The notes under the pieces: generated by a model
The model's input: only the letters and a program-made list of their open reading frames with translations
Databases searched by the model: none
Told to the model about the DNA's origin: nothing
Source: a virus
Length of the DNA: 49,280 bases
Virus genome (UHGV): UHGV-0151084
Direction: 5' to 3' (one strand)
Translations under genes and position numbers: made by a program
Shown: piece after piece, positions 1 to 49,280 of the stretch
Position numbering within the stretch: the stretch's first letter is position 1
How the letters are laid out: each line of letters begins with the position of its first letter

Positions 1-1391
1 CCTGTCTTTTGCACGGCGTTACCAGCCTTGTTTACCGTTTCCTGTAAACCGAGGTATTCGATAACGGCGGCAACGGTCGATTTCGCAAGAATATCCCGCC
101 CGACTTTTGTCAGAGTTGCCAGGCTGGCGACATCATTCCCCGTAAAATACGGAAACCTGTCTGCCGTAGTAGCAAGCCCGGCCAGCGCCGTCAGGGTGGC
201 ATCTTTCGGTTGCTTACCCGCAAGCGCGTTAGTCATGGTGGTCGCAAAATTCGGGTCGTTGCCCAACGCCGCAGCCAGCTCGTTCAGCGTATTCAGCGCG
301 TCAGGCGACGAGTCCACGAGGGCAGCGATCGCAGCCATAACATAAGCCGTGCTTGCGATCTGAGTATTGTTAGTACCTTTTGGCGCAGTTGGTGTTGTTG
401 GTGTTCCGGTCAGCGCCGGACTGTTCAGGGGCGCTTTCTTGTTCGTTTCATCCATTACCACCTTTACAGCTTTCGATGTCGCGGCCAGTGTTTCAGACGT
501 GCTGTTGGTGGCACTACTGAGCTGAGTTATTCCCCTTACAGTCAGTGAAGCTACAGGCACATTTGTTATCTGCTCCCACGAATGCGTGTGATTGGACGGA
601 GCCTTTCCGGCCGCAAGATCATACGCTGCCTTAACAGCCTTTGGTGTTGCTGCTAGCGTTTCAGACGTGCTGTTGGTGGCACTACTGAGCTGAACAATCC
701 CTTTTCGCGCTGTGGTAGCGTCCTGTGCGGTGTATTTGCCATTAGCCAGGTCATATGCTGCCTTAACAGCCTTAGGCGTCGCAGCAAGCGTTTCAGACGT
801 GCTATTGGTGGCGCTGCTAAGTTGAACAAAACCTTTTGAGGTTAAAGTTGCATCAGGATGATTACGTGATTGCTCATGTTTCACAATGGCTTGCTTAAGC
901 CGTTTTGCTGAAACAGCAAGGGAATCATCTGTACCTGCATCAATTTCTTGTTCATTAGCAAATCTTGCCACCCCAACAACAGTTTCGGTCGCGGGAGGAT
1001 TAATAAACTCAATATCACCAAATGTAATATTTTTAGTATCAAGAGTTTTAATTGCTATATCACTTGATATTAAAGCGATAGTAGATGATGCTTTATTTAT
1101 TATTGCTTGTTCTTGTGAGTATACAGCAAACAACGTACCCTTATTCGTATACAATCCTATTGTATGGACAACATACTCATCTTTACTATCATCCTTCGCT
1201 GTTACATGAATTGTATCAGGGGAAACAACTTTGCCACCTATTGTGGTAAGTCGTTTTATTTCGTTTGTTATATTTGTTTGTGAAGTTGACGTGACATAAT
1301 ATCTACTACCTAAACCAACAGAAACAATCTCAACTTTATTTGTTCCTGTTTTGTTGGCATTAACCAGCTCCTGACGCCCGGCGTCAGTCAT
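1..1391 (-). CDS. Tail fibre protein, constant N-terminal part (P2 gpH / Mu S-like); ATG at 1391, 3' end runs off the window start through a gix-like site
   Basis: Minus-strand translation from 1391 gives a continuous ORF of about 463 codons with three tandem ~33-aa repeats (G[IF]VQLSSATNSTSETLAATPKAVKAAYDLA) typical of phage tail-fibre shafts; sits after baseplate gene I; not in the ORF track because no stop lies inside the window. Confidence 0.8.
   Translation of the reverse strand, partial: MTDAGRQELVNANKTGTNKVEIVSVGLGSRYYVTSTSQTNITNEIKRLTTIGGKVVSPDTIHVTAKDDSKDEYVVHTIGLYTNKGTLFAVYSQEQAIINKASSTIALISSDIAIKTLDTKNITFGDIEFINPPATETVVGVARFANEQEIDAGTDDSLAVSAKRLKQAIVKHEQSRNHPDATLTSKGFVQLSSATNSTSETLAATPKAVKAAYDLANGKYTAQDATTARKGIVQLSSATNSTSETLAATPKAVKAAYDLAAGKAPSNHTHSWEQITNVPVASLTVRGITQLSSATNSTSETLAATSKAVKVVMDETNKKAPLNSPALTGTPTTPTAPKGTNNTQIASTAYVMAAIAALVDSSPDALNTLNELAAALGNDPNFATTMTNALAGKQPKDATLTALAGLATTADRFPYFTGNDVASLATLTKVGRDILAKSTVAAVIEYLGLQETVNKAGNAVQKT
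39..64. other. gix-like recombination site A (TTCCTGTAAACCGAGGTATTCGATAA) inside the 3' end of the tail-fibre constant region
   Basis: 26-bp site resembling Gin/Hin-family crossover sites as I recall them; positions 1-52 are the exact reverse complement of 46165-46216. Confidence 0.6.
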
Positions 1392-1442
1392 CGTAAATAA
1401 TAATTTACTCACGCTTAATTCCTTGAATTAACAAATTGCGAA

Positions 1443-2024
1443 TTAGCACTCGCCAATTAATCGTACATAAGACACAGGCTGACAAGCACCAACAATACCG
1501 ACACCACCAGAAACATTGGCTGCTTGCGAAAATGTAAATAATGTTCTTGCCGACTTTGCGCTCTTGATACTTCTTAACGTATCTTCCAACATCTCTTTCG
1601 AAGGAACGGCACCATCAAAAGAGTTAATCGAAGCAACAATTGAGGCTGTATATGGTTCGCCAGGTGGTGATGTTTCAAACCATTCTGTTATGTTTACCTC
1701 TCCACCCAAGCTATTTACTACATCTTCAACCGCTGCCCTTGTACCCTTTATTCGCTTTGTTCGTATTATTGATTTAAAAACAGAACGCTTTAACGATACA
1801 GGCCAACTATCCCTCCATGTATCAGCATTCCATTGCCAAGCTAAATGATCGAGAACAACTGAGTCCAGGTTATCAACAACGCTATATATTTCTGTCTTAT
1901 ATATTAAATTGTTAATTGCTTGTAGTTCATCATCAATAGCTTTCGACATAGCTATCACGTTGGGATCTCTAGCTAAGTTAGGAGGTAAAACATCCAACAA
2001 GCTAACATTAAAGATATCAGCCAT
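1443..2024 (-). CDS. Baseplate assembly protein, P2 gpI-like
   Basis: 193 aa; motifs WRDSWPVSLKR and VNITEWFETSPPG resemble gpI-family tail proteins; position between J-like gene and tail fibre. Confidence 0.65.
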   Translation of the reverse strand: MADIFNVSLLDVLPPNLARDPNVIAMSKAIDDELQAINNLIYKTEIYSVVDNLDSVVLDHLAWQWNADTWRDSWPVSLKRSVFKSIIRTKRIKGTRAAVEDVVNSLGGEVNITEWFETSPPGEPYTASIVASINSFDGAVPSKEMLEDTLRSIKSAKSARTLFTFSQAANVSGGVGIVGACQPVSYVRLIGEC

Positions 2025-3141
2025 CCTCTAACCCCGCATACTGGCAATTTATATTTCTCTCTCTGGCGACCTGCGTCTCTCCAACTACAGTAAATACAGG
2101 ACTTGATATTTCTAATCTTTTAGCCCCGGCATTTTTTAAACGTTGAATAATTTCATCTGGATTTATATCTCTTCCCATAACCGAACGTTGCCATTGTTTA
2201 TACTCATCAAGAGCTTTCTCAACCTCACTTTGAATTAACGTTGTTCTGTTTTTGTCCGATGAGTTAATCCAGTATTTAATTATTATATCGTATTCAATGC
2301 TCTCTGGTTTCTTAACAAGAACTTTATCTGTGAATGGTCGAATATTAGTTGCAGAGAGAACGCTATTTATCTGCTCTAATAGTTCATCAGAAGGTATATC
2401 CCCGTTCTCTAACAAAGAACGGATTTCTACAGTTCCGGGCGATGGTGTATATACATTCACATCTTTTATATTCTGATTGGCTGTTCTTGTCCAATATTTA
2501 TAAGAATCCTCCGGCCCTGCTGTAGACAGTTTTTCCGGCGACAGTTTTATTCTTTCAGCATAATTATCATCTGACTCTGTATCAGCACCAGAATTAGATG
2601 TTGTTAGATTCCTTACGCTGGAAACATACGGCAACGGAGTCACCAACTCGTTTATTTGCCCAGGTAAAAATCCATTCCCCGATAAGCCAGGTATAACAGC
2701 ATATCCTGAGACTATACCAACTGTTTTCCCAGCTGGTATTTCCAACAAAACATCTGTTTGGAAAATAACACTATTTCCAGTTGAAATTTGAGTGCCAGCA
2801 GGTATTGTATATATCCCCGATAATTTTGTTGACAGATTAAACTCAAATGTAGTCAAGGCAGATTGAGCTTCCAGCCTAGGCGTATCCGTCAGATAGCCTA
2901 TATGGTCGAGATATTCACCCCCACCATATGTAAGAAGGTTTTGTTTTGCAGAAAAATCGATAGCTTTTCTTTGCTGTATAATAATCTCACACAATGACAA
3001 GATGAATAATCTACGTGGATCAGCAGGTGCTAATGTTTCACCTGTTATACTCTCAAAAGCCCTGATTGAACGAGTTGTTATATCAGTCGGGTTAGAATCT
3101 GCGAAAGTAATATCTGGCAAACCACCGCGCGGCAACGTCAT
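2017..3141 (-). CDS. Baseplate wedge protein, gpJ-like
   Basis: 374 aa ORF in conserved V-W-J-I-H order of contractile-tail phages. Confidence 0.7.
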   Translation of the reverse strand: MTLPRGGLPDITFADSNPTDITTRSIRAFESITGETLAPADPRRLFILSLCEIIIQQRKAIDFSAKQNLLTYGGGEYLDHIGYLTDTPRLEAQSALTTFEFNLSTKLSGIYTIPAGTQISTGNSVIFQTDVLLEIPAGKTVGIVSGYAVIPGLSGNGFLPGQINELVTPLPYVSSVRNLTTSNSGADTESDDNYAERIKLSPEKLSTAGPEDSYKYWTRTANQNIKDVNVYTPSPGTVEIRSLLENGDIPSDELLEQINSVLSATNIRPFTDKVLVKKPESIEYDIIIKYWINSSDKNRTTLIQSEVEKALDEYKQWQRSVMGRDINPDEIIQRLKNAGAKRLEISSPVFTVVGETQVARERNINCQYAGLEDG

Positions 3142-3458
3142 TCTCTAACTCCTATCACAAGTTTTGGCCTAATAAAACCATCAGAAACGTCCGTTCTTTC
3201 AAAAGTAACAGAATGGATAATCGCTCTAGGCTCAAACTCACTAATTTTTTGAATTATTTCTCGTGTTGCTGTAGCAATAAAAATTGGGCTAGGGCTATCA
3301 ACAAGACTTGAATTAACTCCTAATTTTCTGGCATATGGTACAGTGCCAATCTGAGTATTAATAATAGTAGAGACATTTTGCAATACTTCTTCTACAACTG
3401 TTTTGGGCGACCAATCAATCGAGTAAGAAGGTGATGATATGGTAAACGTATTATTCAT
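3138..3458 (-). CDS. Baseplate protein, gpW/gp25-like
   Basis: 106 aa, overlapping start/stop with J-like gene, position upstream of J. Confidence 0.6.
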   Translation of the reverse strand: MNNTFTISSPSYSIDWSPKTVVEEVLQNVSTIINTQIGTVPYARKLGVNSSLVDSPSPIFIATATREIIQKISEFEPRAIIHSVTFERTDVSDGFIRPKLVIGVRE

Positions 3459-3922
3459 AATAATTTACCTAACGCACTTCTAGTTTTTGACTCTATATTG
3501 CCAGCAATATCAACTAATGCTTCTTTCAGAGAGGTCTGTCCGACTTCCTGTAATTTAATGCCGACGATAATCACTCGTGGATTCCCAGTTGGACCGAAAT
3601 AAGTCCATGATTCCTCTATATCTGTAATTATAAAATTACCAAAATACTGAATACCAATTACAACAGGATTTACTTCCTGAATTGATTGCATTGTCCTAAG
3701 TAATGAAAGCGCAGCCAATGGAACAATGCCAAGTGTTGTATCCAACCGCATATTAAAACTAACTTCATCCAGATCTGGACCTATATCCTCCAGAACAGGT
3801 TTAAGCCCAATAACATCATGGCGCGCTACACGACGCTTTGACGTCCTTTTAAAATTGTTGAACGTATTCACCACTATTGATGAGGCAACAAAAGGCATTG
3901 TACCAAGCATACCCACAATCAT
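3455..3922 (-). CDS. Putative baseplate/tail protein
   Basis: 155 aa ORF translationally coupled between V-like and W-like genes; no recognisable motif. Confidence 0.35.
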   Translation of the reverse strand: MIVGMLGTMPFVASSIVVNTFNNFKRTSKRRVARHDVIGLKPVLEDIGPDLDEVSFNMRLDTTLGIVPLAALSLLRTMQSIQEVNPVVIGIQYFGNFIITDIEESWTYFGPTGNPRVIIVGIKLQEVGQTSLKEALVDIAGNIESKTRSALGKLL

Positions 3923-4539
3923 GCCTGAGCCTCCGTTGTCGGAGCGTATTCCCCCTGAGCCGTGTGATGGTGGCCTTTAGATTTAATCCCATCAACATCT
4001 ATATCACCACCAACAACCTTAACATCCCCAGAAATTGTAGCTGCAACACCTCCAGCAGAAGATCCTTTCATTCCACCTTTGAAGGTTAGTAATCCTTCAA
4101 CTGTAGCATTTCCGGTAATGATGGTTTCTGGAGCATCAATAGTTACGGTTCCTGTAGCCTTAACGGTTACATCTCCGACAGCATCAACAAGGAGTAAATT
4201 AGATTCTCTGTCTACCTCAATACGAGTTCCGTTATTAAATCTAATGACGCGTTTATTAACAGTATTAGATGGCGGCTTCTGTGTTTCATCATAAAAACTA
4301 CCAAGAATAAAACCTTGTTGCGGCCCTGCGGGATGAAAGATACACAAAACTTGCTCACCAATATCTGGCATCCAGTAATCAGCATTCTTATCCGTATTTT
4401 TCACAATAACTGATAACTTTGCCGAAGTGACGTTATCCTGATCATCGAAAGTAACTCTTGCTGTAACATCACCATCATCAATATCAGAAACAACGCCAAC
4501 TCTTATAGTCTGACGTAATAATGTTTCTAAATCATTCAT
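3919..4539 (-). CDS. Baseplate spike protein, gpV-like
   Basis: 206 aa; glycine-rich beta-rich C-terminus (VKATGTVTIDAPETIITGNATVEG) as in gpV-family spikes. Confidence 0.65.
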   Translation of the reverse strand: MNDLETLLRQTIRVGVVSDIDDGDVTARVTFDDQDNVTSAKLSVIVKNTDKNADYWMPDIGEQVLCIFHPAGPQQGFILGSFYDETQKPPSNTVNKRVIRFNNGTRIEVDRESNLLLVDAVGDVTVKATGTVTIDAPETIITGNATVEGLLTFKGGMKGSSAGGVAATISGDVKVVGGDIDVDGIKSKGHHHTAQGEYAPTTEAQA

Positions 4540-4541
4540 AA

Positions 4542-5543
4542 TTAATACCCATTAATTACTCTTCGGACATCAATCGAGGTGGTATAACCACTAGCCCCAA
4601 TTGAATGCACAGCTTTCGATATAAGATATTTTCCAGAAAATGAACCGAATCCGTCCAGATTTATAGTTACACCAGCTACCAATCTGGTGTCTCCAACCAA
4701 TACTAAAGATCCTGTATTTTGATATCTATTTTTAAGCCGCAAAGCAGCCTTTGCCTTACGTTTTGCTTCATCTAAATTAGCTACCAGTTTTCTTATCTTA
4801 AGATTCGACCCTTCTTCTACGGATGGATCTACCCAAGTATACGAAAGCGACTTTCTTTTTTTAGGTACGCGATATTTGCACGTGCAACTTTTATACAAAT
4901 CTGTAGATTGTGTGCTAAAGCTATATCTGATTATCTCATCAATACCTAACGTAAGCGTAGCGATAGGATCTTTTTGCTCAAACATCTCTTGAGCAAATAT
5001 TATTAATTGGCTATCAGTGACCTTTAACGACAACCCTTCATCCTGGCATAGTCGATGGAGAAATTTTAAATCGCTTTCCTCCATTTGATCTTCACGCGCA
5101 TAATATGGATTACTATCACCATCAATAAGAAACAACAGTTCAAGGTTAGCTAATTTAGCTATAGAGGTTGCTATATCTTTAAGAGTTGTTTTTTCCCATG
5201 CATTACTTTTTAAATCACGTCTAATGCCTGATGAAACAGGAACAGAAACAGCAGTCACCTCAACAACAGAAGGTGGTCCAGAGCAAGTTATGCCATCTAC
5301 CTGGAATTTCCCGCACTCAAGGACGATTTGATTTATAGGCTTAAAGCTCAAATCAATAAAATCACCCTTTTTAGGTGTCCAGTCTCCAGACCATTTCCCA
5401 TCATCATTTTTTAATATAATAGAAATATCATCGACCTGACCATCTTCATTATCTGTATAAGACATTGACAAAACATCAGGTGACATATGAGCGGTAATAT
5501 TTACATTCTGATATATAACATCAAAAAGCGTTTTACGTAACAC
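4542..5543 (-). CDS. Tail protein, gpD-like
   Basis: 333 aa ORF immediately downstream of tape measure and X-like genes, as in P2/Mu-like tail modules. Confidence 0.55.
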   Translation of the reverse strand: MLRKTLFDVIYQNVNITAHMSPDVLSMSYTDNEDGQVDDISIILKNDDGKWSGDWTPKKGDFIDLSFKPINQIVLECGKFQVDGITCSGPPSVVEVTAVSVPVSSGIRRDLKSNAWEKTTLKDIATSIAKLANLELLFLIDGDSNPYYAREDQMEESDLKFLHRLCQDEGLSLKVTDSQLIIFAQEMFEQKDPIATLTLGIDEIIRYSFSTQSTDLYKSCTCKYRVPKKRKSLSYTWVDPSVEEGSNLKIRKLVANLDEAKRKAKAALRLKNRYQNTGSLVLVGDTRLVAGVTINLDGFGSFSGKYLISKAVHSIGASGYTTSIDVRRVINGY

Positions 5544-5751
5544 TATTGCGTCTCCACGGAGGCAAATTGTTTACTGATATTGGCATAACCGGAGCATCAG
5601 GAACTTTAAGAATAATTCCCGCAGAAAAAAGCACCGTAAAGCGGTGCTCAGTATTAGCATCAATAAGAAGATAAGACAGGTACTCATTACCATACAACTT
5701 TAACGCGATACTATCCCATGAGTCCCCTTGAACCGTTCTATAATCATCCAA
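5533..5751 (-). CDS. Tail protein X-like (LysM-like)
   Basis: 72 aa; N-terminal YRTVQGDSWDSIALKLYG resembles LysM-type tail protein X. Confidence 0.55.
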   Translation of the reverse strand: MDDYRTVQGDSWDSIALKLYGNEYLSYLLIDANTEHRFTVLFSAGIILKVPDAPVMPISVNNLPPWRRNSVT

Positions 5752-8536
5752 AACTTAATCTCCGTTGTTGGAACATATGAGCACTCAATTTCTTCTCAAA
5801 ATCAGAATATCCCGCATCTAATGCTCTTTTAGCTGCCGCCTCAGTTTCCTTTGGTGAACCAGCCGGAAGATTGATTACAGGTGAATAGGTTATTCCACCA
5901 GTCACAGCATTAACGTTCTGGCGAGGTCCAGAAGTCCCGGCGGCAGATATCCCGTGAGGTGATAAATTTGATTGCCCGAACTTGGTTGCTATTGCATTCT
6001 GTAAGCTGTTATTCCTGCTAACACCTGATGCCAGAGTAGTCATTATTGCACCACCTGACTTTGTTAGCTGTGAGAATGGACCTTTTTTCGCGTCAGAGAA
6101 CGGTAAATACTCACGTACAGAAGAAAAAACGCCTTTCACTTCATTAATTAAAGCATTTGCTTTTGATTTTATCCCAGTGATTAACGTCTCAATTATTTTT
6201 GCGCCTGACTCACTCCAGTTTATTCCAGACAAATAAGCCGTTACAGATTGGAATGCTCTTATAAAGAGTCCAACTGGTGAAAAACGCATAAAAACAGATA
6301 CCAGTGTATCTATGATTTTCTTTCCTGTTTCGCTCCAGTTAATACCAGAAAGGTAATTTGTTGTAAGTTTAAATGCTTTAATTAAGAACGGAAGCGGAGA
6401 CATCCATTTAAAAGCACTAATTAATGTACTGTAAATTCTTACTCCTGCCGAACTCCAGTTTATGTTGGAAAGATAATCCCATGCTTTACCAAACATAGAT
6501 ATAATCCATCCATTGAGATCAAAGTTTAAGATAAAGTTTTTTATAGCTTCAAACGATTTAACTGTATATTCCTTAACAGAAGGCCAAACTCTGACAGCAT
6601 AATCTCTGATCTTATCCCAGTTCTGATAGAGCAATATTCCTGCGGCAACCAGCGCAGATATAGCCATCTGAATCCACCCGAAGGGTGTTAGCTTTGTCGC
6701 TACAGATAAAGCCAGCATAGCTACCCTACACGCTATAACCACACTTTTCATGGTTAGAAACGCACCTGCCGCCATCACAATCTGAGACACAAAATTGGGG
6801 TTGTTAGCTACAAATTCACTAATTTTTGTAATCAGCGGAACCAAAACACTAAGCGCGGCATTCAAAGCAGGTTGCAAGGCCTGACCAAAACTTAATGATG
6901 CATTGCTAGCCTGAATACGTAATTGTTTCAATCGCTCCGCATTGTCTTTCGTTATGTTGGCAAAATCGCGGTCAATAACAGCACTTCCAGCACCAAGAGA
7001 TGTTGCTTTGATTCTCTGGTATTCCTTCCAGTTTTGAATCATCGGACGAACAAAGTTCTGAACCTGCATATCGCCAAATAGCTCACCAAGTAACTTCTGA
7101 TCTCCGTTCTTAGTCATTTTCATGACAGAATGCATTGCAGCTTCGAATGGATTCTTCCCTTTTTTCTGCGCTGTTGTGACAATTTTATATAAATCTACAC
7201 CGAAATTTTTCTTTGCTTTTTTTAGGGTTTCAGGGGAAAGTATTTTCGCCAAAAAGTTGTTCATATTATTAGCAGCCTCATCCGAAGTTGCAGCACCTTT
7301 GCGAGCTATCTGCAAAGCTGCCCCCATCGTCGCGGCGGCTTCTTTACCTCCCATTTTTAATGCCTGGAACTGAGCACCAAGCACAGGAAGATTTTTGGCC
7401 ATATCTTTAAATTCAAAGTTTCCCTCTTTCCCTGCCTGAACCAGAATCCCCATTGCAGACTTCATTTGAGATGGATCAATCTTCAATGAGTCACTTAATG
7501 TAAATGATGCTTTCGAGACATCGAGGATATCAGAGCCAGTAGCTGTAGCTGTTCGCCCAATAGTTAGTAGATTCGCCTGAGCCTCTTTATAATCCTGCCC
7601 AGCAGCGACGAGAAAACCCTGAGCGGCCTGAATATCAGATGCAAACTGGTTGGTGGCCGTTCCGGTAACAAGCATCGCCTGCCCCATCGCCTGAACTTCT
7701 TCCGGCTTCATATCTGCCGTAAGACCAATCATTTTGTTTTCACGATTGAAATTTGCTGCATTGTTAGCAGCAGCAAATGCACCAGCCGCTACAGCACCAG
7801 TTTGTAATCCTGACCTTACAAGTTGACTCTTTGCCTCACCAAGATGCTCTCGCTTCAATTCACGCTGCCTTTCCAACGCGCGGTTTAACTCCTCCTGAGC
7901 ACGTTTTACTGCAAGAACATTTTTCCGTGCTTCAGCCAACGCATTTTTATAGCTGTTAATTTTATCAATACGTTGTTTTTCTAATGCCCGGTTAAGTTCC
8001 TCCTGCTGTTTTTTCACTTGCTGAACATTTGCTCTGGCTAAAGCCAAAGCCGTTCTGTAGCGGTTAACCTGCTCAACGCTACGGACCTGAGCCTCACGAT
8101 TACGATCAATGCTGGCTTTAAGCTCTTTCTCTCTTGAGGCCAAAGCTCTGGCAGATGTATCAGCTCCCTGATAGGCAGACTTTAAAGCGGCCAGTTCTTC
8201 ACGCTGAGAACGTAGTGATGCTCGTAAATTCGATGAATGTGTTTTTGCCTTCTCAAAGTCACGAAGCATCGCTCTGGTTGGATTGGCCGTGTTTTTTATT
8301 TGCTTCTGTAACTCTTCAACGCGAGCGGCAGCTTTATGATATTCGAGGGCAGTCTGTCCAACCTTTACTTTTACAGATTGTAGCTTTTGAATTTCCCCAT
8401 GTTCTTTCGTTAATCCAGCAAGCTCGGCATTTAATTTAGCAACAGCCTGATTAGCTGTAGTAAAACTTTTGGGGAGAGAGGCGGCAACTTTGCCGCCAAT
8501 TTCAAAAGCCAGCTTAAAGTTCTTATTGCTGGCCAT
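5744..8536 (-). CDS. Tail tape measure protein
   Basis: 930 aa; long coiled-coil N-terminal half (repeated QEELNRALE-type heptads), hydrophobic segments, repeated SGINWSE motifs; follows chaperone frameshift pair. Confidence 0.85.
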   Translation of the reverse strand: MASNKNFKLAFEIGGKVAASLPKSFTTANQAVAKLNAELAGLTKEHGEIQKLQSVKVKVGQTALEYHKAAARVEELQKQIKNTANPTRAMLRDFEKAKTHSSNLRASLRSQREELAALKSAYQGADTSARALASREKELKASIDRNREAQVRSVEQVNRYRTALALARANVQQVKKQQEELNRALEKQRIDKINSYKNALAEARKNVLAVKRAQEELNRALERQRELKREHLGEAKSQLVRSGLQTGAVAAGAFAAANNAANFNRENKMIGLTADMKPEEVQAMGQAMLVTGTATNQFASDIQAAQGFLVAAGQDYKEAQANLLTIGRTATATGSDILDVSKASFTLSDSLKIDPSQMKSAMGILVQAGKEGNFEFKDMAKNLPVLGAQFQALKMGGKEAAATMGAALQIARKGAATSDEAANNMNNFLAKILSPETLKKAKKNFGVDLYKIVTTAQKKGKNPFEAAMHSVMKMTKNGDQKLLGELFGDMQVQNFVRPMIQNWKEYQRIKATSLGAGSAVIDRDFANITKDNAERLKQLRIQASNASLSFGQALQPALNAALSVLVPLITKISEFVANNPNFVSQIVMAAGAFLTMKSVVIACRVAMLALSVATKLTPFGWIQMAISALVAAGILLYQNWDKIRDYAVRVWPSVKEYTVKSFEAIKNFILNFDLNGWIISMFGKAWDYLSNINWSSAGVRIYSTLISAFKWMSPLPFLIKAFKLTTNYLSGINWSETGKKIIDTLVSVFMRFSPVGLFIRAFQSVTAYLSGINWSESGAKIIETLITGIKSKANALINEVKGVFSSVREYLPFSDAKKGPFSQLTKSGGAIMTTLASGVSRNNSLQNAIATKFGQSNLSPHGISAAGTSGPRQNVNAVTGGITYSPVINLPAGSPKETEAAAKRALDAGYSDFEKKLSAHMFQQRRLSFG

Positions 8537-8541
8537 TAGTA

Positions 8542-8972
8542 TTAATCCTCATTAAACACATCAATCCATGCGACGATTCGCCTCAACCGAAGCGAAAGCC
8601 AGTAGGATATAGGTGTTGATTGAGATGATTGAGATAGAGAACTCGCGGCCCTCATTATTTGCTTATCAATAGGTTTTTGCTCATCAAAACCTACGAGAGC
8701 AAAAAATTCTGTACCTTTTGACAAACTTTAACAAAGTCTTTCGCTGGCAATCCATTCAGATACTCTATTGGACGGCCAATACAGCGAGCAGCCAAGGCTG
8801 CATGGACTTTATTATCAAGTGATGTTTGAACTGAAACATGCCCTTGAGATTGCAGTAAGTCCGATACCTCTAAAATATCACTGCCTTTTAGGTTGTCTAA
8901 ATCAAGGTTGAGTTCAGTCACCGGCTCAAAGTCTTCAAAACGATATTCTTTACTTAATTTAACGGTTTCCAT
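8542..8972 (-). CDS. Tail assembly chaperone E+E' fusion via programmed -1 frameshift
   Basis: Slippery site T_TTT_TTG (plus coords 8700-8706) in frame of the E-like ORF; the -1 frame continues open to 8542 (track ORF 8542..8724). Confidence 0.55.
8691..8972 (-). CDS. Tail assembly chaperone, gpE-like
   Basis: 93 aa ORF directly upstream of tape measure; ends 2 codons after a TTTTTTG slippery heptamer. Confidence 0.65.
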   Translation of the reverse strand: METVKLSKEYRFEDFEPVTELNLDLDNLKGSDILEVSDLLQSQGHVSVQTSLDNKVHAALAARCIGRPIEYLNGLPAKDFVKVCQKVQNFLLS

Positions 8973-8981
8973 TTTGTCACC

Positions 8982-9503
8982 TTATAAACCTAAATCATCA
9001 CGAACGCTTTTTAATATATCTTCACCATCAAAGATACAAATAAAGTTCAACTTATCAATTTCCAAGACTTCTTTTCCATCAATAAATAATTTGATATAGA
9101 GAACTTCAAATTCATTCTCTGAATCAGTAGCCTTTGCCACCTGTAGCGAACCTAAATCCAGTTTTTTAGGGTTTAGCTTCATTGAAGCCCGAATAGGAAC
9201 CGTTTTATATTTTCCTGTTCCTGCATCATAAACCTGCTGGCTACCGCGAAAATCTACCTGATGCGATGAGGATAGAAATAATTTTGTACCAGCAGAGGTC
9301 AGAGTTCGCCATTTAAGAGAGACAGTCATTGGTTTGAAATGCCCCAGCGTTCCGCTCTCAAGCTCTCCAGCGATACCTGCACCACTAACAGTTTCTGTCA
9401 TCATCTCAATTGATGGCAGCTTTGCGTCAGCAACACCGATAATACGGTTTCCCTCACCGTATACTGTAAAGTTAATAAGTCTCTCAGGAATTTGATTGCT
9501 CAA
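8982..9503 (-). CDS. Tail tube protein (FII-like)
   Basis: 173 aa ORF between sheath and chaperone genes; size and position match contractile-tail tube proteins. Confidence 0.7.
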   Translation of the reverse strand: MSNQIPERLINFTVYGEGNRIIGVADAKLPSIEMMTETVSGAGIAGELESGTLGHFKPMTVSLKWRTLTSAGTKLFLSSSHQVDFRGSQQVYDAGTGKYKTVPIRASMKLNPKKLDLGSLQVAKATDSENEFEVLYIKLFIDGKEVLEIDKLNFICIFDGEDILKSVRDDLGL

Positions 9504-9519
9504 AGCAACCTCCTATTAT

Positions 9520-10983
9520 TTATTCAGAAAACAAGTTCAGCAGATAATCAGGATTATATTCCATGACGAACTCTATATCTCTGGCAGGTGAGAATGGTGT
9601 CATTTTTACATGGAATTTAACAATCCCGTCCATCAATGACGTAATCGTGTTTTCAGACTGATCAAAGGTAACAACACCACCTGCAATATCCTGATTACCT
9701 GTGAGGCCGTTAAGCCAAATATTCGCACTTGTAACAATCGATTCAATTAATCGACGGTTTGCAGGATTGTCTATTTTTGACCAATGCGAAAGAATTAACG
9801 TATTACCCACCCAGTTAAACATACGTCGGCAAACACGAAATGCGTCTTTGGGGTCTGTAGATGTTGGATAAATAGCATTACGGTTTCCCCATGATTTCCA
9901 ACCATCAAAATTAAGGCTTGTTACAATCCCCTGACCATTTAAGTAGTTTGCCTGGCTAATGTTAAGCCATACTTCACTGCCATCTTTACGTACAGCACCG
10001 TCCATCTGTAGTTTTATATTTGACGGAGAACGTGATGGAATATCACCATACTGACTATCCAGCAAGCATGTTGCGGCCGCTAAATGGGTTGAGTGATGGT
10101 AAATATTGTCACCAAGTTTCACCATCGGCCAGCACACTGTCTGGTTAGCGGCCATGTGATTATTGTTCTGTTTCCATTCAGGAACAGCCGAGTAATCACT
10201 GATAGTAGATTTATCGGTCGGTGCATCAGTTATGGCTTCTGCTTTGAACAATTCACTAATCAACGCGGCTTTAGCCGCCATTAGCTGACCAACTTCACTA
10301 TCAGAACTAAATCCAGGCGCAATCACTTGTCCAGGAACCAACTTGAAGCGGGGATACACATCAGACAGTAACTCAAGCCCTGTATTGGCTTTAGTGTTGG
10401 AATCCACACCACCGATAATGTCATTTTTAGTTACGGCACCGGGATCAAGATGCGTATAACTAACCTTAAGAGTAGCGTCTTTTTCGGTAATTTTTCCTCC
10501 GCTAATAGCGGTAATGACCGTATAGCCATTATCATCCAGCGCCAGCACATAATCGGTATCAACCGTTAACCCTGGCGAATCACCATCTGCTTTTTTCACA
10601 ACAACAGATTTATATAAGACACCATCGTTAGAGAGCGTACCTTTCCCGCCAGAAAGTTTTACTACCTCATCAGTTACGTCTTTCTTATGCTTTGCTGGAT
10701 CAAGCACATTGATAAATACAACTGGCGCAACACCATATATTCCAAATGCGACTTTAATTACTTCGCTTAAAGTATATTTCTCGAAGTTTGTGCTATATCC
10801 TATTTTAGATACGGCCTCTGCGTATGTATAAGCAATGATAGGTTTATTTACTGCTGAGGCTGGATCTTCTAACTGATTAACAGGAGCTGTACCAAATGCG
10901 ACAATCAACCCAGCACTAACTTGTACTGGAGGAGTTATAGATGTAGCCAGCTCAGATATATAAATACCGTGGCGATATCCCAT
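9520..10983 (-). CDS. Tail sheath protein (FI-like)
   Basis: 487 aa ORF upstream of tube gene; size and order typical of contractile sheath. Confidence 0.8.
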   Translation of the reverse strand: MGYRHGIYISELATSITPPVQVSAGLIVAFGTAPVNQLEDPASAVNKPIIAYTYAEAVSKIGYSTNFEKYTLSEVIKVAFGIYGVAPVVFINVLDPAKHKKDVTDEVVKLSGGKGTLSNDGVLYKSVVVKKADGDSPGLTVDTDYVLALDDNGYTVITAISGGKITEKDATLKVSYTHLDPGAVTKNDIIGGVDSNTKANTGLELLSDVYPRFKLVPGQVIAPGFSSDSEVGQLMAAKAALISELFKAEAITDAPTDKSTISDYSAVPEWKQNNNHMAANQTVCWPMVKLGDNIYHHSTHLAAATCLLDSQYGDIPSRSPSNIKLQMDGAVRKDGSEVWLNISQANYLNGQGIVTSLNFDGWKSWGNRNAIYPTSTDPKDAFRVCRRMFNWVGNTLILSHWSKIDNPANRRLIESIVTSANIWLNGLTGNQDIAGGVVTFDQSENTITSLMDGIVKFHVKMTPFSPARDIEFVMEYNPDYLLNLFSE

Positions 10984-11273
10984 TATTTAATCTCCATGAT
11001 AGAAGAAGAAACTCTAGAGTACATTACATACTCGACACTGGTTTTATCAGAAAGTCTTTTTTCTGCATCTGCAAAATCACTGGTTGCCACAAACAAACAC
11101 TTTGCACCAGGAATATGTGATATTAATTTTTTACACTCTGGAGATAAGCCATTCTTAAATAGTTTATGCTTCAAAATTGAGAGTTGAGGGATTGTTGGTC
11201 CTATATATACAAATGTTTGAGCAACATCTTCCTTCTTTTCTATATCTTCTTTACTACTTTTCTTATTAGCCAT
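10983..11273 (-). CDS. Hypothetical protein (head-tail junction region)
   Basis: 96 aa ORF, coupled stop/start with sheath gene. Confidence 0.35.
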   Translation of the reverse strand: MANKKSSKEDIEKKEDVAQTFVYIGPTIPQLSILKHKLFKNGLSPECKKLISHIPGAKCLFVATSDFADAEKRLSDKTSVEYVMYSRVSSSIMEIK

Positions 11274-11759
11274 TTAGATAAACTCCTGAGACTGAATATT
11301 CTGAGGCTTTAATACTAGCCACGTTCCAGTTGCTTCCGTTATCCAATATGGATATGGTTGATCATCAAACATTCGCCATCTGATATCACCCTGAAAGAGA
11401 AATTTCTCTTCAAGTAAAGGCTTCTCCTGAAAATGAAACATCATCCTTTCAAGAAGAGCCATTACCCATTCATATCCAGTATGGTCCTCACAAAAACCAC
11501 CTAGAAGAAACTTAACCTTAACTTCATCCGTTTCAGGCTGCATTCCTCCTTCCGTGGGTCTGATAATCACATGAGGAAATTCTGGCGGTTTATCTGGAGA
11601 TGGTTGTGATTTAGGAGGCAAGTACCCTTTAAATATTGTTGGAACAAACAATTTAATATCGCTATCTGTTTCATCATAAGGAGGCCCCTGCACTAATAAA
11701 TCATGGAAAACCTCATGTTCCAACCGATTTTTTATTGCATCTATCAAAAGATTAATCAA
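11274..11759 (-). CDS. Hypothetical protein (tail completion position)
   Basis: 161 aa ORF between head and tail modules. Confidence 0.35.
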   Translation of the reverse strand: MINLLIDAIKNRLEHEVFHDLLVQGPPYDETDSDIKLFVPTIFKGYLPPKSQPSPDKPPEFPHVIIRPTEGGMQPETDEVKVKFLLGGFCEDHTGYEWVMALLERMMFHFQEKPLLEEKFLFQGDIRWRMFDDQPYPYWITEATGTWLVLKPQNIQSQEFI

Positions 11760-12100
11760 ATCGGCATTCCTCTGTTAGTATTAACAGTGAGAGTTATTTC
11801 CAATACACCAACATTATCTGATACTTCATCAACAATATAATTTTTACCGTTGATTTTCATTGACTGGTCTTTGACAGGGAGAACAGGAAAATCTTTTCTT
11901 GAAACAAATAATATTATTTGCCCCTGATTTATTCCCTCTGCAAACTCAGCATATGAGCGTTTATTACGCTCATGAATAAGGTCTGTATCAATAACGGCAA
12001 GGATATCCTTGCCGTCTATGTTATATGTATCGGCAAACTCTTTTTCATTGAGGAATATTGCAGAAATATCTTGCGCTATAACCTCTTTGAAGGAGTTCAT
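11756..12100 (-). CDS. Hypothetical head-tail joining protein (lambda FII position)
   Basis: 114 aa ORF in syntenic position. Confidence 0.35.
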   Translation of the reverse strand: MNSFKEVIAQDISAIFLNEKEFADTYNIDGKDILAVIDTDLIHERNKRSYAEFAEGINQGQIILFVSRKDFPVLPVKDQSMKINGKNYIVDEVSDNVGVLEITLTVNTNRGMPI

Positions 12101-12492
12101 TACTTATTATTACCTTTTTTTTGCGTTGATTTTTTCGCATTACTGGTATCAGAAGTAGCTACAGATTCAGATGAATCATCAGCAACCATTTCCTCATTGC
12201 CGCCATCATCCTCAAACTCAACCTCGAATACACAGCTACCCGCCTCCGTTCGCGTAATCAACCCCGCGTCCACAGCATCATTAACAGCAGATGCGTATCC
12301 ATGCTCAAAAGCTAACTTAGCAGCATCATAGCCCCCAGCCGATGCCAAATCACCATCCTCTTCGGTGGCAATAGCATGTCCTGACGCAATCAGTTCGGCA
12401 ATTCTGGAGTTATCCATTAGCCCATTAAGCAAACGGCCCGCTTTTAGCGAGCCGTGGCTTATCGTATCAATGTTTTTAATCAGTCTGGCCAT
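12100..12492 (-). CDS. Hypothetical packaging/head protein (lambda FI position)
   Basis: 130 aa ORF immediately after capsid gene, acidic Ser/Thr-rich C-terminus. Confidence 0.35.
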   Translation of the reverse strand: MARLIKNIDTISHGSLKAGRLLNGLMDNSRIAELIASGHAIATEEDGDLASAGGYDAAKLAFEHGYASAVNDAVDAGLITRTEAGSCVFEVEFEDDGGNEEMVADDSSESVATSDTSNAKKSTQKKGNNK

Positions 12493-13536
12493 TTAAACCA
12501 CCTTAGCCACCAGATAGGCATCAGCCACACCAGGATTAGGCAGTGGAGATGACTTCATGGCAACATAACGGCCAGCCGGCTTACGAGTTACCCAGGTGTC
12601 TGGAACTCGTGGCGACTCAACAATCGTCAGAGTCTTTTCGGCGTCATCTACAAGCTCTACAGCACCATACAGCATCGTTCCTCGACCAGGAGAGCCAAAG
12701 AGGATCTTATCTTCCGGTACTAATGGTTCTGGTTTTCCTGTTTTATCATTGCGAATAAGTTCGTCGTAACCATAAAAATCGACACCTTCAAGATTGCCAT
12801 AATGAGTTACGCCTTCTTCTAACTCCTTAGGCTCAATATACCCAAGCTCTTTTCGGCGATTATCAAGATATTTAGTTACTGCTTCATTTTTAACGAAGGC
12901 ATCAACAACTTTTGCGCCCATTACGGCAACACGAGGTGTAAAACCTGAAGTTAGTGATACCCGACGTTTCCAGTTGCGAACATTGACCAACGGATCTGAT
13001 TTTGCTGCGCTCCATAAATCATCACCTGTCAGTTCAAGATATGGTTTATCTCCTTCCTCTTCAGGCCAAAAATAAACTGTGTCATCCACTCCTTCACCAA
13101 CAATATCAACCTGCCCCGTAAACAAGACTTGTGCACACATCCATTCTTCACGGCGGTTAACCATTTCATCAAGCTCAAGCAAATCTTTACCTAATTGCGC
13201 GGCGGCTCGTTCTGCTGGCGATTTTGCGTTGTAAATATTCTCACCCGGAAGCCTGTTTAAAAGCAGCTCGGCTGTTGTTACCAAATCAGGTGCAACAAGT
13301 GGTGGCTCCAGAGTTCTCGTTACAAAGCCGCGTCGCTCAACGGTTTTTGAGCCAAAACCTTTACCAACAAACGGAGCCATAGTACGGCCACCGCGAACAA
13401 AATCCAGATCAACTTTCTTTGTATTAAAGGTCTGAACACCAGGAAAAAAGGTACGAAGAAGAAAACGACGAGCCTTGAAATTCTGAATAACAGGCTCAAG
13501 CATTGTACGTCGTTCAAAAATATCAATATTCGACAT
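12493..13536 (-). CDS. Major capsid protein, lambda gpE-like
   Basis: 347 aa; N-terminal LLRTFFPGVQTFNTKKVDLDF pattern resembles lambda E family; preceded by decoration and protease genes. Confidence 0.8.
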   Translation of the reverse strand: MSNIDIFERRTMLEPVIQNFKARRFLLRTFFPGVQTFNTKKVDLDFVRGGRTMAPFVGKGFGSKTVERRGFVTRTLEPPLVAPDLVTTAELLLNRLPGENIYNAKSPAERAAAQLGKDLLELDEMVNRREEWMCAQVLFTGQVDIVGEGVDDTVYFWPEEEGDKPYLELTGDDLWSAAKSDPLVNVRNWKRRVSLTSGFTPRVAVMGAKVVDAFVKNEAVTKYLDNRRKELGYIEPKELEEGVTHYGNLEGVDFYGYDELIRNDKTGKPEPLVPEDKILFGSPGRGTMLYGAVELVDDAEKTLTIVESPRVPDTWVTRKPAGRYVAMKSSPLPNPGVADAYLVAKVV

Positions 13537-13556
13537 AAAAATACGACCTCTTTATA

Positions 13557-13940
13557 TTATGCAGATGGATTTTGTTGTGCGGTATTAAGGAATATCCCAA
13601 CCTTCCGGCAAGCCAGATATACATCGGCAATCTTTGCTGATTCAGGAAGGATAACCGCATGTGCATTGAACATTCCGGTCAGCCATGCTGTTCCAACTTG
13701 CGCTGAATCAGTCGCATCAATACTATGTTGAGCGATACAATACGGTTCTTTTGCCACCCCCTCACCAGAGAGATTTATTGGTGCCACAGTGACAACATTT
13801 GTTGTCTGATCAATACTGACAAAAGCAAGCAACTCACCTCGATTTACTTTACCGCTGGCAAGTTTAATACTTGTTGTAATTGCTGGCATACCACCAGAAA
13901 TAATCAGATTATCTGGTTCAAATGAAAAAGACTCTCGCAT
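13557..13940 (-). CDS. Head decoration protein, lambda gpD-like
   Basis: 127 aa ORF between protease/scaffold and capsid genes. Confidence 0.6.
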   Translation of the reverse strand: MRESFSFEPDNLIISGGMPAITTSIKLASGKVNRGELLAFVSIDQTTNVVTVAPINLSGEGVAKEPYCIAQHSIDATDSAQVGTAWLTGMFNAHAVILPESAKIADVYLACRKVGIFLNTAQQNPSA

Positions 13941-13949
13941 AAACTCACC

Positions 13950-15038
13950 TTAATTTTTATCGCGGTTTTTGAATACTGACCCAATAACATTTTTTACTAC
14001 TTCAGCTTGTTTATCGCCGTTGTTTTCTGGTTGATTAACATCAACTGAATCATTCACCTCATTTGCGTCTTCTTGCCGTTGATTAAGAAAGTTTTTGTTA
14101 CGCGCTCGCTCTGCATTCATAATTTCCAAAGCAAGTTCAGCCGCAGAAATTCCCGTTTTGAATTTTGCATTCTTAACCAGGTCGTCATGACCTGGAATTA
14201 CGCTATTCTCGATTGTTTCAATGCGCTCGCGTTCTGATTTAACGCCCTCGTCTTTACCAGCATTAAAAACCTGATTGTATAATTCTGGATGTTTATTTTT
14301 TAATTCATCAAGAGTCACAACATCGTCCTCATTTTGTTCATTTAATTCAGTAGATAATTCATTTTTATTTTGTGGCAACTTTGCGAGCGAATCAGGTAAT
14401 TTTGAAAACCTTGATGCTTCAAAAGTTATTCCATTGAGCGAAAGCATCCCTTCCTTTATAGAAGCGGATAAGCGCATTGGTTTTTCAACTTCGTCAGCAA
14501 ATCCAAGCTCTACAGCCTCTTCTGCATTTAGCCATGTTTCCTGATCCATTAGTTCAATTAATTTATCCTCAGAAAGCCCTGTTTTCTCCTTATATGCAGA
14601 TAAAATACTATCTCGTATCTTATCCATCATCTCAGCAATATCACGTAGTTCATCCGCATCACCAGCAGCAAATGTCCACGGATTATGGATCATCATCATA
14701 GCATTAGATGGGATAACAACTTTATCACCTGCCATTGCAATAATGGTTGCAGCCGATGCAGCAATACCATCAATATAAACAGTAATATTAGCCTTATGAC
14801 GTTTTAATGAAGAAAGAATAGCTTGAGCAGTAAAAACAGAACCACCATAACTATTAATTTTTACGTTGATAGCATTTGATGATATATCCTTTAATTTATT
14901 AACTATGTCAGAAGAAGAAACCTCATCAAATTCGCCAATATATCCGTAGATTAAAAGTTCAGCCGGAGAGTCATCTTCACCCGTGCTATTTTTTATTTCC
15001 CACCAATTAGGCATCATCTGTCTCCATATTTTGTTCAT
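13950..15038 (-). CDS. Head maturation protease / scaffold (S49 / ClpP-like)
   Basis: 362 aa; SYGGSVFTAQAI and DGIAASAATIIAMAGDKVV motifs of ClpP/S49 serine peptidases; acidic coiled-coil C-terminus. Confidence 0.8.
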   Translation of the reverse strand: MNKIWRQMMPNWWEIKNSTGEDDSPAELLIYGYIGEFDEVSSSDIVNKLKDISSNAINVKINSYGGSVFTAQAILSSLKRHKANITVYIDGIAASAATIIAMAGDKVVIPSNAMMMIHNPWTFAAGDADELRDIAEMMDKIRDSILSAYKEKTGLSEDKLIELMDQETWLNAEEAVELGFADEVEKPMRLSASIKEGMLSLNGITFEASRFSKLPDSLAKLPQNKNELSTELNEQNEDDVVTLDELKNKHPELYNQVFNAGKDEGVKSERERIETIENSVIPGHDDLVKNAKFKTGISAAELALEIMNAERARNKNFLNQRQEDANEVNDSVDVNQPENNGDKQAEVVKNVIGSVFKNRDKN

Positions 15039-16581
15039 TTACCTCAGAAACAGGAGGCGTAATCAGCCCCAACTCACGGCGAGCATTCTCTTCTCTGCCA
15101 CAAATTTGTGCGGTTTCTTCCCAGTTAAGACCTGACATTTCAGCCGCTTCCTTTTCACGGGTAGAGAATGTTTCCTCAACACGCAGTTTTGCAGCTTTGA
15201 CTTCTTTAAGGGGATCTAATTGGCCTTGTGATGGGCCATACCATTGAGCGCCACTCCATGCAGCGCGATATTCAGGCCCATAAAAAAAACCAGGGGCAAT
15301 AACACGACCTTTAGCAACGGCTTCGGCCAACCATTCCTCATAGATCGGTTGGCAAAATGACTGAACCATCCAGTCACGTCGCATACGGAACATTTTCCAG
15401 GCTTCAAGTAATGCGGCCCTGCTAGCGCTATAACTTGCTGTAAAATGCTTTACCAAGAGTTCGTAAGGGAGTTCTAAAGCAGCCCCAATTTGACGGCATA
15501 TGGCGACAACAAAACCATCAAATGCCGTATTTGGTCGCCCGGGATTTGCTGTATCTATCGACTCACCTTCACCCAAACTTACTATGGAGCCATTCCCCAT
15601 TTCTTGGGTGTTATCATCATGGTTATCGATCTGCTCGTACTGAGGGATACCCGATTCACCGACTGGTCCATCAGGAGCGTCTGTTTTAATAAAGACAGTA
15701 AACATCCCTGACACAACCGCAGCAACCAATTCAGCATCGGTGTATCGTCCTAACTGCTTCAATGCTTCAATAACAGGAGCAAGTACAGGAACGCCACGGC
15801 GTTGCCCAGGCCTTTCAAAATCCTGCATGACATGCAGAATATTTCTTCTTCCTGTTTTACTCCCATATGCGGGAATACGTTCCCACTTGCGGGTTACAAA
15901 ACCAGAAGTCCCGGCTGGGTGATGTTTTGCAACCCAGTACGCCACAGGCTCGCTAAATTCACCAACCTCTACGCCACCGTAAAGATTTGGTATAAAACGA
16001 TCCTCTGGATTGCAAACACGATCACCTTCAATTAAATAGACGCACAAATCATATATAACACCCTTACGCTTAATAACTGGTAGCGCAGCAAATATATCGC
16101 CAGATGTTAACGCAGATATTTGGACCAATGATTGCAATTGTCCAAAAGTACACATTCTTGATGCATCACAATTTGGAGAATCAGCCCATAATCTAAACTC
16201 ACGCTCAACATGCTTTTCCCATGCTCGCGCTTCTTCCTGCGTCATCCCCAAGAAATCGGCATCAATGTTCGCATTTAGTTTTAAACCGGAACCAACAACG
16301 TTTGTCCTGATAGTTTTTATTGCGCCAACCGATAGCGGGTTTCCCATGAAGAGATCACGAGAACGCTCACGCAATTTATCTATATTTTTAACAATATCAT
16401 CATCAGGAGAACCAGCTTTACTAAACCAACCCCTTAATGATTTTTTATGAGTGCTTGCACCATGACGTGAATATCCAAGGTTATTAATACCTTCAAGTGC
16501 TTCTAACCGTTTTCTTGCCAAAGCTCGATTTAATGCCCTCTGAGGTGAAAACGGCGCAATAACTCGATCAAGAATATTCAT
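15007..16581 (-). CDS. Portal protein, lambda gpB-like
   Basis: 524 aa ORF between gpW-like and protease genes. Confidence 0.8.
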   Translation of the reverse strand: MNILDRVIAPFSPQRALNRALARKRLEALEGINNLGYSRHGASTHKKSLRGWFSKAGSPDDDIVKNIDKLRERSRDLFMGNPLSVGAIKTIRTNVVGSGLKLNANIDADFLGMTQEEARAWEKHVEREFRLWADSPNCDASRMCTFGQLQSLVQISALTSGDIFAALPVIKRKGVIYDLCVYLIEGDRVCNPEDRFIPNLYGGVEVGEFSEPVAYWVAKHHPAGTSGFVTRKWERIPAYGSKTGRRNILHVMQDFERPGQRRGVPVLAPVIEALKQLGRYTDAELVAAVVSGMFTVFIKTDAPDGPVGESGIPQYEQIDNHDDNTQEMGNGSIVSLGEGESIDTANPGRPNTAFDGFVVAICRQIGAALELPYELLVKHFTASYSASRAALLEAWKMFRMRRDWMVQSFCQPIYEEWLAEAVAKGRVIAPGFFYGPEYRAAWSGAQWYGPSQGQLDPLKEVKAAKLRVEETFSTREKEAAEMSGLNWEETAQICGREENARRELGLITPPVSEVNEQNMETDDA

Positions 16582-16817
16582 AAATCTCTTATCACCACTC
16601 GTTTAATTCGTGGGCCTCGGCGTATACCTGCTGATAATCTTTCTACTTCATTACGCCAGTAATCCATCTCTTTTCTGACTTCTGATAAATCCGCACGAGT
16701 TAACTGCCGCGTACCAAATTTATATGACTGACCGCCAATAGCAATAGCGCGATATGCTTCCCGCCAGACAGATAACATCTCTCTGGCTTCAGTCAGAGAA
16801 AATGCTTCATTGTTCAT
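16578..16817 (-). CDS. Head-tail joining protein, gpW-like
   Basis: 79 aa ORF between terminase large subunit and portal. Confidence 0.5.
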   Translation of the reverse strand: MNNEAFSLTEAREMLSVWREAYRAIAIGGQSYKFGTRQLTRADLSEVRKEMDYWRNEVERLSAGIRRGPRIKRVVIRDL

Positions 16818-16828
16818 TTATATTTCCT

Positions 16829-18685
16829 CTATATGGTTACGCCTTTACTTATAACTCTACGGCGTCTTCTACGTATACCTGACGAGTTCTGCACATACAC
16901 ATTACCTCGCATTTCCTGTTCGGCAAGCCAGTTAAAATTAGGGTTCAGAATTTCCATCGCGGCAGTTGCATAGTTACGGCAATCAAGAGGCTCGTTACGC
17001 TCGTAGACTTTCACCCACTTTTCTTTTGTCTGCCCATTTTTATATTCAAATATTTTCTTCTCTGATAATAATCCTTTAAAGTATTCGGTATCATATCCTC
17101 TGTCAGAATCTAATGGGAAATGCATATAACCAGGACCAGGATCATGTAGTTTAATTCTTGCCATGATGGTCCCTTTACCATCATCAACCCCCAAATTAAA
17201 CAACATAGCACCCACACGGTTATTATTACTTGGCTTTCCTATAAATGGTAAACCTACCCCACCACGCCCCCTGATAGAGTATATTCGCCTTGATTCTCTC
17301 GGCTTAGTAAAGCGATATACCTCTGTCGTAAAATGCCCACCAGAGTCAATACAAACGGAAGAAATCTGTAATTTTCGACCGTCACGGAATGACCAGCTAC
17401 GGAGTAAGTATTCATCAAGTTGTTTCCAGACAACATCTTGTGCGGGATCACCTGGGAATATTTTATATTCTATCCCCCATGACTCCTTACCTTTTCCCCA
17501 ACCGACCAATTCACAAACTAAATACGTGTCCTGTACGTCAACACCAGCACTTAACAATAAAACATCATCTGGTAAAAACTCTTCAAACCTTATTCTGCGT
17601 TGCAACAAGTATTCAGGATCGATATCGTCTTTAGCATCCTCTTTCCATGGCTCACCCAGCTTAAGGTTAATAAACTCCATTAATCCATTTTTATCGCGGT
17701 TTCTGGTTGCTTCCGCAAATTCTTCAACCAGCTCTGACAATGCAACCCACGGGGAGTAAAGACTGTTAATATGAAAACCAACAATACCTTTAACTCCAGT
17801 ATGTTCAGCTATCCATACCCCCTTCGCCAACCAATCAACGTCTGGTTTACCAGATCCGCGCATAATCCCGCCGCACTCACAGCACTCATATCTGGCCGTT
17901 TCCGGTAACGCCTCACCTGAATCGCTCTTATCCCATCTGACTTGCGACCATTTCATCACCTGCATGGTGCCACAACATGGGCAAGGAACATGGTAGTAAC
18001 GCTGATCGGAGAGCTTAAACCACTTGTGGATTTTGCTCGTTTCCTCCAAAACAGGAGTAGAAACAAAAACCTTCTTACGATTATGAAAGTTGGTAGTACG
18101 CTGAATACCTAGTTTTAGTGGGTCGCCCTCCTGCGTCACACCGTAACGATCAATCTCATCAGCTAACAGTATTCGAATTGGCCTGGATGCAAGACCTGCT
18201 GGGGAATTAGCACCAACAAGTGCTATATATCCACCAGCGTAATGCTTCATACGTATAGTCGTGCTGGACTTTTTGGCTGCACCGCGCCCCTCTTTCCCTT
18301 CATGCAGCTTGTGTTTCAAACCAGGGGAATATTTGAACGTCGGATCAATACGCTCTTTTGAAAAAGCCTCAGCCGCCTCTACCGTTGGATAAATCATCAA
18401 CTGAGGAGATGGCTCCTGATCTGCAAAGTAACCCATAACATTTAGCTGTAATTCGGATTTACCAATTTGCGAGCTACATTGCATCACTACTGTTTCTGTA
18501 TCAGCGTCACCAATAACATCCATTGGTTCACGCAAATATGGCACTCGGCTTGTACGCCACGGCCCTGGCTCTGGAGACGTTCCCGGCGCTACATGACGAT
18601 ACTTATCAGCCCATTCGGAAACAGTTAGCCGTGATTTAGGGCGAAGCGCACGGAAAAAAGCGGTGCTCCATACTGTTTCGCCCAT
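16829..18685 (-). CDS. Terminase large subunit, lambda gpA-like
   Basis: 618 aa; N-terminal TVSEWAD...PGPW pattern and size match gpA-type terminases. Confidence 0.85.
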   Translation of the reverse strand: MGETVWSTAFFRALRPKSRLTVSEWADKYRHVAPGTSPEPGPWRTSRVPYLREPMDVIGDADTETVVMQCSSQIGKSELQLNVMGYFADQEPSPQLMIYPTVEAAEAFSKERIDPTFKYSPGLKHKLHEGKEGRGAAKKSSTTIRMKHYAGGYIALVGANSPAGLASRPIRILLADEIDRYGVTQEGDPLKLGIQRTTNFHNRKKVFVSTPVLEETSKIHKWFKLSDQRYYHVPCPCCGTMQVMKWSQVRWDKSDSGEALPETARYECCECGGIMRGSGKPDVDWLAKGVWIAEHTGVKGIVGFHINSLYSPWVALSELVEEFAEATRNRDKNGLMEFINLKLGEPWKEDAKDDIDPEYLLQRRIRFEEFLPDDVLLLSAGVDVQDTYLVCELVGWGKGKESWGIEYKIFPGDPAQDVVWKQLDEYLLRSWSFRDGRKLQISSVCIDSGGHFTTEVYRFTKPRESRRIYSIRGRGGVGLPFIGKPSNNNRVGAMLFNLGVDDGKGTIMARIKLHDPGPGYMHFPLDSDRGYDTEYFKGLLSEKKIFEYKNGQTKEKWVKVYERNEPLDCRNYATAAMEILNPNFNWLAEQEMRGNVYVQNSSGIRRRRRRVISKGVTI

Positions 18686-18690
18686 GAGGT

Positions 18691-19251
18691 TTATTCTTCC
18701 TGCTTAATAAATCGGGATTCCTGGAGCGCCTGAAGCGCAAAATTAATCTCGTCTTCAATAATGCGTTCGATCTCCCTGGCTGTTTTGCCTTCACAACGGG
18801 GAGCTGCTCTTGGAGCAATACTAAATAAGCGGCTACGCAATTCATTAGCTGCCAGAAATGCATCATCCCTGACCGCATCTTTAGCGATGAGAGAGCCTTC
18901 CTTTTCTTCAAATTCAAGGCGTTTCAGCTTTGCCTGATAAATTTTTTCTGCGGTCTTAGCCTTGTTGAATTGCACCGCAACACCGGAAGTACCACCAGCT
19001 AATCCGGCATCATCAGCGGGTAACTCTGGTTGTTCCGAAGATATCCCATGCCCTCTTTTTCCATTTTCAGCAGATACCTCACGACCAACCTGTCGGCTCG
19101 CTTCATAAGCCGCACTAGCTTTATCAAAATCCAGCTTGCCGCTTTTCAGCACTGGAATGCGACCGGAACGACAGAGCTTCGTAACCATTGCCGGAGAAAT
19201 ACCTTTTCGGCGGGCAAACTCTGACTTACTGACGATGGCCATTACTTGCAA
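18691..19251 (-). CDS. Terminase small subunit, Nu1-like
   Basis: 186 aa with N-terminal HTH (SKSEFARRKGISPAMVTKLCRSGRIPV), directly upstream of large subunit. Confidence 0.65.
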   Translation of the reverse strand: MQVMAIVSKSEFARRKGISPAMVTKLCRSGRIPVLKSGKLDFDKASAAYEASRQVGREVSAENGKRGHGISSEQPELPADDAGLAGGTSGVAVQFNKAKTAEKIYQAKLKRLEFEEKEGSLIAKDAVRDDAFLAANELRSRLFSIAPRAAPRCEGKTAREIERIIEDEINFALQALQESRFIKQEE

Positions 19252-19832
19252 CCATTAGCAAGATACTGAACAAATCCCTCATGCGTTTCATGCGCGTCGT
19301 GGTACTGACGATAAACATCCAGCAACAATGCAATTTCCATATCCGTCGCGGGAATACGTTCTTTATCAATAGCCAGGTACTTAATTTGAACAACAGGGGA
19401 AGAATTATCGTCTTCTTCCTGCGGCTGTTCATCGCTTAACATTTCGTCAAGCTCTGCATCATTAAACCCAAGCAGATCAATATCAAAATCATCATCCATT
19501 AACGCTTTGACTTCTTCGGCCAGAAGCTGCATATCCCAGCCAGCATTTAAGGCCAGCTTGTTATCTGCAATCCTGTAAGCCTTCTTCTGTTTTTCAGAAA
19601 GGTTACTCAACCGAATCGCTGGAACTTTATCCATTTCCAGAATTTCGGCTGCTGCAAGCCGCCCATGCCCCGCAATCAGTTCATTCTTTTCATCGATCAG
19701 CACAGGATTAGTGAAACCGAACTCACGGATACTGTTCACCAACTGTTCAACTTGCTCATCTGAATGAGTCCGTGAATTTTTGGCGTATCTGAGCAGCTTA
19801 CCGACTGGTAAATATTCGATTTTTAGAGCCAT
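19242..19832 (-). CDS. ParB/Srx-like nuclease domain protein
   Basis: 196 aa; ParB N-terminal motifs (NSRTHS, IAGHGRLAAA); stop overlaps the small terminase start. Confidence 0.7.
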   Translation of the reverse strand: MALKIEYLPVGKLLRYAKNSRTHSDEQVEQLVNSIREFGFTNPVLIDEKNELIAGHGRLAAAEILEMDKVPAIRLSNLSEKQKKAYRIADNKLALNAGWDMQLLAEEVKALMDDDFDIDLLGFNDAELDEMLSDEQPQEEDDNSSPVVQIKYLAIDKERIPATDMEIALLLDVYRQYHDAHETHEGFVQYLANGCK

Positions 19833-20389
19833 TTTTTAACCGCCATAACACAACAGGTTAAAGAAAACTGTTTAACTTATTGATACTAAAAGAGAAAAAT
19901 GACGATCTTTTTACTCATAAAAAATCACACAAACCAGCATAATCATCTGATTTTATTAAGTTTTTATAAGTAAAAAGGATCTTGAGATGGTGTTTTGGTT
20001 AAAAGATTGGATGTATTTGCATGATTTATAACGATTTTTATCAGAACAACATCACATTGGTTAAAGATCTGCGCGTATCTTGATGATCTAAAAGAAAATT
20101 TTCTACTTTCTTTTTACCAGCACAAATACAGCAAAAAATCACGTTTTCCCGATATTTTTCAATGAGATGAGTAAATTTCTTTTACCGCAACTTTTAACCT
20201 AACTTTTTTCACGTTTAGCTAGCCGAACATCGGGGTTCGAATGACCCGCATCCAACGCTTTTGGCCAGAAGGACCCAATTCTGCCGGACGATGAAACGAT
20301 GCTCGTGCTCCCCCACAGACAGCCAGCGAGCGACGCTACAGAACACAGTGAATACACTCTGCATAACAACACCATCAACCACACGATGA

Positions 20390-21109
20390 TTAACGAGAGA
20401 AGGTCTTAGAAAGAATGTCATCAATAGCCTTTGTGACTTCATCAGCAAACGCATCCTCACCAGCACGCAGCGCCACGCCATGCCAATCAAGACGCTGCGA
20501 ATAGTTAGGTTGCTGGATAAACGTAAGGATCAACGTAGGACGCCGCCCAACGCGCTGCCAGACGCCTGGTTGAAGCGGGTTACTTGTACCAGGTCGAACA
20601 ACAAAAAACTCCGTAGGCTTGCCCTGACGGCGATTTTGATGCGCATCTCGCTGAACTCTTAGGCCAGATAAGACCTGCTGTAATTGCCCCCGCGAAATAT
20701 TCCCGTATTTGTCCAGCTTTGCGCCGGGACCAGGAGCAAGCTGCCAGCCGTTAGGCAAATATCCACCAGCCCTTAGCGCCCCTTCTGAGCGTTTGTACTG
20801 TCGTTGGCCACCTTCGATTTGCGGAGTCAACGTTACAGGGGCTGGCGTTCCTCCCCATTCACGAGCATACACAATGGCTGTAGGATCACTCTTCTTTGCG
20901 GCCAAAACGTAAGTAGAGTTCTGAATCCACGGCGTGGGCCTGTCAAATACCCGATTAATTTCATTCTTAATCGCAGCCTGAGAAGCCTTTGCCGTTCTGG
21001 TTGCCGCAAGCGCCATTGCGAACGGCAATTCGCGTTCTTCAAGGCGCTGGAGTTGTCGTTGAATATCCTGAGAAGAAAAATCCATCTTTATCTCAATTCT
21101 GTCAGCCAC
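20390..21109 (-). CDS. Hypothetical protein
   Basis: 239 aa ORF; no motif recognised. Confidence 0.4.
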   Translation of the reverse strand: MADRIEIKMDFSSQDIQRQLQRLEERELPFAMALAATRTAKASQAAIKNEINRVFDRPTPWIQNSTYVLAAKKSDPTAIVYAREWGGTPAPVTLTPQIEGGQRQYKRSEGALRAGGYLPNGWQLAPGPGAKLDKYGNISRGQLQQVLSGLRVQRDAHQNRRQGKPTEFFVVRPGTSNPLQPGVWQRVGRRPTLILTFIQQPNYSQRLDWHGVALRAGEDAFADEVTKAIDDILSKTFSR

Positions 21110-21125
21110 CAGCGCCTCCTACACA

Positions 21126-22505
21126 CTACTTAATCAACGGCCGGAAAGCCGCCAGTACATCATCAGATCGTCCGATTGTTGAACCACCAGGCAACGGCAA
21201 CTCAAACTCAAAACGAACAGCTTTCTCCAGACTCGCCCAACTAAGGGAATCATCGTTAATGACGTGCAAATACCAGCTCTTACAGTTGAATATTGACCGC
21301 TTAATCCTGAAACCATGTACACGACACAACTGCTTCACTTCCTCATCAGAGTGAAACTTCTGGTAAAACCAGTGCCCCTTCCGGTACAACGCGGTAAAAC
21401 CGTTATGATCAATAAAATAAAGCCGGCTTTTGGAACTCGCCGCTTGTGTCTGCTTCAGGACTGTTTCCAGCTCTCCACGGCTACGGCCAGAAAAGAATAT
21501 TGACCCACCAGCTTTACACAGCCCTTTCAGAACCGTCAGAACGGACCATTCAGCCTCGACACTATCGACCGAGTTCAAAACGCTATCGCAAATCACGTAG
21601 TCGTAACGCCCTCGCGTTTTTAAGTCGTCCACCAGCGTATCAATCATCCGGTTTGTTGCGGTCCTATCCAGAGTGTTTCCAGCGCCCTTACGGCGGAAAA
21701 GCTCAAGATCATGCAGGTTATATCCCTTTGCCCTGAGCATTCGCGCGTAGTCTCCCTGACCCGAACCAAAATCAATTCCTCTTGGCGTCTTGGCAATGAT
21801 CGGGAGGATCAACGACTCATACAGGTTTGATTTCAGGCTGCCACCATTACGCAACCGCATAAGCTGCGCATACGTCTGGATGTATGTTGTTTTCTCCAGA
21901 TGAGAATACTCAAATACACCATAAGTTTTATTCAGATAACTTTGGTATTTTTCCTTCTCAACATCAGGGATCACAAACACCGTTAGCGGTGTGCGCGTCA
22001 TCTTCGCTGCTAATGCATACTGAGCACAGTGAATAACCTCGCCAGACTGAGTAGCAACACAACCACCCCACGGACCATACTTGATAACCAGTTCCGCTAT
22101 GTTCTTTCGAACATATGCCATTTTCGCGCGCATATTGCCTGAGATCTGGCTTGCCGATACCTGAACAAAACCATGCTTATCTTCCAGACCGGACACCCTG
22201 CAACGCTCATCTCCGCTGTCAAAATCCGTTCCGTTATGCAGTTGGTTAAACCGTACTTCGTCGTATACCGTCGTTTCACAGGGCAACACATACACCGCAG
22301 CACGCGTTATTCCCAACTTACGTAGCGCCTTCGTCCTTTGGTGTCCCGCCACCAGCAAATCGCCGCGCACTATCAATGGCTTCACAAGCCCCAGCTCCCT
22401 GACGCTTTCCGCCAGCCTCGCAAGATCATCCTCACCGATAAAACGCGGGTTATATTCCGCGCCGCGTAGGTGCGTTATGTCGTAATTCAGGTGAAGCATC
22501 AGCAC
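21126..22505 (-). CDS. ParB-like N-terminal domain fused to class I SAM-dependent methyltransferase
   Basis: 459 aa; N-terminal ParB motif (LLVAGHQRTKAL); C-terminal half with SAM-binding motif IDFGSGQGDY and DYVICD. Confidence 0.7.
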   Translation of the reverse strand: MLMLHLNYDITHLRGAEYNPRFIGEDDLARLAESVRELGLVKPLIVRGDLLVAGHQRTKALRKLGITRAAVYVLPCETTVYDEVRFNQLHNGTDFDSGDERCRVSGLEDKHGFVQVSASQISGNMRAKMAYVRKNIAELVIKYGPWGGCVATQSGEVIHCAQYALAAKMTRTPLTVFVIPDVEKEKYQSYLNKTYGVFEYSHLEKTTYIQTYAQLMRLRNGGSLKSNLYESLILPIIAKTPRGIDFGSGQGDYARMLRAKGYNLHDLELFRRKGAGNTLDRTATNRMIDTLVDDLKTRGRYDYVICDSVLNSVDSVEAEWSVLTVLKGLCKAGGSIFFSGRSRGELETVLKQTQAASSKSRLYFIDHNGFTALYRKGHWFYQKFHSDEEVKQLCRVHGFRIKRSIFNCKSWYLHVINDDSLSWASLEKAVRFEFELPLPGGSTIGRSDDVLAAFRPLIK

Positions 22506-23122
22506 ACCTCCCCTGCCAGCAATGCGGATACAAATCCGATATAGCTGCCATTATCATCAACATAACGAGATACCGCGCAGTCAAAACGATCCGCTTCCTC
22601 ATCCGTTGCCGGGATTTTATGACCTCCAAATGACAGGTACTGAACTTTTACGCCTGATTTGGCCTCATCCTTCTCAAATGGGATATCCATACCTTCTGTG
22701 TCATCGTAGACCGCCGCACTCAATAAGTTATCCAGTTCGCGCTGAGTAAAACCAATTGAGTCCAGAGCAAAATCATCGGCCGCAAGATCTGCAAGCTCCG
22801 CGCTTAACAACTCTTCATCCCAACCAGCATTCAGCGGAATACGGTTGTCGGCCAGACGATATGCCTTCTTCTGATTCTCCGTTAGCCCTTCCAGAACAAT
22901 GCAGGGAACATCATCCATCCCCAACTGAGTGGCCGCAGCAATTCGACCATGACCAGCAATTACAACGTTGCTTTCGTCTATCAGGATCGGATTAGTCCAT
23001 CCGTACTCCTGTATGCTGGCAACAATCTGATCTACCTGCTCCACGGAGTGTGTGCGAGCGTTCTTTTCATAACCAATCAACACAGAAAGTGGTAAAGAAA
23101 CCACATTAAGATGTTTTGTCAT
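22499..23122 (-). CDS. ParB/Srx-like nuclease domain protein (paralog of 19242..19832)
   Basis: 207 aa; clearly alignable to the 196-aa paralog (ARTHSVEQVDQIVASIQEYGWTNPILIDE, IAGHGRIAAA). Confidence 0.7.
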   Translation of the reverse strand: MTKHLNVVSLPLSVLIGYEKNARTHSVEQVDQIVASIQEYGWTNPILIDESNVVIAGHGRIAAATQLGMDDVPCIVLEGLTENQKKAYRLADNRIPLNAGWDEELLSAELADLAADDFALDSIGFTQRELDNLLSAAVYDDTEGMDIPFEKDEAKSGVKVQYLSFGGHKIPATDEEADRFDCAVSRYVDDNGSYIGFVSALLAGEVC

Positions 23123-23357
23123 GCCGTTTATCCGCTAAAATCCCCTCGCTTGTGCAAGCAAGTGGGCCTCGGTTTGTATCCACGGCACCCTGTGGGTATG
23201 AATGACTGTCGTCAGGTCGCAACTGACGGCGGTCGCCCACCTTCCTGTAAATAAAAAAGCCACCAGCATTAACTCCACAGCGAGCTGGAGTTAATGAGGC
23301 AGCTTTGGTTTGCGCATTATCGCAGCCCCTGATAGGCACAAGAGCTGCTGTAATGCG

Positions 23358-23768
23358 TTACGCAGGGATCAAACGGAGGCAGCCGTTATTTACCTCAATA
23401 CGAGAGTATTCCGGCTTACCATCAACGATTCCGGTAATGACAAGTTCGCCATCAGATGAGCATTCTTCTTCGTCGTCTTCAAGTACCGCGCCTTCTGGCA
23501 AATCAATACAGGCAAAAACAGGGCAGCCAGGATGACGTTTATCCTCCATCGCAATCAGCATCGACTCACCGAACCACTCTGTGGTAGCACGGCCATCAGC
23601 CGCCTGATAGTGAATCAGATACTGGTTTTCGCCATTTGCATACTGAGCACGGGCTTGAACTTCTCCCCATTCGTCACTGATACGCATTGTTACCAGTTGG
23701 GATAATTCAAACTTAAACGGAACAGACTCTGCACCAATGGCAATCGGTTTATCTTCTTTCTTTTCCAT
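23358..23768 (-). CDS. Hypothetical protein (start moved to internal ATG with AGGTGA RBS)
   Basis: Track ORF 23358..23837; internal Met at 23768 has a good Shine-Dalgarno and a terminator hairpin lies just upstream. Confidence 0.4.
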   Translation of the reverse strand: MEKKEDKPIAIGAESVPFKFELSQLVTMRISDEWGEVQARAQYANGENQYLIHYQAADGRATTEWFGESMLIAMEDKRHPGCPVFACIDLPEGAVLEDDEEECSSDGELVITGIVDGKPEYSRIEVNNGCLRLIPA

Positions 23769-23966
23769 AACATCACCTGAAAATAAAAAGCCCCGCGACA
23801 CCGCGAGGCTGTAAGAGTTACTTTCGATAGAAATCAAGGCGCATTTGCTCCCGCTTAAGCCGAAAAGCTCTCTGCGCCACTAAGATGCGCCACAGGACAC
23901 CAGCAATAACCACCAGCGAGATACAAAAACACACGGCCACAACCATCAGAAAAATGCAAAGACCAT

Positions 23967-24179
23967 TCATGAAACTATCCATTTTTCAATGAATACCTCC
24001 AGTAATATCAAGAGATACGCCGTACCCAGCGCGGTTCCTACCGATATAGCTAAGACAAACCTCAAAGATAACGAGGTGTCTTTCGCTTTTCTCCAGACGT
24101 AAGCGCCAGCCAGAAATACCAACAAATCTCTTATTGGAAGCGGAAACCAGAACAAATCACTCGGCATAAGCACGATCAT
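23967..24179 (-). CDS. Small membrane protein
   Basis: 70 aa, two hydrophobic segments. Confidence 0.3.
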   Translation of the reverse strand: MIVLMPSDLFWFPLPIRDLLVFLAGAYVWRKAKDTSLSLRFVLAISVGTALGTAYLLILLEVFIEKWIVS

Positions 24180-24456
24180 CTTCCGCTGCTGATTTACACG
24201 CCGCAGTTACTGATATATTGATAACCGGTGCGCTAATCGTGATGGACGACGCTGTCGGTTGACGCGATATAACTGAACGATGGCTATCAAGGAAGTCCAC
24301 AATCTCATTCAGGCACTCTTTAGCTGCCTCATCGTGACTTTTTCCGTATGCTTCATGGAGGACTTTCATCCTCATCATTGCTCCGTCACATATAGTCGAA
24401 AGCGCGTAAAGCACATCACTAGCCGCCATTTCTTTTTTGGTGCTTGTCGAAGGCAT
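24157..24456 (-). CDS. Hypothetical protein
   Basis: 99 aa ORF. Confidence 0.35.
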   Translation of the reverse strand: MPSTSTKKEMAASDVLYALSTICDGAMMRMKVLHEAYGKSHDEAAKECLNEIVDFLDSHRSVISRQPTASSITISAPVINISVTAACKSAAEDDRAYAE

Positions 24457-24530
24457 CCCATGTTCTCCTTTGTCTGGATGTAAAAAAGCCCCGGCAATTG
24501 CCGAGGCTCGTTGTTCGTTATCGTTACGGT

Positions 24531-24731
24531 TTAATGCTCGCGTCGTCCGGCGACAACTTCGGATTTGTATTTCAGGTCGCCCAGCAAAAATTGCAGTTTA
24601 AGCATCTTTGCCGCCGTGTAGTTCCCTGATTCCACAACCTCTTTCATGAGGTCATAAACGGCCGCAACATCATCAGCCAGGAACTCTTTGCGTTGCTGCT
24701 CAGTCGCACGTTTGAAGGAAATACGCATCAC
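24531..24731 (-). CDS. Hypothetical protein
   Basis: 66 aa ORF, overlapping stop/start with upstream gene. Confidence 0.3.
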   Translation of the reverse strand: MMRISFKRATEQQRKEFLADDVAAVYDLMKEVVESGNYTAAKMLKLQFLLGDLKYKSEVVAGRREH

Positions 24732-24997
24732 TCATCATCTCCTGCCGCACATACAACCTCACAAAAAACATCAGCGGAATGTTTCTTTTTGAATGAATGG
24801 CGCTCAAAACCGCACTCAATATCAGGCGCAAAAACATCCACCACATACGGTCTTTCAGAATGTTTGTTTTCCCAACGATAAACCGTAGTGACGTTGAAAT
24901 GTTTTAACGCTTCACGGAACTCAACGCTGCCCGTCAGGTTTTTTGAGGTCAGGTATTGCAGGAGGCTTTTTACTACTTCACGGTCTTGTACTTTCAT
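24728..24997 (-). CDS. Hypothetical protein, first gene behind copy 1 of the repeated promoter module
   Basis: 89 aa ORF; ATG preceded by GGAGATAACCCG as in the two other module copies. Confidence 0.45.
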   Translation of the reverse strand: MKVQDREVVKSLLQYLTSKNLTGSVEFREALKHFNVTTVYRWENKHSERPYVVDVFAPDIECGFERHSFKKKHSADVFCEVVCAAGDDE

Positions 24998-25115
24998 CGG
25001 GTTATCTCCGGTTTAGCCAGGGCGGGTATCGCTCGGTTTCGGGTATAACCATAGGAAATTTTTTCCCACCTGTAAAGCAATTTTTATATAAATATATAAT
25101 TATATAATTCTATGC
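24998..25115 (-). promoter_or_regulatory. Repeated promoter/leader module, copy 1
   Basis: About 105 bp near-identical to 32517..32640 and 42106..42225; contains TTTACA, AT-rich palindrome and conserved leader ending in RBS. Confidence 0.6.
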
Positions 25116-25697
25116 CACTTGCCAGAGAGCATCATGCAACTGGATACCTCCATTGCACTGGTTGCCCCAGCCATGCCAGCCATCAGGTAAATCACCGCGA
25201 GCAAACAGCTCAATACGGGGAACATCACCTAACAGCCTTACCAGCTTGTCACGAACCACATCAGGCTTCCGAGAATGCTCCAGACGAGGCGATGTAAACG
25301 ACTGAATGATCCCCGCATCAAGGCGGGTCGGCAGTTTGCCTTTTACCGCAAACAAGCAATCTTCACTGTTTGCACGAGTCATATGCCCCATCCCCATCAC
25401 CAGCTTATCTGGTTGTCGGCTACCACATTTGTTCCATGTGAAGCCCTTCATGGTCATCAGCCTGAATCCCCATGCTTTCACCACCAGCAACGCTTCTTCT
25501 GGCTGAGTCGGAACCCACCACATGGCCAACAAACACGATTCAGGATTAGCAAGCTGCCAGACAGGAATACGAGCAATATCCTCAGCTTTCATCGTTGGAT
25601 ACTTAAAACCAGCGCCACGATTCCCATCCTTACACTTGTCTTTGTATTCCCAGGGGGGATCTGCATAAATCAGATTAAACAATGCAATTGCCTCCAT
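25110..25697 (-). CDS. MT-A70 family N6-adenine DNA methyltransferase
   Basis: 195 aa; catalytic DPPW motif (LIYADPPWEY). Confidence 0.8.
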   Translation of the reverse strand: MEAIALFNLIYADPPWEYKDKCKDGNRGAGFKYPTMKAEDIARIPVWQLANPESCLLAMWWVPTQPEEALLVVKAWGFRLMTMKGFTWNKCGSRQPDKLVMGMGHMTRANSEDCLFAVKGKLPTRLDAGIIQSFTSPRLEHSRKPDVVRDKLVRLLGDVPRIELFARGDLPDGWHGWGNQCNGGIQLHDALWQVA

Positions 25698-26016
25698 GTT
25701 AGTTGTGTCTCCGGCGCTTATCTCCGGCAGTCATAACGCTGGCCAGCTCTACAGCAAACACAACGAAAAGGGCACTAACCAGACTGATTAATGCCCTTGC
25801 CTGTTGTGTGCCGGATATCGCCCGACAACGCTGTTTTGGTAACACGGCTACAGTTCCGTGCCGCTCCAGCTTTTACCCCTTTGCGGATAACAGGCCCTGC
25901 CTGTAACTTAGCCCCACGTTCGCCCGAAATGCGCACCAGGCACGCATAAAGATGAGCATAAAGATGAGCACGAAGAAGTAACTCCACCGCGCTTATCTTT
26001 ATGTGTGAGAGTGAAT

Positions 26017-26092
26017 TGGTGGCCCCTACCGGATTTGAACCGATGACCGTGCGATTATGAGTCGCCTGCTCTAACCACTGAGCTAAGGGGCC
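26017..26092 (-). tRNA. tRNA with anticodon CAU (tRNA-Ile2 / Met-type), CCA encoded
   Basis: Minus-strand 76 nt GGCCCCTTAGCTCAGTGGTTAGAGCAGGCGACTCATAATCGC...GGGGCCACCA folds as cloverleaf; acceptor, D and anticodon arms match the enterobacterial tRNA-Ile2 pattern as I recall it. Confidence 0.85.
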
Positions 26093-26261
26093 ATATTTGA
26101 TTTGTTTGTCTGGTGTGGCGCCGCGCACGAAAATCCCAGCCAATAAATTCAGGATTTTTGGGCGCGGCGGCATATCAGACAAACATGGTTGATGCGTGCG
26201 CCCATGAGAAAAGCGCATAGAATGTTGTAACTATATATTTATATAATTATAGAAATATATA

Positions 26262-26471
26262 TTACTTTCGGCAGTTGATTTCCCATGCCCTGTTATGAGC
26301 CAGAATATCTTTCTTTGTCTGGCGGTCCATAACATCGATGTCGTGATCAGTCAGGTAGATGGGCTTTACCCAATCACAGGCGGTATCAACCACCACCGGG
26401 ACGCTTCCACGACTCCCGCAGCTCGCGATCAACATCGTCATCAGCCATATGGTTAACACTCTGCTGTACAT
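26262..26471 (-). CDS. Outer-membrane spanin (Rz1-like lipoprotein)
   Basis: 69 aa with signal peptide and lipobox-like LIASC; overlaps the 3' part of the i-spanin in another frame. Confidence 0.6.
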   Translation of the reverse strand: MYSRVLTIWLMTMLIASCGSRGSVPVVVDTACDWVKPIYLTDHDIDVMDRQTKKDILAHNRAWEINCRK

Positions 26472-26664
26472 TCCCCACCTCTTTTGTCACTTCTATACGC
26501 CGCTCCGCAGTGGCTTTTACGGCGGCTGCATTCTCATTAATGCGCTGCTTTTCAGCTTCATCTTCGGCCTTTTCTCGCCCCTTCATACGACCAAAACCAA
26601 ACGCGCCGAATGCAACCAATATAATTGTGCCAATAAATGACAAAACGGCCTTCAAACCAGTCAT
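26386..26664 (-). CDS. Inner-membrane spanin (Rz-like)
   Basis: 92 aa; N-terminal TM helix then charged coiled-coil; downstream of endolysin. Confidence 0.6.
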   Translation of the reverse strand: MTGLKAVLSFIGTIILVAFGAFGFGRMKGREKAEDEAEKQRINENAAAVKATAERRIEVTKEVGNVQQSVNHMADDDVDRELRESWKRPGGG

Positions 26665-27203
26665 ACCACCACTCGCTCTTTCATCCAGCCGTAGACAAAC
26701 GACTCATTAGCCTCGCGCTTCTCCGCCAACTCCAGATAGCGTTCGCCCTGCGTACAGTTCAGCGACGTCAGCATCACCCGTTCGCCGTCTTTTCCCCGAT
26801 TCCCAAGATAAGCACGCAGCGCATTAATGGTACGTGGACCGATTCGTCCGTCTGCATCCAAATCGGGATACAGCTTCCCGCGCAGGTTGAACACATTCAG
26901 CCAGCGTTGAAGCATTTTTGACGCCACTGTTGGCCCCATGTTCACCCCCGTGTCACACAGCTCTGCGGCAATATCAGAGGATAATGCGGCAACCTGATCA
27001 AAGCGTGGTCCGTACCAGTAATCAGCCTCAAGGATTTCCAGTGCCTGTTCGCGGGTTAAATCGCGCATATCGCCACGGTATCCATGAGCACGGGCAGTGC
27101 TCTGAGTAATGCCCCACTTTGTTGGGCCTCCCTTGTCGTCAGGGTGATCCACATAGCCGCCCTCTTTTCCAAGAATGCTGTTAAAAATCTCATCTTTGGT
27201 CAT
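26661..27203 (-). CDS. Endolysin, GH108-like N-terminal domain plus peptidoglycan-binding domain
   Basis: 180 aa; EGGYVDHPDDKGGPTKWGIT motif characteristic of GH108 phage lysozymes. Confidence 0.8.
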   Translation of the reverse strand: MTKDEIFNSILGKEGGYVDHPDDKGGPTKWGITQSTARAHGYRGDMRDLTREQALEILEADYWYGPRFDQVAALSSDIAAELCDTGVNMGPTVASKMLQRWLNVFNLRGKLYPDLDADGRIGPRTINALRAYLGNRGKDGERVMLTSLNCTQGERYLELAEKREANESFVYGWMKERVVV

Positions 27204-27522
27204 GATTAAATCCTAATGCGTCAACTATCCGCGCCAGATTGCCCCTGAAATACAGAACAACGATGCAGATAATCAGATTTCCAATAACCACCAGCCAGTG
27301 GGATTCTTGATAAAGACCGAACACGTAACGGAAGGGAACATTGGCGTATACAATGACGTAGATATAAGCCAGAAAGGAAACAAATGGACGATGCCTTGAG
27401 TCTTTCCGTCGATAAAACATCAGCGCCATTACTATTACTGTGCAAAGCACCGCATTAATCAGTGCTGACGGGTCACTGCTTACCATTTGAACCCCCTCCA
27501 CGTAAGCGGGAAAGCATTCCAA
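27190..27522 (-). CDS. Lysis-associated membrane protein (holin/antiholin-like)
   Basis: 110 aa with 3 predicted TM segments between holin and endolysin. Confidence 0.45.
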   Translation of the reverse strand: MECFPAYVEGVQMVSSDPSALINAVLCTVIVMALMFYRRKDSRHRPFVSFLAYIYVIVYANVPFRYVFGLYQESHWLVVIGNLIICIVVLYFRGNLARIVDALGFNHDQR

Positions 27523-27868
27523 AGATGCTACCGAGATCCTGGCTGTTTACGAACGTGAGGATTTTAATTGTCAATGCAGCCACAATAACCGCACCAAGCG
27601 CATCCAGAGGACGATCGTTGTAGCTGGTCCATTTGGCAAGAAATGAGCCAACTAACGGCGCTCCAATCACTCCAACAATGAACGATGTAAAGAAATAGCC
27701 AATCAGCTTGAGACGGCTAATATTCACCGCTGTAGCAACATAGAAAACAGCGCCAGCAAATGCCCCGAATACAACGCCGTAATCAATACCAGTTGCAATA
27801 CCAAAAACACTGGCACCCATCAGGCCACCAGCAGCAACGGCCGTACCGGAAATTGGTTCTGCTGACAT
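27473..27868 (-). CDS. Putative holin
   Basis: 131 aa, multiple glycine-rich TM helices, first gene of lysis cassette. Confidence 0.55.
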   Translation of the reverse strand: MSAEPISGTAVAAGGLMGASVFGIATGIDYGVVFGAFAGAVFYVATAVNISRLKLIGYFFTSFIVGVIGAPLVGSFLAKWTSYNDRPLDALGAVIVAALTIKILTFVNSQDLGSIFGMLSRLRGGGSNGKQ

Positions 27869-27881
27869 TGAAATCCTCGTT

Positions 27882-27912
27882 AAAAAAAAAGCCCCGCCGA
27901 AAAAGGCAGGGC
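27882..27912 (-). terminator. Rho-independent terminator immediately upstream of lysis cassette
   Basis: Minus-strand RNA hairpin GCCCUGCC/GGCGGGGC (one G-U) followed by U9. Confidence 0.6.
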
Positions 27913-28254
27913 TTCATAAAGCAACAAATTACGCGGTAATCGCTTAACGCAGTTTTACTACGTTAAATGAAACACTACACCCAGTTACCACCTAAAACAA
28001 GGTTTTCCCATAAAAAAACCTTCAAATCGTGGTTAATTGATCAATAAAAAAACAATACTCAACTTTTTACCAAACGAACATCCCGGCCAGGACTTCCATA
28101 ATATTCGCCGATATGCCACTGCTTAAGTTGAGTAATCTTCTCCAACTTAACTCCCACAGAATCCAATTTCTGCCATGTTTTCGGTTGTATGTGCCTCATT
28201 ACCCGCTCTGAATATCTGAATACTGCTCGTAATCGCATGGCTTCTCACTACAGC

Positions 28255-28674
28255 TTATATATGCTCACGACTGGACTTCCAGAATATCCACGCCAGATCA
28301 ACATTCGGGTCCTGGTAATTCATACCTTCGTTGGCACGAAGCAATAATGTTTCATGGTTTTTATCACCCGCATGAAACCTGACAAGTGCTTCGAACTTTT
28401 CGCGACCATCATCCGGCACTACCGGCGCAGGTGAGTCAGCATAAACAGGAATAACGTCCGGTTGCTCTTTATTGCTTTCATCCGTTAAAGCCCAGAATAA
28501 TTTCCCGGCCGGATGTTTGAAAATATAAGCAACTGGTTCTGCTTCCAGTGATGCCAGAGCAATTCGTGCCAGTTCTTCCGCTTCTTCTGCTGGCAGTACA
28601 ACGTTGCTACCCGGTCCGTATGTTTCGCGCCACTGCTTGATTGTCAGCAGTCGCTCTTTGGTAATAGTGATCAT
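28255..28674 (-). CDS. Hypothetical protein
   Basis: 139 aa ORF. Confidence 0.4.
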   Translation of the reverse strand: MITITKERLLTIKQWRETYGPGSNVVLPAEEAEELARIALASLEAEPVAYIFKHPAGKLFWALTDESNKEQPDVIPVYADSPAPVVPDDGREKFEALVRFHAGDKNHETLLLRANEGMNYQDPNVDLAWIFWKSSREHI

Positions 28675-29186
28675 GCCGCGTTTCCTTCTTTCTTATTAAC
28701 AATTACACCGTCATATATTTCATTAAGGTGCCCTCTCAACTCCATGCGCCTTAATGCAGATAACATGTAATCGCATTCAACCTGCTTATTCCCAATAAAA
28801 GGTTTATCTTCAGGGTTACCCCAACAGCAATTCCCCTTGGGCCATCCATGTACTTTCCGTACTCTTCCGTTAACAACGTGAAGTAATCCCCAGCCGGGAG
28901 GTAAATCCTCAACTGAAATAATTCCCGGCTCACTAATAAAGAATCGCCAGTCGCCCATGCCAAGTGAGGGATTTTTACGGAAACGCTTTTTTCTATCTGC
29001 CAACAAATCAGCACGAGAACACTTCGCCTCTATCAGGCATGATGCTGAATTTCTGAATCCCATAGCATCTGGCTGTTCTCCGGTACTGGTTACAGCTATA
29101 AAGCGGTCATGAAAACAAACCTTGAACCCGTTGCGCTTAAGGAACTTGTACGCAATCTGACAGAGTTCGCGGTGTGTTAACGCCAT
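28671..29186 (-). CDS. Putative PD-(D/E)XK-type nuclease-like protein
   Basis: Start placed at ATG 29186 with AAGGAG RBS (track ORF extends to 29312); motif CLIEAKCSRADLL resembles E-x-K nuclease core. Confidence 0.45.
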   Translation of the reverse strand: MALTHRELCQIAYKFLKRNGFKVCFHDRFIAVTSTGEQPDAMGFRNSASCLIEAKCSRADLLADRKKRFRKNPSLGMGDWRFFISEPGIISVEDLPPGWGLLHVVNGRVRKVHGWPKGNCCWGNPEDKPFIGNKQVECDYMLSALRRMELRGHLNEIYDGVIVNKKEGNAA

Positions 29187-29365
29187 ATCACTCTCCTTTA
29201 GTGCGCAAGTGGTTTTTCCAGCGGTTTTGCGCCGCGCTTCTGCTCCGCCAGACACCGTAAAAACGAATAGAGGAACACCCCCTAAAACCCAGATATCTAT
29301 AGTAAATAACAAGCCGATTTGAGATACGGATACGCTGCCCGGGCTTTGCTATCAGCATCTTTGCC

Positions 29366-29929
29366 TTACGGTTTTTCATCGTTTTGCTCTCCTGCGTCTC
29401 CTTTGATGCGAATGCCAGCGACGCGTGGCACATTAACTTCCACGATGCGCACAGTTGGTTTGTACATCTCAATTGCTGTCAGCCAGTCAGCACCAGTCAT
29501 GCGCTTTTCTGCATCGCCATTAGTCCACTGAACCGGTACACCAATAGCCTTCATCGCAATTTCTATTTCCCCGGCAATGGCGCTTTTTCCGCAACCAGTA
29601 AAACCAGATACAACGACAAGAACTTCACCTTTGGCTGGTTTTATTTCCCGCGCTTCCAGCTCCTTAACGCGTTCCTCCAGTTCGTAGACTCTGCATTGCT
29701 CTTTATCATCAATCAGATATAACCCAAGACATTCGCTTTCTACCCAACCGCCGAAATCATGATCGTAACGCTCACATGAAAACTCACCGTCACCGTCCTT
29801 TGTTGGAATGGTGTAACTGTCTAATGGGCCACCGTACGTCGGTACATTTCCCAATTCCGGATGCTCAATCCACATGAAAAATGCACGTCCGGTTATAGGG
29901 CAAATATCTGGTCGCCATTGGTTACTCAC
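29366..29929 (-). CDS. Hypothetical protein
   Basis: 187 aa; contains a GCGKS stretch but too short for a P-loop NTPase domain. Confidence 0.4.
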   Translation of the reverse strand: MSNQWRPDICPITGRAFFMWIEHPELGNVPTYGGPLDSYTIPTKDGDGEFSCERYDHDFGGWVESECLGLYLIDDKEQCRVYELEERVKELEAREIKPAKGEVLVVVSGFTGCGKSAIAGEIEIAMKAIGVPVQWTNGDAEKRMTGADWLTAIEMYKPTVRIVEVNVPRVAGIRIKGDAGEQNDEKP

Positions 29930-30543
29930 TGGTTGCCCTCCTGAATACGCTTAAACTCAATTACCCATACCCACGGGTTAGATAGCCAGTTCTCTTGCCC
30001 GTAAATACCGCGCCAGATATCACCAAAGCCAACACGATAAACAGCTTCCGGCGGTGTAATTTTGTACGTCGCCGGAGATGCGCCTTCAGCTTTAGCATCT
30101 GCCTCGCTCATGTCATGCAGCCGTTCCACACGCACGTCGGTTATTTCCAACAGAATGCGGCTGGCCCAACGTGGCATGTGAATCGACGGGGTCCAGCCCT
30201 CAGCTGGCTTGCTACTATCTGAGTAATCAGCCTTGTAATCACACAGTTCAGAAGCCAGAGAGACACCATCTTTGATTTCCTGAATGACATCGTTATCCAG
30301 CCAAAAAGCGTTGAATGTTTCACGGACCCATATGCGATCACCAACGTTACCGAACGGGCATAAACCATGTTCAGGTGCATCCATAACGTGGGTATAGACA
30401 CCATTGCGTTTCTTTGTCGGTTTACGGATAACCAGGCAGTTATCGGCCCTGACATTTTTTACAGGTCGGCGAGTCTGCGTCTTCCTTCCTTCGAGGATGG
30501 CCCTAACCATATCGTCATTAAAAACAACACCACGTTCTTTCAT
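29926..30543 (-). CDS. ASCH (PUA-like) domain protein
   Basis: 205 aa; N-terminal FNDDMVRAILEGRKTQTRRP matches the ASCH signature. Confidence 0.5.
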   Translation of the reverse strand: MKERGVVFNDDMVRAILEGRKTQTRRPVKNVRADNCLVIRKPTKKRNGVYTHVMDAPEHGLCPFGNVGDRIWVRETFNAFWLDNDVIQEIKDGVSLASELCDYKADYSDSSKPAEGWTPSIHMPRWASRILLEITDVRVERLHDMSEADAKAEGASPATYKITPPEAVYRVGFGDIWRGIYGQENWLSNPWVWVIEFKRIQEGNQ

Positions 30544-30794
30544 TTAGAAGCCACCTTGTTCAATTTCCGGCGACAAGACACGCAATCATCAGGACTCTCA
30601 AAAGTGTCTGGCTCACGGTAATCACCAAAATACATCCAACGGCCGCAAATGCTGGTTACTTCATCTTCATTAAAATAATGATGTTTATTCGCCTTCATTG
30701 GCCTGACCCATCCGGCATTTTTCTTGCTCACTTCAACTCCTCCCGACGACGTTCCTGAAGCTCTAGCATTGCGGCTCGGAAATCCTGCCACCAT
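30540..30794 (-). CDS. Small hypothetical protein
   Basis: 84 aa track ORF; likely shorter (internal Met at 30698). Confidence 0.3.
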   Translation of the reverse strand: MVAGFPSRNARASGTSSGGVEVSKKNAGWVRPMKANKHHYFNEDEVTSICGRWMYFGDYREPDTFESPDDCVSCRRKLNKVASK

Positions 30795-31093
30795 TCCTCA
30801 TTGGCTACTGGGGTGTTCCTCTCCAGTACCTTGTCCGCATCAGCGATCAGGTTTGCCAGACTCTTGTCTGAAATCTTCGTTACCGGAGTCGTTGGTTGCT
30901 CAAACTGCCCGATAGGTTTTATCGTGCTTAAAAGGAGGCGACGGCGGGAAAGTGGTGCCCCACAACGACGGCCATCTTCCTTGCGATATGTTTCTTTCGG
31001 ACCAACACACCAGGTTGTCGGCGTTTCGCGCAACTTCACTCTTTTCTCACCATCATTGGTAATGATTATTCCGGTATGGGTTTTGATGCTCAT
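30728..31093 (-). CDS. Hypothetical protein
   Basis: 121 aa ORF. Confidence 0.35.
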   Translation of the reverse strand: MSIKTHTGIIITNDGEKRVKLRETPTTWCVGPKETYRKEDGRRCGAPLSRRRLLLSTIKPIGQFEQPTTPVTKISDKSLANLIADADKVLERNTPVANEEWWQDFRAAMLELQERRREELK

Positions 31094-31392
31094 GCCACAG
31101 CCCCTCTCAACGGCTTAACTTTGGCTAATAAGGTGTTAAACAACATGGAGTTAGGATTCATGCCAAATGGCAATTCCGGTTTAGCGGAGTAGTACAGGCA
31201 ACCATTTATTTTCCTGGTTGTTATCTGTCCTTCGGCAACCATGCTTCTCAGTCTGCAACGCATAGAGTTCTGCGACACACCAATGTGCTCCGCGATTACG
31301 TCCACTTTTGAACATGGGTGATCGGTCAGGAAATTAATCACATCTTGGGGGTTAATAATTTTGCGTTTCATTGTCGAGGCGTCCTTATACAT
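31090..31392 (-). CDS. Putative winged-helix DNA-binding protein
   Basis: 100 aa; HTH-like segment VDVIAEHIGVSQNSMRCRLRSMVAEGQI. Confidence 0.45.
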   Translation of the reverse strand: MYKDASTMKRKIINPQDVINFLTDHPCSKVDVIAEHIGVSQNSMRCRLRSMVAEGQITTRKINGCLYYSAKPELPFGMNPNSMLFNTLLAKVKPLRGAVA

Positions 31393-31448
31393 TTATATAA
31401 ATATATAATTCTATATACGGCGGGAGACATCCCGCCGTAGGCTTACTG

Positions 31449-32516
31449 TCAGGCTTTCAATAGCGATTCTTTCAGATATCGGGCATCAGCCAGGGCGTTT
31501 GGAGTAATCTTACGAACCCATGCATTACGGGTTGGACTCCACTTAAAGGCGCGTGATTTAAGCAGCGAACGAATGTTTGCCTCTGGTTTGCCAGGGAAAT
31601 AAAACAGGATGCGGTTATCCTCTGGATCTATCTCCATAGAAAAGCCGTCGTATTCTTCGCGCTGTGCTCCTGTTACAGACTTGACCGATTCAAGCTCCTT
31701 AATACGGCTCTGTAGTCGTTTGATTTCGGCCTTATTGTTGCTCAGTGCGTATGAAGGGAATCCGATGTGCCCACAGAAATCTCCGGCCAGTAACTCTTTG
31801 GCTTCGCTTTCTGTAAACCTGAGATCGATTAATGCAGAAAGCTGCTGTAATTGGTCTTTTTTGTATTTGCGAATGGCCTTATTTGCGGCCTTCATTTTGA
31901 CGTGTGACTTCATGCAGCCTTGCAGCTTACGAAGCAACTTAAATAGCGCATCAGGATCATCAGACGAAATTCCATTACGACCAACACCTGCGGCTTTGCT
32001 CTCGTAGTGTGATGCTTTACTTTCGCATTCAACAAACGCTTTTCTGAATAACGCATCAGCTTTAGACAAACGGCGGCGATGGCCTTTCGCGCTATAATGG
32101 TCAACTAAAATCGGCTGGCCTAACGGGATCACATCCAACAGGTCATGCGCTCGCTTATGCGCTACCGCACCTTCTTTTCTGGCTTTTTCTGCACGAGCAA
32201 TATATCGGGCAAGACGCGCGTTCTGGCGTTCCTGATAGGTGTTTACGTAATCATCTCCGCGCTGCTGCTGTTCAAGCCATGCTTTGCGCAGATCTTCTGT
32301 TACGTCCACCAGCTCCGCAGGGATACAACCAGTTTGGGCTTCATAAGAGTAACCATCCTCATAGATGCGCCCATCGTCTTCAACAAAGAAAAAGGTTTCG
32401 TGCTCATCGCTTTTGACCATACGACCATTAACATGGCGTAATAGGTAGCCAGTATCAGTGCTTAACAGGCTGTTAGGGTTGTTGATCCAGTCAGAAATAA
32501 TTACTTGTTTATTCAT
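31449..32516 (-). CDS. Hypothetical protein, first gene behind copy 2 of the repeated promoter module
   Basis: 355 aa ORF; basic central region; identity uncertain. Confidence 0.4.
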   Translation of the reverse strand: MNKQVIISDWINNPNSLLSTDTGYLLRHVNGRMVKSDEHETFFFVEDDGRIYEDGYSYEAQTGCIPAELVDVTEDLRKAWLEQQQRGDDYVNTYQERQNARLARYIARAEKARKEGAVAHKRAHDLLDVIPLGQPILVDHYSAKGHRRRLSKADALFRKAFVECESKASHYESKAAGVGRNGISSDDPDALFKLLRKLQGCMKSHVKMKAANKAIRKYKKDQLQQLSALIDLRFTESEAKELLAGDFCGHIGFPSYALSNNKAEIKRLQSRIKELESVKSVTGAQREEYDGFSMEIDPEDNRILFYFPGKPEANIRSLLKSRAFKWSPTRNAWVRKITPNALADARYLKESLLKA

Positions 32517-32640
32517 CAGATTTCTCCGGTTTAACCAGGGCGGGTATCGCTCGGTTTCGGGTATAACCTTAGGAAATTTTTTCCCACCTGTAAAGCACTT
32601 TTTATATAAATCTATAATTATATATTTATAGATTTTCGAT
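32517..32640 (-). promoter_or_regulatory. Repeated promoter/leader module, copy 2 (directly downstream of Q-like gene)
   Basis: Near-identical to copies at 24998..25115 and 42106..42225. Confidence 0.6.
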
Positions 32641-32685
32641 GTTCCCGATGTCTACACACCATCAAAACAGCTCAAAATGACACTT

Positions 32686-33063
32686 TCACTCTCTTCGCTT
32701 TTTCAAATAGTCGACAACATACGCCCTGGCTTTTGCCAGCTTCCGGCGATACTGTCTGAGACTAAGAGAAAGGGCGTGGGCTTTATCAATATGCGGTGCA
32801 TTTATGTCGAGGCCCCGAATCTCCCACGCCCCGTATTCAATTCGGACAACCAGCGCCGCAGTCTCATCAACTACCGTGAGGGCCGTCACCGCTCCCTCGA
32901 TACTGGTTTCCAGTGAGTCATTTGGTGCGCCGCCCCCTCCGGTAAACTGGCAACGCGTAACCATCATCATTTCTAACATCGACGCGAAACCGCTACGGGC
33001 GTTGCAGCCATTGCGCACCCACAGCGCCCATAGCTCAAACAAGCTATCCAGATCGCGTCTCAC
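32686..33063 (-). CDS. Putative antitermination protein Q-like
   Basis: 125 aa; N-terminal LFELWALWVRNG resembles the LERWGAW pattern of Q-family antiterminators; followed by promoter module. Confidence 0.45.
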   Translation of the reverse strand: MRRDLDSLFELWALWVRNGCNARSGFASMLEMMMVTRCQFTGGGGAPNDSLETSIEGAVTALTVVDETAALVVRIEYGAWEIRGLDINAPHIDKAHALSLSLRQYRRKLAKARAYVVDYLKKRRE

Positions 33064-33066
33064 TGT

Positions 33067-33399
33067 TCAGATCTCCCGTATCGTGACGGGATAAAGCGCC
33101 TCTACCTGCTTTTTCTTCATGATGTAGACGTCTGTTCGCACACCTTTAGTGTCGACACAATCAATCGTCCCATCGTCATAAAACACCATGAAATCAAGTT
33201 TATAAACGACACCACCTGGCAGATTAAAAGGCACCTGCATAAGAAACGTCACAACGCGGCCAGCTTTTCTCAGTAGCTTCAGTTCGCAGTAGTAATCAGC
33301 CTCTTTTTTGCTATCAAAAGCGATATCATCGACAACCGTTTTTTTATTGCCGTATTTGCTTTTCCTGGTCGCTGGTTTGCGAAAGCCGGTATATCTCAT
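33067..33399 (-). CDS. DUF1064-like phage protein
   Basis: 110 aa; KYGNKKT...FDSKKEADYY...YKLDFMVFYDDGT pattern. Confidence 0.5.
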   Translation of the reverse strand: MRYTGFRKPATRKSKYGNKKTVVDDIAFDSKKEADYYCELKLLRKAGRVVTFLMQVPFNLPGGVVYKLDFMVFYDDGTIDCVDTKGVRTDVYIMKKKQVEALYPVTIREI

Positions 33400-33800
33400 T
33401 TGGTATCCCCTGGTACTTCACCAAGACTAAGATCAAACCCAATTTCGTCTTTAACTGACTGCGGCAACAGCTCCCACGTCTGCGCACACAAAAATTCATC
33501 GGTGCCATAACGCTCAACAAAGCGAGCACAATTACTCAGGGGAGGGTGACGAACGGCAATATGCGGAGGCACGCGCCCACCACCAGGCACAACACCGCGA
33601 TGATGTGGTGCGCACAACCCAAAGCTATGGAAGTGGCAATTCTCATCAACGCTGCCGTAATCAGGATCGTGATGTAGCTCCGTCCACAGCTCTGGATTCT
33701 CAATTTCACGGCCATCAATAATGCAAGCTATGCAACCCACGTGAGTGAGCACCGCTTGTATATAAAGTTTCTCTTTCTTCGTTGGTGTACGTCCGTTCAT
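33396..33800 (-). CDS. Putative zinc-binding HNH-like nuclease
   Basis: 134 aa; Cys/His-rich (CIACI, HHDPD, CHFHSFGLCAPHH). Confidence 0.4.
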   Translation of the reverse strand: MNGRTPTKKEKLYIQAVLTHVGCIACIIDGREIENPELWTELHHDPDYGSVDENCHFHSFGLCAPHHRGVVPGGGRVPPHIAVRHPPLSNCARFVERYGTDEFLCAQTWELLPQSVKDEIGFDLSLGEVPGDTK

Positions 33801-34033
33801 CAGCGCCCCTTACCATTGATAAAGAGGTTGAACTCGTTGATTAACTGGACATACATGCTTCTGGCCGCGTAGTTCTTTGCCAGCTCTTTACGGGATGAGA
33901 TCCCGCAAAACTCACGCAGAATCACAGAGGCCTCAGAACTGTTTGAAACGTTCTTCCCTGTTTTACTGGTCAGAAAGCGCCAGAATTGGGGATTCTGGCA
34001 ATGCATCGCAGCACCGCGAACATAACTACTCAT
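33800..34033 (-). CDS. Hypothetical protein
   Basis: 77 aa ORF. Confidence 0.3.
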   Translation of the reverse strand: MSSYVRGAAMHCQNPQFWRFLTSKTGKNVSNSSEASVILREFCGISSRKELAKNYAARSMYVQLINEFNLFINGKGR

Positions 34034-34545
34034 TGATGGCCCCCGTCATTTCTGGTGCTTTTCACCGTGCGGCTTCTTAAAAACCTGCCATCACGAACAA
34101 CAGACACTTCTCGTTTACCCAACCTCATTTCACGGCGGTAACATTCAGAAAATGCCTCGTCCGGCATCATATAAATGCGACGCTTCGCCTCCGTATCCAG
34201 AAGGGAACGGCTTGGGGTTACATATAAAAACGACTCATCAATAGGGACAAAACCACGAGCAAGAATTGCTGGCAGAATGCCAGGAAGAACGCAGAAAACA
34301 GCTCCACGATGCAGCAACATCTGGTACTCCATGACCTCCGTTATCCCCGTGACTACTGTGACGGTGTCACGTCTGTTACGGCTGGCAACCAGTCGCTGCA
34401 CACGTCCAATTTTCTGATCTACAGATAGATGTTTGCTATCGTTATCAATATGATCGATAACAAATCCTTTAATCGTTTGATCAAGGTAGTGCACCACCTG
34501 CGATTGAATCTGGTGATTATCACCAAAGAAGGCCAGAATCATCAT
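34030..34545 (-). CDS. Hypothetical protein
   Basis: 171 aa ORF, coupled to Cro-like gene. Confidence 0.35.
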   Translation of the reverse strand: MMILAFFGDNHQIQSQVVHYLDQTIKGFVIDHIDNDSKHLSVDQKIGRVQRLVASRNRRDTVTVVTGITEVMEYQMLLHRGAVFCVLPGILPAILARGFVPIDESFLYVTPSRSLLDTEAKRRIYMMPDEAFSECYRREMRLGKREVSVVRDGRFLRSRTVKSTRNDGGHQ

Positions 34546-35036
34546 TCCTCAAGCCTCCCAAGTGCTGAACGCCGGGCGTTGCTAATCTCCTTATGAATCA
34601 GCTCGATATCGCTGGAATCTTTATTCTTAAGCTCCAGCACGGTAATCGCATCACGAACCTCTGAAACGGTTACGTGTGAGTGTTTCCAGCGAGCAATGAA
34701 TCGCGGACCGCGTAGATTGCAACGCTCCGCAGGCATCCCCAGCTCAGAGAAAACCGCTTTCAGCCTTGATAAGCAGTTAACAGGGAGGTTCCCTTTGATC
34801 TTGTTCTGCCGAACCGATGTGCCATCGCTACGCTGGCGCTGACGTTCGGCAAAATCTGCCGCCCATTGCTGGACGTTAATCCGGCCTTCCGAATACGCCA
34901 CCAGCAGCGTCAGGTTATCCGCACGAGGGAATCTCTCGAAGCGATACCAGGCACCAATCAGTGATGACGTAAAGCCAAACTTTCTGGCAACACCAATTTG
35001 GCCTCCATTTTCGTCAACCCACTCCTGAAAGGTCAT
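34542..35036 (-). CDS. Cro-like early regulator
   Basis: 164 aa, N-terminal HTH, divergent from CI-like repressor across an operator-rich intergenic region. Confidence 0.5.
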   Translation of the reverse strand: MTFQEWVDENGGQIGVARKFGFTSSLIGAWYRFERFPRADNLTLLVAYSEGRINVQQWAADFAERQRQRSDGTSVRQNKIKGNLPVNCLSRLKAVFSELGMPAERCNLRGPRFIARWKHSHVTVSEVRDAITVLELKNKDSSDIELIHKEISNARRSALGRLEE

Positions 35037-35055
35037 TTAACGAACTCCAGTTAAA

Positions 35056-35173
35056 ACCACGATATGTGGTATTAAAACCACATATCGTGAGTTTTTCAAT
35101 GGGCGAAACAAAAAATAACCTTCTATTTGTGGTCCACCTCTCGTCTTACCATGTGAAAACCACTAAATGTGGT
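35056..35173. promoter_or_regulatory. Immunity operator cluster (ACCAC-N5-GTGGT sites at 35056-35070, 35077-35091, 35159-35173)
   Basis: Three 15-bp inverted-repeat sites in the divergent Cro-like / CI-like intergenic region. Confidence 0.65.
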
Positions 35174-35210
35174 AATGTATAAATAACCCACCATTCACGA
35201 TTGATGAGAC

Positions 35211-35867
35211 ATGAAAAGCAACGACGAGAACATCAAGAAAGAAATAGGTCTGCGCATTCAGACTCTACGGAAACAATCCGGCATGACTGCCGGAGATCTC
35301 CAGCAAGTCACTGGAATAGGCTTAAGCACCTTGCAGAACTATGAGGCCGGATTAAGACAACCATCTATACCTGCCATCAAGAAAATCGCGCACGCCCTGA
35401 AAGCATCAGCGCCTTATATCGCGTGCTTAACAGATAACCCGTTCCCACCCCAGAATACTAACGCTCCTGTTATTCCTGGGCTTGTAGCTATAAAAAATGA
35501 CATAGCATCGCACGCCGGAGAAAAGCCAGTGCTGGCGATAGAACAGGAGATTCTACGAAGCAAGAACATCAACCCATCGTCTCTGTCAGTTCTCCAGAGC
35601 AACGATGAGTTAATGTCACCAACAATATCCCCTGGCTCCCAAGTCCTGATTGATACAGACGATACAGAGATTCATGAGGGGATCTATGCCCTTGAAGACA
35701 GAAATGGCCTGGTTGTTTTGAGGCACTGTAGAGTCATACCGGGTGACAATGCTGTTATGCTGTCAACCGAAAGGGATGCTGAAATGAACACTAAGCATCT
35801 GAATAACGAGGAATTTAAGCGTTATAAAGTTCTTGGCCGCGTAGTTAGTGTTGTCAACTGGTTATGA
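35211..35867 (+). CDS. CI-like repressor (XRE HTH + S24 LexA-like peptidase domain)
   Basis: 218 aa; N-terminal HTH (LQQVTGIGLSTLQNYEAG), C-terminal S24-like region. Confidence 0.8.
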   Translation: MKSNDENIKKEIGLRIQTLRKQSGMTAGDLQQVTGIGLSTLQNYEAGLRQPSIPAIKKIAHALKASAPYIACLTDNPFPPQNTNAPVIPGLVAIKNDIASHAGEKPVLAIEQEILRSKNINPSSLSVLQSNDELMSPTISPGSQVLIDTDDTEIHEGIYALEDRNGLVVLRHCRVIPGDNAVMLSTERDAEMNTKHLNNEEFKRYKVLGRVVSVVNWL

Positions 35868-35909
35868 TACACAGCACGGCGAAAGCCGTGCATTTCTACG
35901 CTCAAAAAA

Positions 35910-35924
35910 ACCACATTTTGTGGT
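35910..35924. promoter_or_regulatory. Additional operator site (ACCACATTTTGTGGT) downstream of CI-like gene
   Basis: Perfect-armed copy of the ACCAC-N5-GTGGT motif. Confidence 0.55.
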
Positions 35925-35959
35925 TTTGACAACATGTAAAAGTATAAAAGAGGCTACGC

Positions 35960-36334
35960 ATGGAATTACATACAGCCAATAAAAACGAAACTCTGATCAC
36001 TGCTGGAATCGAAATCCAAGCGTTGAACATAGCGATTGAGTGTATGTTATGCCAAATCATTGATAATGAAAAAGATATCGACTGGATAGAATCTATCCTT
36101 CATCTGGCATCAGAACAAAAAGTCTGCCTCAAAACGGCCTTACAATACGATGTGCCAGCGGTATCGAAGCTGTGCCAGCCATTGATGGCATATAACAGGG
36201 CTATTATTTCTGTATGCCTCATGATTCTTGATGAAAACACCCCTCTTAGCGACCGCTCAGAAGCTGCTCTAACACTCTCACGTAAACAGCGACAGCTAGC
36301 AAATCAACTGATATCAACGATAGCTGACCTCTGA
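35960..36334 (+). CDS. Hypothetical protein
   Basis: 124 aa ORF with AAGAGG RBS. Confidence 0.4.
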   Translation: MELHTANKNETLITAGIEIQALNIAIECMLCQIIDNEKDIDWIESILHLASEQKVCLKTALQYDVPAVSKLCQPLMAYNRAIISVCLMILDENTPLSDRSEAALTLSRKQRQLANQLISTIADL

Positions 36335-36364
36335 CTGAAAGCGGGCTAACGCCCGCTTATATGA

Positions 36365-36460
36365 TTATAGATTTATATAATTATATAAAACGCTTTTCAT
36401 CCGCCAAAAAGTTGGTTATGCTTACCTCGTTCTATAAATATAGATTTATATAATTATATA
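36365..36460. repeat. AT-rich iterons (ATAGATTTATATAATTATATAA x2) upstream of parA; candidate partition site / operator
   Basis: Two copies at 36365-36390 and 36431-36460; a third between parA and the ParG-like gene at 37141-37170. Confidence 0.5.
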
Positions 36461-36484
36461 ACCAAACACATGGAGTCTCGACAA

Positions 36485-37138
36485 ATGACTATCTCTGTAG
36501 GTATTTTCAACGGAAAAGGCGGCGTAACCAAATCAACAATTGCCCGTGCTTTAGCAGTTGCTTATGCAAAGGCCGGCTGGAATGTATGCCTGATCGATAT
36601 GGATGTGCTTAACGGAACGGTAACGCGTTGGGTACAACGCAGAATGGCCAACAATATCGAACCTGCAATCGCGGCGCAGCCGTGCGGCACGCCATCACAA
36701 GTCCAGAAAATCATCGAATCAGAAGTATACGACCTGGTTATCGTCGATGGCGGTGCCTACGCATCTGAATCAGTACCGAAGCTCTCTGAATTTCTGGATA
36801 TGGTTATTTTGCCAACCAGATTCTCTACCGATGACCTGGAAACCACCGTTAACACAGCTCATGGCATCGTTAAAAAGGGTGTGCCAATCAAGAAAATTTG
36901 CATGGTGTTCTCAGGCGCGGCTGAAAACGAAGCCGACTACATTGAAGCCCAAGAGTACCTGGCTAATACGCCATACTTTGTTGTCGATAAGTACATTCCC
37001 CACAAGCCAGCTCTGAGCAAAGCTCAGGATAAGGGCTTAAGCCTCATTGAATGCTCATACGTTGCGCCACGCAAAAAGGCAGACGACGTTATTCAGGGGA
37101 TTATCAACCAGCTTGAGGCTCTGACTACTGCCGCGTAA
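36485..37138 (+). CDS. parA: ParA-family partition ATPase (small, type Ib-like)
   Basis: Deviant Walker A GKGGVTKST; start placed at ATG 36485 with GGAG RBS. Confidence 0.8.
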   Translation: MTISVGIFNGKGGVTKSTIARALAVAYAKAGWNVCLIDMDVLNGTVTRWVQRRMANNIEPAIAAQPCGTPSQVQKIIESEVYDLVIVDGGAYASESVPKLSEFLDMVILPTRFSTDDLETTVNTAHGIVKKGVPIKKICMVFSGAAENEADYIEAQEYLANTPYFVVDKYIPHKPALSKAQDKGLSLIECSYVAPRKKADDVIQGIINQLEALTTAA

Positions 37139-37181
37139 TATATAATTATAGTTTTATAGATTTATATAAGAGGGGATACAC

Positions 37182-37430
37182 ATGGCCGCACCATCAAAAC
37201 CACCAAAGAAGAACAGCAAAGGCGTACCGCCATCGATCGAACAACCGCAGGTTTTCGACCCGACTGAAACGCCAGCCAGAACCAAATCAGGTGGGGCACA
37301 AATGGCGTTTAACGTCGACCCTGAATTTAAACGCGAGTACAAAACGTTCGCCAGCTCAATGGATATGTCATTGAAAGAAGTGCTGACAAAATCTTTTGAG
37401 TTACTCAAGGCTCAATACAACCAGAAGTAA
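37182..37430 (+). CDS. ParG-like ribbon-helix-helix partition protein
   Basis: 82 aa, basic disordered N-terminus and C-terminal RHH-like segment, directly after parA. Confidence 0.5.
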   Translation: MAAPSKPPKKNSKGVPPSIEQPQVFDPTETPARTKSGGAQMAFNVDPEFKREYKTFASSMDMSLKEVLTKSFELLKAQYNQK

Positions 37431-37459
37431 GAGAAGGTGACGGCCTCCAGCGCCAACTG

Positions 37460-37642
37460 TTGGCCGTCGCGACACAACAAGGGGAATTTGTTATGTCCGA
37501 ACAACAATATACACGGTTACTGAAAACTCGTCTAACCGACCTCAAACGGCTGCAAGCTGGCCGCTTATTTGCCCTGCTATCCACCAGACCAGAATGGGTA
37601 CGTGAAGCAGTTCTGAAAGGCTTAATGCGCTCCAGCGTTTAA
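37460..37642 (+). CDS. Small hypothetical protein
   Basis: 60 aa ORF. Confidence 0.3.
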   Translation: MAVATQQGEFVMSEQQYTRLLKTRLTDLKRLQAGRLFALLSTRPEWVREAVLKGLMRSSV

Positions 37643-37652
37643 ATTCAACCAT

Positions 37653-37676
37653 AAAAAAGGCCCCCGAAGGGGCCTA
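37653..37676. terminator. Hairpin terminator (GGCCCC-CGAA-GGGGCC) with A/T runs
   Basis: Perfect 6-bp GC stem; T-run on minus strand. Confidence 0.55.
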
Positions 37677-38096
37677 ATCGCTACTTGCTGCTAATGTTTA
37701 TCGTCACATTCAGAGCGTTATCAGTAATCTTCCAACCCTCCCCATGTGGCGTAAACAAAGCTCCAGTAACAACGATAAAAATACACATACAGTATTTTTT
37801 CATTGTATGGCCCTTACAGGCCGTTTCACGGCATCCCCACCGACGAAAACAACGCGAGAGCAAGCACGGCTGCTTGTGCTTGCATGTACGGCAACAGGAA
37901 ATCCTCCCCTAAAGTCGGTGCCCGGGTGCGAATCGGCGGGAAGGTCCACAGGTATTTTACGATTATTTTAAGATTAGTAATAGGAAAGAAATTAAACGAA
38001 AAAAACAGTTTATTTTCACAAAATCAGTAACCTACCCACAATCTGTGAGTTTGCTGACACAACAAGAACCACAATTTTTTGATGTATAATAGTGGA

Positions 38097-38227
38097 CTAT
38101 TATTACCTTTTGAGTAAAATCAATTTGCTGCTTGTGCTTGCGTGGTTGTTTATACAACAACGTAATGCTGAAAGGACCGCGAATCCGATCAGCACGAAAG
38201 AACCGTCCTCAATAGGGCGGTTTTTTT
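38097..38227 (+). ncRNA. Candidate small RNA (extended -10 promoter TGTATAAT at 38083-38090 to terminator at 38199-38227)
   Basis: Promoter-like element followed about 110 nt later by hairpin AACCGUCCU/AGGGCGGUU plus U7; no ORF. Confidence 0.35.
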
Positions 38228-38291
38228 GTTTCTGCCTACCAATAAACCCACGCTATGTGGTTGTCTCTGTTAAAATCCCGCCGTATTGACA

Positions 38292-38396
38292 TGAATGCGC
38301 CATTGGTGGACACTTTCCGAGCCGTAGCAAAATCTACGGTCGGGATTAGCCTCCTGAATAACACGATGGCGCATACCGCGTTAGCGGTTTTTTTAT
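38292..38396 (+). ncRNA. Candidate structured RNA upstream of antirepressor operon
   Basis: TTGAC at 38286, internal hairpin CCGTAG/CTACGG, terminator ACCGC-GTTA-GCGGT + T7; shares GATTAGCCTC with the downstream leader. Confidence 0.3.
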
Positions 38397-38556
38397 GCGT
38401 AGAGCACTGTTACGCCCAAATTATGGTGGGTCGTACAGGGGCGGAGAAATCCGCGCCGGTTCGTCATTGTGTCCGGTAAGGCTAACCCTGTACGGCTCAC
38501 CACCATTTGATTAGCCTCGAATGGCGGTGATAGTTCCATATACTGGAGATATCACA

Positions 38557-38748
38557 ATGACAAACCTACCCCATGACTATTACGTCAACCTCGTAAAGAT
38601 CCTTCTCAAGAAAGCCTCATACGCCGATAAATTCCGCCTGGCTGAAATCATCGAGCGCGAAGCTATGCGCATCGCCAGCAACGATAACGCTGTTTCTGAC
38701 GCAAAAATCTCCCTCGTAACCAAAGTAGTTATGGGAGGTGCAAAATGA
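38557..38748 (+). CDS. Small protein translationally coupled to antirepressor
   Basis: ATG 38557 with GGAG RBS; stop overlaps antirepressor start (ATGA). Confidence 0.4.
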   Translation: MTNLPHDYYVNLVKILLKKASYADKFRLAEIIEREAMRIASNDNAVSDAKISLVTKVVMGGAK

Positions 38749-40013
38749 AAACGCTTCCGACCGTTAACACCCTACAGCCTATCCTGCATAACCAAATCCC
38801 TGTCATTACTACCGAGTTACTGGCACAGCTTTACGGCGTATCTCCTGTACGCATTCGACAAAATCATCATGAGAATAAGGAACGCTTCATTGAAGGTAAG
38901 CACTACTTCAAAATTGAAGGTAACGAACTTCGAGAGTTAAAGCACAAAGTGACTCAAGATAATGATGTGAAGAACAAAAACTCTTTAAGAGATTCAGTTA
39001 ATGACGCCCCCTCTAAAAGAGAGAGCGACGAGCACAGAGTAGTTTTAAACTACTCTGTTAACCACAAGGTAACTAAAAGTCACTCTGTGAAAATCGCCCG
39101 TAACGTTCGCTCCCTCATTCTCTGGACAGAACGCGGGGCTGCACGTCACGCCAAAATGCTTGAAACTAACCAAGCGTGGGATGTGTTCGAACGGCTGGAA
39201 GACTGCTACTTCAACCAGAACGCGCAAACGGCCGCGACCGTAACCGTCTCGCCAAACAATGCTCGTGAGGTTGTCGATACGCTCAACGCCAAACCGATGT
39301 TTTACATTAAGGTGTGCAATAACGAGCCACTCACAACCTCGGCCGATGTTGCCCAGGCATTCAGCACCACAAACAATTCCATCGTTATGGCCATCGATGC
39401 GTTACGCATTCCTCGCACAGCTGCGGCGCGTCATTTCTTTAAAGAGCAACGACCGTTGGAAGGAAGCGACCGCGAAATAACAATCTATCGCATGACAAAA
39501 GACGGATTTACCTTGCTCATGGAGAGCATCGACGGTCCAGGCGTAAAAGATATCAAGCTGGCCTACATTGAAGCCTTTAACGCTATCAGCAGCGTGTTAA
39601 AAACACAGTACGAGCGTGATCTGGCTAAACGACTGTACCAAGAAAAAACGATTATCCGCGCGGCAACAGAGCATAATCGGCTATTAACGGAACCGAACTA
39701 CCGCAAGACACTAATCAAAGAGTTTGACAAGGCGACGGAGAAAACTAAAGCGGCGCTAAGTCTGCCAGCAATGACTCAGGAAAATGTGATATCAGCCTTA
39801 CTTCTTGATCTGCTCAGGAACGCCAGAGCACTTATCAGCTTTGACGAGGACCTGAATCCTCAGCTCAAGCTACTACCACCGACAGGCAAAGTAGTCGACC
39901 AGGCTGATCACAACAGCATACTCAGCGTTCTGGATGCAAACCTGCCAGCCAGGACACTACAGGATCTGATAAAAACATGTGCTGATAAGCTGGCACAGAA
40001 AAGCAGACCATAA
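38745..40013 (+). CDS. Antirepressor (ORF6N-type N-terminal + Rha-type C-terminal domains)
   Basis: 422 aa; N-terminal IPVITTELLAQLYGVSPVRIRQNHHENKERFIEGKHYFKIEG; central TTSADVAQAF...TIYRMTKDGFTLLM resembles Rha. Confidence 0.7.
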   Translation: MKTLPTVNTLQPILHNQIPVITTELLAQLYGVSPVRIRQNHHENKERFIEGKHYFKIEGNELRELKHKVTQDNDVKNKNSLRDSVNDAPSKRESDEHRVVLNYSVNHKVTKSHSVKIARNVRSLILWTERGAARHAKMLETNQAWDVFERLEDCYFNQNAQTAATVTVSPNNAREVVDTLNAKPMFYIKVCNNEPLTTSADVAQAFSTTNNSIVMAIDALRIPRTAAARHFFKEQRPLEGSDREITIYRMTKDGFTLLMESIDGPGVKDIKLAYIEAFNAISSVLKTQYERDLAKRLYQEKTIIRAATEHNRLLTEPNYRKTLIKEFDKATEKTKAALSLPAMTQENVISALLLDLLRNARALISFDEDLNPQLKLLPPTGKVVDQADHNSILSVLDANLPARTLQDLIKTCADKLAQKSRP

Positions 40014-40017
40014 CTAC

Positions 40018-40046
40018 AAGGGGCTACGGCCCCTTACTCTTTTCTC
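40018..40046 (+). terminator. Rho-independent terminator after antirepressor
   Basis: Hairpin AAGGGGC-TACG-GCCCCTT followed by T-rich run. Confidence 0.55.
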
Positions 40047-40821
40047 TCTTATCAACACCAGAGACTTTCTGAAAATCCTTTCGAATAGCGTCAGCGTCAC
40101 GCGCCAACTCCATACTGGAACGTGTCGCCATATGACGAAAATGATCAACTGCCGGAAACAAAGAAATAATGGACCCAATAGCTTGCAGCAAACTCGCTTT
40201 TCTACGCATCATAATTCCACCATAACCGATAACCACCCTTCAGACACAACCCCCCCTCCCCCCATACAGGGTGCCCTTTACCGGAGTTCCGGCCCCTTCT
40301 CAAAAGCATCAAAAAAGCTCGAGATCGAGTACCGGAACTCATGCCACCAGATAGCTCCACATCGTTTCCAATGCTTCGCCGCCGTGTGCGCCCTGTGGCC
40401 CACAATCATGCCATTGGTCGTCTGATATACCTTCTTCTGCTCATAGAGCACAGGCGAGTTGTCGCACTCCTGCCTTTCTCAGACTCGACTTAGTTTAGAT
40501 CGCTGTTCCTAGCTTGCGTCAGCACACTTTCCCCTTGTACGCATACCCGCGCGCCACTTCGCCCAAAAACACCGAACCCAACGAAGTGGCAAAGACAACG
40601 ACGCGAGCGTGAGTCTGAAATGAGCACCAGTAAAAAAGGGGTTGCAGGCGCAAAAAGATTTGATTATCTTTAGACGCAAGAAAGCCGCCCCAATCAAGAG
40701 GTGTCTTTTTAAATCCAGCCTACCAAGCAAGATTTAAATTTCAGACTGAAAACCGCCCGGCAAGGCGGTTTTTGTCTTTCTGGCGCTTACATTACACCAC
40801 CATAAAACGATCCGTAAAGGA

Positions 40822-41094
40822 TCATTTGATCCCTTGTTCCAATTCTGCCGACACTTTAACCTTTTCCCATACAAGGGTTTGCAGCCTTAACAGAATCGCA
40901 TCTTTATCAAGGTGTGAAAGATCCTTAACCATATCGTCAAACGACAGAACGCGAATGGCCATCTCCATGACCCTCGGCGGCACCCCCTTCTCATATCGCT
41001 TATATGTAGCCAACGATATCCCAAACTCTTCGGCGGCTCGCTCCTGCGTCCAGTTCATCCCACGACGCCATAATTTCAATTCGTAACCCGTCAT
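40822..41094 (-). CDS. XRE-family HTH regulator
   Basis: 90 aa; HTH (MNWTQERAAEEFGISLATYKRYEKG). Confidence 0.55.
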   Translation of the reverse strand: MTGYELKLWRRGMNWTQERAAEEFGISLATYKRYEKGVPPRVMEMAIRVLSFDDMVKDLSHLDKDAILLRLQTLVWEKVKVSAELEQGIK

Positions 41095-41195
41095 TACATC
41101 CTCTACCTTTCCCTAGATATTCAATAAATTAGACATAGCCACTCACGACAAAATAAGATGTATTAACAATCCAATCTTTAGGCTTTAGGTAAAAA

Positions 41196-41621
41196 ATGAG
41201 TTCATCTGCTTTTGTCACCGTGGTCACTGGTGTAAGTGTTTTTGTTCTAGGCCAACTCATCGTCAAAGGAGCTATTGAGCCTTACATTTCATTCAGGGAA
41301 CAACTAGGGAAAATATCCAATCTGTTATTGTGTAACCAAGCAAAAATAGTGAATCCTGGCTCGAACTTAAAGCCAGAAATCATTCATGATCTAAAAGATT
41401 CCGCAGCACAGTTAATGGCGAAATATTCCACTTTACCTTTCTATATCAAAAAGTTACATATCGGCTTTCGTCTTGTTCCATCAGACACCGAGATTCTTGG
41501 GGCAGCTCAAAATTTGAACTATATAGCGTCAATACATGAAGGTAAGACTGGGGAGAATCCATCTAAGCATCTCGAAGAGATTGGCCATATGCTCAAAATA
41601 CCAACTACCTATTCAAGCTAA
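41196..41621 (+). CDS. Hypothetical single-pass membrane protein (AT-rich accessory gene)
   Basis: 141 aa; N-terminal TM helix; lower GC than surroundings; divergent from HTH regulator. Confidence 0.4.
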   Translation: MSSSAFVTVVTGVSVFVLGQLIVKGAIEPYISFREQLGKISNLLLCNQAKIVNPGSNLKPEIIHDLKDSAAQLMAKYSTLPFYIKKLHIGFRLVPSDTEILGAAQNLNYIASIHEGKTGENPSKHLEEIGHMLKIPTTYSS

Positions 41622-41724
41622 CCCAATGTAAGTTATCGGCTTGCCCCACAATAAGTTATCTATCTTCAAACGCCCCCTATATTAACACGCGCAAAGTGTC
41701 AAAATGACACTTTGCGCATTGTGT

Positions 41725-42105
41725 TTACTTAACGAGGAATAAAAATGGTTTATTGTTCGGCGGTGTAATCGGGGCTGGCTCGCTTTTGCTCATGCGATCA
41801 GTGTACCAGGCCAACTCCTTGTCAAAGTAAGCCTGATTAAAATAGGCCATGAATGTAGTTTCAAATCCATAACGACCGCTAATACGCAGCATCTGATTGC
41901 CGTTCTCTGTTTCCAGATATACCTGGGCACGTTCCTGATTCTCCTTCAGCCAGGTTAAAGCCTCATCGCATGAGGACACACGATACTCATCATCGTAGCA
42001 GTCATCGATGCGGCTTGAGGAAGAACGGCAAATCACGCCAACAGAACCAGCCAGGATAGTTTGAATTTTAAGGAAAGCGTTTTTGCGGATTTTAATCATG
42101 CTCAT
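41725..42105 (-). CDS. Hypothetical protein, gene behind copy 3 of the repeated promoter module
   Basis: 126 aa; N-terminal hydrophobic signal-like segment. Confidence 0.45.
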   Translation of the reverse strand: MSMIKIRKNAFLKIQTILAGSVGVICRSSSSRIDDCYDDEYRVSSCDEALTWLKENQERAQVYLETENGNQMLRISGRYGFETTFMAYFNQAYFDKELAWYTDRMSKSEPAPITPPNNKPFLFLVK

Positions 42106-42225
42106 CGGGTTATCTCCGGTTTAACCAGGGCGGGTATCGCTCGGTTTCGGGTATAACCTTAGGAAATTTTTTCCCACATGTAAAGCACTTTTTATATAAA
42201 TCTATAATTATATAATTCTGTGAGC
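42106..42225 (-). promoter_or_regulatory. Repeated promoter/leader module, copy 3
   Basis: Near-identical to copies 1 and 2; preceded upstream by a terminator at 42227-42254. Confidence 0.6.
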
Positions 42226-42226
42226 A

Positions 42227-42254
42227 CAAAAAAGCCCCTTTGCAACAGGGGCTT
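42227..42254 (-). terminator. Rho-independent terminator downstream of HigA-like gene
   Basis: Hairpin AGCCCCT/AGGGGCT followed by T6 on minus strand. Confidence 0.6.
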
Positions 42255-42268
42255 ATCATTCGTTCTGA

Positions 42269-42568
42269 TCAGATGTTAAACGCTATTCGTTTTCCTGTGG
42301 GAAGCTCAACATCCAGGCTTAATTTGCCTCCCATAGCTTCAACGTAACGCTTTAATGTCGCCAGCTTTAAATCATTTCCGCGCTGCTCCAGCTTTGTTAC
42401 TGCTGGCTGGCTTATACCCATCGCCTCAGCAACCTGTTTTTGTGATAACTGGAGTTCTTCACGCATCATCTGCAAGCCGACCTCAAGAATCATCTCATCT
42501 GCCATTTCTTTAATTCGCGCCTGGCTTTCCGGTGAACGGCTGGCAATCGCCTCATCTAATGTTCTCAT
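42269..42568 (-). CDS. higA: HigA-like HTH antitoxin
   Basis: 99 aa; HTH (LSQKQVAEAMGISQPAVTKLE); start overlaps toxin stop. Confidence 0.65.
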   Translation of the reverse strand: MRTLDEAIASRSPESQARIKEMADEMILEVGLQMMREELQLSQKQVAEAMGISQPAVTKLEQRGNDLKLATLKRYVEAMGGKLSLDVELPTGKRIAFNI

Positions 42569-42921
42569 TACTTGCTCTCCAGTGTGTTCAGATGTGCTGC
42601 AAACTCATCCTCAGCTATACGCACCAGTTTTTCATAAAACCGCTTATCGTTACTTTTGTCTCCTGCACAAAGAACGATGGCCCGGCGAATCGGATCGAAC
42701 GCATAAAAGGCTCTTATCGGACGGCCAGAAAACTGAACGCGAAGCTCTTTCATATTTTTGTACCGAGAACCTTTTACGGTATCGGCATATGGCCTAGGTA
42801 ACTCAGGTCCGTAAACCTGTAGCTTTTTCAAATCAGCCAAAACCTTTTCCTGAAGAGCGTCTTCTTGCTCATTTAGCCAGTCGTCAAATCGCTGGCTAAA
42901 AAGTACCGTCCACATGCTCAA
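42568..42921 (-). CDS. higB: HigB/RelE-family toxin (addiction-module killer)
   Basis: 117 aa; toxin-upstream-of-antitoxin arrangement; C-terminal region resembles RelE/ParE-superfamily killers. Confidence 0.65.
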   Translation of the reverse strand: MSMWTVLFSQRFDDWLNEQEDALQEKVLADLKKLQVYGPELPRPYADTVKGSRYKNMKELRVQFSGRPIRAFYAFDPIRRAIVLCAGDKSNDKRFYEKLVRIAEDEFAAHLNTLESK

Positions 42922-43159
42922 TCCTATAACCTGTAGTTTATATCACTAACTATATAACCTGTGAGTTATAATTTCAAGAAAAACGGGGCTATTTAACATA
43001 ATGGACGTTATCGGCACCACCGGATCACCGTTCATTGTCGGATCTAAAAAATCCGCTCAAAAGATCATGTTTTCCTGGGCGTTTTCCACCGTTTTTTATG
43101 TTGCTTATTTGTTAATGAAATCTCGTTTTCAGTTTCGCCTCATTTTCGACGCGAAAGCC

Positions 43160-43450
43160 CTATTTTTGTGACTTTACTCCTGGCATATGGACTTCCCAGC
43201 GACGAATCCCCATAGCTGCGCAAAAATCAGCCACATAATTCAATCCCGCCCATTCGCGGATACCACCACGGGCTTTTTCAATGAAAACGGCAATCCCTTT
43301 TTTATTGAGAGCAAAAAGCCGCCAGCTTTTTGTCACTTCGTCCTGGGTAGCCACAACACAAGTGAAAGCTCCCATGCGATACAGGTCCAAGAACTCTTTG
43401 CGTGTTTTGCGTACAAGTTCCATAACAAACCTCATATTTGCATGTTTCAA
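43160..43450 (-). CDS. Hypothetical protein
   Basis: 96 aa ORF. Confidence 0.35.
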   Translation of the reverse strand: MKHANMRFVMELVRKTRKEFLDLYRMGAFTCVVATQDEVTKSWRLFALNKKGIAVFIEKARGGIREWAGLNYVADFCAAMGIRRWEVHMPGVKSQK

Positions 43451-43746
43451 ACATCTGTTTTGTTATCAATGAAGATTAACCCTAACCCAGCGAAGTAACA
43501 CAGCAGCGCCCAGGCTGCATACGGAATGCTGGATCTGGATGTGGACTCCTTTAACATCTGCCAGTTGCGAACATTGCGACTATCTTTTAAGCCTAGTTTT
43601 TTGGCCAACTGCGAGCCGCTCATTCCGGTCAGGCCAATGACTGCCCGAACTTCTCCACATGTAGGAGATTCCCATTCATCCGCTTTTTTTAAACAAGCCG
43701 GATTCAACATTTTTAAAACAGTATCTTTATCCATAACCATCTCCAT
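43447..43746 (-). CDS. Putative HTH DNA-binding protein
   Basis: 99 aa; HTH-like GMSGSQLAKKLGL, hydrophobic C-terminus. Confidence 0.35.
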   Translation of the reverse strand: MEMVMDKDTVLKMLNPACLKKADEWESPTCGEVRAVIGLTGMSGSQLAKKLGLKDSRNVRNWQMLKESTSRSSIPYAAWALLCYFAGLGLIFIDNKTDV

Positions 43747-44227
43747 TTATTATATCTACGATGGTAGGAAATCTTTTCCTATGTGGCAATAGAAATTTAC
43801 TACATTGCGTATAAGACAAGTTTTCTATGTCTAATAGGACATGATGTTTCTTACGTTTTATCGCGTTCTGATGGCTACTGTGTGCGTATTTATCGACGTT
43901 TATTGATAAGGCTCGCCCCTTCCTCCTGCAAAGCCCGGCCGTAGGCCTTATTTCGGCCTTATATAAATTGATTTTGTATAGTTCGAAACGCGCCGTTTCG
44001 AAAAGGATGATCAGGCTGCTCCATGCCTCCGGCAAGTGCCGGAGGAGGTATATTTGAGCGTAGCGACTCGAACCGGCGCGAGCTTTAGCTCGCTGCAAGG
44101 GCGAACATATTCACAGGCAAAGCCTGCGTAAGTTAAATAAAGAAAGTCTTAATAAAAGAAAGTGATTTTGCATTTATTTGTTTAGTGCATCTATTATAAA
44201 AAACCATTTGCATATACATATCAAAAC

Positions 44228-44236
44228 TGTGGATAA
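44228..44236. promoter_or_regulatory. DnaA box (TTATCCACA on minus strand) within putative oriR downstream of repA
   Basis: Perfect consensus 9-mer in AT-rich region 44150-44300 about 140 bp after repA stop. Confidence 0.5.
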
Positions 44237-44377
44237 CTTTATTAGCCGATGCCTGTAAAGGCGATATTTTTGCTGTGTTCAGGTTTAGAGAAAATTAATT
44301 TAGATTGTTTTTTGAACAGATATTTTATTGCGACGTAGATAATCCTCCGGTAAAACCGGATTCATCATTCAGGTGGG

Positions 44378-45226
44378 TTAATGTTGGAGTGATTTCCAAG
44401 TCTTTCTTAACCTGTTATAACGCTGCTCAACGAGGGATCGTAAATATGCAAGGTCAGCTCCAGGATACATGCCATCAGCAAATTCCTGGCTAACCTCTCT
44501 AGTGATTTGATGACGAAGTTCGGCCTCTCCCTTTTCCCGAACAAGACGCGCAGCTCTCTCCGCTGCTTTCTGTTTTGCCTTTATCTCTCTGGCCGTCTTC
44601 CTCTGACGCCATACATTCTCCATCTGCTCCTGAATAACAATACGCTTATAATCAGCCTCCGTTATCGCTTTTTTAAGCCGTTCGCTATTCTTCGCATTGA
44701 AGTAATTAAGTTTCTGGCTAACCGCACGTCTCCATGCTTGTTCAGTAATACCAACGGTTTCCAGCAGTTGATCACGAATCTCTATTTTCGCTGGCCAATA
44801 CTGTTTATTCACCCGATCCCAGCGACGTTCATAATCAATAAAACCTAACGCTTTCAGTTGCGACAACGCCCTTGTACAGCGCGTTATAGACTTGTTCCCA
44901 GCTTCGGATACGGTAGACAGACCGCAAAAATCAGCCAACGCCTCAGCACTGGCCAGAACCCGCTTAGAAATGATGTTTACATGGTGCAAAATCGCAGCAA
45001 TCACAGCATTAATCGCCCGACGACGATGCTCGTTTATCCGGCGTTTCCGCTCTGACGGTTGATTAACGTAGAACGCAACCTCACACGTAAGATCACGACC
45101 ATTAATGCGCTGTAAAGCATCAGATAACACCAGCGGCAGCTTGTGCGTATGGTGCTTTGGAGGCTGGAACTCCGGCGACAAATTACAAACGTAAGCTGAA
45201 CGTAGAGACGGCATTGGTCTATCCAT
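44378..45226 (-). CDS. repA: Replication initiator RepA, IncFII (RepFIIA)-type
   Basis: Central region LSTVSEAGNKSITRCTRALSQLKALGFIDYE aligns with IncFII RepA1 (LATESAAGKLSITRATRALTFLSELGLITYQ); start placed at internal ATG 45226. Confidence 0.8.
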   Translation of the reverse strand: MDRPMPSLRSAYVCNLSPEFQPPKHHTHKLPLVLSDALQRINGRDLTCEVAFYVNQPSERKRRINEHRRRAINAVIAAILHHVNIISKRVLASAEALADFCGLSTVSEAGNKSITRCTRALSQLKALGFIDYERRWDRVNKQYWPAKIEIRDQLLETVGITEQAWRRAVSQKLNYFNAKNSERLKKAITEADYKRIVIQEQMENVWRQRKTAREIKAKQKAAERAARLVREKGEAELRHQITREVSQEFADGMYPGADLAYLRSLVEQRYNRLRKTWKSLQH

Positions 45227-45241
45227 ATGTTCGCTCTTGCG

Positions 45242-45348
45242 TCCACGGAAAACCAACGTATAATGGGAGTTGTCGAGGCGCCCATGGTTAATTGTTGGTT
45301 TTCCGTGGATGTCGCAAGAAGCCCGCAGATTTATCTGCGGGCTTTTTG
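45242..45348 (+). ncRNA. Candidate CopA-like antisense RNA in repA leader
   Basis: Plus strand: perfect 16-bp inverted repeat (45242-45257 / 45294-45309) then terminator GCCCGCAGAT/ATCTGCGGGC + T5, antisense to the repA 5' region. Confidence 0.45.
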
Positions 45349-45536
45349 TTTCCATATCTGGTCGCTTTCCAACCAGACACCCACAATCATAACCACGTTA
45401 CGTGGTTTTAAGAGAACTCTACCACAACACTTTCGGTCATGCACGAAGTCTCTCACTGATCGAACGATAATCCACCAGTAAAAGGATCTAAATTGGATCT
45501 CGTTTTGCGAGCATCATACTACTGGCCTAACTCCAG

Positions 45537-46091
45537 TCAATGATTCCCAGCCGGAAACCTGCGGTAAAGCGTGGATAAGGTAACATCGAAGATAATCGCT
45601 ATCCGCTTACGTGAAACACCATTCGCAATAAGCCTTCCGATCTGTTCCCATTGCTCTGGGGCCAATTTTGAGCGGCGTCCTCCTATCCTGCCATTAGCCC
45701 TTGCCACCGCCAATCCTGCACGCGTTCTTTCAATCATATTTTCCCGCTCCATCTCTGCGACTGCACTCAGCATCGTGTAGGCAAAGCGGCCAATTGAAGT
45801 GCTAATTTTTATCCCTTCCGTAATCGAAATAAACTCAATGTTGTTTGATAAAAAATGGTTAAGTAAATCAACAAGATGAATCAGAGAACGCCCCATTCGA
45901 TCCAGCTTCCAGACAATAACCGTATCGCCCGGCCGTAACACCTTCAGTAGCTTATCAAGCCCTGGTCGTTTTGATTTAGCACCGGATATTTTATCTTCAA
46001 AAATCCGGTCACATCCTGAACTCCTGAGCGCCTCCAGTTGTAATTCCAAATTCTGGTCAAAAGTTGACACCCTCGCATAACCATATTGCAT
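45537..46091 (-). CDS. Serine DNA invertase, Gin/Cin/Hin family
   Basis: 184 aa; YARVSTFDQ catalytic-serine motif, C-terminal HTH; 64 bp from gix-like site B. Confidence 0.85.
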   Translation of the reverse strand: MQYGYARVSTFDQNLELQLEALRSSGCDRIFEDKISGAKSKRPGLDKLLKVLRPGDTVIVWKLDRMGRSLIHLVDLLNHFLSNNIEFISITEGIKISTSIGRFAYTMLSAVAEMERENMIERTRAGLAVARANGRIGGRRSKLAPEQWEQIGRLIANGVSRKRIAIIFDVTLSTLYRRFPAGNH

Positions 46092-46119
46092 ACTTTCTAA
46101 ACCGCGATTGTTGCTAAAA

Positions 46120-46194
46120 GCGGGAAAAAATATCGTTCAGACGACACAGAGGCAATTCGCAAAAACCTCGGTTTACAGGAAACGGTAAACAAGG
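46120..46194. repeat. Left arm of inverted repeat flanking invertible tail-fibre cassettes
   Basis: 75 bp with 2 mismatches to the reverse complement of 49206-49280. Confidence 0.8.
46156..46181. other. gix-like recombination site B (TTCGCAAAAACCTCGGTTTACAGGAA)
   Basis: Inverted relative to sites A and C. Confidence 0.6.
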
Positions 46195-46205
46195 CTGGTA
46201 ACGCC

Positions 46206-47186
46206 GTGCAAAAGACAGGCGATACCTTGTCCGGTGGACTTACTTTTGAAAACGACTCAATCCTTGCCTGGATTCGGAATACTGACTGGGCAAAGATTGG
46301 ATTTAAAAATGATGCCGACAGCGACACTGATTCATACATGTGGTTTGAAACAGGCGACAACGGCAATGAATATTTCAAATGGAGAAGCAAACAAAGCACC
46401 ACAACAAAAGACCTGATGAATCTTAAATGGGATGCTTTGTATGTTCTTGTCAATGCCATTGTAAATGGCGAAGTCATATCAAAATCAGCAAACGGCCTAC
46501 GTATTGCTTATGGTAATTACGGATTCTTTATTCGTAATGATGGTTCAAATACATACTTCATGTTGACAAACTCCGGTGACAACATGGGGACTTATAACGG
46601 ATTAAGGCCATTATGGATTAATAACGCTACTGGCGCTGTTTCGATGGGGCGTGGCCTTAATGTTTCAGGGGAGACACTTTCAGACCGTTTTGCTATTAAC
46701 AGCAGTAATGGTATGTGGATTCAGATGCGCGATAACAACGCTATCTTTGGGAAAAATATAGTTAACACTGATAGCGCTCAGGCGTTGCTTCGCCAGAATC
46801 ACGCCGACCGAAAGTTCATGATAGGTGGACTGGGGAACAAGCAATTTGGCATCTACATGATTAATAACTCAAGGACAGCCAATGGCACCGATGGTCAGGC
46901 GTACATGGATAATAACGGGAACTGGCTTTGCGGCTCGCAAGTTATTCCCGGAAACTATGGCAATTTTGACTCCAGATATGTGAAAGATGTTCGACTTGGT
47001 TCACAGCAATATTATGGAGTGAACAACTGGCAAACATGGAATTTCCAGTGCCCGTCAGGTCATGTATTGTCTGGTATTAATGTTCAGGATACAGGGTCCA
47101 ACTCTGCCGATAATATAGCGGGCGTTTATTACAGACCCGTTCAAAAGTATATAAATGGCACCTGGTATAATGTAGCGAGCGTTTAA
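46206..47186 (+). CDS. Tail fibre variable C-terminal cassette (Sv'-like), currently not joined to the constant region
   Basis: Frame is open from 46101 through site B; first residues [15 protein letters not shown] identical to the end of the constant gene at the window start. Confidence 0.75.
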
Positions 47187-47187
47187 T

Positions 47188-47715
47188 ATGATGCACTTAA
47201 AGAACATAAAAGCGGGTAACGCTAAAACACTGGAACAGTATGAGTTAACAAAGAAACACGGAGTTATCTGGCTTTACTCTGAGGACGGAAAAAACTGGTA
47301 TGAGGAAGTGAAAAACTTTCAGTCAGACACAATAAAGATTGTTTACGATGCAAATAATATTATTGTCGCCATCACTAAAGATGCCTCCACGCTTAACCCT
47401 GAAGGTTTTAGCGTCGTTGAGGTTCCAGATATTACAGCCAACCGCCGCGCTGATGATTCAGGAAAGTGGATGTTTAAGGATGGAGCTGTAGTTAAACGGA
47501 TTTATACGGCAGACGAACAGCAACAACAAGCCGAATCACAAAAGGCCGCATTGCTTTCCGAAGCTGAATCAGTCATCCAGCCGCTGGAACGCGCTGTCAG
47601 GCTGAATATGGCAACAGACGAGGAACGCACACGACTGGAAACATGGGAACGCTACAGTGTTCTGGTCAGCCGTGTGGATACGGCAAATCCTGAATGGCCA
47701 CAAAAGCCTGAGTAA
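47188..47715 (+). CDS. Tail fibre assembly protein (Tfa, U'-like)
   Basis: 175 aa; conserved Tfa pattern (NWYEE...[14 protein letters not shown]...KWMFKDG). Confidence 0.8.
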
Positions 47716-47721
47716 AAATTA

Positions 47722-47740
47722 AGGCCCGATATCGGGCCTT
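47722..47740. terminator. Bidirectional hairpin between convergent Tfa genes
   Basis: AGGCCCGATATCGGGCCT palindrome. Confidence 0.5.
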
Positions 47741-47743
47741 CTC

Positions 47744-48277
47744 TCATTCTGGTTGTTCGGGAAACGTTACTGGCAGGCTGGAGGTGTCTGTGGATTCGAC
47801 TTTCTGCGCGTAGAGCATCCACTCGGTTAATTTTTGTTTATTCTCGTCGGAAATGATGCCCAGCCGTAGCTGTGAGTCCCATAGCTGGGTTTTATCCCTG
47901 ACAAGTTGCAACAGGCTTTGCTTTTCATTCTCTGCCTGCTGCCTCTGTTCCTCCTCGGTATAAGTTCGCTTTATCACTACGCCATCTTTGAACATCCATT
48001 TACCCGAAATATCAGCCCGGCGATTTGCTGTAATATCAGGTAATTCAACGACGCTTGCGCCTTCTGGATTAATTGCTGAAACATCCTTTTCAATACAAAT
48101 AATAACGCCGTTGTGGTCATAGACCATTTTCAACGTATCAGGCTGAAAGTTCTTTTGTTCCTCATACCAGTTTTCCCCATCCTCTGTATAAAGCCATTTG
48201 ATGTTAAATTGTTTCGTTAGCTGGTATTGCTCTTTTGTTTTAGGGTTGCCAGCAGTAATATTTTTTAAGTGCATCAT
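47744..48277 (-). CDS. Tail fibre assembly protein (Tfa, U-like)
   Basis: 177 aa paralog of 47188..47715. Confidence 0.8.
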   Translation of the reverse strand: MMHLKNITAGNPKTKEQYQLTKQFNIKWLYTEDGENWYEEQKNFQPDTLKMVYDHNGVIICIEKDVSAINPEGASVVELPDITANRRADISGKWMFKDGVVIKRTYTEEEQRQQAENEKQSLLQLVRDKTQLWDSQLRLGIISDENKQKLTEWMLYAQKVESTDTSSLPVTFPEQPE

Positions 48278-48279
48278 AA

Positions 48280-49280
48280 TTAAATACTCCCCGCGTTATA
48301 CCACGTTCCATTAATGCAATACTGAATTGGCCTTGCCTGAGTTGTATCAATTAATTCATCACGGTTTCCGTTAACTGACCCCGTAACGACATAACCTGAC
48401 CTGTCAGACCAGCCGGGACCATTCCATGTCTGAACAGATGACAGACCGCCAAGACGAATACCTGTAATAAACCTTGAGTTACATTCTGCCTGCGTATATG
48501 CACCAACATCTCCCGCTGATGGCTTACGTGTTGTGGTGTAAATTTCTGACCAGTCAGCTTCGAATCCGTAACCATCACGCGCTGAACGATAAAAAATACC
48601 GCCGTTCCTGTAATTCACACGGAACTGTACGGCAGGGCAACTCCCCGTATTCATATTGAAGTGGAGGATTAATGTCGATGCGCCACCAATATTTGCGTTA
48701 TAGACCCCGCTATTCCAGTTCCAGCCAACAGCTTTATCATTTCCGACAGTGCTTCCTGTTTGCCCTAAAGCAAATGCAGGCTGCTGGTTTTTCGTGTTGT
48801 AGTCTCGTCGCCAGCCAGGAGCATAAGCATCACCATGATTAATATAAGTGAATTGAGCGTTAGTGATTCCGCCACCGCTGGAAGTGCTCGGGGTGGTTAC
48901 ACGGATGGTCATGGCTCCTTTATTACCCATAACCTCAATAACGCAACCTGCAAGATGAATAGTTCCACAGCCAGTATCGGTAATAATTTTATTATTGCCG
49001 TATGACCATGAACATTTGCACATCCAGTATGGGTGATTGAATGCCCCTTGAGAATCAAGCCATTCAATCAATTGTGCCGTTGTCCAGTTCCCTGCCCCTG
49101 TACTAATAGCACTGTGAAAAGCACGACATGCACCAATATTTTTTGTGAAGGTATCTTTTCCAGGAATATCTGCGCCGTTCTGGTTTTTCTGTAATGCGCC
49201 AGAAGCCTTGTTTATCGTTTCCTGCAAACCGAGGTTTTTGCGAATTGCCTCTGTGTCGTCTGAACGATATTTTTTCCCGC
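48280..49280 (-). CDS. Tail fibre variable C-terminal cassette (Sv-like); frame continues through site C beyond the window end
   Basis: Track start at 49227 is a TTG artefact; frame stays open upstream (…KKYRSDDTEAIRKNLGLQET…). Confidence 0.75.
   Translation of the reverse strand, partial: GKKYRSDDTEAIRKNLGLQETINKASGALQKNQNGADIPGKDTFTKNIGACRAFHSAISTGAGNWTTAQLIEWLDSQGAFNHPYWMCKCSWSYGNNKIITDTGCGTIHLAGCVIEVMGNKGAMTIRVTTPSTSSGGGITNAQFTYINHGDAYAPGWRRDYNTKNQQPAFALGQTGSTVGNDKAVGWNWNSGVYNANIGGASTLILHFNMNTGSCPAVQFRVNYRNGGIFYRSARDGYGFEADWSEIYTTTRKPSAGDVGAYTQAECNSRFITGIRLGGLSSVQTWNGPGWSDRSGYVVTGSVNGNRDELIDTTQARPIQYCINGTWYNAGSI
49206..49280. repeat. Right arm of inverted repeat (truncated by window end)
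   Basis: Reverse complement matches 46120-46194. Confidence 0.8.
49219..49244. other. gix-like recombination site C (TTCCTGCAAACCGAGGTTTTTGCGAA)
   Basis: Same orientation as site A, inverted relative to site B. Confidence 0.6.

Follow-up and report, generated by a model that had tools for sequence, protein, structure and literature searches.

Temperate myoviruses that are maintained as circular plasmids, with a replicon, a partition system and an addiction module of their own, have been described in P1, as well as in P7 and D6. In P1, replication of the plasmid is driven by an iteron-controlled RepA and segregation by ParA/ParB/parS. Another example of a plasmid prophage is N15, a linear siphovirus with a protelomerase, where the prophage repressor CB has a second role as a regulator of repA, the plasmid replication gene; the RepA of N15 is of the primase-helicase type and is unrelated to IncFII RepA. 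Among plasmids, the type Ib partition system of TP228 consists of ParF, ParG and parH, the last of which has an 8-bp periodicity, and the IncFII replicons of R1 and R100 are ordered copB-copA-tap-repA-oriR. The mechanism of CopA in R1 has been summarised elsewhere (PMC7667032, its references 66 and 67).

The DNA analysed here, UHGV virus genome UHGV-0151084 (49,280 nucleotides; hereafter the window), is very probably a temperate myovirus genome in its entirety, one that, like P1, is kept in E. coli as a circular plasmid of roughly 49 kb and not as an integrated prophage. It belongs to a phage-plasmid family that is common in E. coli, much sequenced and barely described, and is therefore an already known kind of element. 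The extrachromosomal reading had been put forward in a first-pass annotation, and it is supported by closure of the circle, an intact RepA, the lack of an integrase and the presence of relatives on plasmid records. Positions 1-55 repeat 46165-46219 exactly in reverse complement, and 49204-49280 are the reverse complement of 46120-46196; the 23 bases at the start and the 45 at the end of the window show the alternative orientation of an invertible segment. Since the ends repeat sequence of this segment, the contig must have broken at its crossover sites. When the two 32-bp crossover sites are overlapped, a 49,180-bp circle closes and an in-frame tail fibre of 763 aa is restored. Because the ends overlap in a crossover site, chromosomal flanks are absent, and with them any attL/attR and integrase outside the window.

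Within the window, neither a transposase nor a recombinase of the tyrosine or large serine type was found, whether by Pfam or PHROGs among 34 scanned ORFs (the maintenance region, the early region and unannotated large ORFs) or in the PGAP annotation of near-identical plasmids, including one of 48.5 kb, which bears out the earlier statement on this point. As had also been proposed, the sole recombinase is a small Gin/Cin-type invertase of 184 aa (45537-46091, minus strand; Pfam Resolvase 2.6e-44, with HTH_7). It lies next to the invertible tail-fibre segment (46165-49235; Sv', U', U, Sv), which shares 92-95% DNA identity with the P1 C-segment and the Mu G-segment. The crossover sites are at 46165-46196 and 49204-49235, with a third copy at 24-55, and the Sc-Sv and Sc-Sv' fusions are both in frame.

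The virion, lysis and immunity genes are present where the first-pass annotation had placed them or close by, and those for virion and lysis were identified by more than 98% DNA identity to annotated relatives. The virion module (1443-19832, minus strand) encodes baseplate, tail, tape measure, sheath, capsid, ClpP-type protease, portal, large terminase and a ParB/Srx-domain protein, and is 98.7-99.5% identical in DNA to PGAP-annotated plasmids; its large terminase is 63-65% identical to those of Vibrio phages X29 and phi 2, where the gene order is alike. The lysis cassette (26386-27868, minus strand), with two holins, a GH108 lysozyme and a small downstream ORF, is collinear with annotated genes of an ATCC 25922 plasmid.

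Searches with RepA and the structural genes returned both E. coli plasmid records and Yersinia phage records, the plasmid and phage states of relatives being taken from the database record types and the window itself being known from its sequence. Of 5,426 complete E. coli genomes, 74 carry the virion module; 102 of its 105 places in them are on plasmid records and three are chromosomal. Among the best 60 virion-module records, 57 replicons measure 46-57 kb, the others being 32, 39 and 94 kb, and 360 PLSDB plasmid records, mostly typed as non-mobilizable, match the maintenance region. The Yersinia phages vB_YpM_39, 41 and 44 (host Y. pestis EV76), for which no published description of the isolates was found in the literature, are circular records of 49 kb that are about 96-97% identical to the window over the maintenance region, with RepA 98.5-99.4% and the large terminase 99.8% identical.

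These distributions bear on the other ways in which the window could be read. An ordinary integrated prophage, with its integrase and att sites just outside the window, might be argued from the three chromosomal matches and from a tRNA gene, a common attachment target, at 26017-26092. The first-pass annotation, which saw no att-like tRNA junction, had overlooked this gene, but was right as to the junction: the tRNA gene is not one; it is complete, lies within the element in every relative and keeps its position across the circular phage and plasmid records. Such a prophage is very unlikely, as it is already contradicted by closure of the window at the crossover sites, which gives an in-frame tail fibre, by the missing integrase and by the preponderance of plasmid records. 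That a phage contig and a plasmid contig were joined in assembly is a reading with next to no probability; while the contig does end within a repeat, and its two extremities in the alternative orientation indicate that the assembler was locally confused, the same phage-plus-plasmid gene order recurs in over 50 complete replicons that were assembled independently, several of them from ATCC 25922, and in the Yersinia phage genomes, and these independent assemblies already contradict it.

The possibility that the plasmid carries a decayed or non-functional prophage, which would replicate and segregate and give no infectious particles, is improbable, if less remote. Nearly all relatives have been deposited simply as unnamed plasmids, and an in silico paper on the predicted prophages vB_EcoM-613R2 and vB_EcoM-473R2, both family members, did not treat them as plasmid prophages. 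Against this, the large virion, lysis and regulatory ORFs are all open, and the level of identity of the 23-kb virion module (98.7-99.5%) holds across dozens of independent isolates among those listed, which fits purifying selection. Moreover, three family members have database records as phages in which a propagation host is named, and the host-range switch is seen in either orientation at the assembly ends, suggesting that the invertase is active.

The repA ORF (44378-45355, minus strand) belongs to the IncFII superfamily (Pfam IncFII_repA, E=1.3e-43) and matches the NCBIfam model RepA_IncFII_LM at 231.5 bits (cut-off 70). Its product is 100% identical to that of repA of plasmid NZ_CP009861, so that the gene is not a pseudogene. 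The earlier designation as IncFII-type holds at the level of the superfamily; the protein is distant from classical IncFII RepA (31-39% identity over 80-125 residues) and fails the NCBI incFII_RepA equivalog model. The conserved start is probably Met48 (ATG at 45214); the ATG of Met1 is missing in relatives L008 and L010, where the upstream frame is broken. A predicted repA promoter (TTGACT-16-TATGAT; 45513-45540, minus strand) is conserved in L008. Downstream, the proposed DnaA-box origin is corroborated by a block at 44040-44240 (minus strand) with an exact DnaA box, three ATGCA(A/C) repeats and an AT-rich tract. The exact box, TTATCCACA, occurs once in the 49 kb, at 44228-44236 (minus strand), 142 bp past the repA stop, and stands at the edge of a non-coding block of about 200 bp that is conserved in relatives with diverged flanks; in L018 and L019 the block is kept despite a diverged spacer to repA.

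The repA leader also contains a well-supported candidate, from folding and conservation, for an antisense RNA of copy-number control (about 45270-45352, plus strand), with two hairpins and a U-run (-41 kcal/mol, z=-6.1) and a putative promoter TTGCGT-16-TATAAT at 45238-45265. Across five sequence variants from three lineages, the promoter (TATAAT) and terminator are invariant, the apical loop is hypervariable and at least one pair is compensatory. It had been described as CopA-like, which may apply to its role; no Rfam match to CopA was obtained even at E<=5, and the candidate is not a CopA homologue. An RNA of about 85 nt made from within the leader would set RepA synthesis by pairing with a long leader hairpin that hides a purine tract before the conserved repA start, a control logic that would be that of CopA/CopT in R1, or of RNAI in IncL/M and I-complex plasmids.

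The lysis-lysogeny switch is centred on a cI-like repressor (35211-35867, plus strand), with a Pfam HTH_3 match at its N-terminus (4.5e-11) and a sub-threshold S24-like C-terminus (Peptidase_S24, 20 bits against a cut-off of 23.3); it is 66% identical in L018, with a nearly invariant HTH. The divergent control region beside it (35056-35173) holds two exact ACCAC-N5-GTGGT palindromes (35056-35070 and 35159-35173) in an arrangement that is alike in L001, L002 and L018, and a third (35910-35924), upstream of the ORF at 35960-36334, is conserved in position in L018. The fourth exact palindrome lies inside the repA leader (45392-45406). All family loci that extend over the leader contain it, and L013 lacks it; its two half-sites are preserved in L008 and L010, where the central 5 nt are variable. 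In the window this motif gives 8 matches at no more than one mismatch against 0.75 expected, and in all family loci the four exact copies are confined to the repA leader and the cI region. A P1 ImmI-like immunity operon (38247-40013, plus strand) begins with a one-mismatch operator (38247-38261), followed on the plus strand by isrK (38321-38394; Rfam 65.7 bits, cut-off 50), C4 RNA (38419-38507; 70.8 bits, cut-off 45), an icd-like ORF (38521-38748) and an antirepressor (38745-40013; Pfam ORF6N and Phage_pRha).

By position, to which the pairing of repressor and palindromes is owed, the cI-like protein would hold lysogeny at the ACCAC-N5-GTGGT operators, and the C4/isrK-controlled antirepressor would release it. 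No phage-type replication module was found in the window, and this, together with the conserved repressor-type palindrome in the repA leader, suggests that replication may be wired to the lysis-lysogeny switch. For the same reasons the repressor probably also damps repA through the leader operator, which the predicted repA promoter precedes by about 100 nt; no good second repA promoter overlapping this operator was found. In that case, the plasmid replicon would become the lytic replicon upon induction.

Partition and addiction functions lie nearby. ParA, a small Walker-type ATPase (36470-37138, plus strand; Pfam CbiA/ParA/MipZ), matches NCBIfam ParA_partition at 4.7e-22, below the model cut-off, and ParF (4dzz) weakly at E=3e-4; its probable start is Met6 (36485), where the 96% identical protein of L018 begins. 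Three 32-bp blocks, each of four 8-bp TTATAKAW repeats, are all kept in the divergent relative L018: two upstream of parA (36357-36388 and 36430-36461) form a candidate centromere or operator, and the third (37138-37169) separates parA from the gene for an 82-aa protein (37182-37430, plus strand), a candidate centromere-binding partner. The ParA, the small partner gene and the repeats of the previously proposed ParA/ParG-like pair were thus recovered, while "ParG-like" could not be shown: the 82-aa protein had no match in Pfam, NCBIfam, PDB or Foldseek, and its AlphaFold model (pLDDT 65) has a disordered N-terminal half and two C-terminal helices. The two proteins would segregate copies through the TTATAKAW blocks. 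The predicted HigB/HigA-type toxin-antitoxin pair (42269-42921, minus strand) was likewise found, toxin gene first, with a Gp49/HigB-like toxin (42568-42921; Pfam Gp49 5.7e-23; named "RelE/ParE family toxin" by PGAP) and an HTH_3 antitoxin (42269-42568; 3.9e-10). A type I toxin candidate is provided by a ryfA/timP-like RNA (37653-37949, minus strand; Rfam RF00126, 143.5 bits, cut-off 80) with a 40-codon ORF (37681-37803); TimP is encoded by ryfA (PMC7667032). A TimR-like sRNA candidate (38098-38226, plus strand; direct repeat D6; fold z=-5.3, terminal hairpin and U-run) is complementary at 38127-38144, in 17 of 18 positions, to the timP-like 5'UTR at 37869-37886. Both systems would kill cells that lose the element.

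As in P1, the window combines a C4 antisense RNA/icd/antirepressor operon, a Ref-type nuclease, and a Cin/Gin invertase with an invertible S/U tail-fibre segment. It differs from P1 in its size (49 kb as opposed to about 94 kb), in a lambda-type head with ClpP protease, in its replicon of IncFII-superfamily RepA and candidate antisense RNA, and in its partition by a small ParA and 82-aa partner; Cre/lox, a separate lytic replicon such as repL and a C1-type repressor were not found among the ORFs scanned with Pfam and PHROGs. With IncFII, IncL/M and I-complex plasmids it shares the RepA Pfam family, an origin just downstream of repA with a DnaA box at its start, and a small two-hairpin countertranscript candidate in the leader. 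Unlike IncFII, it has a divergent RepA and no Rfam CopA match, no room for copB between gin and repA, no conserved leader peptide (the upstream frame differs between lineages) and a phage-repressor-type operator in the repA leader; the coupling that this operator would bring about has a precedent in N15. The partition locus is like that of TP228 in its small ATPase gene followed by one for a protein of about 80 aa, with short repeats of 8-bp periodicity upstream, and differs from it in the TTATAKAW sequence of the repeats and in the third block between the two genes; no similarity of the partner to ParG or any ribbon-helix-helix protein was detected in Pfam, NCBIfam, PDB or Foldseek. The closest virion chassis outside the family is the Vibrio phage X29/phi 2 group (large terminase 63% identical in X29), with a common order of ParB-like nuclease, terminases, adaptor, portal, ClpP protease, decoration, capsid, sheath, tube, tape measure, baseplate and fibre. 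While the X29 annotation lists two tyrosine integrases and an Xis-like protein, together with an O-like initiator and a DnaC-like loader, the window has in place of these integration and replication genes RepA with its origin, ParA and the toxin-antitoxin modules.

In reverse complement, the first 55 bases of the window match 46165-46219 exactly, and the last 77 bases (49204-49280) match 46120-46196 at 97% identity. At both ends lies a 32-bp crossover site that belongs to an invertible tail-fibre segment of the Gin type, followed outward by 23 bases at the start and 45 bases at the end from the opposite orientation of that segment. When 24-55 is overlapped on 49204-49235, a 49,180-bp circle is obtained with an in-frame fibre of 763 aa (Sc-Sv); joined in the other way, as the first 23 bases imply, the fibre is again in frame, at 785 aa (Sc-Sv'). 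Since the ends lie in crossover sites and the closure is in frame, the contig reads as a circular replicon that was broken by the assembler at the invertible repeat, and not as a piece of chromosome; the true size of the circle is about 49,180 bp. Since the contig ends carry bases of the opposite orientation, both orientations were apparently present in the sequenced population, which suggests that the invertase is active. This 184-aa DNA invertase is the sole recombinase found in the window, as the first-pass annotation had it, and is a small serine invertase lying beside a segment that is bounded by inverted sites and carries alternative fibre ends, the arrangement of the Gin/Cin/Hin-type host-range switches.

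Neither a transposase nor a recombinase of the tyrosine or large serine type was found when 34 ORFs, comprising those of the maintenance and early regions and the large ones lacking annotation, were searched against Pfam or PHROGs, and the PGAP annotation of relatives agrees in showing no integrase. Chromosomal flanks, which would have spoken against the original proposal of a phage-plasmid lacking an integrase, were looked for and none was present, the window instead closing into a circle at the crossover sites. In finished E. coli genomes relatives are almost always found as separate replicons: the 23-kb virion module occurs in 74 of 5,426 complete genomes (~1.4%), with 102 of 105 places on plasmid records, and among the best 60 records carrying the module 57 are 46-57 kb in length, the others being 32, 39 and 94 kb. 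The maintenance region matches 360 PLSDB records, which are mostly typed as non-mobilizable.

On the phage side, the virion module (1443-19832, minus strand) was assigned from its ORFs and from annotated relatives, and encodes baseplate, tail, tape measure, sheath, capsid, ClpP-type protease, portal and large terminase; the lysis genes (26386-27868), collinear with those of annotated relatives, encode two holins and a GH108 lysozyme. All of these ORFs are open; they follow the order seen in PGAP-annotated plasmids such as the 48,488-bp plasmid of ATCC 25922, with 98.7-99.5% DNA identity, and make up a full set of virion, packaging and lysis genes. The large terminase is homologous to those of isolated phages, being 99.8% identical to that of vB_YpM_39/41/44, which are deposited in GenBank as circular 49-kb phages with Y. 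pestis EV76 as host; particle formation and infection are supported by these three records, and a paper on these Yersinia isolates was searched for and none was found. Outside the family, the nearest terminases are those of the Vibrio myoviruses X29, phi 2 and Rostov 7, at 63-65% identity. Given the matches to plasmid records, the circular closure and the phage records, the phage-plasmid reading is about as firm as sequence data allow.

A tRNA gene at 26017-26092 (minus strand) is called by ARAGORN as tRNA-Met with anticodon CAU, and shares ~90% identity with a tRNA-Ile gene annotated on the E. coli chromosome; its product may be a tRNA-Ile2 that reads AUA codons in the AT-rich late genes. The gene lies inside the element, is intact in both the plasmid and the phage records, and is not an attachment site. 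Three proteins with ParB/Srx N-terminal domains, one of them fused to a methyltransferase domain, are encoded beside the terminase genes (19242-23122, minus strand), in a cluster that lies apart from the ParA partition locus; they are treated as ambiguous plasmid markers in a published in-silico survey.

Plasmid replication is represented by RepA (44378-45355, minus strand), which matches Pfam IncFII_repA (PF02387) at 1.3e-43 and the NCBIfam model RepA_IncFII_LM (NF040977) at 231.5 bits against a cut-off of 70. The earlier designation as IncFII-type is narrowed to a distant membership of the IncFII superfamily: the classical incFII_RepA model TIGR03474 gives 78.6 bits against a cut-off of 446.9, and identity to classical IncFII RepA is 31-39% over 80-125 residues. 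The possibility that repA is a pseudogene was checked and dismissed, since its product is 100% identical to that of repA on plasmid NZ_CP009861 and the gene is therefore intact. The first annotated ATG is absent in L008 and L010, 81-85% identical relatives with variant repA leaders, where the upstream frame is broken or shifted; the conserved start is probably Met48 (ATG at 45214), in agreement with family models that begin at residue 52-57. Relatives of this RepA were absent from one-genome-per-species contigs, and ten loci belonging to three lineages were found in IMG/VR, so that the covariation evidence described below is thin. A more distant, 36%-identical RepA lies not on a phage but on an Enterobacter plasmid (L013) that carries T4SS genes and is typed as mobilizable (relaxase MOBC).

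The DnaA-box origin proposed from the first reading was borne out. Near matches to the DnaA box number 13 in the window, which is chance level, and the sole exact TTATCCACA lies at 44228-44236, in the same orientation as repA and 142 bp past its stop codon. This box opens a non-coding block of ~200 bp with three ATGCA(A/C) repeats and AT-rich tracts, which is near-invariant in the family relatives L018 and L019, while the stretch that separates repA from the box is no longer recognisably similar; such a conserved block behind a diverged spacer is, on comparative grounds, the signature of a cis-acting origin. No CopB gene was found, the ~180 bp from the gin stop (45537) to the repA ORF containing no correctly oriented ORF. 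Nor could a conserved repA leader peptide be defined across the lineages compared: in L010 a 61-codon ORF ends in ATGA at the repA start, and the upstream ORF is fused in frame to repA in the window and interrupted in L008. At the predicted repA transcript start, two GATCC motifs lie 11 nt apart (45484-45499, minus strand), and the pair is invariant in the 81-85% divergent relatives, where the intervening bases change; it is possibly a Dam/SeqA-sensitive site or a protein-binding site.

The leader of repA also appears to encode a countertranscript. The ~135 nt ahead of the conserved repA start are nearly invariant among lineages whose flanks differ, and contain on the plus strand a candidate antisense promoter (TTGCGT-16-TATAAT, 45238-45265) followed by a candidate transcript of ~85 nt with two hairpins and a U-run (-41 kcal/mol, z=-6.1). 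A CopA-like antisense RNA had been proposed here, and the candidate does take the position of CopA, but as a non-homologous RNA: Rfam CopA (RF00042) gives no match at the gathering threshold or at E<=5, and the RNA was rejected as a CopA homologue. Among five sequence variants the antisense promoter and terminator are invariant, apart from one compensatory change (A:U to G:C) in the terminator, and the apical part of hairpin 1 accounts for nearly all variation, length changes included. Read on the sense strand, the leader folds into a long hairpin with three compensatory pairs, in which the AAGAG tract before the repA start is paired with the upstream CUUCUUGCG, and one U:G pair works on the sense strand only. 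We conclude, by analogy, that the countertranscript would act like CopA/CopT or the IncL/M-type RNAI while standing outside the CopA family. The apical loop (45294-45310, with its equivalents in four relatives, L003, L007, L008 and L010) is the only strongly variable stretch of the leader. In antisense-controlled replicons, incompatibility specificity usually resides in the apical part of the hairpin, and the loop variants may define incompatibility sub-groups within the family.

RepA and its origin are joined by a partition system, together supplying the plasmid replication and partition functions of a phage-plasmid. ParA (36470-37138, probable start Met6) is a small Walker ATPase of 217-222 aa with CbiA/ParA domains, 96% identical in the divergent relative L018, with a weak match to ParF of TP228 and, as in type Ib systems, no N-terminal DNA-binding domain. 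TTATAKAW units of 8 bp, four to a block, make up three 32-bp blocks at 36357-36388, 36430-36461 and 37138-37169, which recur at the same three places in L018 and form short-repeat arrays of the type Ib kind. Of the predicted ParA/ParG-like pair with iterons, the ATPase and the repeats are thus present, but the likeness of the partner to ParG found no sequence or fold match. This 82-aa protein, encoded after ParA, has close homologues only; Pfam, NCBIfam, and phmmer and profile searches of the PDB gave no match, and Foldseek with its AlphaFold model (pLDDT 65, N-terminal half disordered, two C-terminal helices) returned nothing. Such a model would fit a ribbon-helix-helix protein that carries a flexible tail.

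Two toxin-antitoxin modules accompany this machinery. The HigB/HigA-like pair recognised at first reading consists of a Gp49/HigB-like toxin (42568-42921, minus strand; Gp49, PF05973, 5.7e-23) and an HTH_3 antitoxin (42269-42568, minus strand), with the gene for the RelE/ParE-fold toxin ahead of that for the antitoxin and a 1-nt overlap, as in HigBA-type systems. A second addiction system, a candidate of type I, was absent from that reading. The TimP toxin and its sRNA TimR have been described as a ryfA-type RNA with a ~38-codon ORF and a neighbouring sRNA complementary to its 5'UTR far ahead of the start (PMC7667032). In the window, a ryfA-type RNA (37653-37949, minus strand; Rfam 143.5 bits, cut-off 80) contains a 40-codon ORF, and a structured TimR-like sRNA candidate (38098-38226, plus strand, z=-5.3) is complementary at 38127-38144 (17/18) to the ryfA-like 5'UTR, 66-83 nt upstream of the ATG, an arrangement that agrees with TimP/TimR and has each component of the timP/timR (ryfA) type I system. 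The timP/timR-like module is found in 61 plasmid records, all ~47-49 kb and non-mobilizable, and hardly ever carries an annotation; on the ATCC 25922 plasmid its place is taken by an HTH regulator gene.

Immunity is centred on a cI-like repressor of 218 aa (35211-35867) with an HTH_3 domain and an S24-like C-terminus below threshold (20 bits vs 23.3); in a PDB search the HTH domain alone matched, and no solved S24 structure aligned to the C-terminus. An operon at 38247-40013 is like ImmI of P1, with isrK (65.7 bits, cut-off 50) and a C4 RNA (70.8 bits, cut-off 45) followed by a 75-aa ORF and an ORF6N+pRha antirepressor gene, so that a C4 RNA stands upstream of a small ORF and an antirepressor gene as in c4-icd-ant. 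Given this C4-controlled antirepressor, induction may proceed via the antirepressor instead of self-cleavage. A search for LexA boxes returned a single chance-level match inside a structural gene, and so gave no sign of direct SOS control.

The repressor and the replicon are probably linked by a palindrome, ACCAC-N5-GTGGT, which has eight matches in the window at up to one mismatch, against 0.75 expected. Of the four exact copies, two (35056 and 35159) lie in the gap between the repressor gene and the early operon that diverges from it, one (35910) directly follows the repressor gene, and one (45392-45406) is within the repA leader; a copy with one mismatch directly precedes the isrK/C4/antirepressor operon. 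The ATCC 25922 plasmid and the Yersinia phage have copies at all four of the exact-match positions, and the copy in the repA leader is found in every family locus that spans the leader, with both half-sites kept and the central five bases changed in L008 and L010. In L018 the palindromes also surround a repressor that is 66% identical with an HTH nearly unchanged, and the Enterobacter plasmid with the distant RepA has no copy. The 45392-45406 palindrome lies ~100 nt downstream of the predicted repA promoter, with no good second promoter over it. From these placements, by which the cI-like protein is assigned as the probable binder, we infer that repA, too, is under restraint by the phage repressor and that the plasmid replicon would become lytic upon induction.

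The early operon (28255-35036, minus strand) contains no recognisable replication initiator or helicase loader. Nearly all of its genes fall in PHROGs of category 'unknown', the exceptions being a Ref-type nuclease, a DUF1064 resolvase-like protein and a DUF3560 protein whose match to a PHROG annotated as primase is the sole hint of phage-type replication genes, none of which was detected. It is conceivable, if somewhat short of an even chance, that one replicon serves both lifestyles. An IncFII/L-M-type RepA-ori would be kept at plasmid copy number by the antisense RNA and by the cI-like repressor bound in the repA leader, and upon inactivation of the repressor the same RepA-ori would become the lytic replicon. 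If one replicon does serve both lifestyles, the lineage would derive from an integrative X29-like myovirus in which the integrase and the O/DnaC-type genes were swapped for a plasmid cassette, this cassette would have been wired into the immunity circuit, and sub-lineages would be incompatible or not according to the hypervariable apical loop of their antisense RNA.

Phage-plasmids spread genes by two routes, infection and plasmid inheritance, and are often wrongly filed as 'unnamed plasmids' or overlooked by prophage finders; carriers of the present family include the quality-control strain ATCC 25922. Searches by accession, phage name and description found no account of it, and the sole paper found to name members counts them among predicted prophages, as having 'ParB without ParA', and not among plasmid prophages. 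Elements of this kind are known and sequences are on deposit in abundance, and the family itself seems undescribed. Being compact, with all its parts readable, the element would be a convenient model for a plasmid replicon subordinated to a lysis-lysogeny switch, and the family would suit work on the diversification of incompatibility by antisense-RNA loops where phage-plasmids co-circulate. That the timP/timR-like module and the antisense RNA are unannotated shows that annotation pipelines miss much maintenance machinery. The main interest of the family lies in the repressor-replicon wiring and in the module swap relative to integrative X29-like phages.

Among known systems, the element falls outside the ten typed phage-plasmid groups (AB_1, P1_1, P1_2, N15, SSU5_pHCM2, pMT1, pCAV, pSLy3, pKpn and cp32); pSLy3 was considered as its type and rejected, being an SSU5-type group. 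It is like P1 in lifestyle, ImmI logic, Ref-type nuclease and invertible fibre segment, and differs from P1 in its head and tail genes, replicon and partition system. With the IncFII replicon of R1/R100 it shares an origin downstream of repA with a DnaA box. The Vibrio phage X29 has the same virion gene order as 1443-19832 and is annotated with two tyrosine integrases, an Xis-like protein, an O-like initiator and a DnaC-like loader, whereas the element has RepA/ori, ParA and toxin-antitoxin genes where X29 has its integrases and O-like/DnaC-like module. Judged by gene content, the pair is a clean example of a lifestyle module swap.

Follow-up and report, generated by a model that had tools for sequence, protein, structure and literature searches.

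The window (the whole 49,280-nucleotide stretch of UHGV virus genome UHGV-0151084 that was analysed) is an E. coli phage-plasmid of ~49 kb and possesses a partition (par) locus composed of a parA gene and a small downstream gene for a ParG-like protein, together with three arrays of short A/T-rich repeats. The features of this locus are the following:

35960-36334, gene of a 124-aa protein (PHROG 7632), upstream of parA
36340-36357, plus strand, terminator-like hairpin AGCGGGC-TAAC-GCCCGCT, directly before array E1
36358-36389, no strand, array E1: TATATGAT TATAGATT TATATAAT TATATAAA
36394-36422, plus strand, predicted parA promoter: TTTTCA, 17-bp spacer, TATGCT, by consensus matching only
36431-36462, no strand, array E2: TCTATAAA TATAGATT TATATAAT TATATAAC
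36485-37138, plus strand, parA, for a 217-aa Walker-type ParA of type Ib size without an N-terminal DNA-binding domain
37139-37170, no strand, array F: TATATAAT TATAGTTT TATAGATT TATATAAG
37182-37430, plus strand, 82-aa ParG-like gene just downstream of parA, for a predicted ribbon-helix-helix (RHH) protein

The parA product, annotated as ParA in relatives, was matched by the Pfam CbiA/ParA/MipZ families and by PHROG 164, with the NCBIfam ParA_partition model below its cut-off, and it matched the structures of ParF (4dzz) and ParA (5u1g) at E=3e-4. It falls in the range of small Walker-type ParA proteins of approximately 200–220 aa that lack an N-terminal HTH; the downstream protein is predicted to be an RHH protein with a flexible N-terminal tail, and short-repeat arrays surround the par promoter as a matter of sequence anatomy. 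Judged by its sequence, the partition locus is of type Ib, and its sites have the 4+4-bp geometry of those bound by ParG of TP228.

The 82-aa protein belongs to PHROG 6024, a family of unknown function annotated as hypothetical, and by itself it had no match in Pfam, NCBIfam or PDB sequence searches. A word-index search recovered only homologues with at least 80% identity, and related loci were collected via contigs encoding individual RHH relatives. Among 80 distant relatives, 43 matched RHH_10, 23 matched Antitox_RHH and five matched ParG in Pfam, the ParG matches being weak (best E=2.7e-4). A profile search of the PDB matched the 56B RHH protein (E=0.08) and ParG 1p94 (E=0.13), in register, and hhalign against ParG gave 68.7%. 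A profile of close homologues matched only MCR in the PDB, which was discarded as spurious. The first AF2 model, built from a shallow alignment, had a pLDDT of 65, and Foldseek with that model gave noise only. With a deeper alignment, residues 41–80, predicted as the RHH domain, reached a pLDDT above 90 and formed two helices after a short extended segment, and residues 1–40 were of low confidence. The top 14 Foldseek matches of the deeper model in the PDB were all RHH proteins with TM (target) values of 0.64–0.85, and their E-values were at least 0.3 because the RHH domain is tiny. The window protein has no match to the ParG family (PF09274), and its sequence makes it at most a remote relative of ParG. 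Its residues 1–40 form a basic, disordered tail in which a K-G-x-P-P motif is conserved, the only hint of ParA ATPase stimulation and plasmid stabilisation.

The repeats of the par locus also occur elsewhere in the window, which contains exactly eight 32-bp arrays, each made up of four tandem 8-bp units; three lie at the par genes and five are dispersed over 17 kb at other promoters or transcription units. The dispersed arrays are the following:

25085-25116, no strand, array A: TATATAAA TATATAAT TATATAAT TCTATGCC
26232-26263, no strand, array B: TATATATT TATATAAT TATAGAAA TATATATT
31386-31417, no strand, array C: TATACATT TATATAAA TATATAAT TCTATATA
32603-32634, no strand, array D: TATATAAA TCTATAAT TATATATT TATAGATT
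42193-42224, no strand, array G: TATATAAA TCTATAAT TATATAAT TCTGTGAG, the fourth unit being degenerate

The consensus unit, TATATAAT, is composed of a TATA box and a 4-bp A/T spacer, and the composition over the 32 units is T32 A26/C6 T32 A31 T25 A28 W T20. The arrays read alike on both strands because TATA is self-complementary. A period of 8 was assigned to all eight sites by Tandem Repeats Finder. The pattern TATA-N4-TATA-N4-TATA-N4-TATA with up to two mismatches gave 18 overlapping matches, all within the eight sites, compared with 0.03 in dinucleotide shuffles, and a weight-matrix scan with three units picked out precisely these eight places in the window but no site in any of 20 local shuffles. 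When each array was shuffled on its own, the observed number of in-phase TATA boxes was reached in 0–13 of 20000 trials at seven sites and in 154 of 20000 at array G; shuffling the whole window in 60-bp blocks left approximately 0.4 par-like sites, compared with the eight observed. Local AT content is thus no explanation for the arrays, and chance AT-richness was rejected.

An earlier sequence-only reading of this DNA had described an AT-rich palindrome, and its eight sites are all present, with boundaries now refined to 32 bp each. The two palindrome cores that it proposed were found 25 and 21 times where 1.8 and 0.3 were expected, and the motif scan against shuffled sequence that it called for gave a strong excess over every type of shuffle; array, block and local shuffles alike speak against its own alternative, a frequency explained by AT content alone. 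The AT-rich repeat stands, and the simple palindrome was given up in favour of the tandem four-unit structure. Similarly, the description of all sites as intergenic needs the qualification that array A touches, or runs into, the stop codon of an MT-A70 methylase gene, and the two copies upstream of parA (E1 and E2) are not in tandem, being 41 bp apart and flanking promoter-like sequence.

At the par locus, E1 directly follows the upstream gene's terminator and stops 4 bp short of the predicted parA -35, E2 is placed like an operator, with the predicted -10 on one side and the ribosome-binding site (RBS) of parA on the other, and F occupies the gap from the parA stop codon to the RBS of the RHH gene. 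Arrays A, D and G form the upstream ends of three minus-strand copies of a single promoter cassette, with the array fused to the upstream edge each time. The three type-I cassettes are the following:

24998-25084, minus strand, cassette A: TTTACA (25076-25071), 17-bp spacer, TATGGT (25053-25048), leader, RBS; ATG of an 89-aa gene (PHROG 6143) at 24997
32517-32602, minus strand, cassette D: TTTACA (32594-32589), 17-bp spacer, TAAGGT (32571-32566), leader, RBS; ATG of a DUF3560 / primase-like gene at 32516
42106-42192, minus strand, cassette G: TTTACA (42184-42179), 17-bp spacer, TAAGGT (42161-42156), leader, RBS; ATG of a 126-aa gene (PHROG 8090) at 42105

A terminator on the minus strand (42254-42232) is also found a short way upstream of array G. 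Array C is preceded on the minus strand by a terminator hairpin (31438-31417) and followed by AAGGACGCCTCGACAATG, a leader and RBS identical to that of parA, and then by a gene running from 31371 to 31090. Array B separates an Rz-like spanin gene from tRNA-Met (26017-26092, minus strand). Arrays A, D, G and E1 end 5–8 bp from a -35 hexamer, and C, E2 and F abut an RBS. The promoters were assigned by consensus matches of 8–9 out of 12 positions. A generic promoter scan gave no more hits than shuffled sequence and, of the proposed array-linked promoters, recovered cassette A alone, so the promoter calls rest on cross-lineage conservation. The position of arrays upstream of a -35 could equally reflect activation, UP-element masking or no regulatory role.

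The layout of the par arrays is conserved in nine related loci, in the order terminator, first array, -35/-10, second array, RBS and parA, often with another array before the RHH gene. An equivalent of TTTACA-17-TAnnnT lies between the two par arrays in eight of the nine, and the order of terminator and array recurs in L011, L012, L013, L015 and L016. L015, from Salmonella, has 79.5% nucleotide identity over the par region and an RHH protein 91% identical to that of the window; it has all eight TATA arrays at homologous positions, though the distal flanks diverge. In L011, L012, L013, L014, L016, L017, L018 and L019, the RHH identity to the window protein is 38–48%. Across lineages, the box itself changes: TTTAAA/TCTTTAAA, ATTTCTTT, AATTCTTT, AWTAACGA, AGCGA/TCGCT and TACA/TGTA were found, with TCTTTA also among the box types, and L013 and the lineages of the TTTAAA type show periods that are multiples of 4 and not a clean 8. 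The predicted beta-strand of the RHH protein varies along with the box, being QM[A/S]FNV with TATA, [ML]NFN[VM] with TTTAAA/TCTTTA, and NFKV with AACGA, AGCGA and AATTCTTT boxes.

The dispersed arrays follow the par arrays of their own genome. In L012, L016, L017 and L019, the dispersed arrays are of the same type as the par arrays of that genome and match them with identities of up to 20/20. Probes from the window found eight sites in the window, eight in L015, two in L016 and one in L012, and those from L016 found seven sites in L016, eight in L012 and four in the window. L016 and L017 keep the core promoter cassette, the attached array alone being of the local type. The non-phage plasmid L014 has only ParA and RHH in common with the window, and its six 8-bp arrays are all clustered at par. 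The CI-like repressor and the 124-aa protein encoded upstream of parA also diverge between the compared lineages, so covariation alone does not single out the RHH protein, which is singled out only by L014 and by the type Ib precedent. The element occurs in E. coli, Salmonella and Klebsiella of clinical and animal origin, with 62 complete plasmids in PLSDB, as well as in Yersinia phages; the L012 par region had no match in PLSDB, and pSLy3 was rejected as a member, being an SSU5-supergroup element. A literature search found no paper on this phage-plasmid element or on regulation of a phage-plasmid by an RHH partition protein, and nothing on vB_YpM_39/41/44.

The nearest characterised counterpart is ParF-ParG-parH/OF of the E. 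coli plasmid TP228 (type Ib), in which ParG binds arrays of 4-bp boxes with 4-bp AT-rich spacers as one dimer per box, with eight boxes in the OF operator and 12 in parH (PMC3130281). In both systems a small ParA precedes a small RHH protein, a predicted one in the window, whose N-terminal tail is disordered; they also share the 8-bp period and arrays upstream of and over the operon promoter, and the TP228 repeats serve as centromere and auto-operator (PMC3130281). In contrast to TP228, the window box is the self-complementary TATA instead of ACTC, the par locus has 12 boxes in three blocks of four instead of 20 contiguous ones, five extra four-box arrays lie over 17 kb at other transcription units, and the element is a phage-plasmid; the protein similarity is marginal (no PF09274 match; profile E=0.13 against 1p94).

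The omega protein of the Firmicutes plasmid pSM19035 is an RHH centromere-binding protein whose three parS arrays (parS1-3) overlap three different promoters, belonging to separate operons, with affinity tuned by repeat number (PMC5016525), so that a single protein ties partition to the transcriptional regulation of plasmid functions. Arrays near the -35 or RBS of several operons are likewise found in the window (A, B, C, D and G in addition to par). Unlike omega, with its 7-bp heptads at 7–10 per site in a Gram-positive plasmid, the window has 8-bp units at four per site, and its targets are phage-plasmid operons including a triplicate cassette and a tRNA; neither heptads nor homology to omega was found, and omega was absent from the sequence-profile and Foldseek matches of the 82-aa protein.

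N15 is a phage-plasmid in which single partition sites are spread over the genome instead of forming one cluster (PMC7205306, which cites Ravin and Lane 1999). Dispersal is all that the window shares with it, since N15 has a type Ia system with a large SopA, an HTH SopB and inverted repeats of roughly 16 bp, unlike the type Ib system of the window with RHH-type tandem arrays, three of eight of which stay at the par operon. RK2 KorB has copies of its operator (OB) at many promoters of the same replicon; it differs in being an HTH ParB with 13-bp palindromes that acts at a distance, and it is not in a phage. The RHH regulator ArtA of plasmid pSK41 reportedly has operators at many promoters of its replicon as well (PMC2777438), and it differs in not being a centromere-binding protein and in not being in a phage.

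The arrays are best explained as the cognate sites of the RHH centromere-binding protein, acting at par as centromere and auto-operator and at the dispersed positions as operators and/or extra centromeres; we put the probability of this reading at about 0.7. The RHH partition protein probably acts in plasmid segregation and in the control of scattered phage operons alike, and we infer its binding, stoichiometry, repression and centromere activity. Both the partition site/operator at par and the single protein acting on a dispersed regulon had been suggested in the sequence-only reading, and they are supported by the ParG-type geometry, the predicted RHH fold and, as the chief evidence, the covariation. 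The RHH protein could also bind all arrays with the dispersed copies being purely extra centromeres, which sit near promoters only for the available non-coding DNA and are without regulatory effect. Intergenic space is indeed scarce in the window genome, the phage-plasmid N15 uses four separate centromere sites, IR1-4 (PMC7205306), and in TP228 four boxes are already enough for partial centromere activity (PMC3130281). This is nonetheless unlikely in view of the stereotyped placement near a -35 (A, D, G and E1) or abutting an RBS (C, E2 and F), the conservation across genera of array and promoter cassette as a unit in which the array alone is swapped, and the non-phage relative L014, which makes do with par-clustered arrays.

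It is very improbable that another protein of the element, such as the 124-aa protein, the CI-like repressor or a small HTH protein, binds the arrays and that the RHH protein recognises something else. All phage-plasmid relatives examined have the 124-aa gene in synteny with parA, and its product, annotated without a function, diverges together with the arrays; yet L014, without the 124-aa and CI-like genes, has its six 8-bp arrays around parA and the RHH gene, and no other repeat family able to serve as a centromere was found at the par locus of the window. RHH dimers, such as those of ParG, typically bind in tandem at an 8-bp period, which HTH dimers usually do not; the RHH protein MetJ also has such sites. 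The ParG-like and CI-like proteins had both been named as candidate binders, of which the former is retained by its predicted fold and covariation and the latter is disfavoured; the arrays were rejected as CI operators, as the CI-like repressor appears to have its own three palindromic ACCAC-N5-GTGGT operators elsewhere, at 35058-35175. Protein-independent or host-factor elements, namely UP elements, -10-like TATAAT strings, curved DNA or IHF/Fis/H-NS sites, would suit arrays that are A/T-only in general character, contain many TATAAT-like hexamers and sit immediately before -35 elements, the position at which UP elements work. This is hardly credible given that relatives in the same or related enterobacterial hosts carry AACGA, AGCGA and TCTTTA boxes, which are not -10-like and would not suit one host factor (-10 and UP elements were rejected), that the boxes are strictly phased at 8 bp with always approximately four per array, and that arrays match the par arrays of their own genome and not those of other genomes.

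If the arrays are RHH sites, as preferred here, then, by analogy with ParG of TP228, each TATA box would be occupied by one RHH dimer, with the beta-ribbon of the dimer in the major groove, the 4-bp A/T spacers would give an 8-bp centre-to-centre distance, and four dimers would cooperatively coat each 32-bp array. E1, E2 and F together, with 12 boxes, would form the centromere, on which ParA would be recruited and stimulated via the basic N-terminal tail of the RHH protein, and they would also be the operator for autorepression of parA and the RHH gene. The same protein would bind the five further arrays, at the cassette edges (A, D and G) and at C and B, which directly precede a gene and a tRNA after a terminator or gene end. 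It would modulate, and most probably repress, these scattered phage-plasmid operons in the plasmid state, and the dispersed arrays may double as extra centromere points.

A wider role may tentatively be proposed, though we consider it more doubtful than probable, with the partition protein as master switch of the plasmid-prophage state. RHH complexes of four dimers at interchangeable arrays, which behave as specificity modules swapped together with the beta-strand at least five times in this phage-plasmid family, would gate the triplicate cassette and the block boundaries, so that partition assembly would amount to operon silencing or insulation. If so, the boundaries gated would be those of the early, lysis and late gene blocks, and with 32 boxes per genome copy, replication after induction would titrate the RHH protein and derepress the operons as a copy-number timer.

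The assignment gives a predicted function to the hypothetical PHROG 6024 family, defines its candidate DNA sites, and yields a set of operons predicted to be under partition-protein control, which would concretely connect plasmid maintenance with phage gene expression in phage-plasmids. Furthermore, the ten lineages, in which the beta-strand changes in step with the differing boxes, offer a natural series from which to work out an RHH DNA-recognition code, and this series could supply orthogonal repressor/operator or centromere pairs.

All eight sites named in the sequence-only reading were found in the window, and every one of them, read in phase, consists of four consecutive 8-bp units, in each of which a 4-bp A/T spacer follows a TATA box. 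Three lie at the par locus and five are dispersed.

A, 25085-25116, minus strand, type I, with cassette at 24998-25084
B, 26232-26263, between the spanin gene and tRNA-Met
C, 31386-31417, type II, after the terminator of the DUF3560 gene
D, 32603-32634, minus strand, type I, with cassette at 32517-32602
E1, 36358-36389, par array, directly preceded by a terminator hairpin
E2, 36431-36462, par array, type II
F, 37139-37170, par array, type II
G, 42193-42224, minus strand, type I, with cassette at 42106-42192

Array E1, for instance, reads TATATGAT TATAGATT TATATAAT TATATAAA, and the composition of the 32 units is T(32) A(26)/C(6) T(32) A(31) T(25)/G(6) A(28) W T(20). The sites had been described as an AT-rich palindrome; they do read as palindromes because TATA is self-complementary, but this is a secondary property of tandem 8-bp units. 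Tandem Repeats Finder independently called period 8 at 8/8 sites, and identity autocorrelation peaked at lag 8 (0.74) and lag 16 (0.71). Local AT content, which the sequence-only reading had set as its refuting condition, does not account for the arrays: there are 18 matches to (TATA-N4)x3-TATA at <=2 mismatches, always inside the eight sites (0.03 in shuffles); shuffling each array's own bases reached the observed phased boxes in <=13/20000 trials at seven sites; 60-bp block shuffles of the window gave ~0.4 par-like sites against 8 observed; and a 3-unit weight-matrix scan returned only the eight sites, with 0 matches in 20 local shuffles. An isolated two-unit TATA site (7184-7199, minus strand, TGTAGATT TATATAAA) lies inside a 930-aa tail gene and matches the 13-mer TAGATTTATATAA exactly; it may be due to chance, since the weight-matrix null yields 0-4 such sites.

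The arrays are placed in two ways. Type I arrays (A, D, and G) form the upstream end of a ~120-bp cassette present three times, in the order array, AAAAAGTGC, TTTACA, 17-bp spacer, TA(A/T)GGT, ~50-nt leader, and AAACCGGAGATAACCCGATG, followed by genes for an 89-aa protein (PHROG 6143), a DUF3560/primase-like protein, and a 126-aa protein (PHROG 8090). Array E1 is positioned likewise with respect to the promoter predicted for parA (TTTTCA-17-TATGCT, 36394-36422). Type II arrays (E2, C, and F) directly abut a ribosome-binding site, and C and E2 share the leader ...CTCGACAA(A)TG. The predicted promoters at the arrays match the consensus at 8-9/12 positions, and a generic promoter scan of the window found no enrichment; they are trusted because the -35/17/-10 arrangement recurs between the two par arrays in 8/9 related loci, as it does in the L015, L016, and L017 cassettes. 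All three window cassettes, and those of the same three relatives, also carry (T)AGGAAA-N3-TTTCCTA, an inverted repeat that lies between -35 and -10 and reaches into -10. Being kept across lineages regardless of array type, it resembles an operator for a second regulator; the leader and ribosome-binding site of ~50 nt (…AAACCGGAGATAACCCGATG) are conserved too.

The par locus is a type Ib ParA/RHH (ribbon-helix-helix) system with a previously unannotated RHH family.

36485-37138, parA, Walker ATPase of 217 aa, a size typical of type Ib, and a distant relative of ParF
37182-37430, gene of the 82-aa predicted RHH protein

Alone, the 82-aa protein had no match in Pfam, NCBIfam, or PDB sequences, and its PHROGs entry is of unknown function. 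An exhaustive profile search retrieved 103 remote relatives of 74-90 aa; in a set of 80 of these, Pfam matches included RHH_10 (43), Antitox_RHH (23), and ParG (5). Aligned as a profile, these relatives match the RHH domains of 56B (E=0.08) and ParG 1P94 (E=0.13) without a shift in register, with an hhalign value of 68.7% against ParG. AlphaFold with the remote-relative alignment modeled residues 41-80 (pLDDT >90) as a short extended segment followed by two helices, behind a low-confidence tail (residues 1-40), and the best Foldseek PDB matches were all RHH proteins (PutA, CdbA, CopG, AmrZ, Arc, and ParD; target TM 0.64-0.85). Together, these results point to a ParG-like fold and architecture but do not establish the protein as a member of the ParG family by sequence. 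The system resembles the known ParG, omega, and N15 kinds. In TP228, each ParG dimer binds an ACTC tetramer, with 4-bp AT-rich spacers between tetramers; the OF operator has 8 boxes and parH 12, either block works as a centromere, and four boxes keep partial activity (PMC3130281). The TATA-plus-4 arrays have exactly this box and spacer geometry.

The window is an essentially complete phage-plasmid of ~49 kb. It encodes a minus-strand myovirus structural module, lysis genes, an MT-A70 methylase, and a P1 immI-like region (c4/isrK RNA, icd, and ant), and it matches 62 PLSDB plasmids (44-52 kb, 95-99% identity) from E. coli, E. fergusonii, E. albertii, Salmonella, and Klebsiella, as well as three Yersinia phages (vB_YpM_39, 41, and 44).

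25775-26218, 147-aa ORF overlapping tRNA-Met, probably spurious
26017-26092, minus strand, tRNA-Met (CAT anticodon), ~140 bp downstream of array B
35211-35867, CI-like HTH/S24 repressor gene
35960-36334, 124-aa gene between the CI-like gene and parA, PHROG 7632 (unknown function)
37653-37949, minus strand, ryfA-like RNA (Rfam)
38321-38394, isrK RNA (Rfam)
38419-38507, C4 antisense RNA (Rfam)
38521-40013, icd-like ORF and ORF6N/Rha antirepressor
42269-42568, HTH antitoxin of a higBA-like pair
42568-42921, Gp49-family toxin of that pair
44378-45355, minus strand, IncFII-type RepA
45537-46091, Cin/Hin-like serine invertase

The three Rfam RNAs occupy a non-coding stretch (37653-38507) after the par operon and, with the icd-like ORF and antirepressor that follow, resemble a P1 immI-like module. 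The invertase adjoins oppositely oriented pairs of tail-fibre and tail-fibre-assembly genes, which suggests an invertible host-range segment within 44378-48277.

The comparison took in loci with more divergent RHH-family proteins, and all of them carry arrays at the same places around parA, built from a different unit.

L011, TCTTTAAA / TATTTAAA
L012, TCTTTAAA and ATTTCTTT
L013, TACA / TGTA
L014 (non-phage plasmid), AWTAACGA plus ATTTCTTT
L016 (Serratia pJSRIV006_2), TATTTAAA; beta-strand PMNFNM
L017, TCTTTAAW
L018, AGCGA / TCGCT
L019, 3-4 perfect copies of AATTCTTT at each of three par positions

In L015 (Salmonella pAR-0407-1), whose RHH protein is 91% identical (beta-strand QMSFNV vs QMAFNV in the window), the TATA arrays are kept, 8/8 at homologous positions with diverged outer flanks. 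Dispersed arrays follow the par-array type in L012 (eight TCTTTAAA-type arrays within 14 kb), L016 (four, which match its par arrays at 20/20 positions; three sit on a cassette homologous to the window type I cassette and one is type II), L017 (a TCTTTA-type array joined to the conserved core TGCTTTACAGGTAGG... promoter), and L019 (one AATTCTTT array), and own-versus-foreign probe counts gave two clearly separate specificity groups. L012 also has a LexA-box-like TACTGGATAAATAAACAGTA (~10370-10395) upstream of an S24/UmuD-like gene that comes after the RHH gene and one dispersed array. L014, in a conjugative-plasmid context, has only ParA and RHH in common with the window; its 6/6 arrays are at par, none being dispersed within 20 kb. 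These comparisons lead to the conclusion that the arrays belong to the ParA/RHH module, with one factor recognizing both dispersed and par arrays.

The RHH protein is the best candidate for that factor, with a probability of about 0.8 that it binds the arrays. The 124-aa protein encoded upstream of parA is disfavored as the binder: its gene is syntenic in every phage-plasmid relative examined but absent from L014. Binding by the CI-like repressor is likewise disfavored, as three ACCAC-N5-GTGGT palindromes, likely CI/Cro-type operators, lie in its own divergent control region (35058-35175), between its gene and the minus-strand early operon. Host-factor sites or UP elements do not fit the finding that related hosts have, at corresponding positions, boxes as unlike as TATA, AACGA, and TCTTTA.

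The dispersed arrays might instead be purely centromeric in the manner of N15 (PMC7205306). Regulation is the likelier role because the arrays join -35 elements and ribosome-binding sites in a stereotyped way and because omega parS arrays overlap three promoters (PMC5016525); that they regulate transcription, with either sign, is put at slightly better than even odds.

The proposal of a par site and operator, with one protein acting on a dispersed regulon, is thus supported, as the arrays track the ParA/RHH module across related loci. Each array would be coated by four RHH dimers; those at E1, E2, and F would seed assembly of the partition complex and keep parA-RHH repressed. The protein-DNA complex at A, D, and G would sit at about -40 to -70, limiting RNA polymerase access or UP-type contacts; at C, B, and F it would lie right in front of the gene, behind a terminator or the end of another gene. 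Scattered over the phage-plasmid genome, the repeat arrays form interchangeable modules, and their dispersal onto promoter cassettes is a trait of the phage-plasmid lineages.

Follow-up and report, generated by a model that had tools for sequence, protein, structure and literature searches.

The immI operon of phages P1 and P7, which comprises a1b1, the c4 antisense RNA, icd and ant, was reportedly described by Biere et al. in 1992. Further accounts of this operon are available (Citron and Schuster 1990; Rfam RF01695 and RF03163). In P1-type immI, the C4 RNA is excised by RNase P and repression leads to premature termination of ant transcription. Hfq binding by IsrK, the presence of a short and a read-through form, and activation of antirepressor translation by IsrK in trans are known only from the isrK-orf45-anrP locus of Salmonella Gifsy-1 (Hershko-Shalev et al. 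2016, PMC4825925); an analogy with satellite phage P4 was drawn by the same authors. Besides, a type I system, timPR (ryfA/timR), has been described in enterobacteria (Andresen et al. 2020; Eleftheraki and Holmqvist 2024), and TimR of Salmonella was found to bind the loop of timP stem-loop 2 (SL2) (PMC11228461).

Here, we analyzed the interval between the par genes and the antirepressor gene of virus genome UHGV-0151084 (the window, the whole stretch of 49,280 nt). We found that the 0.9 kb ahead of the antirepressor gene consists of two small-RNA systems, each of an already-known kind and annotated in no database record (Table 1). Very probably, the interval represents two independent, known modules, timPR and an immI-type switch, of a 47–49 kb E. 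coli phage-plasmid.

Table 1. Positions in the window of the two modules and their elements.
Feature	Position	Strand	Remarks
Left module: timP/TimR type I toxin-antitoxin pair	37653–38228		
timP (ryfA) toxin mRNA, ~297 nt	37653–37949	-	146-nt structured 5'UTR; Rfam RF00126
timP intrinsic terminator	37658–37675	-	GGCCCC-UUCG-GGGGCC then U6; terminator scan; 3' end of Rfam ryfA match
TimP-like toxin ORF, 40 aa + stop	37681–37803	-	MKKYCMCIFIVVTGALFTPHGEGWKITDNALNVTINISSK; NF040796
TimR target in timP 5'UTR SL2	37869–37886	-	mRNA nt 64–81; left copy of the direct repeat
Inferred timP promoter -10, TAAAAT	37954–37959	-	distance to Rfam model start
Supposed extended -10, TGTATAAT	38083–38090	+	perfect TATAAT, TG at -14/-13
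Probable TimR promoter, TGGACT-16 nt-TAAAAT	38093–38120	+	promoter scan
TimR-homologous antitoxin sRNA, ~102 nt	38127–38228	+	seed 38127–38144, terminator 38199–38227
Junction of the two modules	38233–38245	.	intergenic alignment, record annotations
Putative prophage repressor operator, palindrome CCACGCTATGTGG	38248–38260	.	27 nt upstream of isrK -35
Right module: P1 immI / Gifsy-1 isrK-type operon	38287–40013		promoter, IsrK-like RNA, C4, 63-codon ORF, antirepressor
isrK-C4-orf-ant operon promoter, TTGACA-17 nt-GACACT	38287–38315	+	+1 at Rfam isrK model start
IsrK-like sRNA, equivalent of c4-a1b1	38321–38394	+	RF01394
b1, GAUUAGCCUC	38344–38353	+	loop of IsrK hairpin 2
a1, ACACGAUGGCG	38361–38371	+	11 bp including 2 G-U pairs, read from sequence
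Weak IsrK terminator	38375–38394	+	terminator scan
C4 antisense RNA	38419–38507	+	RF01695
C4 loop a'	38458–38471	+	core GUCAUUGUG at 38463–38471
C4 segment b', AGGCUAA	38479–38485	+	single-stranded
b2 target, GAUUAGCCUC	38509–38518	+	leader hairpin loop in predicted fold
Shine-Dalgarno GGAG of 63-codon ORF	38546–38549	+	7 nt upstream of ATG 38557
a2 target, CACAAUGACAAACC	38553–38566	+	-4 to +10 of small-ORF start codon
63-codon leader ORF, positional equivalent of P1 icd	38557–38748	+	phrog_7886
Antirepressor, 422 aa, ORF6N + Rha	38745–40013	+	start overlaps leader-ORF stop (ATGA)

Results

General organization of the interval

The terminator scan detected 7 terminator-like sites where 1.6 ± 1.2 were expected, three Rfam families (ryfA, C4 and isrK) exceeded their gathering thresholds, and the fold z-scores were -6.1 for 38127–38228 and -5.1 for 38321–38600. 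Homology to described systems, architecture, complementarity and covariation were observed in both modules. The promoter scan reported no minus-strand promoter between 38400 and 38800, and the Rfam searches reported no P4-type RNA family for the window.

In relatives, the junction is occupied by an insert of 0.7–0.8 kb with an HTH regulator gene on the opposite strand. An RF00126 (ryfA) match was found in 10 of 16 related loci searched and was absent from the other 6, two of which had sRNA-Xcc1 in place of C4. Because the HTH gene can lie between the modules and ryfA can be missing, timPR and the C4 module appear to be independent of each other.

A palindrome of the form CCAC-N5-GTGG, located next to the junction, occurred 6 times (0.38 expected). 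Two exact copies were found in the divergent promoter region adjoining the XRE-S24 repressor gene (35211–35867), with a third copy, carrying one mismatch, beside them, and this palindrome is thus a putative operator of the repressor. The copy ahead of isrK has its centre near -67, where an operator for simple repression would not usually be expected.

The timP/TimR module

The minus-strand match to RF00126 covered the full model (1–296) at 143.5 bits, against a gathering score of 80. Chromosomal ryfA was not found by blastn and megablast with this query, and homology to chromosomal ryfA/timR was established via the covariance model and direct alignment to E. coli K-12. The first-pass annotation had described the interval as free of any convincing ORF, which was correct for the plus strand; for the minus strand it was wrong, because the timP mRNA carries a 40-codon TimP-like ORF (37803 to 37681). 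This ORF matched NCBIfam NF040796 (toxic_TimP) along its entire length (1–40 of 40, E = 7e-5), at 23 bits under the cut-off of 45. In the mRNA, its AUG is found at nt 147, a position shared with K-12 timP, and residues M-K-x-x-C-x-C-I...G-A-L-x-T...S-S-K are common to both proteins. The timP terminator adjoins the end of the par operon, and relatives have TAATAT or TATTAT at the position of the timP -10. Candidate pseudoknot partners CACCGAC/GUCGGUG (7 bp, mRNA nt 30–36 with 106–112) occupy the positions of K-12 CGCUGGC/GCCAGUG (see PMC11228461 for the pseudoknot).

The sRNA encoded divergently from timP aligned end to end with annotated K-12 timR (b4811, 100 nt), with which it shares the 5' end, the central hairpin and the terminator. 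It is predicted to fold at -42.4 kcal/mol, and a TimR homologue was found in every ryfA-carrying locus. Both the -35 and the -10 of the probable TimR promoter are conserved across all timP-carrying relatives and place the +1 at ~38127, which corresponds to the 5' GCUG of K-12 TimR. An extended -10 had been proposed nearby; the sequence TGTATAAT is indeed present there, but it is not the canonical TGnTATAAT, has no -35, and is replaced by CATAAT or nothing in relatives. Unlike TGGACT-16-TAAAAT, it is not conserved and is probably not the main promoter.

The 13-bp direct repeat TGCTTGTGCTTGC noticed previously is real, although its copies lie 1–2 nt away from where they had been placed, at 37871–37883 and 38129–38141. 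This repeat is the TimR seed together with its target in timP SL2. The exact repeat in which it lies is 15 nt long (18 nt at 94% identity, 37869–37886 and 38127–38144), and none of 500 dinucleotide shuffles gave one of this length (maximum 13). The TimR seed, nt 1–15, has its target at timP mRNA nt 67–81, and the predicted pairing extends over 15–18 nt (nt 64–81); seed and target covary in loci L001/L009 and L013. RNAduplex on whole RNAs was uninformative (-67.6 kcal/mol for TimR and timP, -68.0 on average for shuffles), and contiguous-pairing and repeat analyses were therefore used instead. Weak Rfam matches to RNAI (26.7 bits), Phe_leader, Atu_C8, PhrS and GcvB were well under their gathering scores and were rejected; they overlap the TimR and timP terminators. 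The hairpin and T-run of the terminator at 38199–38227 were confirmed. However, this terminator, TGTATAAT and the 13-bp repeat do not belong to antirepressor control as first thought, but fall within the separate timP/TimR module (37653–38232).

Several features of the module agree with enterobacterial timPR: a four-stem-loop 5'UTR with the AUG at the position given above, an ORF of 40–41 aa, a divergent sRNA of ~100 nt whose 5' seed pairs with SL2, and SL1-SL3 pseudoknot partners kept via compensatory changes. In contrast to the chromosomal systems, which occupy the sseA-sseB site, it resides on a phage-plasmid beside par genes, its DNA identity to them is too low for blastn, its TimP stays under the NCBIfam cut-off, and its two genes lie closer together (177 nt versus 399 nt apart).

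The isrK-C4-orf-ant operon

The TTGACA of the operon promoter is conserved in all relatives, and the -10 is TATATT in L010, L016, L017 and Gifsy-1; GACACT, the -10 in the window, is weak. Downstream, the match to RF01394 (isrK) scored 65.7 bits against a gathering score of 50, and that to RF03163 (c4-a1b1) scored 35.7 bits, under its gathering score of 46.7. According to the predicted fold and the terminator scan, the IsrK-like RNA contains two 5' hairpins and an intrinsic terminator; a second hairpin with T-run had been reported at 38375–38396 and was recovered.

C4 matched RF01695 over the full model (1–87) with 70.8 bits (gathering score 45). Its fold (-46.6 kcal/mol, z = -6.35 for 38419–38507) has a minimum-free-energy structure identical to the centroid, and the predicted shape is a long closing stem around two hairpins, with the a' loop and the b' segment single-stranded. 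The internal stems are 99.5–100% paired with compensatory changes, and the 3' end, CACCACCA, is conserved. The long hairpin pointed out earlier at 38425–38503 corresponds to inverted repeat I1 of our analysis. Similarly, the AGGCTAA/TTAGCCT complementarity was borne out, with AGGCTAA at 38479 and TTAGCCT at 38511 and also at 38346: b' is complementary to UUAGCCU both in IsrK (b1) and in the leader (b2), and b2 is an exact 10-nt repeat of b1. The helix a':a2 is inverted repeat I2 (14 nt, 93% complementary, 38553–38566 versus 38458–38471). In P1, b2 covers the icd ribosome-binding site, whereas here the start codon of the small ORF lies within a2. In L016 and L017, alignment by eye placed a2 upstream of the Shine-Dalgarno sequence and not on the AUG. 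An extra CACAATGAC at window position 2990 and extra copies of TTAGCCT were at chance level.

Folding and covariation had been suggested as checks, and, besides the C4 fold, the pairing sites were found to covary in relatives. Three-way covariation of alleles was judged on 15 related C4-carrying loci, 12 of which entered a formal pair count. Matching alleles were present at all pairing sites, with at least 4 b alleles and at least 3 a alleles, and five a/b combinations occurred across loci sharing the backbone of the window. Among the 12 loci, the b1:b' helix was 100% paired, with both sides changed in 4 of 7 pairs, and the a':a2 helix was 89.8% paired with compensatory changes. The observed values were reached by 0 of 500 shuffles, and slid controls were 33–44% paired. 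The b':b2 helix was omitted from this count because MAFFT had shifted four rows by one column (alignment A1); in the alignment of related loci, b' and b2 covary through 4 alleles. A pattern search of IMG/VR gave 114 unique C4-like loci, which may include chance hits. When each locus was probed with its own a' and b', Watson-Crick matches of 7 nt or more were found downstream in 67–73% of the loci and upstream (b1) in 66%, and probes swapped between loci found matches in 3–5%.

The leader ORF matched phrog_7886 with E = 2e-47, and the position of its Shine-Dalgarno sequence is conserved in relatives (GGAG, GGGA or GAGGG in the alignment). A 75-aa version starting at ATG 38521 was rejected because this ATG is missing in relatives. 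Substitutions in the ORF are biased to the third position (counts for the three codon positions of, for example, 8/4/29 and 18/7/37), and by this comparison it is under purifying selection. Its ATGA overlap with the antirepressor gene (38745–38748) is conserved in 8 of 9 loci examined, and the small ORF of L016 is truncated at 23 codons; translational coupling of the two genes is predicted from this overlap. Scanning the genome contigs with the 63-aa leader protein returned one locus only. The antirepressor contains ORF6N (5.9e-20) and Phage_pRha (4.5e-12) domains in Pfam and also matches PHROG anti-repressor families, and its N-terminus is 43% identical to Gifsy-1 AnrP (E = 1e-44).

Comparison of the operon with immI and other systems

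As in P1/P7 immI, a1/b1 lie upstream, C4 is part of the transcript of its own target, a2/b2 lie downstream, the small ORF overlaps the ant start via ATGA, and a/b specificities are allelic. The order a1b1, C4, small ORF, ATGA, ant was verified in the P1-like phage SJ46. In contrast, the ORF6N/Rha antirepressor showed no similarity to SJ46 Ant, nor the small ORF to SJ46 Icd, and the upstream element has a terminator of its own and is closer to isrK than to c4-a1b1. The locus would work like immI through proteins that appear not to be orthologous to P1-type Icd/Ant.

With Gifsy-1 the operon shares an IsrK homologue with a terminator and, presumably in our case, read-through, a C4 homologue between isrK and anrP (STnc1160; 69 bits in Rfam), and a homologous antirepressor. 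The Gifsy-1 b allele, TACGCC, is also the b allele of several relatives, and the published compensatory mutants G28A/C162U and G31A/C159U (PMC4825925) map exactly onto b1:b' pairs. The two loci differ in that anrP directly follows C4 in Gifsy-1, where the C4 region itself was proposed to contain a 45-codon ORF, whereas here a separate conserved 63-codon ORF follows C4; moreover, Gifsy-1 is an integrated lambdoid phage and the present element a plasmid prophage. Satellite phage P4 (CI RNA, seqA, seqC) is similar in that a hairpin RNA processed from the leader pairs with repeated sites upstream and downstream, but CI acts on replication genes, whose transcription it ends prematurely, and the system does not involve an antirepressor.

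Control of the antirepressor by small antisense RNAs as in P1 and P22 had been proposed for the whole interval. The P1 comparison holds for the right-hand third (C4, RF01695), and about two thirds of the interval is unrelated to it. P22 sar/ant resembles the predicted switch in that a small RNA blocks antirepressor translation; however, the analogy fails because sar is made from the opposite strand, across the ant ribosome-binding site, and is thus truly cis-antisense, whereas the regulator here is encoded on the strand of its target, ahead of it in the same transcript, and pairs via two short loop sequences.

Discussion

Proposed function of timPR

From the features above, we infer transcript ends, RNase P processing, terminator read-through, direction of regulation, toxin activity and biological role as follows. 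The minus strand would give a structured timP mRNA of ~297 nt encoding a 40-aa membrane toxin, and the divergent TGGACT-16 nt-TAAAAT promoter would give TimR (~100 nt). The TimR 5' seed is predicted to pair over 18 bp with SL2 of the timP 5'UTR, which should break the SL1-SL3 pseudoknot required for timP translation, as in Salmonella. Since the module lies directly 3' of the par genes, timPR is most likely a stability or addiction device of the plasmid prophage. A functional model for such a role is hok/sok of plasmid R1, a plasmid type I system for post-segregational killing, although its toxin and RNAs are unrelated and hok, unlike timP, needs mRNA processing and the mok leader ORF (PMC11228461).

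We consider it rather unlikely, yet worth weighing, that timPR acts instead in phage defence (abortive infection), in superinfection exclusion or in a non-toxic membrane role. Deletion of timR in Salmonella resulted in TimP synthesis with neither a growth defect nor a clear phenotype (PMC7667032), and a link between type I toxins and phage exclusion is cited in PMC13000454. The context of the module, directly after parA and its partner and restricted to non-mobilizable plasmid prophages, nevertheless suggests maintenance.

Proposed function of the IsrK-C4 switch

In the right module, the TTGACA-17 nt-GACACT promoter, beside the putative repressor operator, would start isrK-C4-orf-ant transcription. 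The majority of transcripts should end at the weak terminator and yield a 74-nt IsrK-like RNA, and read-through transcripts would contain the C4 RNA, the leader, the 63-codon ORF and the antirepressor gene coupled to it via ATGA. C4 is probably excised from this precursor, as in P1, with an expected size of 77–89 nt. Pairing of its loop a' with a2, across the start codon, and of its segment b' with b2, in the leader hairpin loop, would then block translation of the small ORF and hence of the antirepressor; transcription of ant is probably stopped as well, again as in P1. Since IsrK carries what may be decoy copies (a1/b1) of both target sites, it would compete for C4, so that excess IsrK would de-repress ant. 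De-repression of the antirepressor by excess IsrK has been shown experimentally for Gifsy-1 (PMC4825925). The decoy role rests on these Gifsy-1 experiments, which their authors read as cis/trans refolding of the 'orf45' mRNA.

Improbable, in our estimate, is the alternative that the IsrK-like RNA acts mainly in trans, through Hfq, on host or other phage genes and that its a1/b1 sites are incidental, or that a1/b1 only fold the precursor in cis, and that IsrK is not a C4 decoy. The isrK Rfam family is described as an Hfq-binding RNA, and in Gifsy-1 IsrK has been documented to pair in cis with sequence downstream of it ('structure A'; PMC4825925). However, a1 and b1 follow the C4 alleles perfectly, which argues that pairing with C4 is under selection, and trans-expressed IsrK raises Gifsy-1 anrP translation more than 100-fold. 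This alternative and the decoy explanation are not mutually exclusive.

Very unlikely is the explanation that the RNA genes are inert relics, that is, recognizable homologues which no longer regulate anything in this element. Expression of the modules is predicted from sequence, the -10 of the isrK promoter is weak as noted above, and the ant gene is disrupted in the relative pEC488-4. Against this stand the coordinated three-way switches of a', a1, a2 and of b', b1, b2 among near-identical backbones, the switches of TimR seed and timP target, and the purifying selection on the small ORF; the coordinated allele and seed/target switches require ongoing selection for pairing.

Extremely unlikely is the original view of the whole 880 bp as one non-coding leader or regulatory region of the antirepressor operon, in which TGTATAAT starts attenuated transcripts of 100–130 nt and the 13-bp repeat takes part in ant control. 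All listed elements do lie upstream of ant, those on the plus strand are co-directional with it, and the TimR-like RNA is co-oriented with the operon. However, the left 580 bp form a complete homologue of the chromosomal timP/TimR module, the repeat has its complement in the minus-strand mRNA and not in the ant leader, relatives have an opposite-strand gene between the modules or no ryfA at all, and TGTATAAT is not conserved. The chance that a plus-strand 74-codon ORF (38255–38479) encodes a real regulator is negligible despite PHROG 'transcriptional regulator' matches (for example, phrog_821, E = 4.8e-13), as this ORF, which we rejected, coincides exactly with isrK and C4, varies with RNA pairing rather than codons, and in close relatives is either missing, truncated or frame-shifted, and the matches are best explained by family members with mis-called N-terminal extensions running through conserved RNA genes.

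Implications

Current concepts are unchanged by these findings. In about 60 sequenced E. coli plasmids and in three Yersinia phage genomes of this family, the 1.1-kb stretch appears as 'hypothetical' or empty, whereas it holds four RNA genes and a toxin gene (function predicted); one of these plasmids is carried by E. coli ATCC 25922. The locus connects the literature on Gifsy-1 IsrK with that on P1 c4, and, with C4 specificity alleles that vary naturally between near-identical backbones, offers a test system for the diversification of antisense immunity specificities. In addition, timPR, otherwise a chromosomal system, is found here on a mobile element, and its role in plasmid maintenance thereby becomes testable.

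Competition among three RNAs, a two-digit heteroimmunity barcode, timPR addiction and a reinterpretation of Gifsy-1 'orf45' can be combined into one joint reading, which we put forward tentatively and with less than even confidence. If it is true, IsrK (a1/b1) would be a dedicated C4 decoy against the leader sites a2/b2 that sets the antirepressor, with the IsrK:C4 ratio fixed through read-through of the weak terminator. The independently assorting a and b alleles would then constitute the two-digit barcode, and the Gifsy-1 'orf45' model would need rereading as titration of C4 RNA by IsrK. Under the same reading, the left module would be the first type I timPR module working as an addiction system of a plasmid prophage.

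Genomic context of the region

The window represents a phage-plasmid of the 47–49 kb size class. In its structural half, it shares 99% identity with Yersinia phages vB_YpM_39, 41 and 44 and ~98% with E. coli myovirus contigs. The studied region matched 60 plasmid records, nearly all from Escherichia and most of 47–49 kb, all of which were typed as non-mobilizable; in complete E. coli genomes, it occurred at 76 plasmid places versus 3 chromosomal places. Gene order is XRE-S24 repressor, ParA, an 82-aa protein, a 49-aa ORF, a 0.9-kb “gap”, a 63-aa ORF and a 422-aa ORF6N/Rha antirepressor. Pfam gave no match for the 82-aa or the 49-aa protein, one of which is presumably the ParA partner (centromere-binding protein). 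In GenBank and RefSeq records of the region, the gap carries no annotation. A type II toxin-antitoxin pair (HigB2 or RelE/ParE toxin plus HTH antitoxin) was seen a few kb downstream in two relatives (L001, 9268-9615; L002, 8445-9091), and the phage-plasmid family therefore has at least two toxin-antitoxin systems. The cargo of the C4-controlled operon is variable: where the window has one antirepressor gene, L002 (pEC488-4, a plasmid of 98% identity) has two pieces at 5147-6346, an ORF6N pseudogene and a distinct gene of the Rha family.

Two RNA modules occupy the gap

Three Rfam families were found in the interval, together with a c4-a1b1 match at 38308-38360 that overlaps isrK (relaxed thresholds; 35.7 bits, below the gathering score).

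Features of the window
Feature	Coordinates	Strand	Evidence or remark
tRNA gene	26020-26092	-	Rfam tRNA, 67 bits; anticodon loop CUCAUAA, reads as CAU
XRE-S24 repressor gene	35211-35867		
ParA gene	36470-37138		
82-aa protein	37182-37430	+	phrog_6024; after parA
49-aa ORF	37493-37642	+	weak match to phrog_22022; after parA
ryfA	37653-37949	-	Rfam, 143.5 bits
TimP-like ORF, 40 codons	37803..37681	-	end-to-end match to NCBIfam toxic_TimP, below cut-off
isrK	38321-38394		Rfam, 65.7 bits
b1 UUAGCCU	38346		loop of IsrK hairpin 2
C4 antisense RNA	38419-38507		Rfam, 70.8 bits
b2 UUAGCCU	38511		loop of leader hairpin
CCAC-N5-GTGG palindrome sites	35057-35069, 35078-35090, 35160-35172, 35911-35923, 38248-38260, 45393-45405, 1234-1246		

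The first-pass annotation had described this interval as non-coding and rich in structure, and every sequence string it named is present in the window. The features it listed are not due to chance: seven terminator-like sites were found versus 1.6 expected, a 15-nt repeat was reached in 0 of 500 shuffles, and fold z-scores across the region were -5 to -6.4. Its 13-mer direct repeat is real but lies at 37871-37883 and 38129-38141, as the core of an 18-nt repeat (37869-37886 and 38127-38144; 15 nt exact). The absence of a convincing ORF did not hold, the minus strand having one, and the extended -10 proposed at TGTATAAT is non-canonical, lacks a -35 and is not conserved in relatives.

A timPR module on the plasmid prophage

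The minus-strand family, ryfA, is the timP toxin mRNA (PMC7667032). The timP AUG is at mRNA nt 147, the same position as in E. coli K-12, and the SL1-SL3 pseudoknot partners show compensatory differences from K-12. According to the literature, a divergent sRNA lies beside every timP; such a TimR-type sRNA ends in a terminator, and its 5' end pairs with SL2 of the timP 5'UTR, >60 nt upstream of the RBS. We found that 38127-38228 aligns over its full length with annotated K-12 timR, from a common 5' GCUG through the same central hairpin GCUG(G)AAAGG-CCGCGAA-CAGC to a common terminator. The probable promoter, a conserved TGGACT-16-TAAAAT (38093-38120), has its +1 at the 5' end homologous to that of TimR. 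In the “direct repeat”, the right copy is the first 15–18 nt of the TimR-like sRNA and the left copy corresponds on the minus strand to timP mRNA nt 64-81, in SL2; the repeat is therefore sRNA-target complementarity. Relatives carry matching changes in both copies (GCTGTTTGTGC in L001 and L009, GCTTACTTGTGC.TACGAGT in L013). In K-12 itself (L020, ~1666-1785, minus strand), a second TimR-like sequence with the same central hairpin and terminator, unannotated in the record, lies between annotated timR and ryfA.

By tblastn, this TimP occurred in 58 non-mobilizable plasmids of the same family, annotated in none. It also occurred in five plasmids from Yersinia or Serratia, all conjugative, of which one had timP annotated. 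Among 50,697 phage records, it was present only in the three Yersinia phage records. The module would be expected to act as in Salmonella (PMC11228461, PMC13000454), and from its par-adjacent position we infer an addiction role.

The isrK-C4-orf63-ant operon

The isrK promoter consists of a conserved TTGACA (38287) and a weak -10, and its +1 falls where the Rfam isrK model begins; the -10 reads TATATT in three relatives and in Gifsy-1. C4 is predicted to fold into a 17-bp closing stem and two hairpins. Its single-stranded b' segment, AGGCUAA (38479), is complementary to UUAGCCU at two places, b1 in IsrK and b2 in the downstream leader, which form an exact 10-nt repeat. The a' loop (38458-38471) is complementary to 38553-38566, across the AUG of the 63-codon ORF (14 nt, one mismatch), and also pairs with ACACGAUGGCG in IsrK (38361-38371) when two G-U pairs are allowed. 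The small gene reported to be coupled to the antirepressor is present, with its true start at ATG 38557. Substitutions biased to third codon positions and a match to phrog_7886 mark this ORF as a genuine gene. In 8 of 9 loci examined, its stop codon and the ant start codon share an ATGA; in L016 the ORF is truncated. A plus-strand 74-codon ORF over isrK and C4 (38255-38479), which matches the PHROG “transcriptional regulator” families phrog_821, 3960, 995 and 6928, was rejected as spurious, being frame-broken in close relatives. Those families probably include members whose N-terminal extensions were mis-called through conserved RNA genes.

IsrK and C4 precede the 63-codon ORF at every locus found with the 63-aa protein, except L014 and L015, and the alleles of the a and b sites change in concert among relatives.

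C4 pairing-site alleles (a and b columns numbered separately; four b alleles, three a alleles)
Allele	b'	b1 and b2	a'	a2
1	AAGGCTAAC	GATTAGCCTC	GTCATTGTG	CACAATGAC
2	TACGCCAAC	GATTGGCGTC	TCATGATGA	TCATCATGAC
3	AGTTCCAAC	GATTGGAACC	CCATGGTGA	TCACCATGAC
4	AGTTCGAAC	GATTCGAACC	none seen	none seen

In a formal pair count, the b1:b' helix was 100% paired, with both sides changed in 4 of 7 pairs, the a':a2 helix 89.8% and the C4 stems 99.5–100%; these values were reached by 0 of 500 shuffles, and slid controls were 33–44% paired. The pairing property was family-wide among 114 unique pattern-matched C4-like IMG/VR loci, some of which may fit the search pattern by chance. In L016 and L017, the complement of the a' loop (UGGUUAC / UUGGUUUGU) is GUAACCA / CAAACCA, in the leader upstream of 2501; by eye in the alignment, this a2 site is directly 5' of the Shine-Dalgarno and not across the AUG, and a2 placement relative to the start therefore differs between alleles. 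In the two exceptional loci, sRNA-Xcc1 (RF02221; L014 2379-2464, L015 2376-2460) replaces isrK and C4 before the same 63-aa ORF and antirepressor cassette. Nine nucleotides of the L014 copy are complementary to a stretch covering the Shine-Dalgarno of the small ORF (CUCUUUUGC/GCAAAAGAG), which suggests a role for sRNA-Xcc1 analogous to that of C4.

Comparison with known systems

C4 and c4-a1b1 motifs have already been defined (Weinberg et al. 2010), and the cassette is common, with matches of 60–80% identity in 304 phage records, including many Stx phages. P1-like phage SJ46 has the same order as the window (a1b1, C4, icd, then ATGA and ant); the window's small ORF product and antirepressor have no relationship to the SJ46 Icd and Ant proteins. 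In Gifsy-1, the order is isrK, C4 homologue (Rfam, 69 bits) and anrP, and the N-terminus of the window antirepressor shows 43% identity to AnrP; the region known there as “orf45/STnc1160” (L018 1796-2040) is the C4 antisense RNA. Base pairs G28-C162 and G31-C159 of Gifsy-1 were proven by compensatory mutation, and IsrK in trans raised anrP translation >100-fold, the authors' own comparison being with P4 CI/seqA and not with P1 c4 (PMC4825925). On the sequence, these residues (published mutants G28A/C162U and G31A/C159U) are b1:b' pairs.

Proposed mechanism and a candidate operator

Homology, architecture, complementarity and the covariation of all pairing partners are direct observations. By analogy with P1 and Gifsy-1, the weak IsrK terminator would end most transcripts, C4 would be made from read-through RNA, and the a1/b1 sites of IsrK would compete for it. 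A kissing interaction with b2, together with pairing at a2, could let C4 occlude the orf63 start region, which would prevent coupled ant translation and probably cause polarity too.

The isrK -35 is preceded, at a distance of 27 nt, by a CCAC-N5-GTGG palindrome. Six exact copies are present in the window versus 0.38 expected, often within AAAACCAC...GTGGT, and copies cluster in the divergent promoter region adjoining the XRE-S24 repressor gene. The palindrome is likely an operator of the prophage repressor, and its number and position suggest that this repressor also controls the isrK-ant operon. Control of the operon by C1 at Op51 in P1 is a parallel.

Independence of the modules and significance

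Five relatives have an insertion precisely at the junction of the two modules, after the TimR terminator and before the palindrome: a 573-nt gene for an HTH regulator, on the opposite strand. This gene (190 aa; L001 4603-5175 and L003 2103-2675, both minus strand; corresponding to window 38233-38245) is divergent from the isrK-ant operon, and its carriers include Yersinia phage vB_YpM_41 and an E. coli ATCC 25922 plasmid. Its product, absent from the window, may be a dedicated regulator. Moreover, ryfA was missing in 6 of 16 related loci searched, two of which have sRNA-Xcc1 instead of C4. Antisense control of the antirepressor, as first proposed for the whole interval, applies to C4, and timPR is a separate module; the observation was real, and its central idea holds where C4 is concerned. 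All that was found falls within described families, of which this locus is an unannotated member. Its interest is modest: it offers a natural allele series of C4 specificities, bridges the IsrK and c4 literatures, and locates a timPR system on a plasmid prophage.

Follow-up and report, generated by a model that had tools for sequence, protein, structure and literature searches.

A predicted antisense RNA in the repA leader of an Escherichia coli phage-plasmid, and a possible refolding switch

Introduction

A long inverted repeat and a terminator-like hairpin lie opposite the repA leader in the virus genome UHGV-0151084. The locus raises the question of whether the two make up a gene for an antisense RNA controlling replication, which RNA would be made, and by which route RepA synthesis would be reached. 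Copy-number control decides the upkeep of a phage-plasmid as a prophage, and which relatives can coexist. The window, meaning the whole stretch of 49,280 nucleotides analysed, is an E. coli phage-plasmid of roughly 48 kb, with a replicon made of a repA of the IncFII/L-M family and an oriR downstream. A literature search found no paper dealing with this replicon or with the region that controls it. Both repA and copA are named in a 2026 preprint about heteroresistance and the copy number of phage-plasmids; it probably concerns a different replicon, because no RepA at about 37-80% identity to that of the window was found in the plasmid collection.

Results

Replicon and occurrence

RepA scores 232 bits against the NCBIfam model NF040977 RepA_IncFII_LM, and only 79 bits against TIGR03474 incFII_RepA, the cut-off of which (447) is far above. 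Outside this phage-plasmid group, the best RepA of the plasmid collection reaches at most about 37% identity, and none was found between about 37% and 80%. The sole perfect DnaA box of the window, TTATCCACA (44228-44236, - strand), is found about 145 nt downstream of repA in a stretch of 25-33% GC; box and AT-rich stretch likely mark oriR, as judged from their sequence. The gene upstream of the repA leader encodes a 184-aa resolvase/invertase of the Hin type (Pfam PF00239). A copB gene was not found, and there is no small ORF between the invertase gene and the leader.

The antisense element described below is present in 71 of 5,426 complete E. coli genomes, ATCC 25922 among the carriers, as well as in Salmonella plasmids and three Yersinia phage records. 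In ATCC 25922 it is located on pATCC25922_1, NZ_CP158444.1, around 22.6-23.0 kb. None of the records inspected carries an annotation for it, and no Rfam family matches it. A search with the RepA protein and a conserved 21-mer gave no match in a collection of genome contigs holding one genome per species. pSLy3 proved to be a member of the SSU5 supergroup and is separate from this element.

Inverted repeat and terminator

The + strand segments TCCACGGAAAACCAAC (45242-45257) and GTTGGTTTTCCGTGGA (45294-45309) are reverse complements without a mismatch, and form a perfect stem of 16 bp around a loop of 36 nt (45258-45293). Downstream of the arms, the + strand reads GCCCGCAGA (45321-45329), TTTA, TCTGCGGGC (45334-45342), TTTTT (45343-45347), G, TTT. 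An earlier sequence-only reading had described this stem and loop, followed by a GC-rich hairpin and T5, opposite the 5' region of repA. All these features are found when the sequence is read directly, and the whole structure falls within a 325-codon ORF (44378-45355, - strand). Folded as + strand RNA, the interval 45227-45360 reaches -69.5 kcal/mol, versus -34.7 +/- 3.7 kcal/mol for 200 dinucleotide shuffles (z = -9.3), none of which was as stable. On the + strand, G.U pairs lengthen the 16-bp stem to 20 bp. The GC-rich hairpin was not listed by a consensus terminator scan, likely because its stem can take in the A-tract and the T-tract on either side. A role of the arms as repeated protein-binding sites was rejected, as the window holds no other copy of the arm sequence, even at 3 mismatches.

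Conservation in related leaders

About 45 sequences with the core motif were collected from plasmids, IMG/VR and metagenomes, and fall into two leader types; independent lineages in the type-1 sample number only about five or six. Compared with Salmonella relatives, the core (45227-45350) has hardly changed, and the flanks are about 75% identical. Both leader types keep TTGC[GA]T-16/18-TATAAT, the motif [GC]GGAG[GT]TGTCGAGGC and the terminator. Type-2 arms are unrelated in sequence, yet still complementary. Three pairs of the stem formed by the arms, called A and B below, are changed on both sides in type 1. In the covariation analysis 98.2% of the cells were paired, 4 pairs were changed on both sides, and the score was reached by none of 500 shuffles. 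By these comparisons, the reading of the leader as a site of antisense control is well supported.

The RepA start

Most likely, repA spans 44378-45226 (- strand), and encodes 282 aa from the ATG at 45226-45224 (M44), or 278 aa from the ATG at 45214-45212 (M48). The 43 N-terminal codons of the longer ORF (45227-45355, - strand) are taken here as mRNA leader. The alternative, in which RepA is the whole 325-aa product and the structure only an incidental part of its coding sequence, is scarcely credible and is already contradicted by the data. RefSeq annotates RepA proteins of 325/326 aa in E. coli, and the ORF is open in the window. Against this, loop indels of 2 and 5 nt shift the frame in near-identical plasmids, and frameshifting indels break the extension in the relatives L019, L038, L039 and L041. 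No counterpart of the in-frame upstream ATG (45355) is found in the distant type-1 relatives L004, L005, L014, L016, L017 and L031, an ATG lying only 5 codons up in L014. The match to Pfam IncFII_repA (PF02387; 1.3e-43) begins only at residue 52 of the 325-codon ORF, full-length homologues at 59-85% identity all measure 274-284 aa, and in Salmonella relatives RepA is annotated from the equivalent of M48. On this comparative evidence the 43-codon extension is noncoding, as had been suspected from the overlap with the structure. The correction of the start applies to a whole RefSeq protein cluster, which has about 525 members.

From the target to repA the window has a single AUG, which lies 4 codons upstream of M48 and shares the RepA frame; a distinct leader ORF ending at the repA start is absent. 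In some relatives a short ORF in another frame runs over the start of RepA. In type-2 leaders an ORF of 34, 63 or 158 aa is found, which ends at ATGA in L009 and L012 and in L013 extends across the start of repA. A possible leader ORF from ATG 45285 within the loop (83 aa in the window) was discarded, its ATG being absent in type-2 leaders and its length implausible.

The predicted antisense RNA

Sequence signals indicate that the repA leader very probably encodes a small antisense RNA of about 80 bases limiting copy number, which in all likelihood would be made from the + strand. The -10 hexamer TATAAT (45259-45264, + strand) is a perfect consensus, invariant in all 45 matching sequences recovered, and corresponds to the first bases of the 36-nt loop. 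The -35-like hexamer TTGCGT (45237-45242, + strand) matches the consensus at only 3 of 6 positions; it is invariant in 16 of 16 distinct type-1 leaders, and reads TTGCAT in type 2. It is located at the base of the 5' arm, and the arm itself is the promoter spacer, of 16 nt in type-1 and 18 nt in type-2 leaders. TTGC[GA]T...TATAAT is the only promoter-like site of the + strand conserved in all eight lineages scanned. The idea of a countertranscript gene in the repA leader is thus borne out by a conserved + strand promoter and an intrinsic terminator, enclosed in a core which is the most conserved stretch of the region.

The promoter is inside the inverted repeat, and the RNA therefore probably starts near 45271, without the 5' arm. 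Such a start within the loop, giving a short form of the RNA, is held to be likely. The predicted sRNA (45271-45350, + strand) measures about 77-80 nt and folds at -41.1 kcal/mol (z = -6.7); its start was derived from the -10 consensus (+/- 2 nt), and its 3' end placed in the T-run 45343-45351. Here the sequence-only reading has to be amended, as it had put the stem within an RNA of about 100 nt: the conserved promoter is nested in the repeat, and the 16-bp stem probably belongs to the repA mRNA, not to the countertranscript.

The sRNA would consist of a short 5' tail and two stem-loops, of which the first (I) has an apical loop that varies and the second (II) is the terminator. RNAalifold predicted the same two stem-loops for the short sRNA on 13 variants. 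Stem-loop I (45277-45313, + strand), predicted in all type-1 variants, is formed by the pairing of GGCG (45277-80) with TGTC (45310-13), and of CCATGG (45282-87) with CCGTGG (45303-08). It includes G.U pairs which correspond to C.A mismatches on the mRNA strand, and two of its pairs covary (GC/AU/GU/UG at alignment columns 17/40). The apical loop (45288-45302, + strand) hosts a hypervariable patch (45288-45291) marked by substitutions and by indels of 2, 3 and 5 nt. Multi-allelic and indel variation is concentrated at this patch in 15 distinct, otherwise near-identical sequences of the E. coli group, loop variants being GGTTAATT, GGATTGTTGTT and GGATATTGTT. The patch is a candidate determinant of specificity (incompatibility). 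Stem-loop II (45314-45349, + strand) is the intrinsic terminator, made by the core stem 45321-45329/45334-45342, the tetraloop TTTA and T5 (45343-45347). A compensatory change from A-U to G-C was observed in three type-1 leaders, L016 and L017 among them; type-2 terminators have other sequences and equal shape.

Known families were searched in the interval 44000-46200 at E<=10, and no match was found to the Rfam families CopA (RF00042), PK-repBA (RF01089) and PK-repZ (RF01087); PK-repBA and PK-repZ had no match in L012 or L014 either, at E<=1. L008, the RepA of which is 63% identical, served as positive control, and gave 34.3 bits with CopA (E = 0.005) and 49.3 bits with PK-repBA, above the gathering score of 45. 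Sub-threshold matches of the window (Thr_leader, 31.9 bits versus a gathering score of 55; CsrC and others) were discarded as reflecting a generic hairpin-plus-terminator shape. By these searches, the predicted sRNA is not a member of the CopA, PK-repBA or PK-repZ families.

The mRNA leader and its predicted refolding

Two candidate promoters for repA are found on the - strand. P1 (45513-45540; TTGACT, 16 nt, TATGAT) was picked by the consensus scan with 10 of 12 matches; it overlaps the invertase stop codon, and corresponds to TTGACT...TATCAT in L005, L014, L016 and L017. The putative P2 (45416-45444; GTGCAT, 17 nt, TGgTAGAGT with an extended -10) was read from the sequence, and its elements are conserved in type-1 and type-2 leaders.

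In the mRNA (- strand), arm A (45294-45309) is the 5' arm of the hairpin and is fully complementary to the sRNA. The 36-nt loop (45258-45293) includes a core, CCTCGACA[AC]CTCC[CG]ATTATA, conserved in both leader types; its stretch 45271-45293 can pair with the sRNA 5' end, and is predicted to provide a single-stranded toehold. Arm B (45242-45257), the 3' arm, is the putative switching segment: in predicted folds its partner is arm A as long as the mRNA is free, and the translation initiation region once the sRNA target is blocked. The alternative hairpin (45212-45258, - strand) is formed by the pairings CGUUGGUUU:AGACCAAUG and UCCGUG:UAUGGA. Both AUGs are paired in it, and the Shine-Dalgarno-like AAGAG (45234-45238, - strand), located 7 nt upstream of the first AUG and replaced by AAGGG in L016, L017 and L031, is in a 4-nt loop. 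Two further pairings would join the loop to repA codons. One (UUGUCG/GGAGUU) is seen in the window and is not conserved; the other, of AUGGGCG with CGUCUGU, is recurrent, but G.U-rich and located in conserved coding sequence.

With the sRNA target blocked, pseudoknot-free thermodynamic folds of type-1 leaders predict, for each lineage folded, that arm B closes over the AUGs. The alternative hairpin ranges from -15.6 to -19.2 kcal/mol in 7 leaders, which feature four different initiation-region sequences; shuffled initiation regions reach these energies in 0-2% of trials. The energy for opening the initiation region rises by 0.9-7.2 kcal/mol (median about 4) when the target is blocked, the increase being small in two lineages (0.9 and 1.5 kcal/mol). 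Opening costs 8-11 kcal/mol already in the sRNA-free fold, because part of the SD is in the lower stem. Cognate pairs were not favoured in a swap test, in which arm B was combined with the initiation region of other lineages; the test is not discriminating because the arm B sequences are too similar. An analogous refolding is predicted in type-2 leaders over the SD and AUG of the leader ORF ending at ATGA on the repA start, the shuffle test being significant in only about half of the lineages.

These folds suggest the following course of events. The level of the sRNA would follow copy number, and the sRNA would dock on the mRNA loop. It would then invade arm A and displace arm B, which would fold onto the initiation region, with AUGs 45226 and 45214 paired and AAGAG in the tetraloop; RepA synthesis and replication initiation would fall as a result. 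Under this model, weakening the pairing of arm B with the initiation region (AGACCAAUG changed to AGAGGAAUG) would abolish repression by the sRNA. That the sRNA acts mainly through the refolding of arm B has, on model folds, about an even chance of being correct. Taken as a whole, the short sRNA combined with arm-B refolding is the best explanation of the locus, and is given somewhat better than even odds.

Discussion

Three other explanations of the structure have to be weighed. A longer countertranscript of about 110-125 nt, starting upstream of 45239, would include the whole stem and the terminator, and act by CopA-like kissing. The growth of the stem to 20 bp by G.U pairs on the + strand would suit such an RNA; a weak promoter-like site, TAGAGA-17-TATGTT (45203-45231), would start it near 45238, and L016 and L017 have another candidate site, ATTACA-18-TATCAT. 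Non-canonical stem pairs favour neither strand, as U.G pairs occur on the + strand in L016 and on the mRNA strand in L005. However, these upstream sites are not conserved, and none is present in L005 and L014, whereas the internal TTGC[GA]T...TATAAT is found in every relative. The short RNA moreover has its own conserved and covarying stem-loop I, which reuses the 3' arm. Stems of antisense RNAs of this kind are usually bulged, and a perfect duplex of 16-20 bp would be atypical. The longer RNA is thus considered unlikely. Even less room is left for the view that the inverted repeat works at the DNA level, as an operator around the small-RNA promoter or as a cruciform, the hairpin being a mere terminator. 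The arms do flank a promoter, their symmetric changes could reflect co-evolution with a dimeric binding protein, and a hairpin flanked by an A-tract and a T-tract could terminate transcription both ways. No + strand gene ends here, though, so that there is only a short transcript to terminate. The arms are contiguous over 16 bp, about 36 nt apart, and wholly replaced in type 2 with complementarity kept; the window has no further copy of their sequence, the oriR region included. The pairing of arm B with the initiation region and the strand-specific G.U pairs of stem-loop I make sense only as RNA. A DNA-level element is accordingly regarded as very improbable.

The sRNA may otherwise work as in IncB/IncI/IncL-M replicons, by blocking an activating pseudoknot between loop and ribosome-binding site, or a short leader ORF. 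L008, the closest replicon with a recognisable leader (63% RepA identity), scores above the gathering threshold of PK-repBA. The mRNA loop of the window includes UGGGCG, a near match to the target-loop motif UUGGCG. In L004, L005, L016 and L017 the loop and the initiation region could form duplexes of -15 to -20 kcal/mol, and there the first AUG begins a short ORF that crosses the RepA start in another frame. On the other side, neither the window nor L012 or L014 matches PK-repBA or PK-repZ. The segment complementary to the loop covers the SD and the AUG themselves, so that the pairing is expected to inhibit translation and not to activate it, and in the window this pairing is weak. The first AUG of the window, like that of L014, shares the frame of RepA, which leaves no leader peptide of its own. 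Control of this type is judged improbable for the window, and the short sRNA with arm-B refolding is retained as the preferred reading.

The element shares several features with CopA/CopT of R1/R100. In both, the repA leader of an IncFII-superfamily replicon encodes in cis an antisense RNA under 100 nt, with its own promoter and intrinsic terminator, in the window predicted from sequence signals. Both RNAs are made of two stem-loops, the 3' one being the terminator, and the sRNA would likewise act post-transcriptionally on RepA synthesis. An oriR downstream of repA and two candidate repA promoters complete the likeness. In CopA the main recognition loop, about 6-7 nt long, is on the 3' terminator stem-loop. 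The terminator loop of the window, in contrast, measures 4 nt (UUUA) on at least 9 uninterrupted bp, and therefore cannot be a kissing loop. In R1-type plasmids the direct antisense target is a tap-like leader peptide, the translation of which is coupled to repA (PMC12361487, PMC8053102); an upstream copB gene encodes a repressor, and one repA promoter is CopB-repressed (PMC12361487). The window has no tap-like leader peptide, and a Hin-type invertase gene in place of copB. It also differs from CopA/CopT because the sRNA promoter is nested in the target hairpin, and because the predicted action is mRNA refolding, and not the blocking of a leader-peptide ribosome-binding site. Of the CopA-like IncFII control first suggested for this locus, the antisense gene in the leader is retained; the family assignment is given up, in the light of the missing Rfam match, the absence of tap and copB, and the 4-nt loop.

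Replicons of the IncI-alpha, IncB and IncL/M groups, controlled by Inc RNA or RNAI, have a RepA of the same superfamily (NF040977 RepA_IncFII_LM), and there too the antisense RNA is directed at a stem-loop of the leader, ahead of the initiation region. In IncB, IncI and IncL-M plasmids the target loop pairs beside the rep ribosome-binding site, and the resulting pseudoknot is activating (PMC8053102). No activating pseudoknot could be identified in the leader of the window, nor does a leader peptide stop at its repA start, unlike in type-2 relatives. An extra feature is the 16-bp switch hairpin found between the terminator-equivalent hairpin and the initiation region.

The closest mechanistic parallels are in pT181 and pSK41, where a pre-emptor pairing keeps a downstream hairpin from forming until antisense binding frees its 3' partner (PMC5703833). 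As in the targets of pT181 RNAI, pIP501 RNAIII and pSK41 RNAI, all from plasmids of Gram-positive bacteria, the A:B helix would be the pre-emptor, the 5' strand of which is the antisense target. pT181 and pIP501 act by transcription attenuation, pSK41 by sequestration of the rep ribosome-binding site in the induced hairpin (PMC5703833). In the window, too, occupation of the 5' strand is predicted on thermodynamic grounds to let an alternative hairpin cover the ribosome-binding site and the start codon, and pSK41 RNAI resembles the predicted sRNA in having two stem-loops and a 5' tail. Unlike in pT181 and pIP501, no U-run follows the alternative hairpin of the window (the next sequence is CCGUCUCUACG), and the hairpin is thus not a terminator. 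The Rep proteins are unrelated (Rep_trans and RepA_N, versus PF02387 only in the window), as are the hosts. The likeness to pT181 and pSK41 is an analogy of mechanism, not homology.

In the full version of the model, a translational pre-emptor switch has replaced leader-peptide/pseudoknot control, the antisense promoter is nested in the target hairpin, and the patch 45288-45291 is the incompatibility determinant. This combination is offered tentatively, its chance being put slightly under one half. If true, dozens of sequenced phage-plasmids of E. coli and Salmonella would share a new RNA family that Rfam does not include, and sibling phage-plasmids could coexist through variants of the patch. 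A translational counterpart of pT181/pSK41 refolding would then join the IncFII/IncI repertoire in Gram-negative hosts. The loop variants of near-identical plasmids make up a natural experiment in the evolution of specificity. For plasmid curing or typing, the predicted sRNA and its loop may offer handles, in a group of replicons whose carriers include the quality-control strain ATCC 25922.

The replication region of the phage-plasmid

A phage-plasmid of roughly 48 kb makes up the window. Its repA region shares 98–99% identity with the genomes of three Yersinia phages (vB_YpM_39, 41 and 44) and matches 62 plasmids of about 46–52 kb in PLSDB; among complete E. coli genomes, 71 of 5,426 carry matching plasmids, pATCC25922_1 being one of these. 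RepA scores 232 bits against the NCBIfam model RepA_IncFII_LM (cut-off 70); with the strict incFII_RepA model its score falls far short of the threshold. The closest RepA found outside this phage-plasmid group in the plasmid collection shares at most about 37% identity. The sole perfect DnaA box of the whole window (TTATCCACA, 44228–44236, minus strand) lies in an AT-rich stretch (25–33% GC) that follows the stop codon of repA at a distance of about 145 nt. In IncFII-type replicons oriR occupies this position, and the surrounding region (44100–44350) is the probable oriR.

repA is flanked by tail-fibre genes and a Hin-type invertase. The latter, a Hin/Cin-type serine invertase (45537–46091, minus strand), adjoins tail-fibre and tail-fibre-assembly ORFs in opposite orientations (46206–47715, plus; 47744–49227, minus), and 45537–49227 looks like an invertible host-range segment. 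NZ_CP024865 has no invertase and different adjoining genes. Two GATC sites (GATCCAATTTAGATCC, 45484–45499) closely follow the -10 hexamer of candidate promoter P1; this paired layout, found also in the related loci L005, L016 and L017, may make the repA promoter sensitive to Dam/SeqA or provide it with a repressor site.

Inverted repeats in the repA leader

On the plus strand, the arms TCCACGGAAAACCAAC (45242–45257) and GTTGGTTTTCCGTGGA (45294–45309) are exact reverse complements set 36 nt apart, and are followed by a terminator hairpin (45321–45342; GCCCGCAGA-TTTA-TCTGCGGGC, then TTTTTGTTT). Folded as RNA, 45227–45360 reaches -69.5 kcal/mol, against a mean of -34.7 +/- 3.7 for dinucleotide shuffles (z = -9.3; 0 of 200 shuffles fold as well). 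Sequence and folding confirm the stem with a 36-nt loop and the terminator hairpin that the sequence-only reading had placed in the 5' region of repA. No further copies of the arm sequence were found elsewhere in the window, and no RNA is annotated at the repA leader in the records inspected. Two more hairpins, TCTGGT...ACCAGA (around 45357–45377) and AACCACG-TAA-CGTGGTT (around 45388–45404), occur upstream of the sRNA target, at 45360–45400. Both keep their shape, with different sequence, in L005, L014, L016 and L017; position 45365, in the loop of the former, is tri-allelic in the E. coli group.

Relatives were gathered by protein search and contig look-up, BLAST, and scans for a conserved 21-mer (TATAAT[GC]GGAG[GT]TGTCGAGGC). 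Each of the 45 matching sequences recovered carries one of two types of leader. Among type 1 are the window, L014, L016, L017 and the other plasmids of E. coli and Salmonella; type 2 is found in L009, L012, L013, L015, L020 and others. Opposite repA, both types keep a -35-like TTGC[GA]T, a 16- or 18-nt spacer, a perfect TATAAT, the next 15 nt of the conserved motif, and the terminator hairpin. The large inverted-repeat arms are wholly different between types, with complementarity retained. Within type 1, both partners have changed at three base pairs in the 16-bp stem and at one in the terminator; 98.2% of cells are paired, and the observed covariation score was reached in 0 of 500 column shuffles. 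Relative to Salmonella, the core (45227–45350) is almost invariant, whereas the flanks, repA codons included, are about 75% identical.

Some type 2 leaders carry a 158-aa ORF between the antisense-RNA region and repA (L009:2028-2504, L010:1236-1712, L015:112-588). It matches Pfam IncFII_repA and, in L009 and L010, shares 4 nt (ATGA) with the start of repA; it appears to derive from partial duplication of the RepA N-terminal domain and to act as a leader ORF coupled in translation. L013 retains 63 aa of it and L012 34 aa.

The RepA start

The whole hairpin structure lies inside the 325-aa ORF (44378–45355, minus strand), which matches IncFII_repA only from residue 52 on. RefSeq RepA measures 325/326 aa in E. 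coli versus 277 aa in Salmonella relatives, and full-length homologues at 59–85% identity all measure 274–284 aa. In four nearly identical sequences of the E. coli group (L019, L038, L039, L041), loop indels of 2 or 5 nt shift the ATG at 45355 out of frame, and a corresponding in-frame ATG is absent in L004, L005, L014, L016, L017 and L031. On these grounds the RepA start is placed at ATG 45226 (M44, 282 aa) or ATG 45214 (M48, 278 aa), the latter lining up with the Salmonella start; the earlier suggestion that the first 43 codons are not coding is borne out. RefSeq entries WP_249822777.1 and WP_228465520.1 (cluster P0001, 525 member sequences) are RepA of E. coli plasmids. Such RefSeq proteins appear 43 codons too long at the N-terminus (45227–45355). 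The conserved first AUG after the repeat arm that is 3' in the mRNA (arm B; AUG region 45212–45226) is in the RepA frame in the window and L014, and out of frame in L004, L005, L016 and L017; in L016 and L017 it opens a 13-aa ORF overlapping the RepA AUG, which may be a mini leader ORF.

The predicted antisense RNA

The inverted repeat harbours a conserved promoter. Its -35-like hexamer (45237–45242, plus strand) is found at the foot of the 5' arm, the arm itself serves as spacer, and the loop opens with the -10 hexamer (45259–45264, plus). TTGC[GA]T...TATAAT is the only promoter-like site on the plus strand kept in all eight lineages scanned; hence the sRNA should start near 45271 and end in the T-run, measuring about 77–80 nt and including the 3' arm only. 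That an antisense sRNA exists is judged very likely, and the short form is probable. A longer plus-strand RNA may arise from a promoter-like site at 45203–45231, which is weak and non-conserved. The sequence-only reading of a countertranscript in the repA leader is supported by the promoter and terminator signals, but the RNA probably differs in extent, the predicted form having the 3' arm rather than the whole 16-bp stem. If so, compensatory changes in that stem would be explained by the repA mRNA, because it has both arms.

The predicted short RNA folds well (z = -6.7), with a 5' tail ahead of stem-loop I (GGCG with UGUC, CCAUGG with CCGUGG) and the terminator stem-loop II. This fold was found in all variants, and was independently given by RNAalifold, with covariation at two stem-loop I pairs; several G.U pairs of stem-loop I would correspond to C.A mismatches in the mRNA. 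Across 15 distinct sequences of the E. coli group, otherwise about 97–100% identical, multi-allelic substitutions and indels cluster at 45288–45291, the apical loop of stem-loop I and the 5' edge of the large mRNA loop. Since this pattern matches expectation for a specificity (incompatibility) determinant, we infer such a role for these positions.

A proposed mRNA switch

As the best explanation we lean towards an antisense sRNA, unannotated and about 80 nt long, that controls repA translation via a structural switch of the mRNA. In the predicted free mRNA, arms A (45309->45294) and B (45257->45242) form a stem that is lengthened below by CUUGCG paired with CGCAAG, and sequence complementary to the sRNA 5' part is exposed in the 36-nt loop. 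When the sRNA-complementary stretch is blocked, arm B is predicted to refold in all type 1 lineages examined, in folding without pseudoknots. In the window the predicted refolded state pairs CGUUGGUUU with AGACCAAUG and UCCGUG with UAUGGA, leaving both AUGs paired and AAGAG in a 4-nt loop. Arm B complementarity is kept by four quite different initiation-region sequences (-15.6 to -19.2 kcal/mol, energies reached by shuffled regions in 0–2% of trials). With the target blocked, opening the initiation region is computed to cost 0.9–7.2 kcal/mol more (median about 4). In type 2, arm B is predicted to refold over the SD and AUG of the leader ORF, which ends ATGA on the repA start in L009 and L012, and a few nt beyond the repA ATG in L013. 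On the other side, the predicted ON state is not fully open, arm B/initiation-region swaps between lineages do not favour cognate pairs, the arm B sequences being too alike, and loop-to-initiation-region complementarity is present in some relatives. We consider the chances of the refolding mechanism evenly balanced.

Comparison with known control systems

The pre-emptor logic proposed here resembles that of pT181, and the translational output that of pSK41, for which such output has been proposed in pre-emptor-type control (PMC5703833). The element had been called CopA-like, a likeness that does not hold in the sense of family membership: Rfam CopA, PK-repBA and PK-repZ give no match in the window at E<=10, and features of the IncFII plasmid R1 (PMC12361487, PMC8053102), namely a 6–7-nt recognition loop, a tap-like peptide and copB, contrast with a tetraloop terminator, no such peptide and no copB in the window. 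The leader of L008, a locus with 63% identical RepA, scores 49.3 bits with PK-repBA, above the gathering score, and L008:2363-2489 scores 34.3 bits (E = 0.005) with CopA and 28.8 bits with PK-repZ; hence the search works, and the leader of the window is really different. L008 keeps a classical IncB-type leader: its target loop is UUGGCGG, and it has a leader ORF of 15 codons whose end falls on a GUG start. Since so close a RepA retains that leader, the comparison indicates that the control module was exchanged in the lineage of the window. The element would work like the antisense copy-control systems but belongs to none of the curated families.

Follow-up and report, generated by a model that had tools for sequence, protein, structure and literature searches.

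The G segment of phage Mu and the C segment of phage P1 are the well-known examples of tail-fibre genes switched by DNA inversion, with the invertases Gin and Cin, respectively. The inverted repeats of the P1 C segment are about 0.6 kb long. Min of p15B, Pin of e14 and Hin of Salmonella belong to the same invertase family and act on the same kind of crossover site, and Min and Pin also work on tail-fibre cassettes. In p15B there are six crossover sites and many cassettes, and Hin of Salmonella flips a promoter, whereas in the locus described here there are two sites per molecule and it is coding cassettes that would flip. In Mu the order of elements is Sc (the constant part of the tail-fibre gene), gix, Sv-U, the reversed pair U′-Sv′, gix and an outward-reading invertase gene, and the same order was found in the present locus.

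The window, a stretch of 49,280 nucleotides, is the whole contig of a circular phage-plasmid of about 49.18 kb, opened at a crossover site. The carrier has an IncFII RepA, a toxin-antitoxin pair and a complete structural module. Like P1 it is a plasmid-prophage, and it is P2-like, whereas Mu is a transposing phage. Very probably, the region analysed serves a temperate P2-like myovirus, kept as an IncFII-RepA plasmid, as an invertible host-range switch of the G-segment type. Its features, in window positions, are as follows.

45537-46091, minus strand: DNA invertase, a small serine recombinase of 184 aa, transcribed away from the segment (ORF list, Pfam and alignments)
46007-46069, minus strand: putative recombinational enhancer within the invertase gene, at its 5′ end, consisting of two Fis-consensus 15-mers
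46092-46155, no strand: spacer of 64 bp from the invertase start to the invertase-side site, read from the sequence
46156-46181, plus strand: site B, the invertase-side gix-like crossover site, TTCGCAAAAACCTCGGTTTACAGGAA, composed of TTCGCAAAAACC TC GGTTTACAGGAA, with the core TC at 46168-46169
46170-47186, plus strand: variable tail-fibre C-terminus of cassette 1, homologue of Mu S and P1 S (the G(+)/C(+) fibre), with a Gp34_trimer domain
47188-47715, plus strand: assembly chaperone of cassette 1, U homologue, 175 aa (Caudo_TAP, 5.2e-37; 91% to Mu U and 93% to P1 U)
47744-48277, minus strand: assembly chaperone of cassette 2, U′ homologue, 177 aa (Caudo_TAP, 5e-37; 98% to Mu U′ and 96% to P1 U′)
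48280-49230, minus strand: variable tail-fibre C-terminus of cassette 2, homologue of Mu S′ and P1 Sv′ (the G(-)/C(-) fibre), with a gp37_C domain; the listed ORF is 48280-49227
49219-49244, minus strand: site C, a recombinant junction made of the cassette 2 inner half GGTTTGCAGGAA and the invertase-side outer half TTCGCAAAAACC
39-64, minus strand: site A, the Sc-side gix-like crossover site, TTATCGAATACC TC GGTTTACAGGAA, with the core at 51-52
53-1391, minus strand: constant N-terminal part (Sc) of the tail-fibre gene, about 447 aa by translation, in the final gene of the baseplate/tail operon

Nucleotide comparison of the segment (window 46162-49238) revealed identities of 92.8% to Mu, 92.0% to D108 and 93.8-95.0% to P1; to the C segment DNA of P1, P7 and D6 it is 94-95% identical. 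The similarity to Mu G and P1 C is collinear across both cassette sets, marking the segment as a direct homologue by descent. Cassette 1 corresponds to S/U of Mu and cassette 2 to S′/U′, with protein identities of 87-98%; the cassette 1 fibre protein is 87% identical to Mu S and 86.5% to P1 S, and that of cassette 2 is 91% identical to Mu S′ and 94% to P1 Sv′. The reading frame of cassette 1 runs open from the crossover site onward, and the first in-frame start codon of its own is the GTG at 46206 (listed ORF 46206-47186). Promoter, start codon and N-terminus come from Sc, whichever cassette is joined to it. Sc carries three Phage_fiber_2 repeats (2.1e-59) and has baseplate genes upstream on the same strand; at about 447 aa it is considerably longer than Sc of Mu (about 170 aa). 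Joined to cassette 1, Sc gives an intact ORF of 785 aa, equal in length to the annotated S of plasmid AP025749; joined to cassette 2, it gives an intact, stop-free ORF of 763 aa, and this predicted junction was matched in the plasmid of ATCC 25922 with 97% identity over 200/200 nt. Hence two opposed promoterless 3′ cassettes, each with its own chaperone, fuse in frame to a constant part outside the segment.

The invertase has the length and layout of its family, with an N-terminal resolvase domain (Pfam Resolvase, 2.6e-44), a C-terminal helix-turn-helix (HTH_7, 2.9e-13) and the catalytic serine near position 9, the family range being about 180-195 aa. It aligned without gaps to Gin (55% identity over Gin residues 1-181) and to Cin (56%), and its top PDB match was Gin 3UJ3 (8.8e-62). 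The catalytic residues Y5, R7, S9, D64, R65 and R68 are all retained in the alignment to Gin. The protein is nevertheless much further from Gin than Gin is from Cin (75% identity), and it is shorter than Gin (184 versus 193 aa). A protein labelled 'hin' in Yersinia phage vB_YpM_39 is 100% identical to it, and many contigs of 46-49 kb carry it conserved at 98-100%. The gene reads away from the segment as in Mu, unlike P1, where cin is oriented toward the segment and has its 3′ end directly at cixL. It starts 64 bp from the crossover site (46092-46155 between the ATG and the site), and gin starts 67 bp from the G boundary. The original prediction, made from the letters of the window, had proposed a Mu G / P1 C host-range switch with two mirror-image sets of a variable region and a Tfa chaperone, and a Gin/Cin-family invertase 64 bp from site B. 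The ORFs with their fibre and Caudo_TAP domains, the alignments to Gin and Cin and the measured spacing agree with each of these points, and together with the segment DNA and the sites they bear out the overall reading at the sequence level.

The two crossover sites of the segment are inverted 26-bp sequences with 12-bp half-sites, a TC core and an inner half, GGTTT(A/G)CAGGAA, identical to that of Mu gix. As in Mu, the core is TC and the inner half-site is GGTTTACAGGAA, in contrast to the TT core of P1. Differences from Mu lie in the outer half-sites, which are TTATCGAATACC on the Sc side and TTCGCAAAAACC on the invertase side, versus TTATCCAAAACC on both sides in Mu. The outer half of site B matches Mu gix at 9/12 positions, its inner half and core being identical to gix; that of site A matches gix at 10/12 positions and P1 cixR at 11/12. 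The two outer halves differ from each other at 4/12 positions, which makes the pair of sites less symmetric than that of Mu. Between the Sc-side and invertase-side sites the genuine inverted repeat covers about 41 nt (8/12 in the outer half, 2/2 in the core and a further 27 nt containing 2 mismatches), a length comparable to the 34-bp repeats of Mu. The segment itself is 3.06 kb, shorter than the 4.2-kb C segment of P1.

The true partner of the invertase-side site is site A, which lies inside the constant part of the tail-fibre gene. It appears at window 39-64 because the contig was broken there within a circular molecule. Sites B and C had been predicted correctly as sequences: they differ by 1 mismatch, with 2 matches in the window versus 0.00 expected in shuffles. 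The role of site C as partner of site B across the segment did not stand. The reason lies at the two contig ends, where the following overlaps were found.

49226-49280, no strand: contig-end overlap, the exact reverse complement of 46120-46174 (invertase-side flank plus half site)
1-55, no strand: contig-start overlap, the exact reverse complement of 46165-46219 (start of cassette 1)

Exact inverted end overlaps of 55 nt are the signature of a de Bruijn assembly with k=55, in whose graph the segment is present in both orientations. The window does contain an inverted repeat (46120-46213 versus 49187-49280, 94 nt, 89% identity) that includes the 75-bp repeat of the original prediction. As the ends overlap the site B region exactly over 55 nt, most of that 75-bp repeat is contig-end overlap; the outer part of the 94-nt repeat belongs to no single molecule. 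The window contains three copies of the crossover core, at 37-54 (minus), 46166-46183 (plus) and 49217-49234 (minus); a real molecule holds two copies, and the third is a contig-end duplicate.

The interior of the window holds the junction of invertase flank and cassette 1, and its ends hold those of cassette 2 with the invertase flank and of cassette 1 with Sc. The fourth junction, cassette 2 with Sc, is absent from the contig and is the one predicted above. The site C junction occurs only in molecules oriented opposite to the window interior, and it is collinear with the invertase-side junction of plasmid AP025749. At the level of the assembled sequence, the junctions of both orientations in one contig show that the sequenced sample held both. 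The read evidence for two orientations that the original prediction had proposed to look for is therefore already there. Both states were also found among relatives: AP025749 has the Sc-cassette 1 junction of site A, as do 10 plasmid records altogether, and ATCC 25922 has the Sc-cassette 2 junction, which was found in 14. Both orientations are thus present in the population, by the contig junctions and by 10 versus 14 records, a mixture of strains being another possible source of this pattern.

In such a mixture, two close phage-plasmid strains would co-occur, each frozen in one orientation as a fixed relic without ongoing inversion. Related complete plasmids have been deposited in either state, so a mixed sample could contain both, and all that the 55-nt overlaps establish is the presence of both junction types among the reads. 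However, the invertase is full length with all its catalytic residues and is kept at 98-100% in many contigs of 46-49 kb, the TC core is common to both sites, the enhancer consensus is intact and both fusion frames are open. Moreover, the rest of the 49-kb contig assembled as a single unbranched path, which argues against two diverged strains. We consider the fixed relic unlikely. It is extremely improbable that all three crossover sites are real in one circle, as a Min/p15B-like multi-site system in which closing the window end to start would leave a mini-segment of about 100 bp from site C to site A. The core is indeed present three times, and the window lacks the direct repeat at its termini by which a simple circular overlap would be recognised; but a literal end-to-start join frameshifts the tail-fibre gene, with a stop at codon 522, and both window ends are exact reverse complements of the interior, as expected of an assembler k-mer. 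The joined end-to-start sequence was found in 0/138 matching plasmid records; the best matches span 200 bp of the 300-nt query, so the extra 100 nt are missing from these records. In the relatives, the S gene is continuous and the number of sites is exactly two. A Min-type system with more than two sites and more than two cassette sets per molecule was accordingly rejected, on the end overlap, the broken S frame and the 0/138 records.

A further alternative concerns the stage at which inversion acts. The element is carried long-term as a plasmid, with its IncFII RepA and toxin-antitoxin pair, and there is a precedent for a role in the lysogen: a 2025 paper reports that the serine recombinase PinQ inverts cryptic prophage DNA and thereby inhibits adsorption of phage T2 (PMC12529663). 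Inversion might then act mainly in the lysogen rather than on virion host range, for example by switching a surface-acting or exclusion protein. We regard this as very unlikely, given that the structural module is complete, that near-identical genomes have been isolated as plaque-forming phages, and that the cassettes are the functional S/U and S′/U′ genes of Mu and P1 (87-98% identity), placed at the end of the tail operon without start signals of their own. Quite unlikely, too, is a weaker form by analogy with PinQ, in which inversion may matter to the lysogen in addition to virion host range, by altering sensitivity to other phages. We therefore return to the reading as a G-segment-type switch: it is an intact, ordinary copy of the Mu/P1 tail-fibre switch on a 49-kb E. 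coli phage-plasmid, and from its sequence features the switch is real, probably active and of the textbook kind.

A putative recombinational enhancer was found within the invertase gene. Two 15-mers match the Fis consensus (G/T)NNYRNN(A/T)NNYRNN(C/A) at coding nt 23-37 (46055-46069) and nt 71-85 (46007-46021), 48 bp apart centre to centre, although this consensus is degenerate (background 0.0072 per position) and the region is coding sequence that is conserved anyway. The consensus reportedly goes back to Hubner and Arber in 1989. Both gin and cin carry Fis-consensus 15-mers in the same alignment columns and codons, and the enhancer annotated in the P1 record at cin nt 19-90 covers both positions. 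A scan of the minus strand of the 64-bp spacer at a threshold of 9/12 gave no consensus-grade invertase promoter; a weak minus-strand candidate at 8/12, TTGCCT (46155-46150) and TATTTT (46132-46127) separated by 17 nt, may be read from the letters.

The switch would work as follows. Of the split tail-fibre gene, the constant 5′ part (Sc) lies outside the segment and ends in a 26-bp gix-like site; the 3.06-kb segment would supply two alternative 3′ parts, promoterless and startless, each followed by its own chaperone and facing each other. The adjacent small serine recombinase would bind the Sc-side and invertase-side sites, which stand in inverted orientation, and with Fis on the enhancer within the 5′ end of its gene, strand exchange at the common TC core would flip the segment. 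That the adjacent invertase catalyses this inversion, and that it depends on Fis, are inferences. One orientation would then yield Sc + cassette 1 + U, a 785-aa fibre of Mu G(+) type, and the other Sc + cassette 2 + U′, a 763-aa fibre of Mu G(-) type. With two orientations giving two fibres, we propose that a lysogen population would release virions with two receptor specificities. Each fibre would recognise hosts of its own.

The closest relatives are phage-plasmids of about 48-49 kb (ATCC 25922, NZ_CP009073.1; Escherichia sp., NZ_AP025749.1; Yersinia phages vB_YpM_39, vB_YpM_41 and vB_YpM_44), with backbones 98-99% identical, an identical or 98-99% identical invertase and the same flank, sites and Sc. 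The identity to the three Yersinia phages, which were isolated on Y. pestis EV76-CN, is 99%, indicating that the family makes virions. ATCC 25922 and vB_YpM_44 have a different invertase-proximal cassette, of which the first 70 nt or so resemble cassette 2. The switch is thus a textbook system within an already deposited phage-plasmid family, the identical invertase being annotated in vB_YpM_39; a literature search found no paper on the switch in these phage-plasmids. Among the related records that were inspected, the invertase goes by 'recombinase family protein' or 'hin', and at least one of them (ATCC 25922) has no annotation for the silent cassette. Annotations of both could be improved in such records. 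For scans of assembled genomes there is also a practical lesson, in that an invertible segment present in both states shows up through exact inverted overlaps of length k at the ends of a contig, and that such overlaps can pass for long inverted repeats or extra recombination sites.

The Mu/P1 G segment, at 92-95% nucleotide identity, is here documented in a P2-like IncFII phage-plasmid, its third carrier and one unrelated to the other two. The combination of a divergent invertase (55% to Gin) with an inner half-site identical to that of Mu suggests that the whole G segment may have been captured by exchange between unrelated phages. A G segment paired with an invertase so distant from Gin is a clean example of modular host-range cassette exchange. 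By Gin-type flipping, one of two tail fibres would be made, and the phage would hedge its host range.

The whole window is a phage-plasmid, and the contig is a complete one. A structural module of P2-like myovirus type, with baseplate, tail, head and terminase genes, spans about 1443-20000 on the minus strand. Circular E. coli plasmids of 48-49 kb, e.g. the 48.5-kb ATCC 25922 plasmid NZ_CP009073.1 and NZ_AP025749.1, share the backbone at 98-99% identity, as do the Yersinia phages vB_YpM_39, vB_YpM_41 and vB_YpM_44, isolated on Y. pestis EV76-CN. This carrier family, with the same invertase, is already present in GenBank and RefSeq; a literature search found no paper specifically describing it or its switch. 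The features concerned are as follows.

Features of the phage-plasmid and its tail-fibre switch
39-64, minus strand: site A, a third gix-like site, reading TTATCGAATACC TC GGTTTACAGGAA
ATG at 1391, minus strand: start of Sc, the constant part of the tail-fibre gene S
42269-42568, minus strand: HTH_3 antitoxin-like ORF, 99 aa (domain search)
42568-42921, minus strand: Gp49/HigB-type toxin, 117 aa (PF05973, 5.7e-23)
44378-45355, minus strand: IncFII-type RepA (domain search)
45537-46091, minus strand: invertase ORF, 184 aa, Resolvase and HTH_7 domains
46007-46021 and 46055-46069, inside the invertase gene: candidate Fis 15-mers (consensus scan)
46156-46181, plus strand: site B, 26 bp, TTCGCAAAAACCTCGGTTTACAGGAA (sequence search)
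46206-47186, plus strand: cassette 1 fibre ORF, 326 aa, Gp34_trimer domain
47188-47715, plus strand: cassette 1 chaperone ORF, 175 aa, Caudo_TAP
47744-48277, minus strand: cassette 2 chaperone ORF, 177 aa, Caudo_TAP
48280-49227, minus strand: cassette 2 fibre ORF, 315 aa, gp37_C
49219-49244, inverted relative to site B: site C, a copy of site B with one mismatch (sequence search)

The toxin and antitoxin-like ORFs (42269-42921) share one base, and the pair is annotated in the relatives as a RelE/ParE or HigB2 toxin with an HTH protein. A perfect 16-nt inverted repeat (45242-45257 and 45294-45309) lies within the initial ~115 nt of the repA ORF, as does an adjacent 16-nt hairpin (45315-45330 and 45333-45348); together they may be an IncFII-type replication-control element.

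ORF, domain and site searches recovered at 45537-49244 all the parts named in the original prediction: an invertase, paired inverted sites, and mirrored sets of fibre and chaperone genes. Four ORFs stand in mirror arrangement between sites B and C, the 26-bp site sequence gave two matches against 0.00 expected in shuffles, and a repeat search found a flanking inverted repeat of 94 nt at 89% identity (46120-46213 versus 49187-49280). Over window 46162-49238 the DNA shares 92.8% identity with the Mu G segment, 92.0% with D108 and 93.8-95.0% with the P1 C segment. Cassette 1 is homologous to Mu S/U (87% and 91% amino acid identity), and cassette 2 to Mu S'/U' (91% and 98%; 94% and 96% to P1). Anatomy, homology, intact parts and the presence of both states are directly shown; the switch is of the textbook G/C-segment type.

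An antisense ORF of 126 aa (46097-46477, minus strand) covers site B together with the first part of cassette 1; because it overlaps the conserved fibre frame, it is probably not a real gene. A relaxed palindrome search with the gix core AAACCNNGGTTT gave 5 matches against 2.05 expected, a total at chance level, and the two extra matches outside the switch (27994-28005 and 39291-39302, one mismatch each) are probably meaningless. Rfam had no match over 41000-49280.

The alignment of the invertase to Gin and Cin proposed in the original prediction proved gapless, with 55% and 56% identity; as Gin and Cin share 75% identity, the protein belongs to a more distant family branch. Among solved structures it matches Gin best (3UJ3, 8.8e-62), and in the Gin alignment it keeps Y5, R7, S9, D64, R65 and R68. 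An identical protein, annotated 'hin', is present in vB_YpM_39; numerous 46-49 kb contigs of E. coli carry it at 98-99% identity, and contigs of about 90-100 kb have 88%-identical versions. The gene starts 64 nt from site B, compared with 67 bp between the gin start and the G boundary in Mu, and it reads away from the segment, whereas P1 cin reads towards it. No consensus promoter for it turned up when 45300-46400 was scanned for promoters and terminators. Mu gixL and gixR read TTATCCAAAACC TC GGTTTACAGGAA, and their inner half and TC core are identical to those here; the Sc-side outer half matches Mu at 10/12 and P1 cixR at 11/12 positions, and the invertase-side outer half matches Mu at 9/12.

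In the P1 record the Cin enhancer is annotated at cin nt 19-90. The three invertase genes (here, gin and cin) were aligned over their first 150 nt and scanned for the Fis consensus (G/T)NNYRNN(A/T)NNYRNN(C/A), reportedly that of Hubner & Arber 1989. All three genes have matches at nt 23-37 and 71-85, 48 bp apart, which correspond in the window to 46055-46069 and 46007-46021 respectively; the differences from gin within both 15-mers are confined to unconstrained positions. The pattern is weakly consistent with a conserved enhancer, given that so degenerate a consensus (0.0072 per position) is matched within a coding sequence.

The ends of the contig bear on the state of the switch. Window nt 1-55 match the reverse complement of 46165-46219 exactly, and the final 55 nt that of 46120-46174; comparison of the ends found no direct terminal repeat. 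Such a pair of exact inverted overlaps, equal in length and both centred on site B, is the hallmark of a k=55 de Bruijn graph assembly, whose contig stopped at branching vertices. At its start the window joins cassette 1 to Sc through site A, and at its end cassette 2 to the invertase-side flank; these two junctions represent one segment orientation, and the interior junction, between the invertase-side flank and cassette 1, represents the other. Because every k-mer in a de Bruijn contig derives from reads, the sample had both orientations, so that the read-level question raised in the original prediction is answered by the contig itself.

The third copy of the crossover core might be taken for a real three-site system in one molecule, like the multi-site p15B. 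This reading is rejected: the extra copy arises only from the exact 55-nt overlap of the window ends with the site B region, and literal closure of end to start frameshifts S, with a stop at codon 522. That join is absent from all plasmid records searched, the best matches spanning 200 bp of the 300-nt query; exactly the extra overlap is therefore absent from them. The true circle measures ~49.18 kb, and each molecule has two sites. Likewise, the 75-bp inverted repeat of the original prediction does lie within the 94-nt repeat, but given the end overlaps most of it is duplicated contig end; between the Sc-side and invertase-side sites the real repeat measures ~41 nt, close to the 34-bp repeats of Mu. 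A mixture of two fixed strains in the sample would also account for both junction types, but it fits poorly with the intact machinery and with the unbranched remainder of the contig. The 55-nt overlaps show both orientations in the sample and account for the third site as well as for the apparent long inverted repeat; this is the sole non-trivial result, and a methodological one.

Both fusions translate without internal stop, Sc with cassette 1 giving 785 aa and Sc with cassette 2 giving 763 aa. NZ_AP025749.1 is in the Sc-cassette 1 state, with cassette 2 adjoining the invertase; the ATCC 25922 plasmid is in the Sc-cassette 2 state, the predicted junction being matched over 200/200 nt at 97%. 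In PLSDB, full-length junction matches were found in 10 records for Sc-cassette 1 and 14 for Sc-cassette 2.

S of the ATCC 25922 relative is annotated as 802 aa; the prediction for the same fusion in the window is 763 aa. Sc contains three Phage_fiber_2 repeats, xVQLSSATNSTSETLAATxKAVK (PF03406, 2.1e-59; window ~480-860, minus strand), and Tandem Repeats Finder detected no DNA-level tandem array in window 1-1500. NZ_CP009073.1 (3763-3870) and vB_YpM_44 (3893-4110) carry next to the invertase a cassette with a different mosaic structure: its initial ~70 nt are cassette 2-like and it diverges beyond, hence a longer inverted repeat in these two. Such mosaics suggest, from sequence comparison, cassette shuffling within the family. 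Because of this mosaic, vB_YpM_39 and vB_YpM_44 are only partly convincing as siblings in opposite states.

PMC12529663 reports a lysogen-level role of inversion for PinQ. By analogy inversion may have such a role here, though none of the observations requires it. In the G/C-segment mechanism, the invertase, with Fis bound to the putative intragenic enhancer, would bring the two inverted sites into synapsis and carry out strand exchange at the TC core. The cassette and chaperone joined to Sc would then be the ones expressed from the late tail operon, and virions with a Mu G(+)-type or G(-)-type fibre would have different host ranges.
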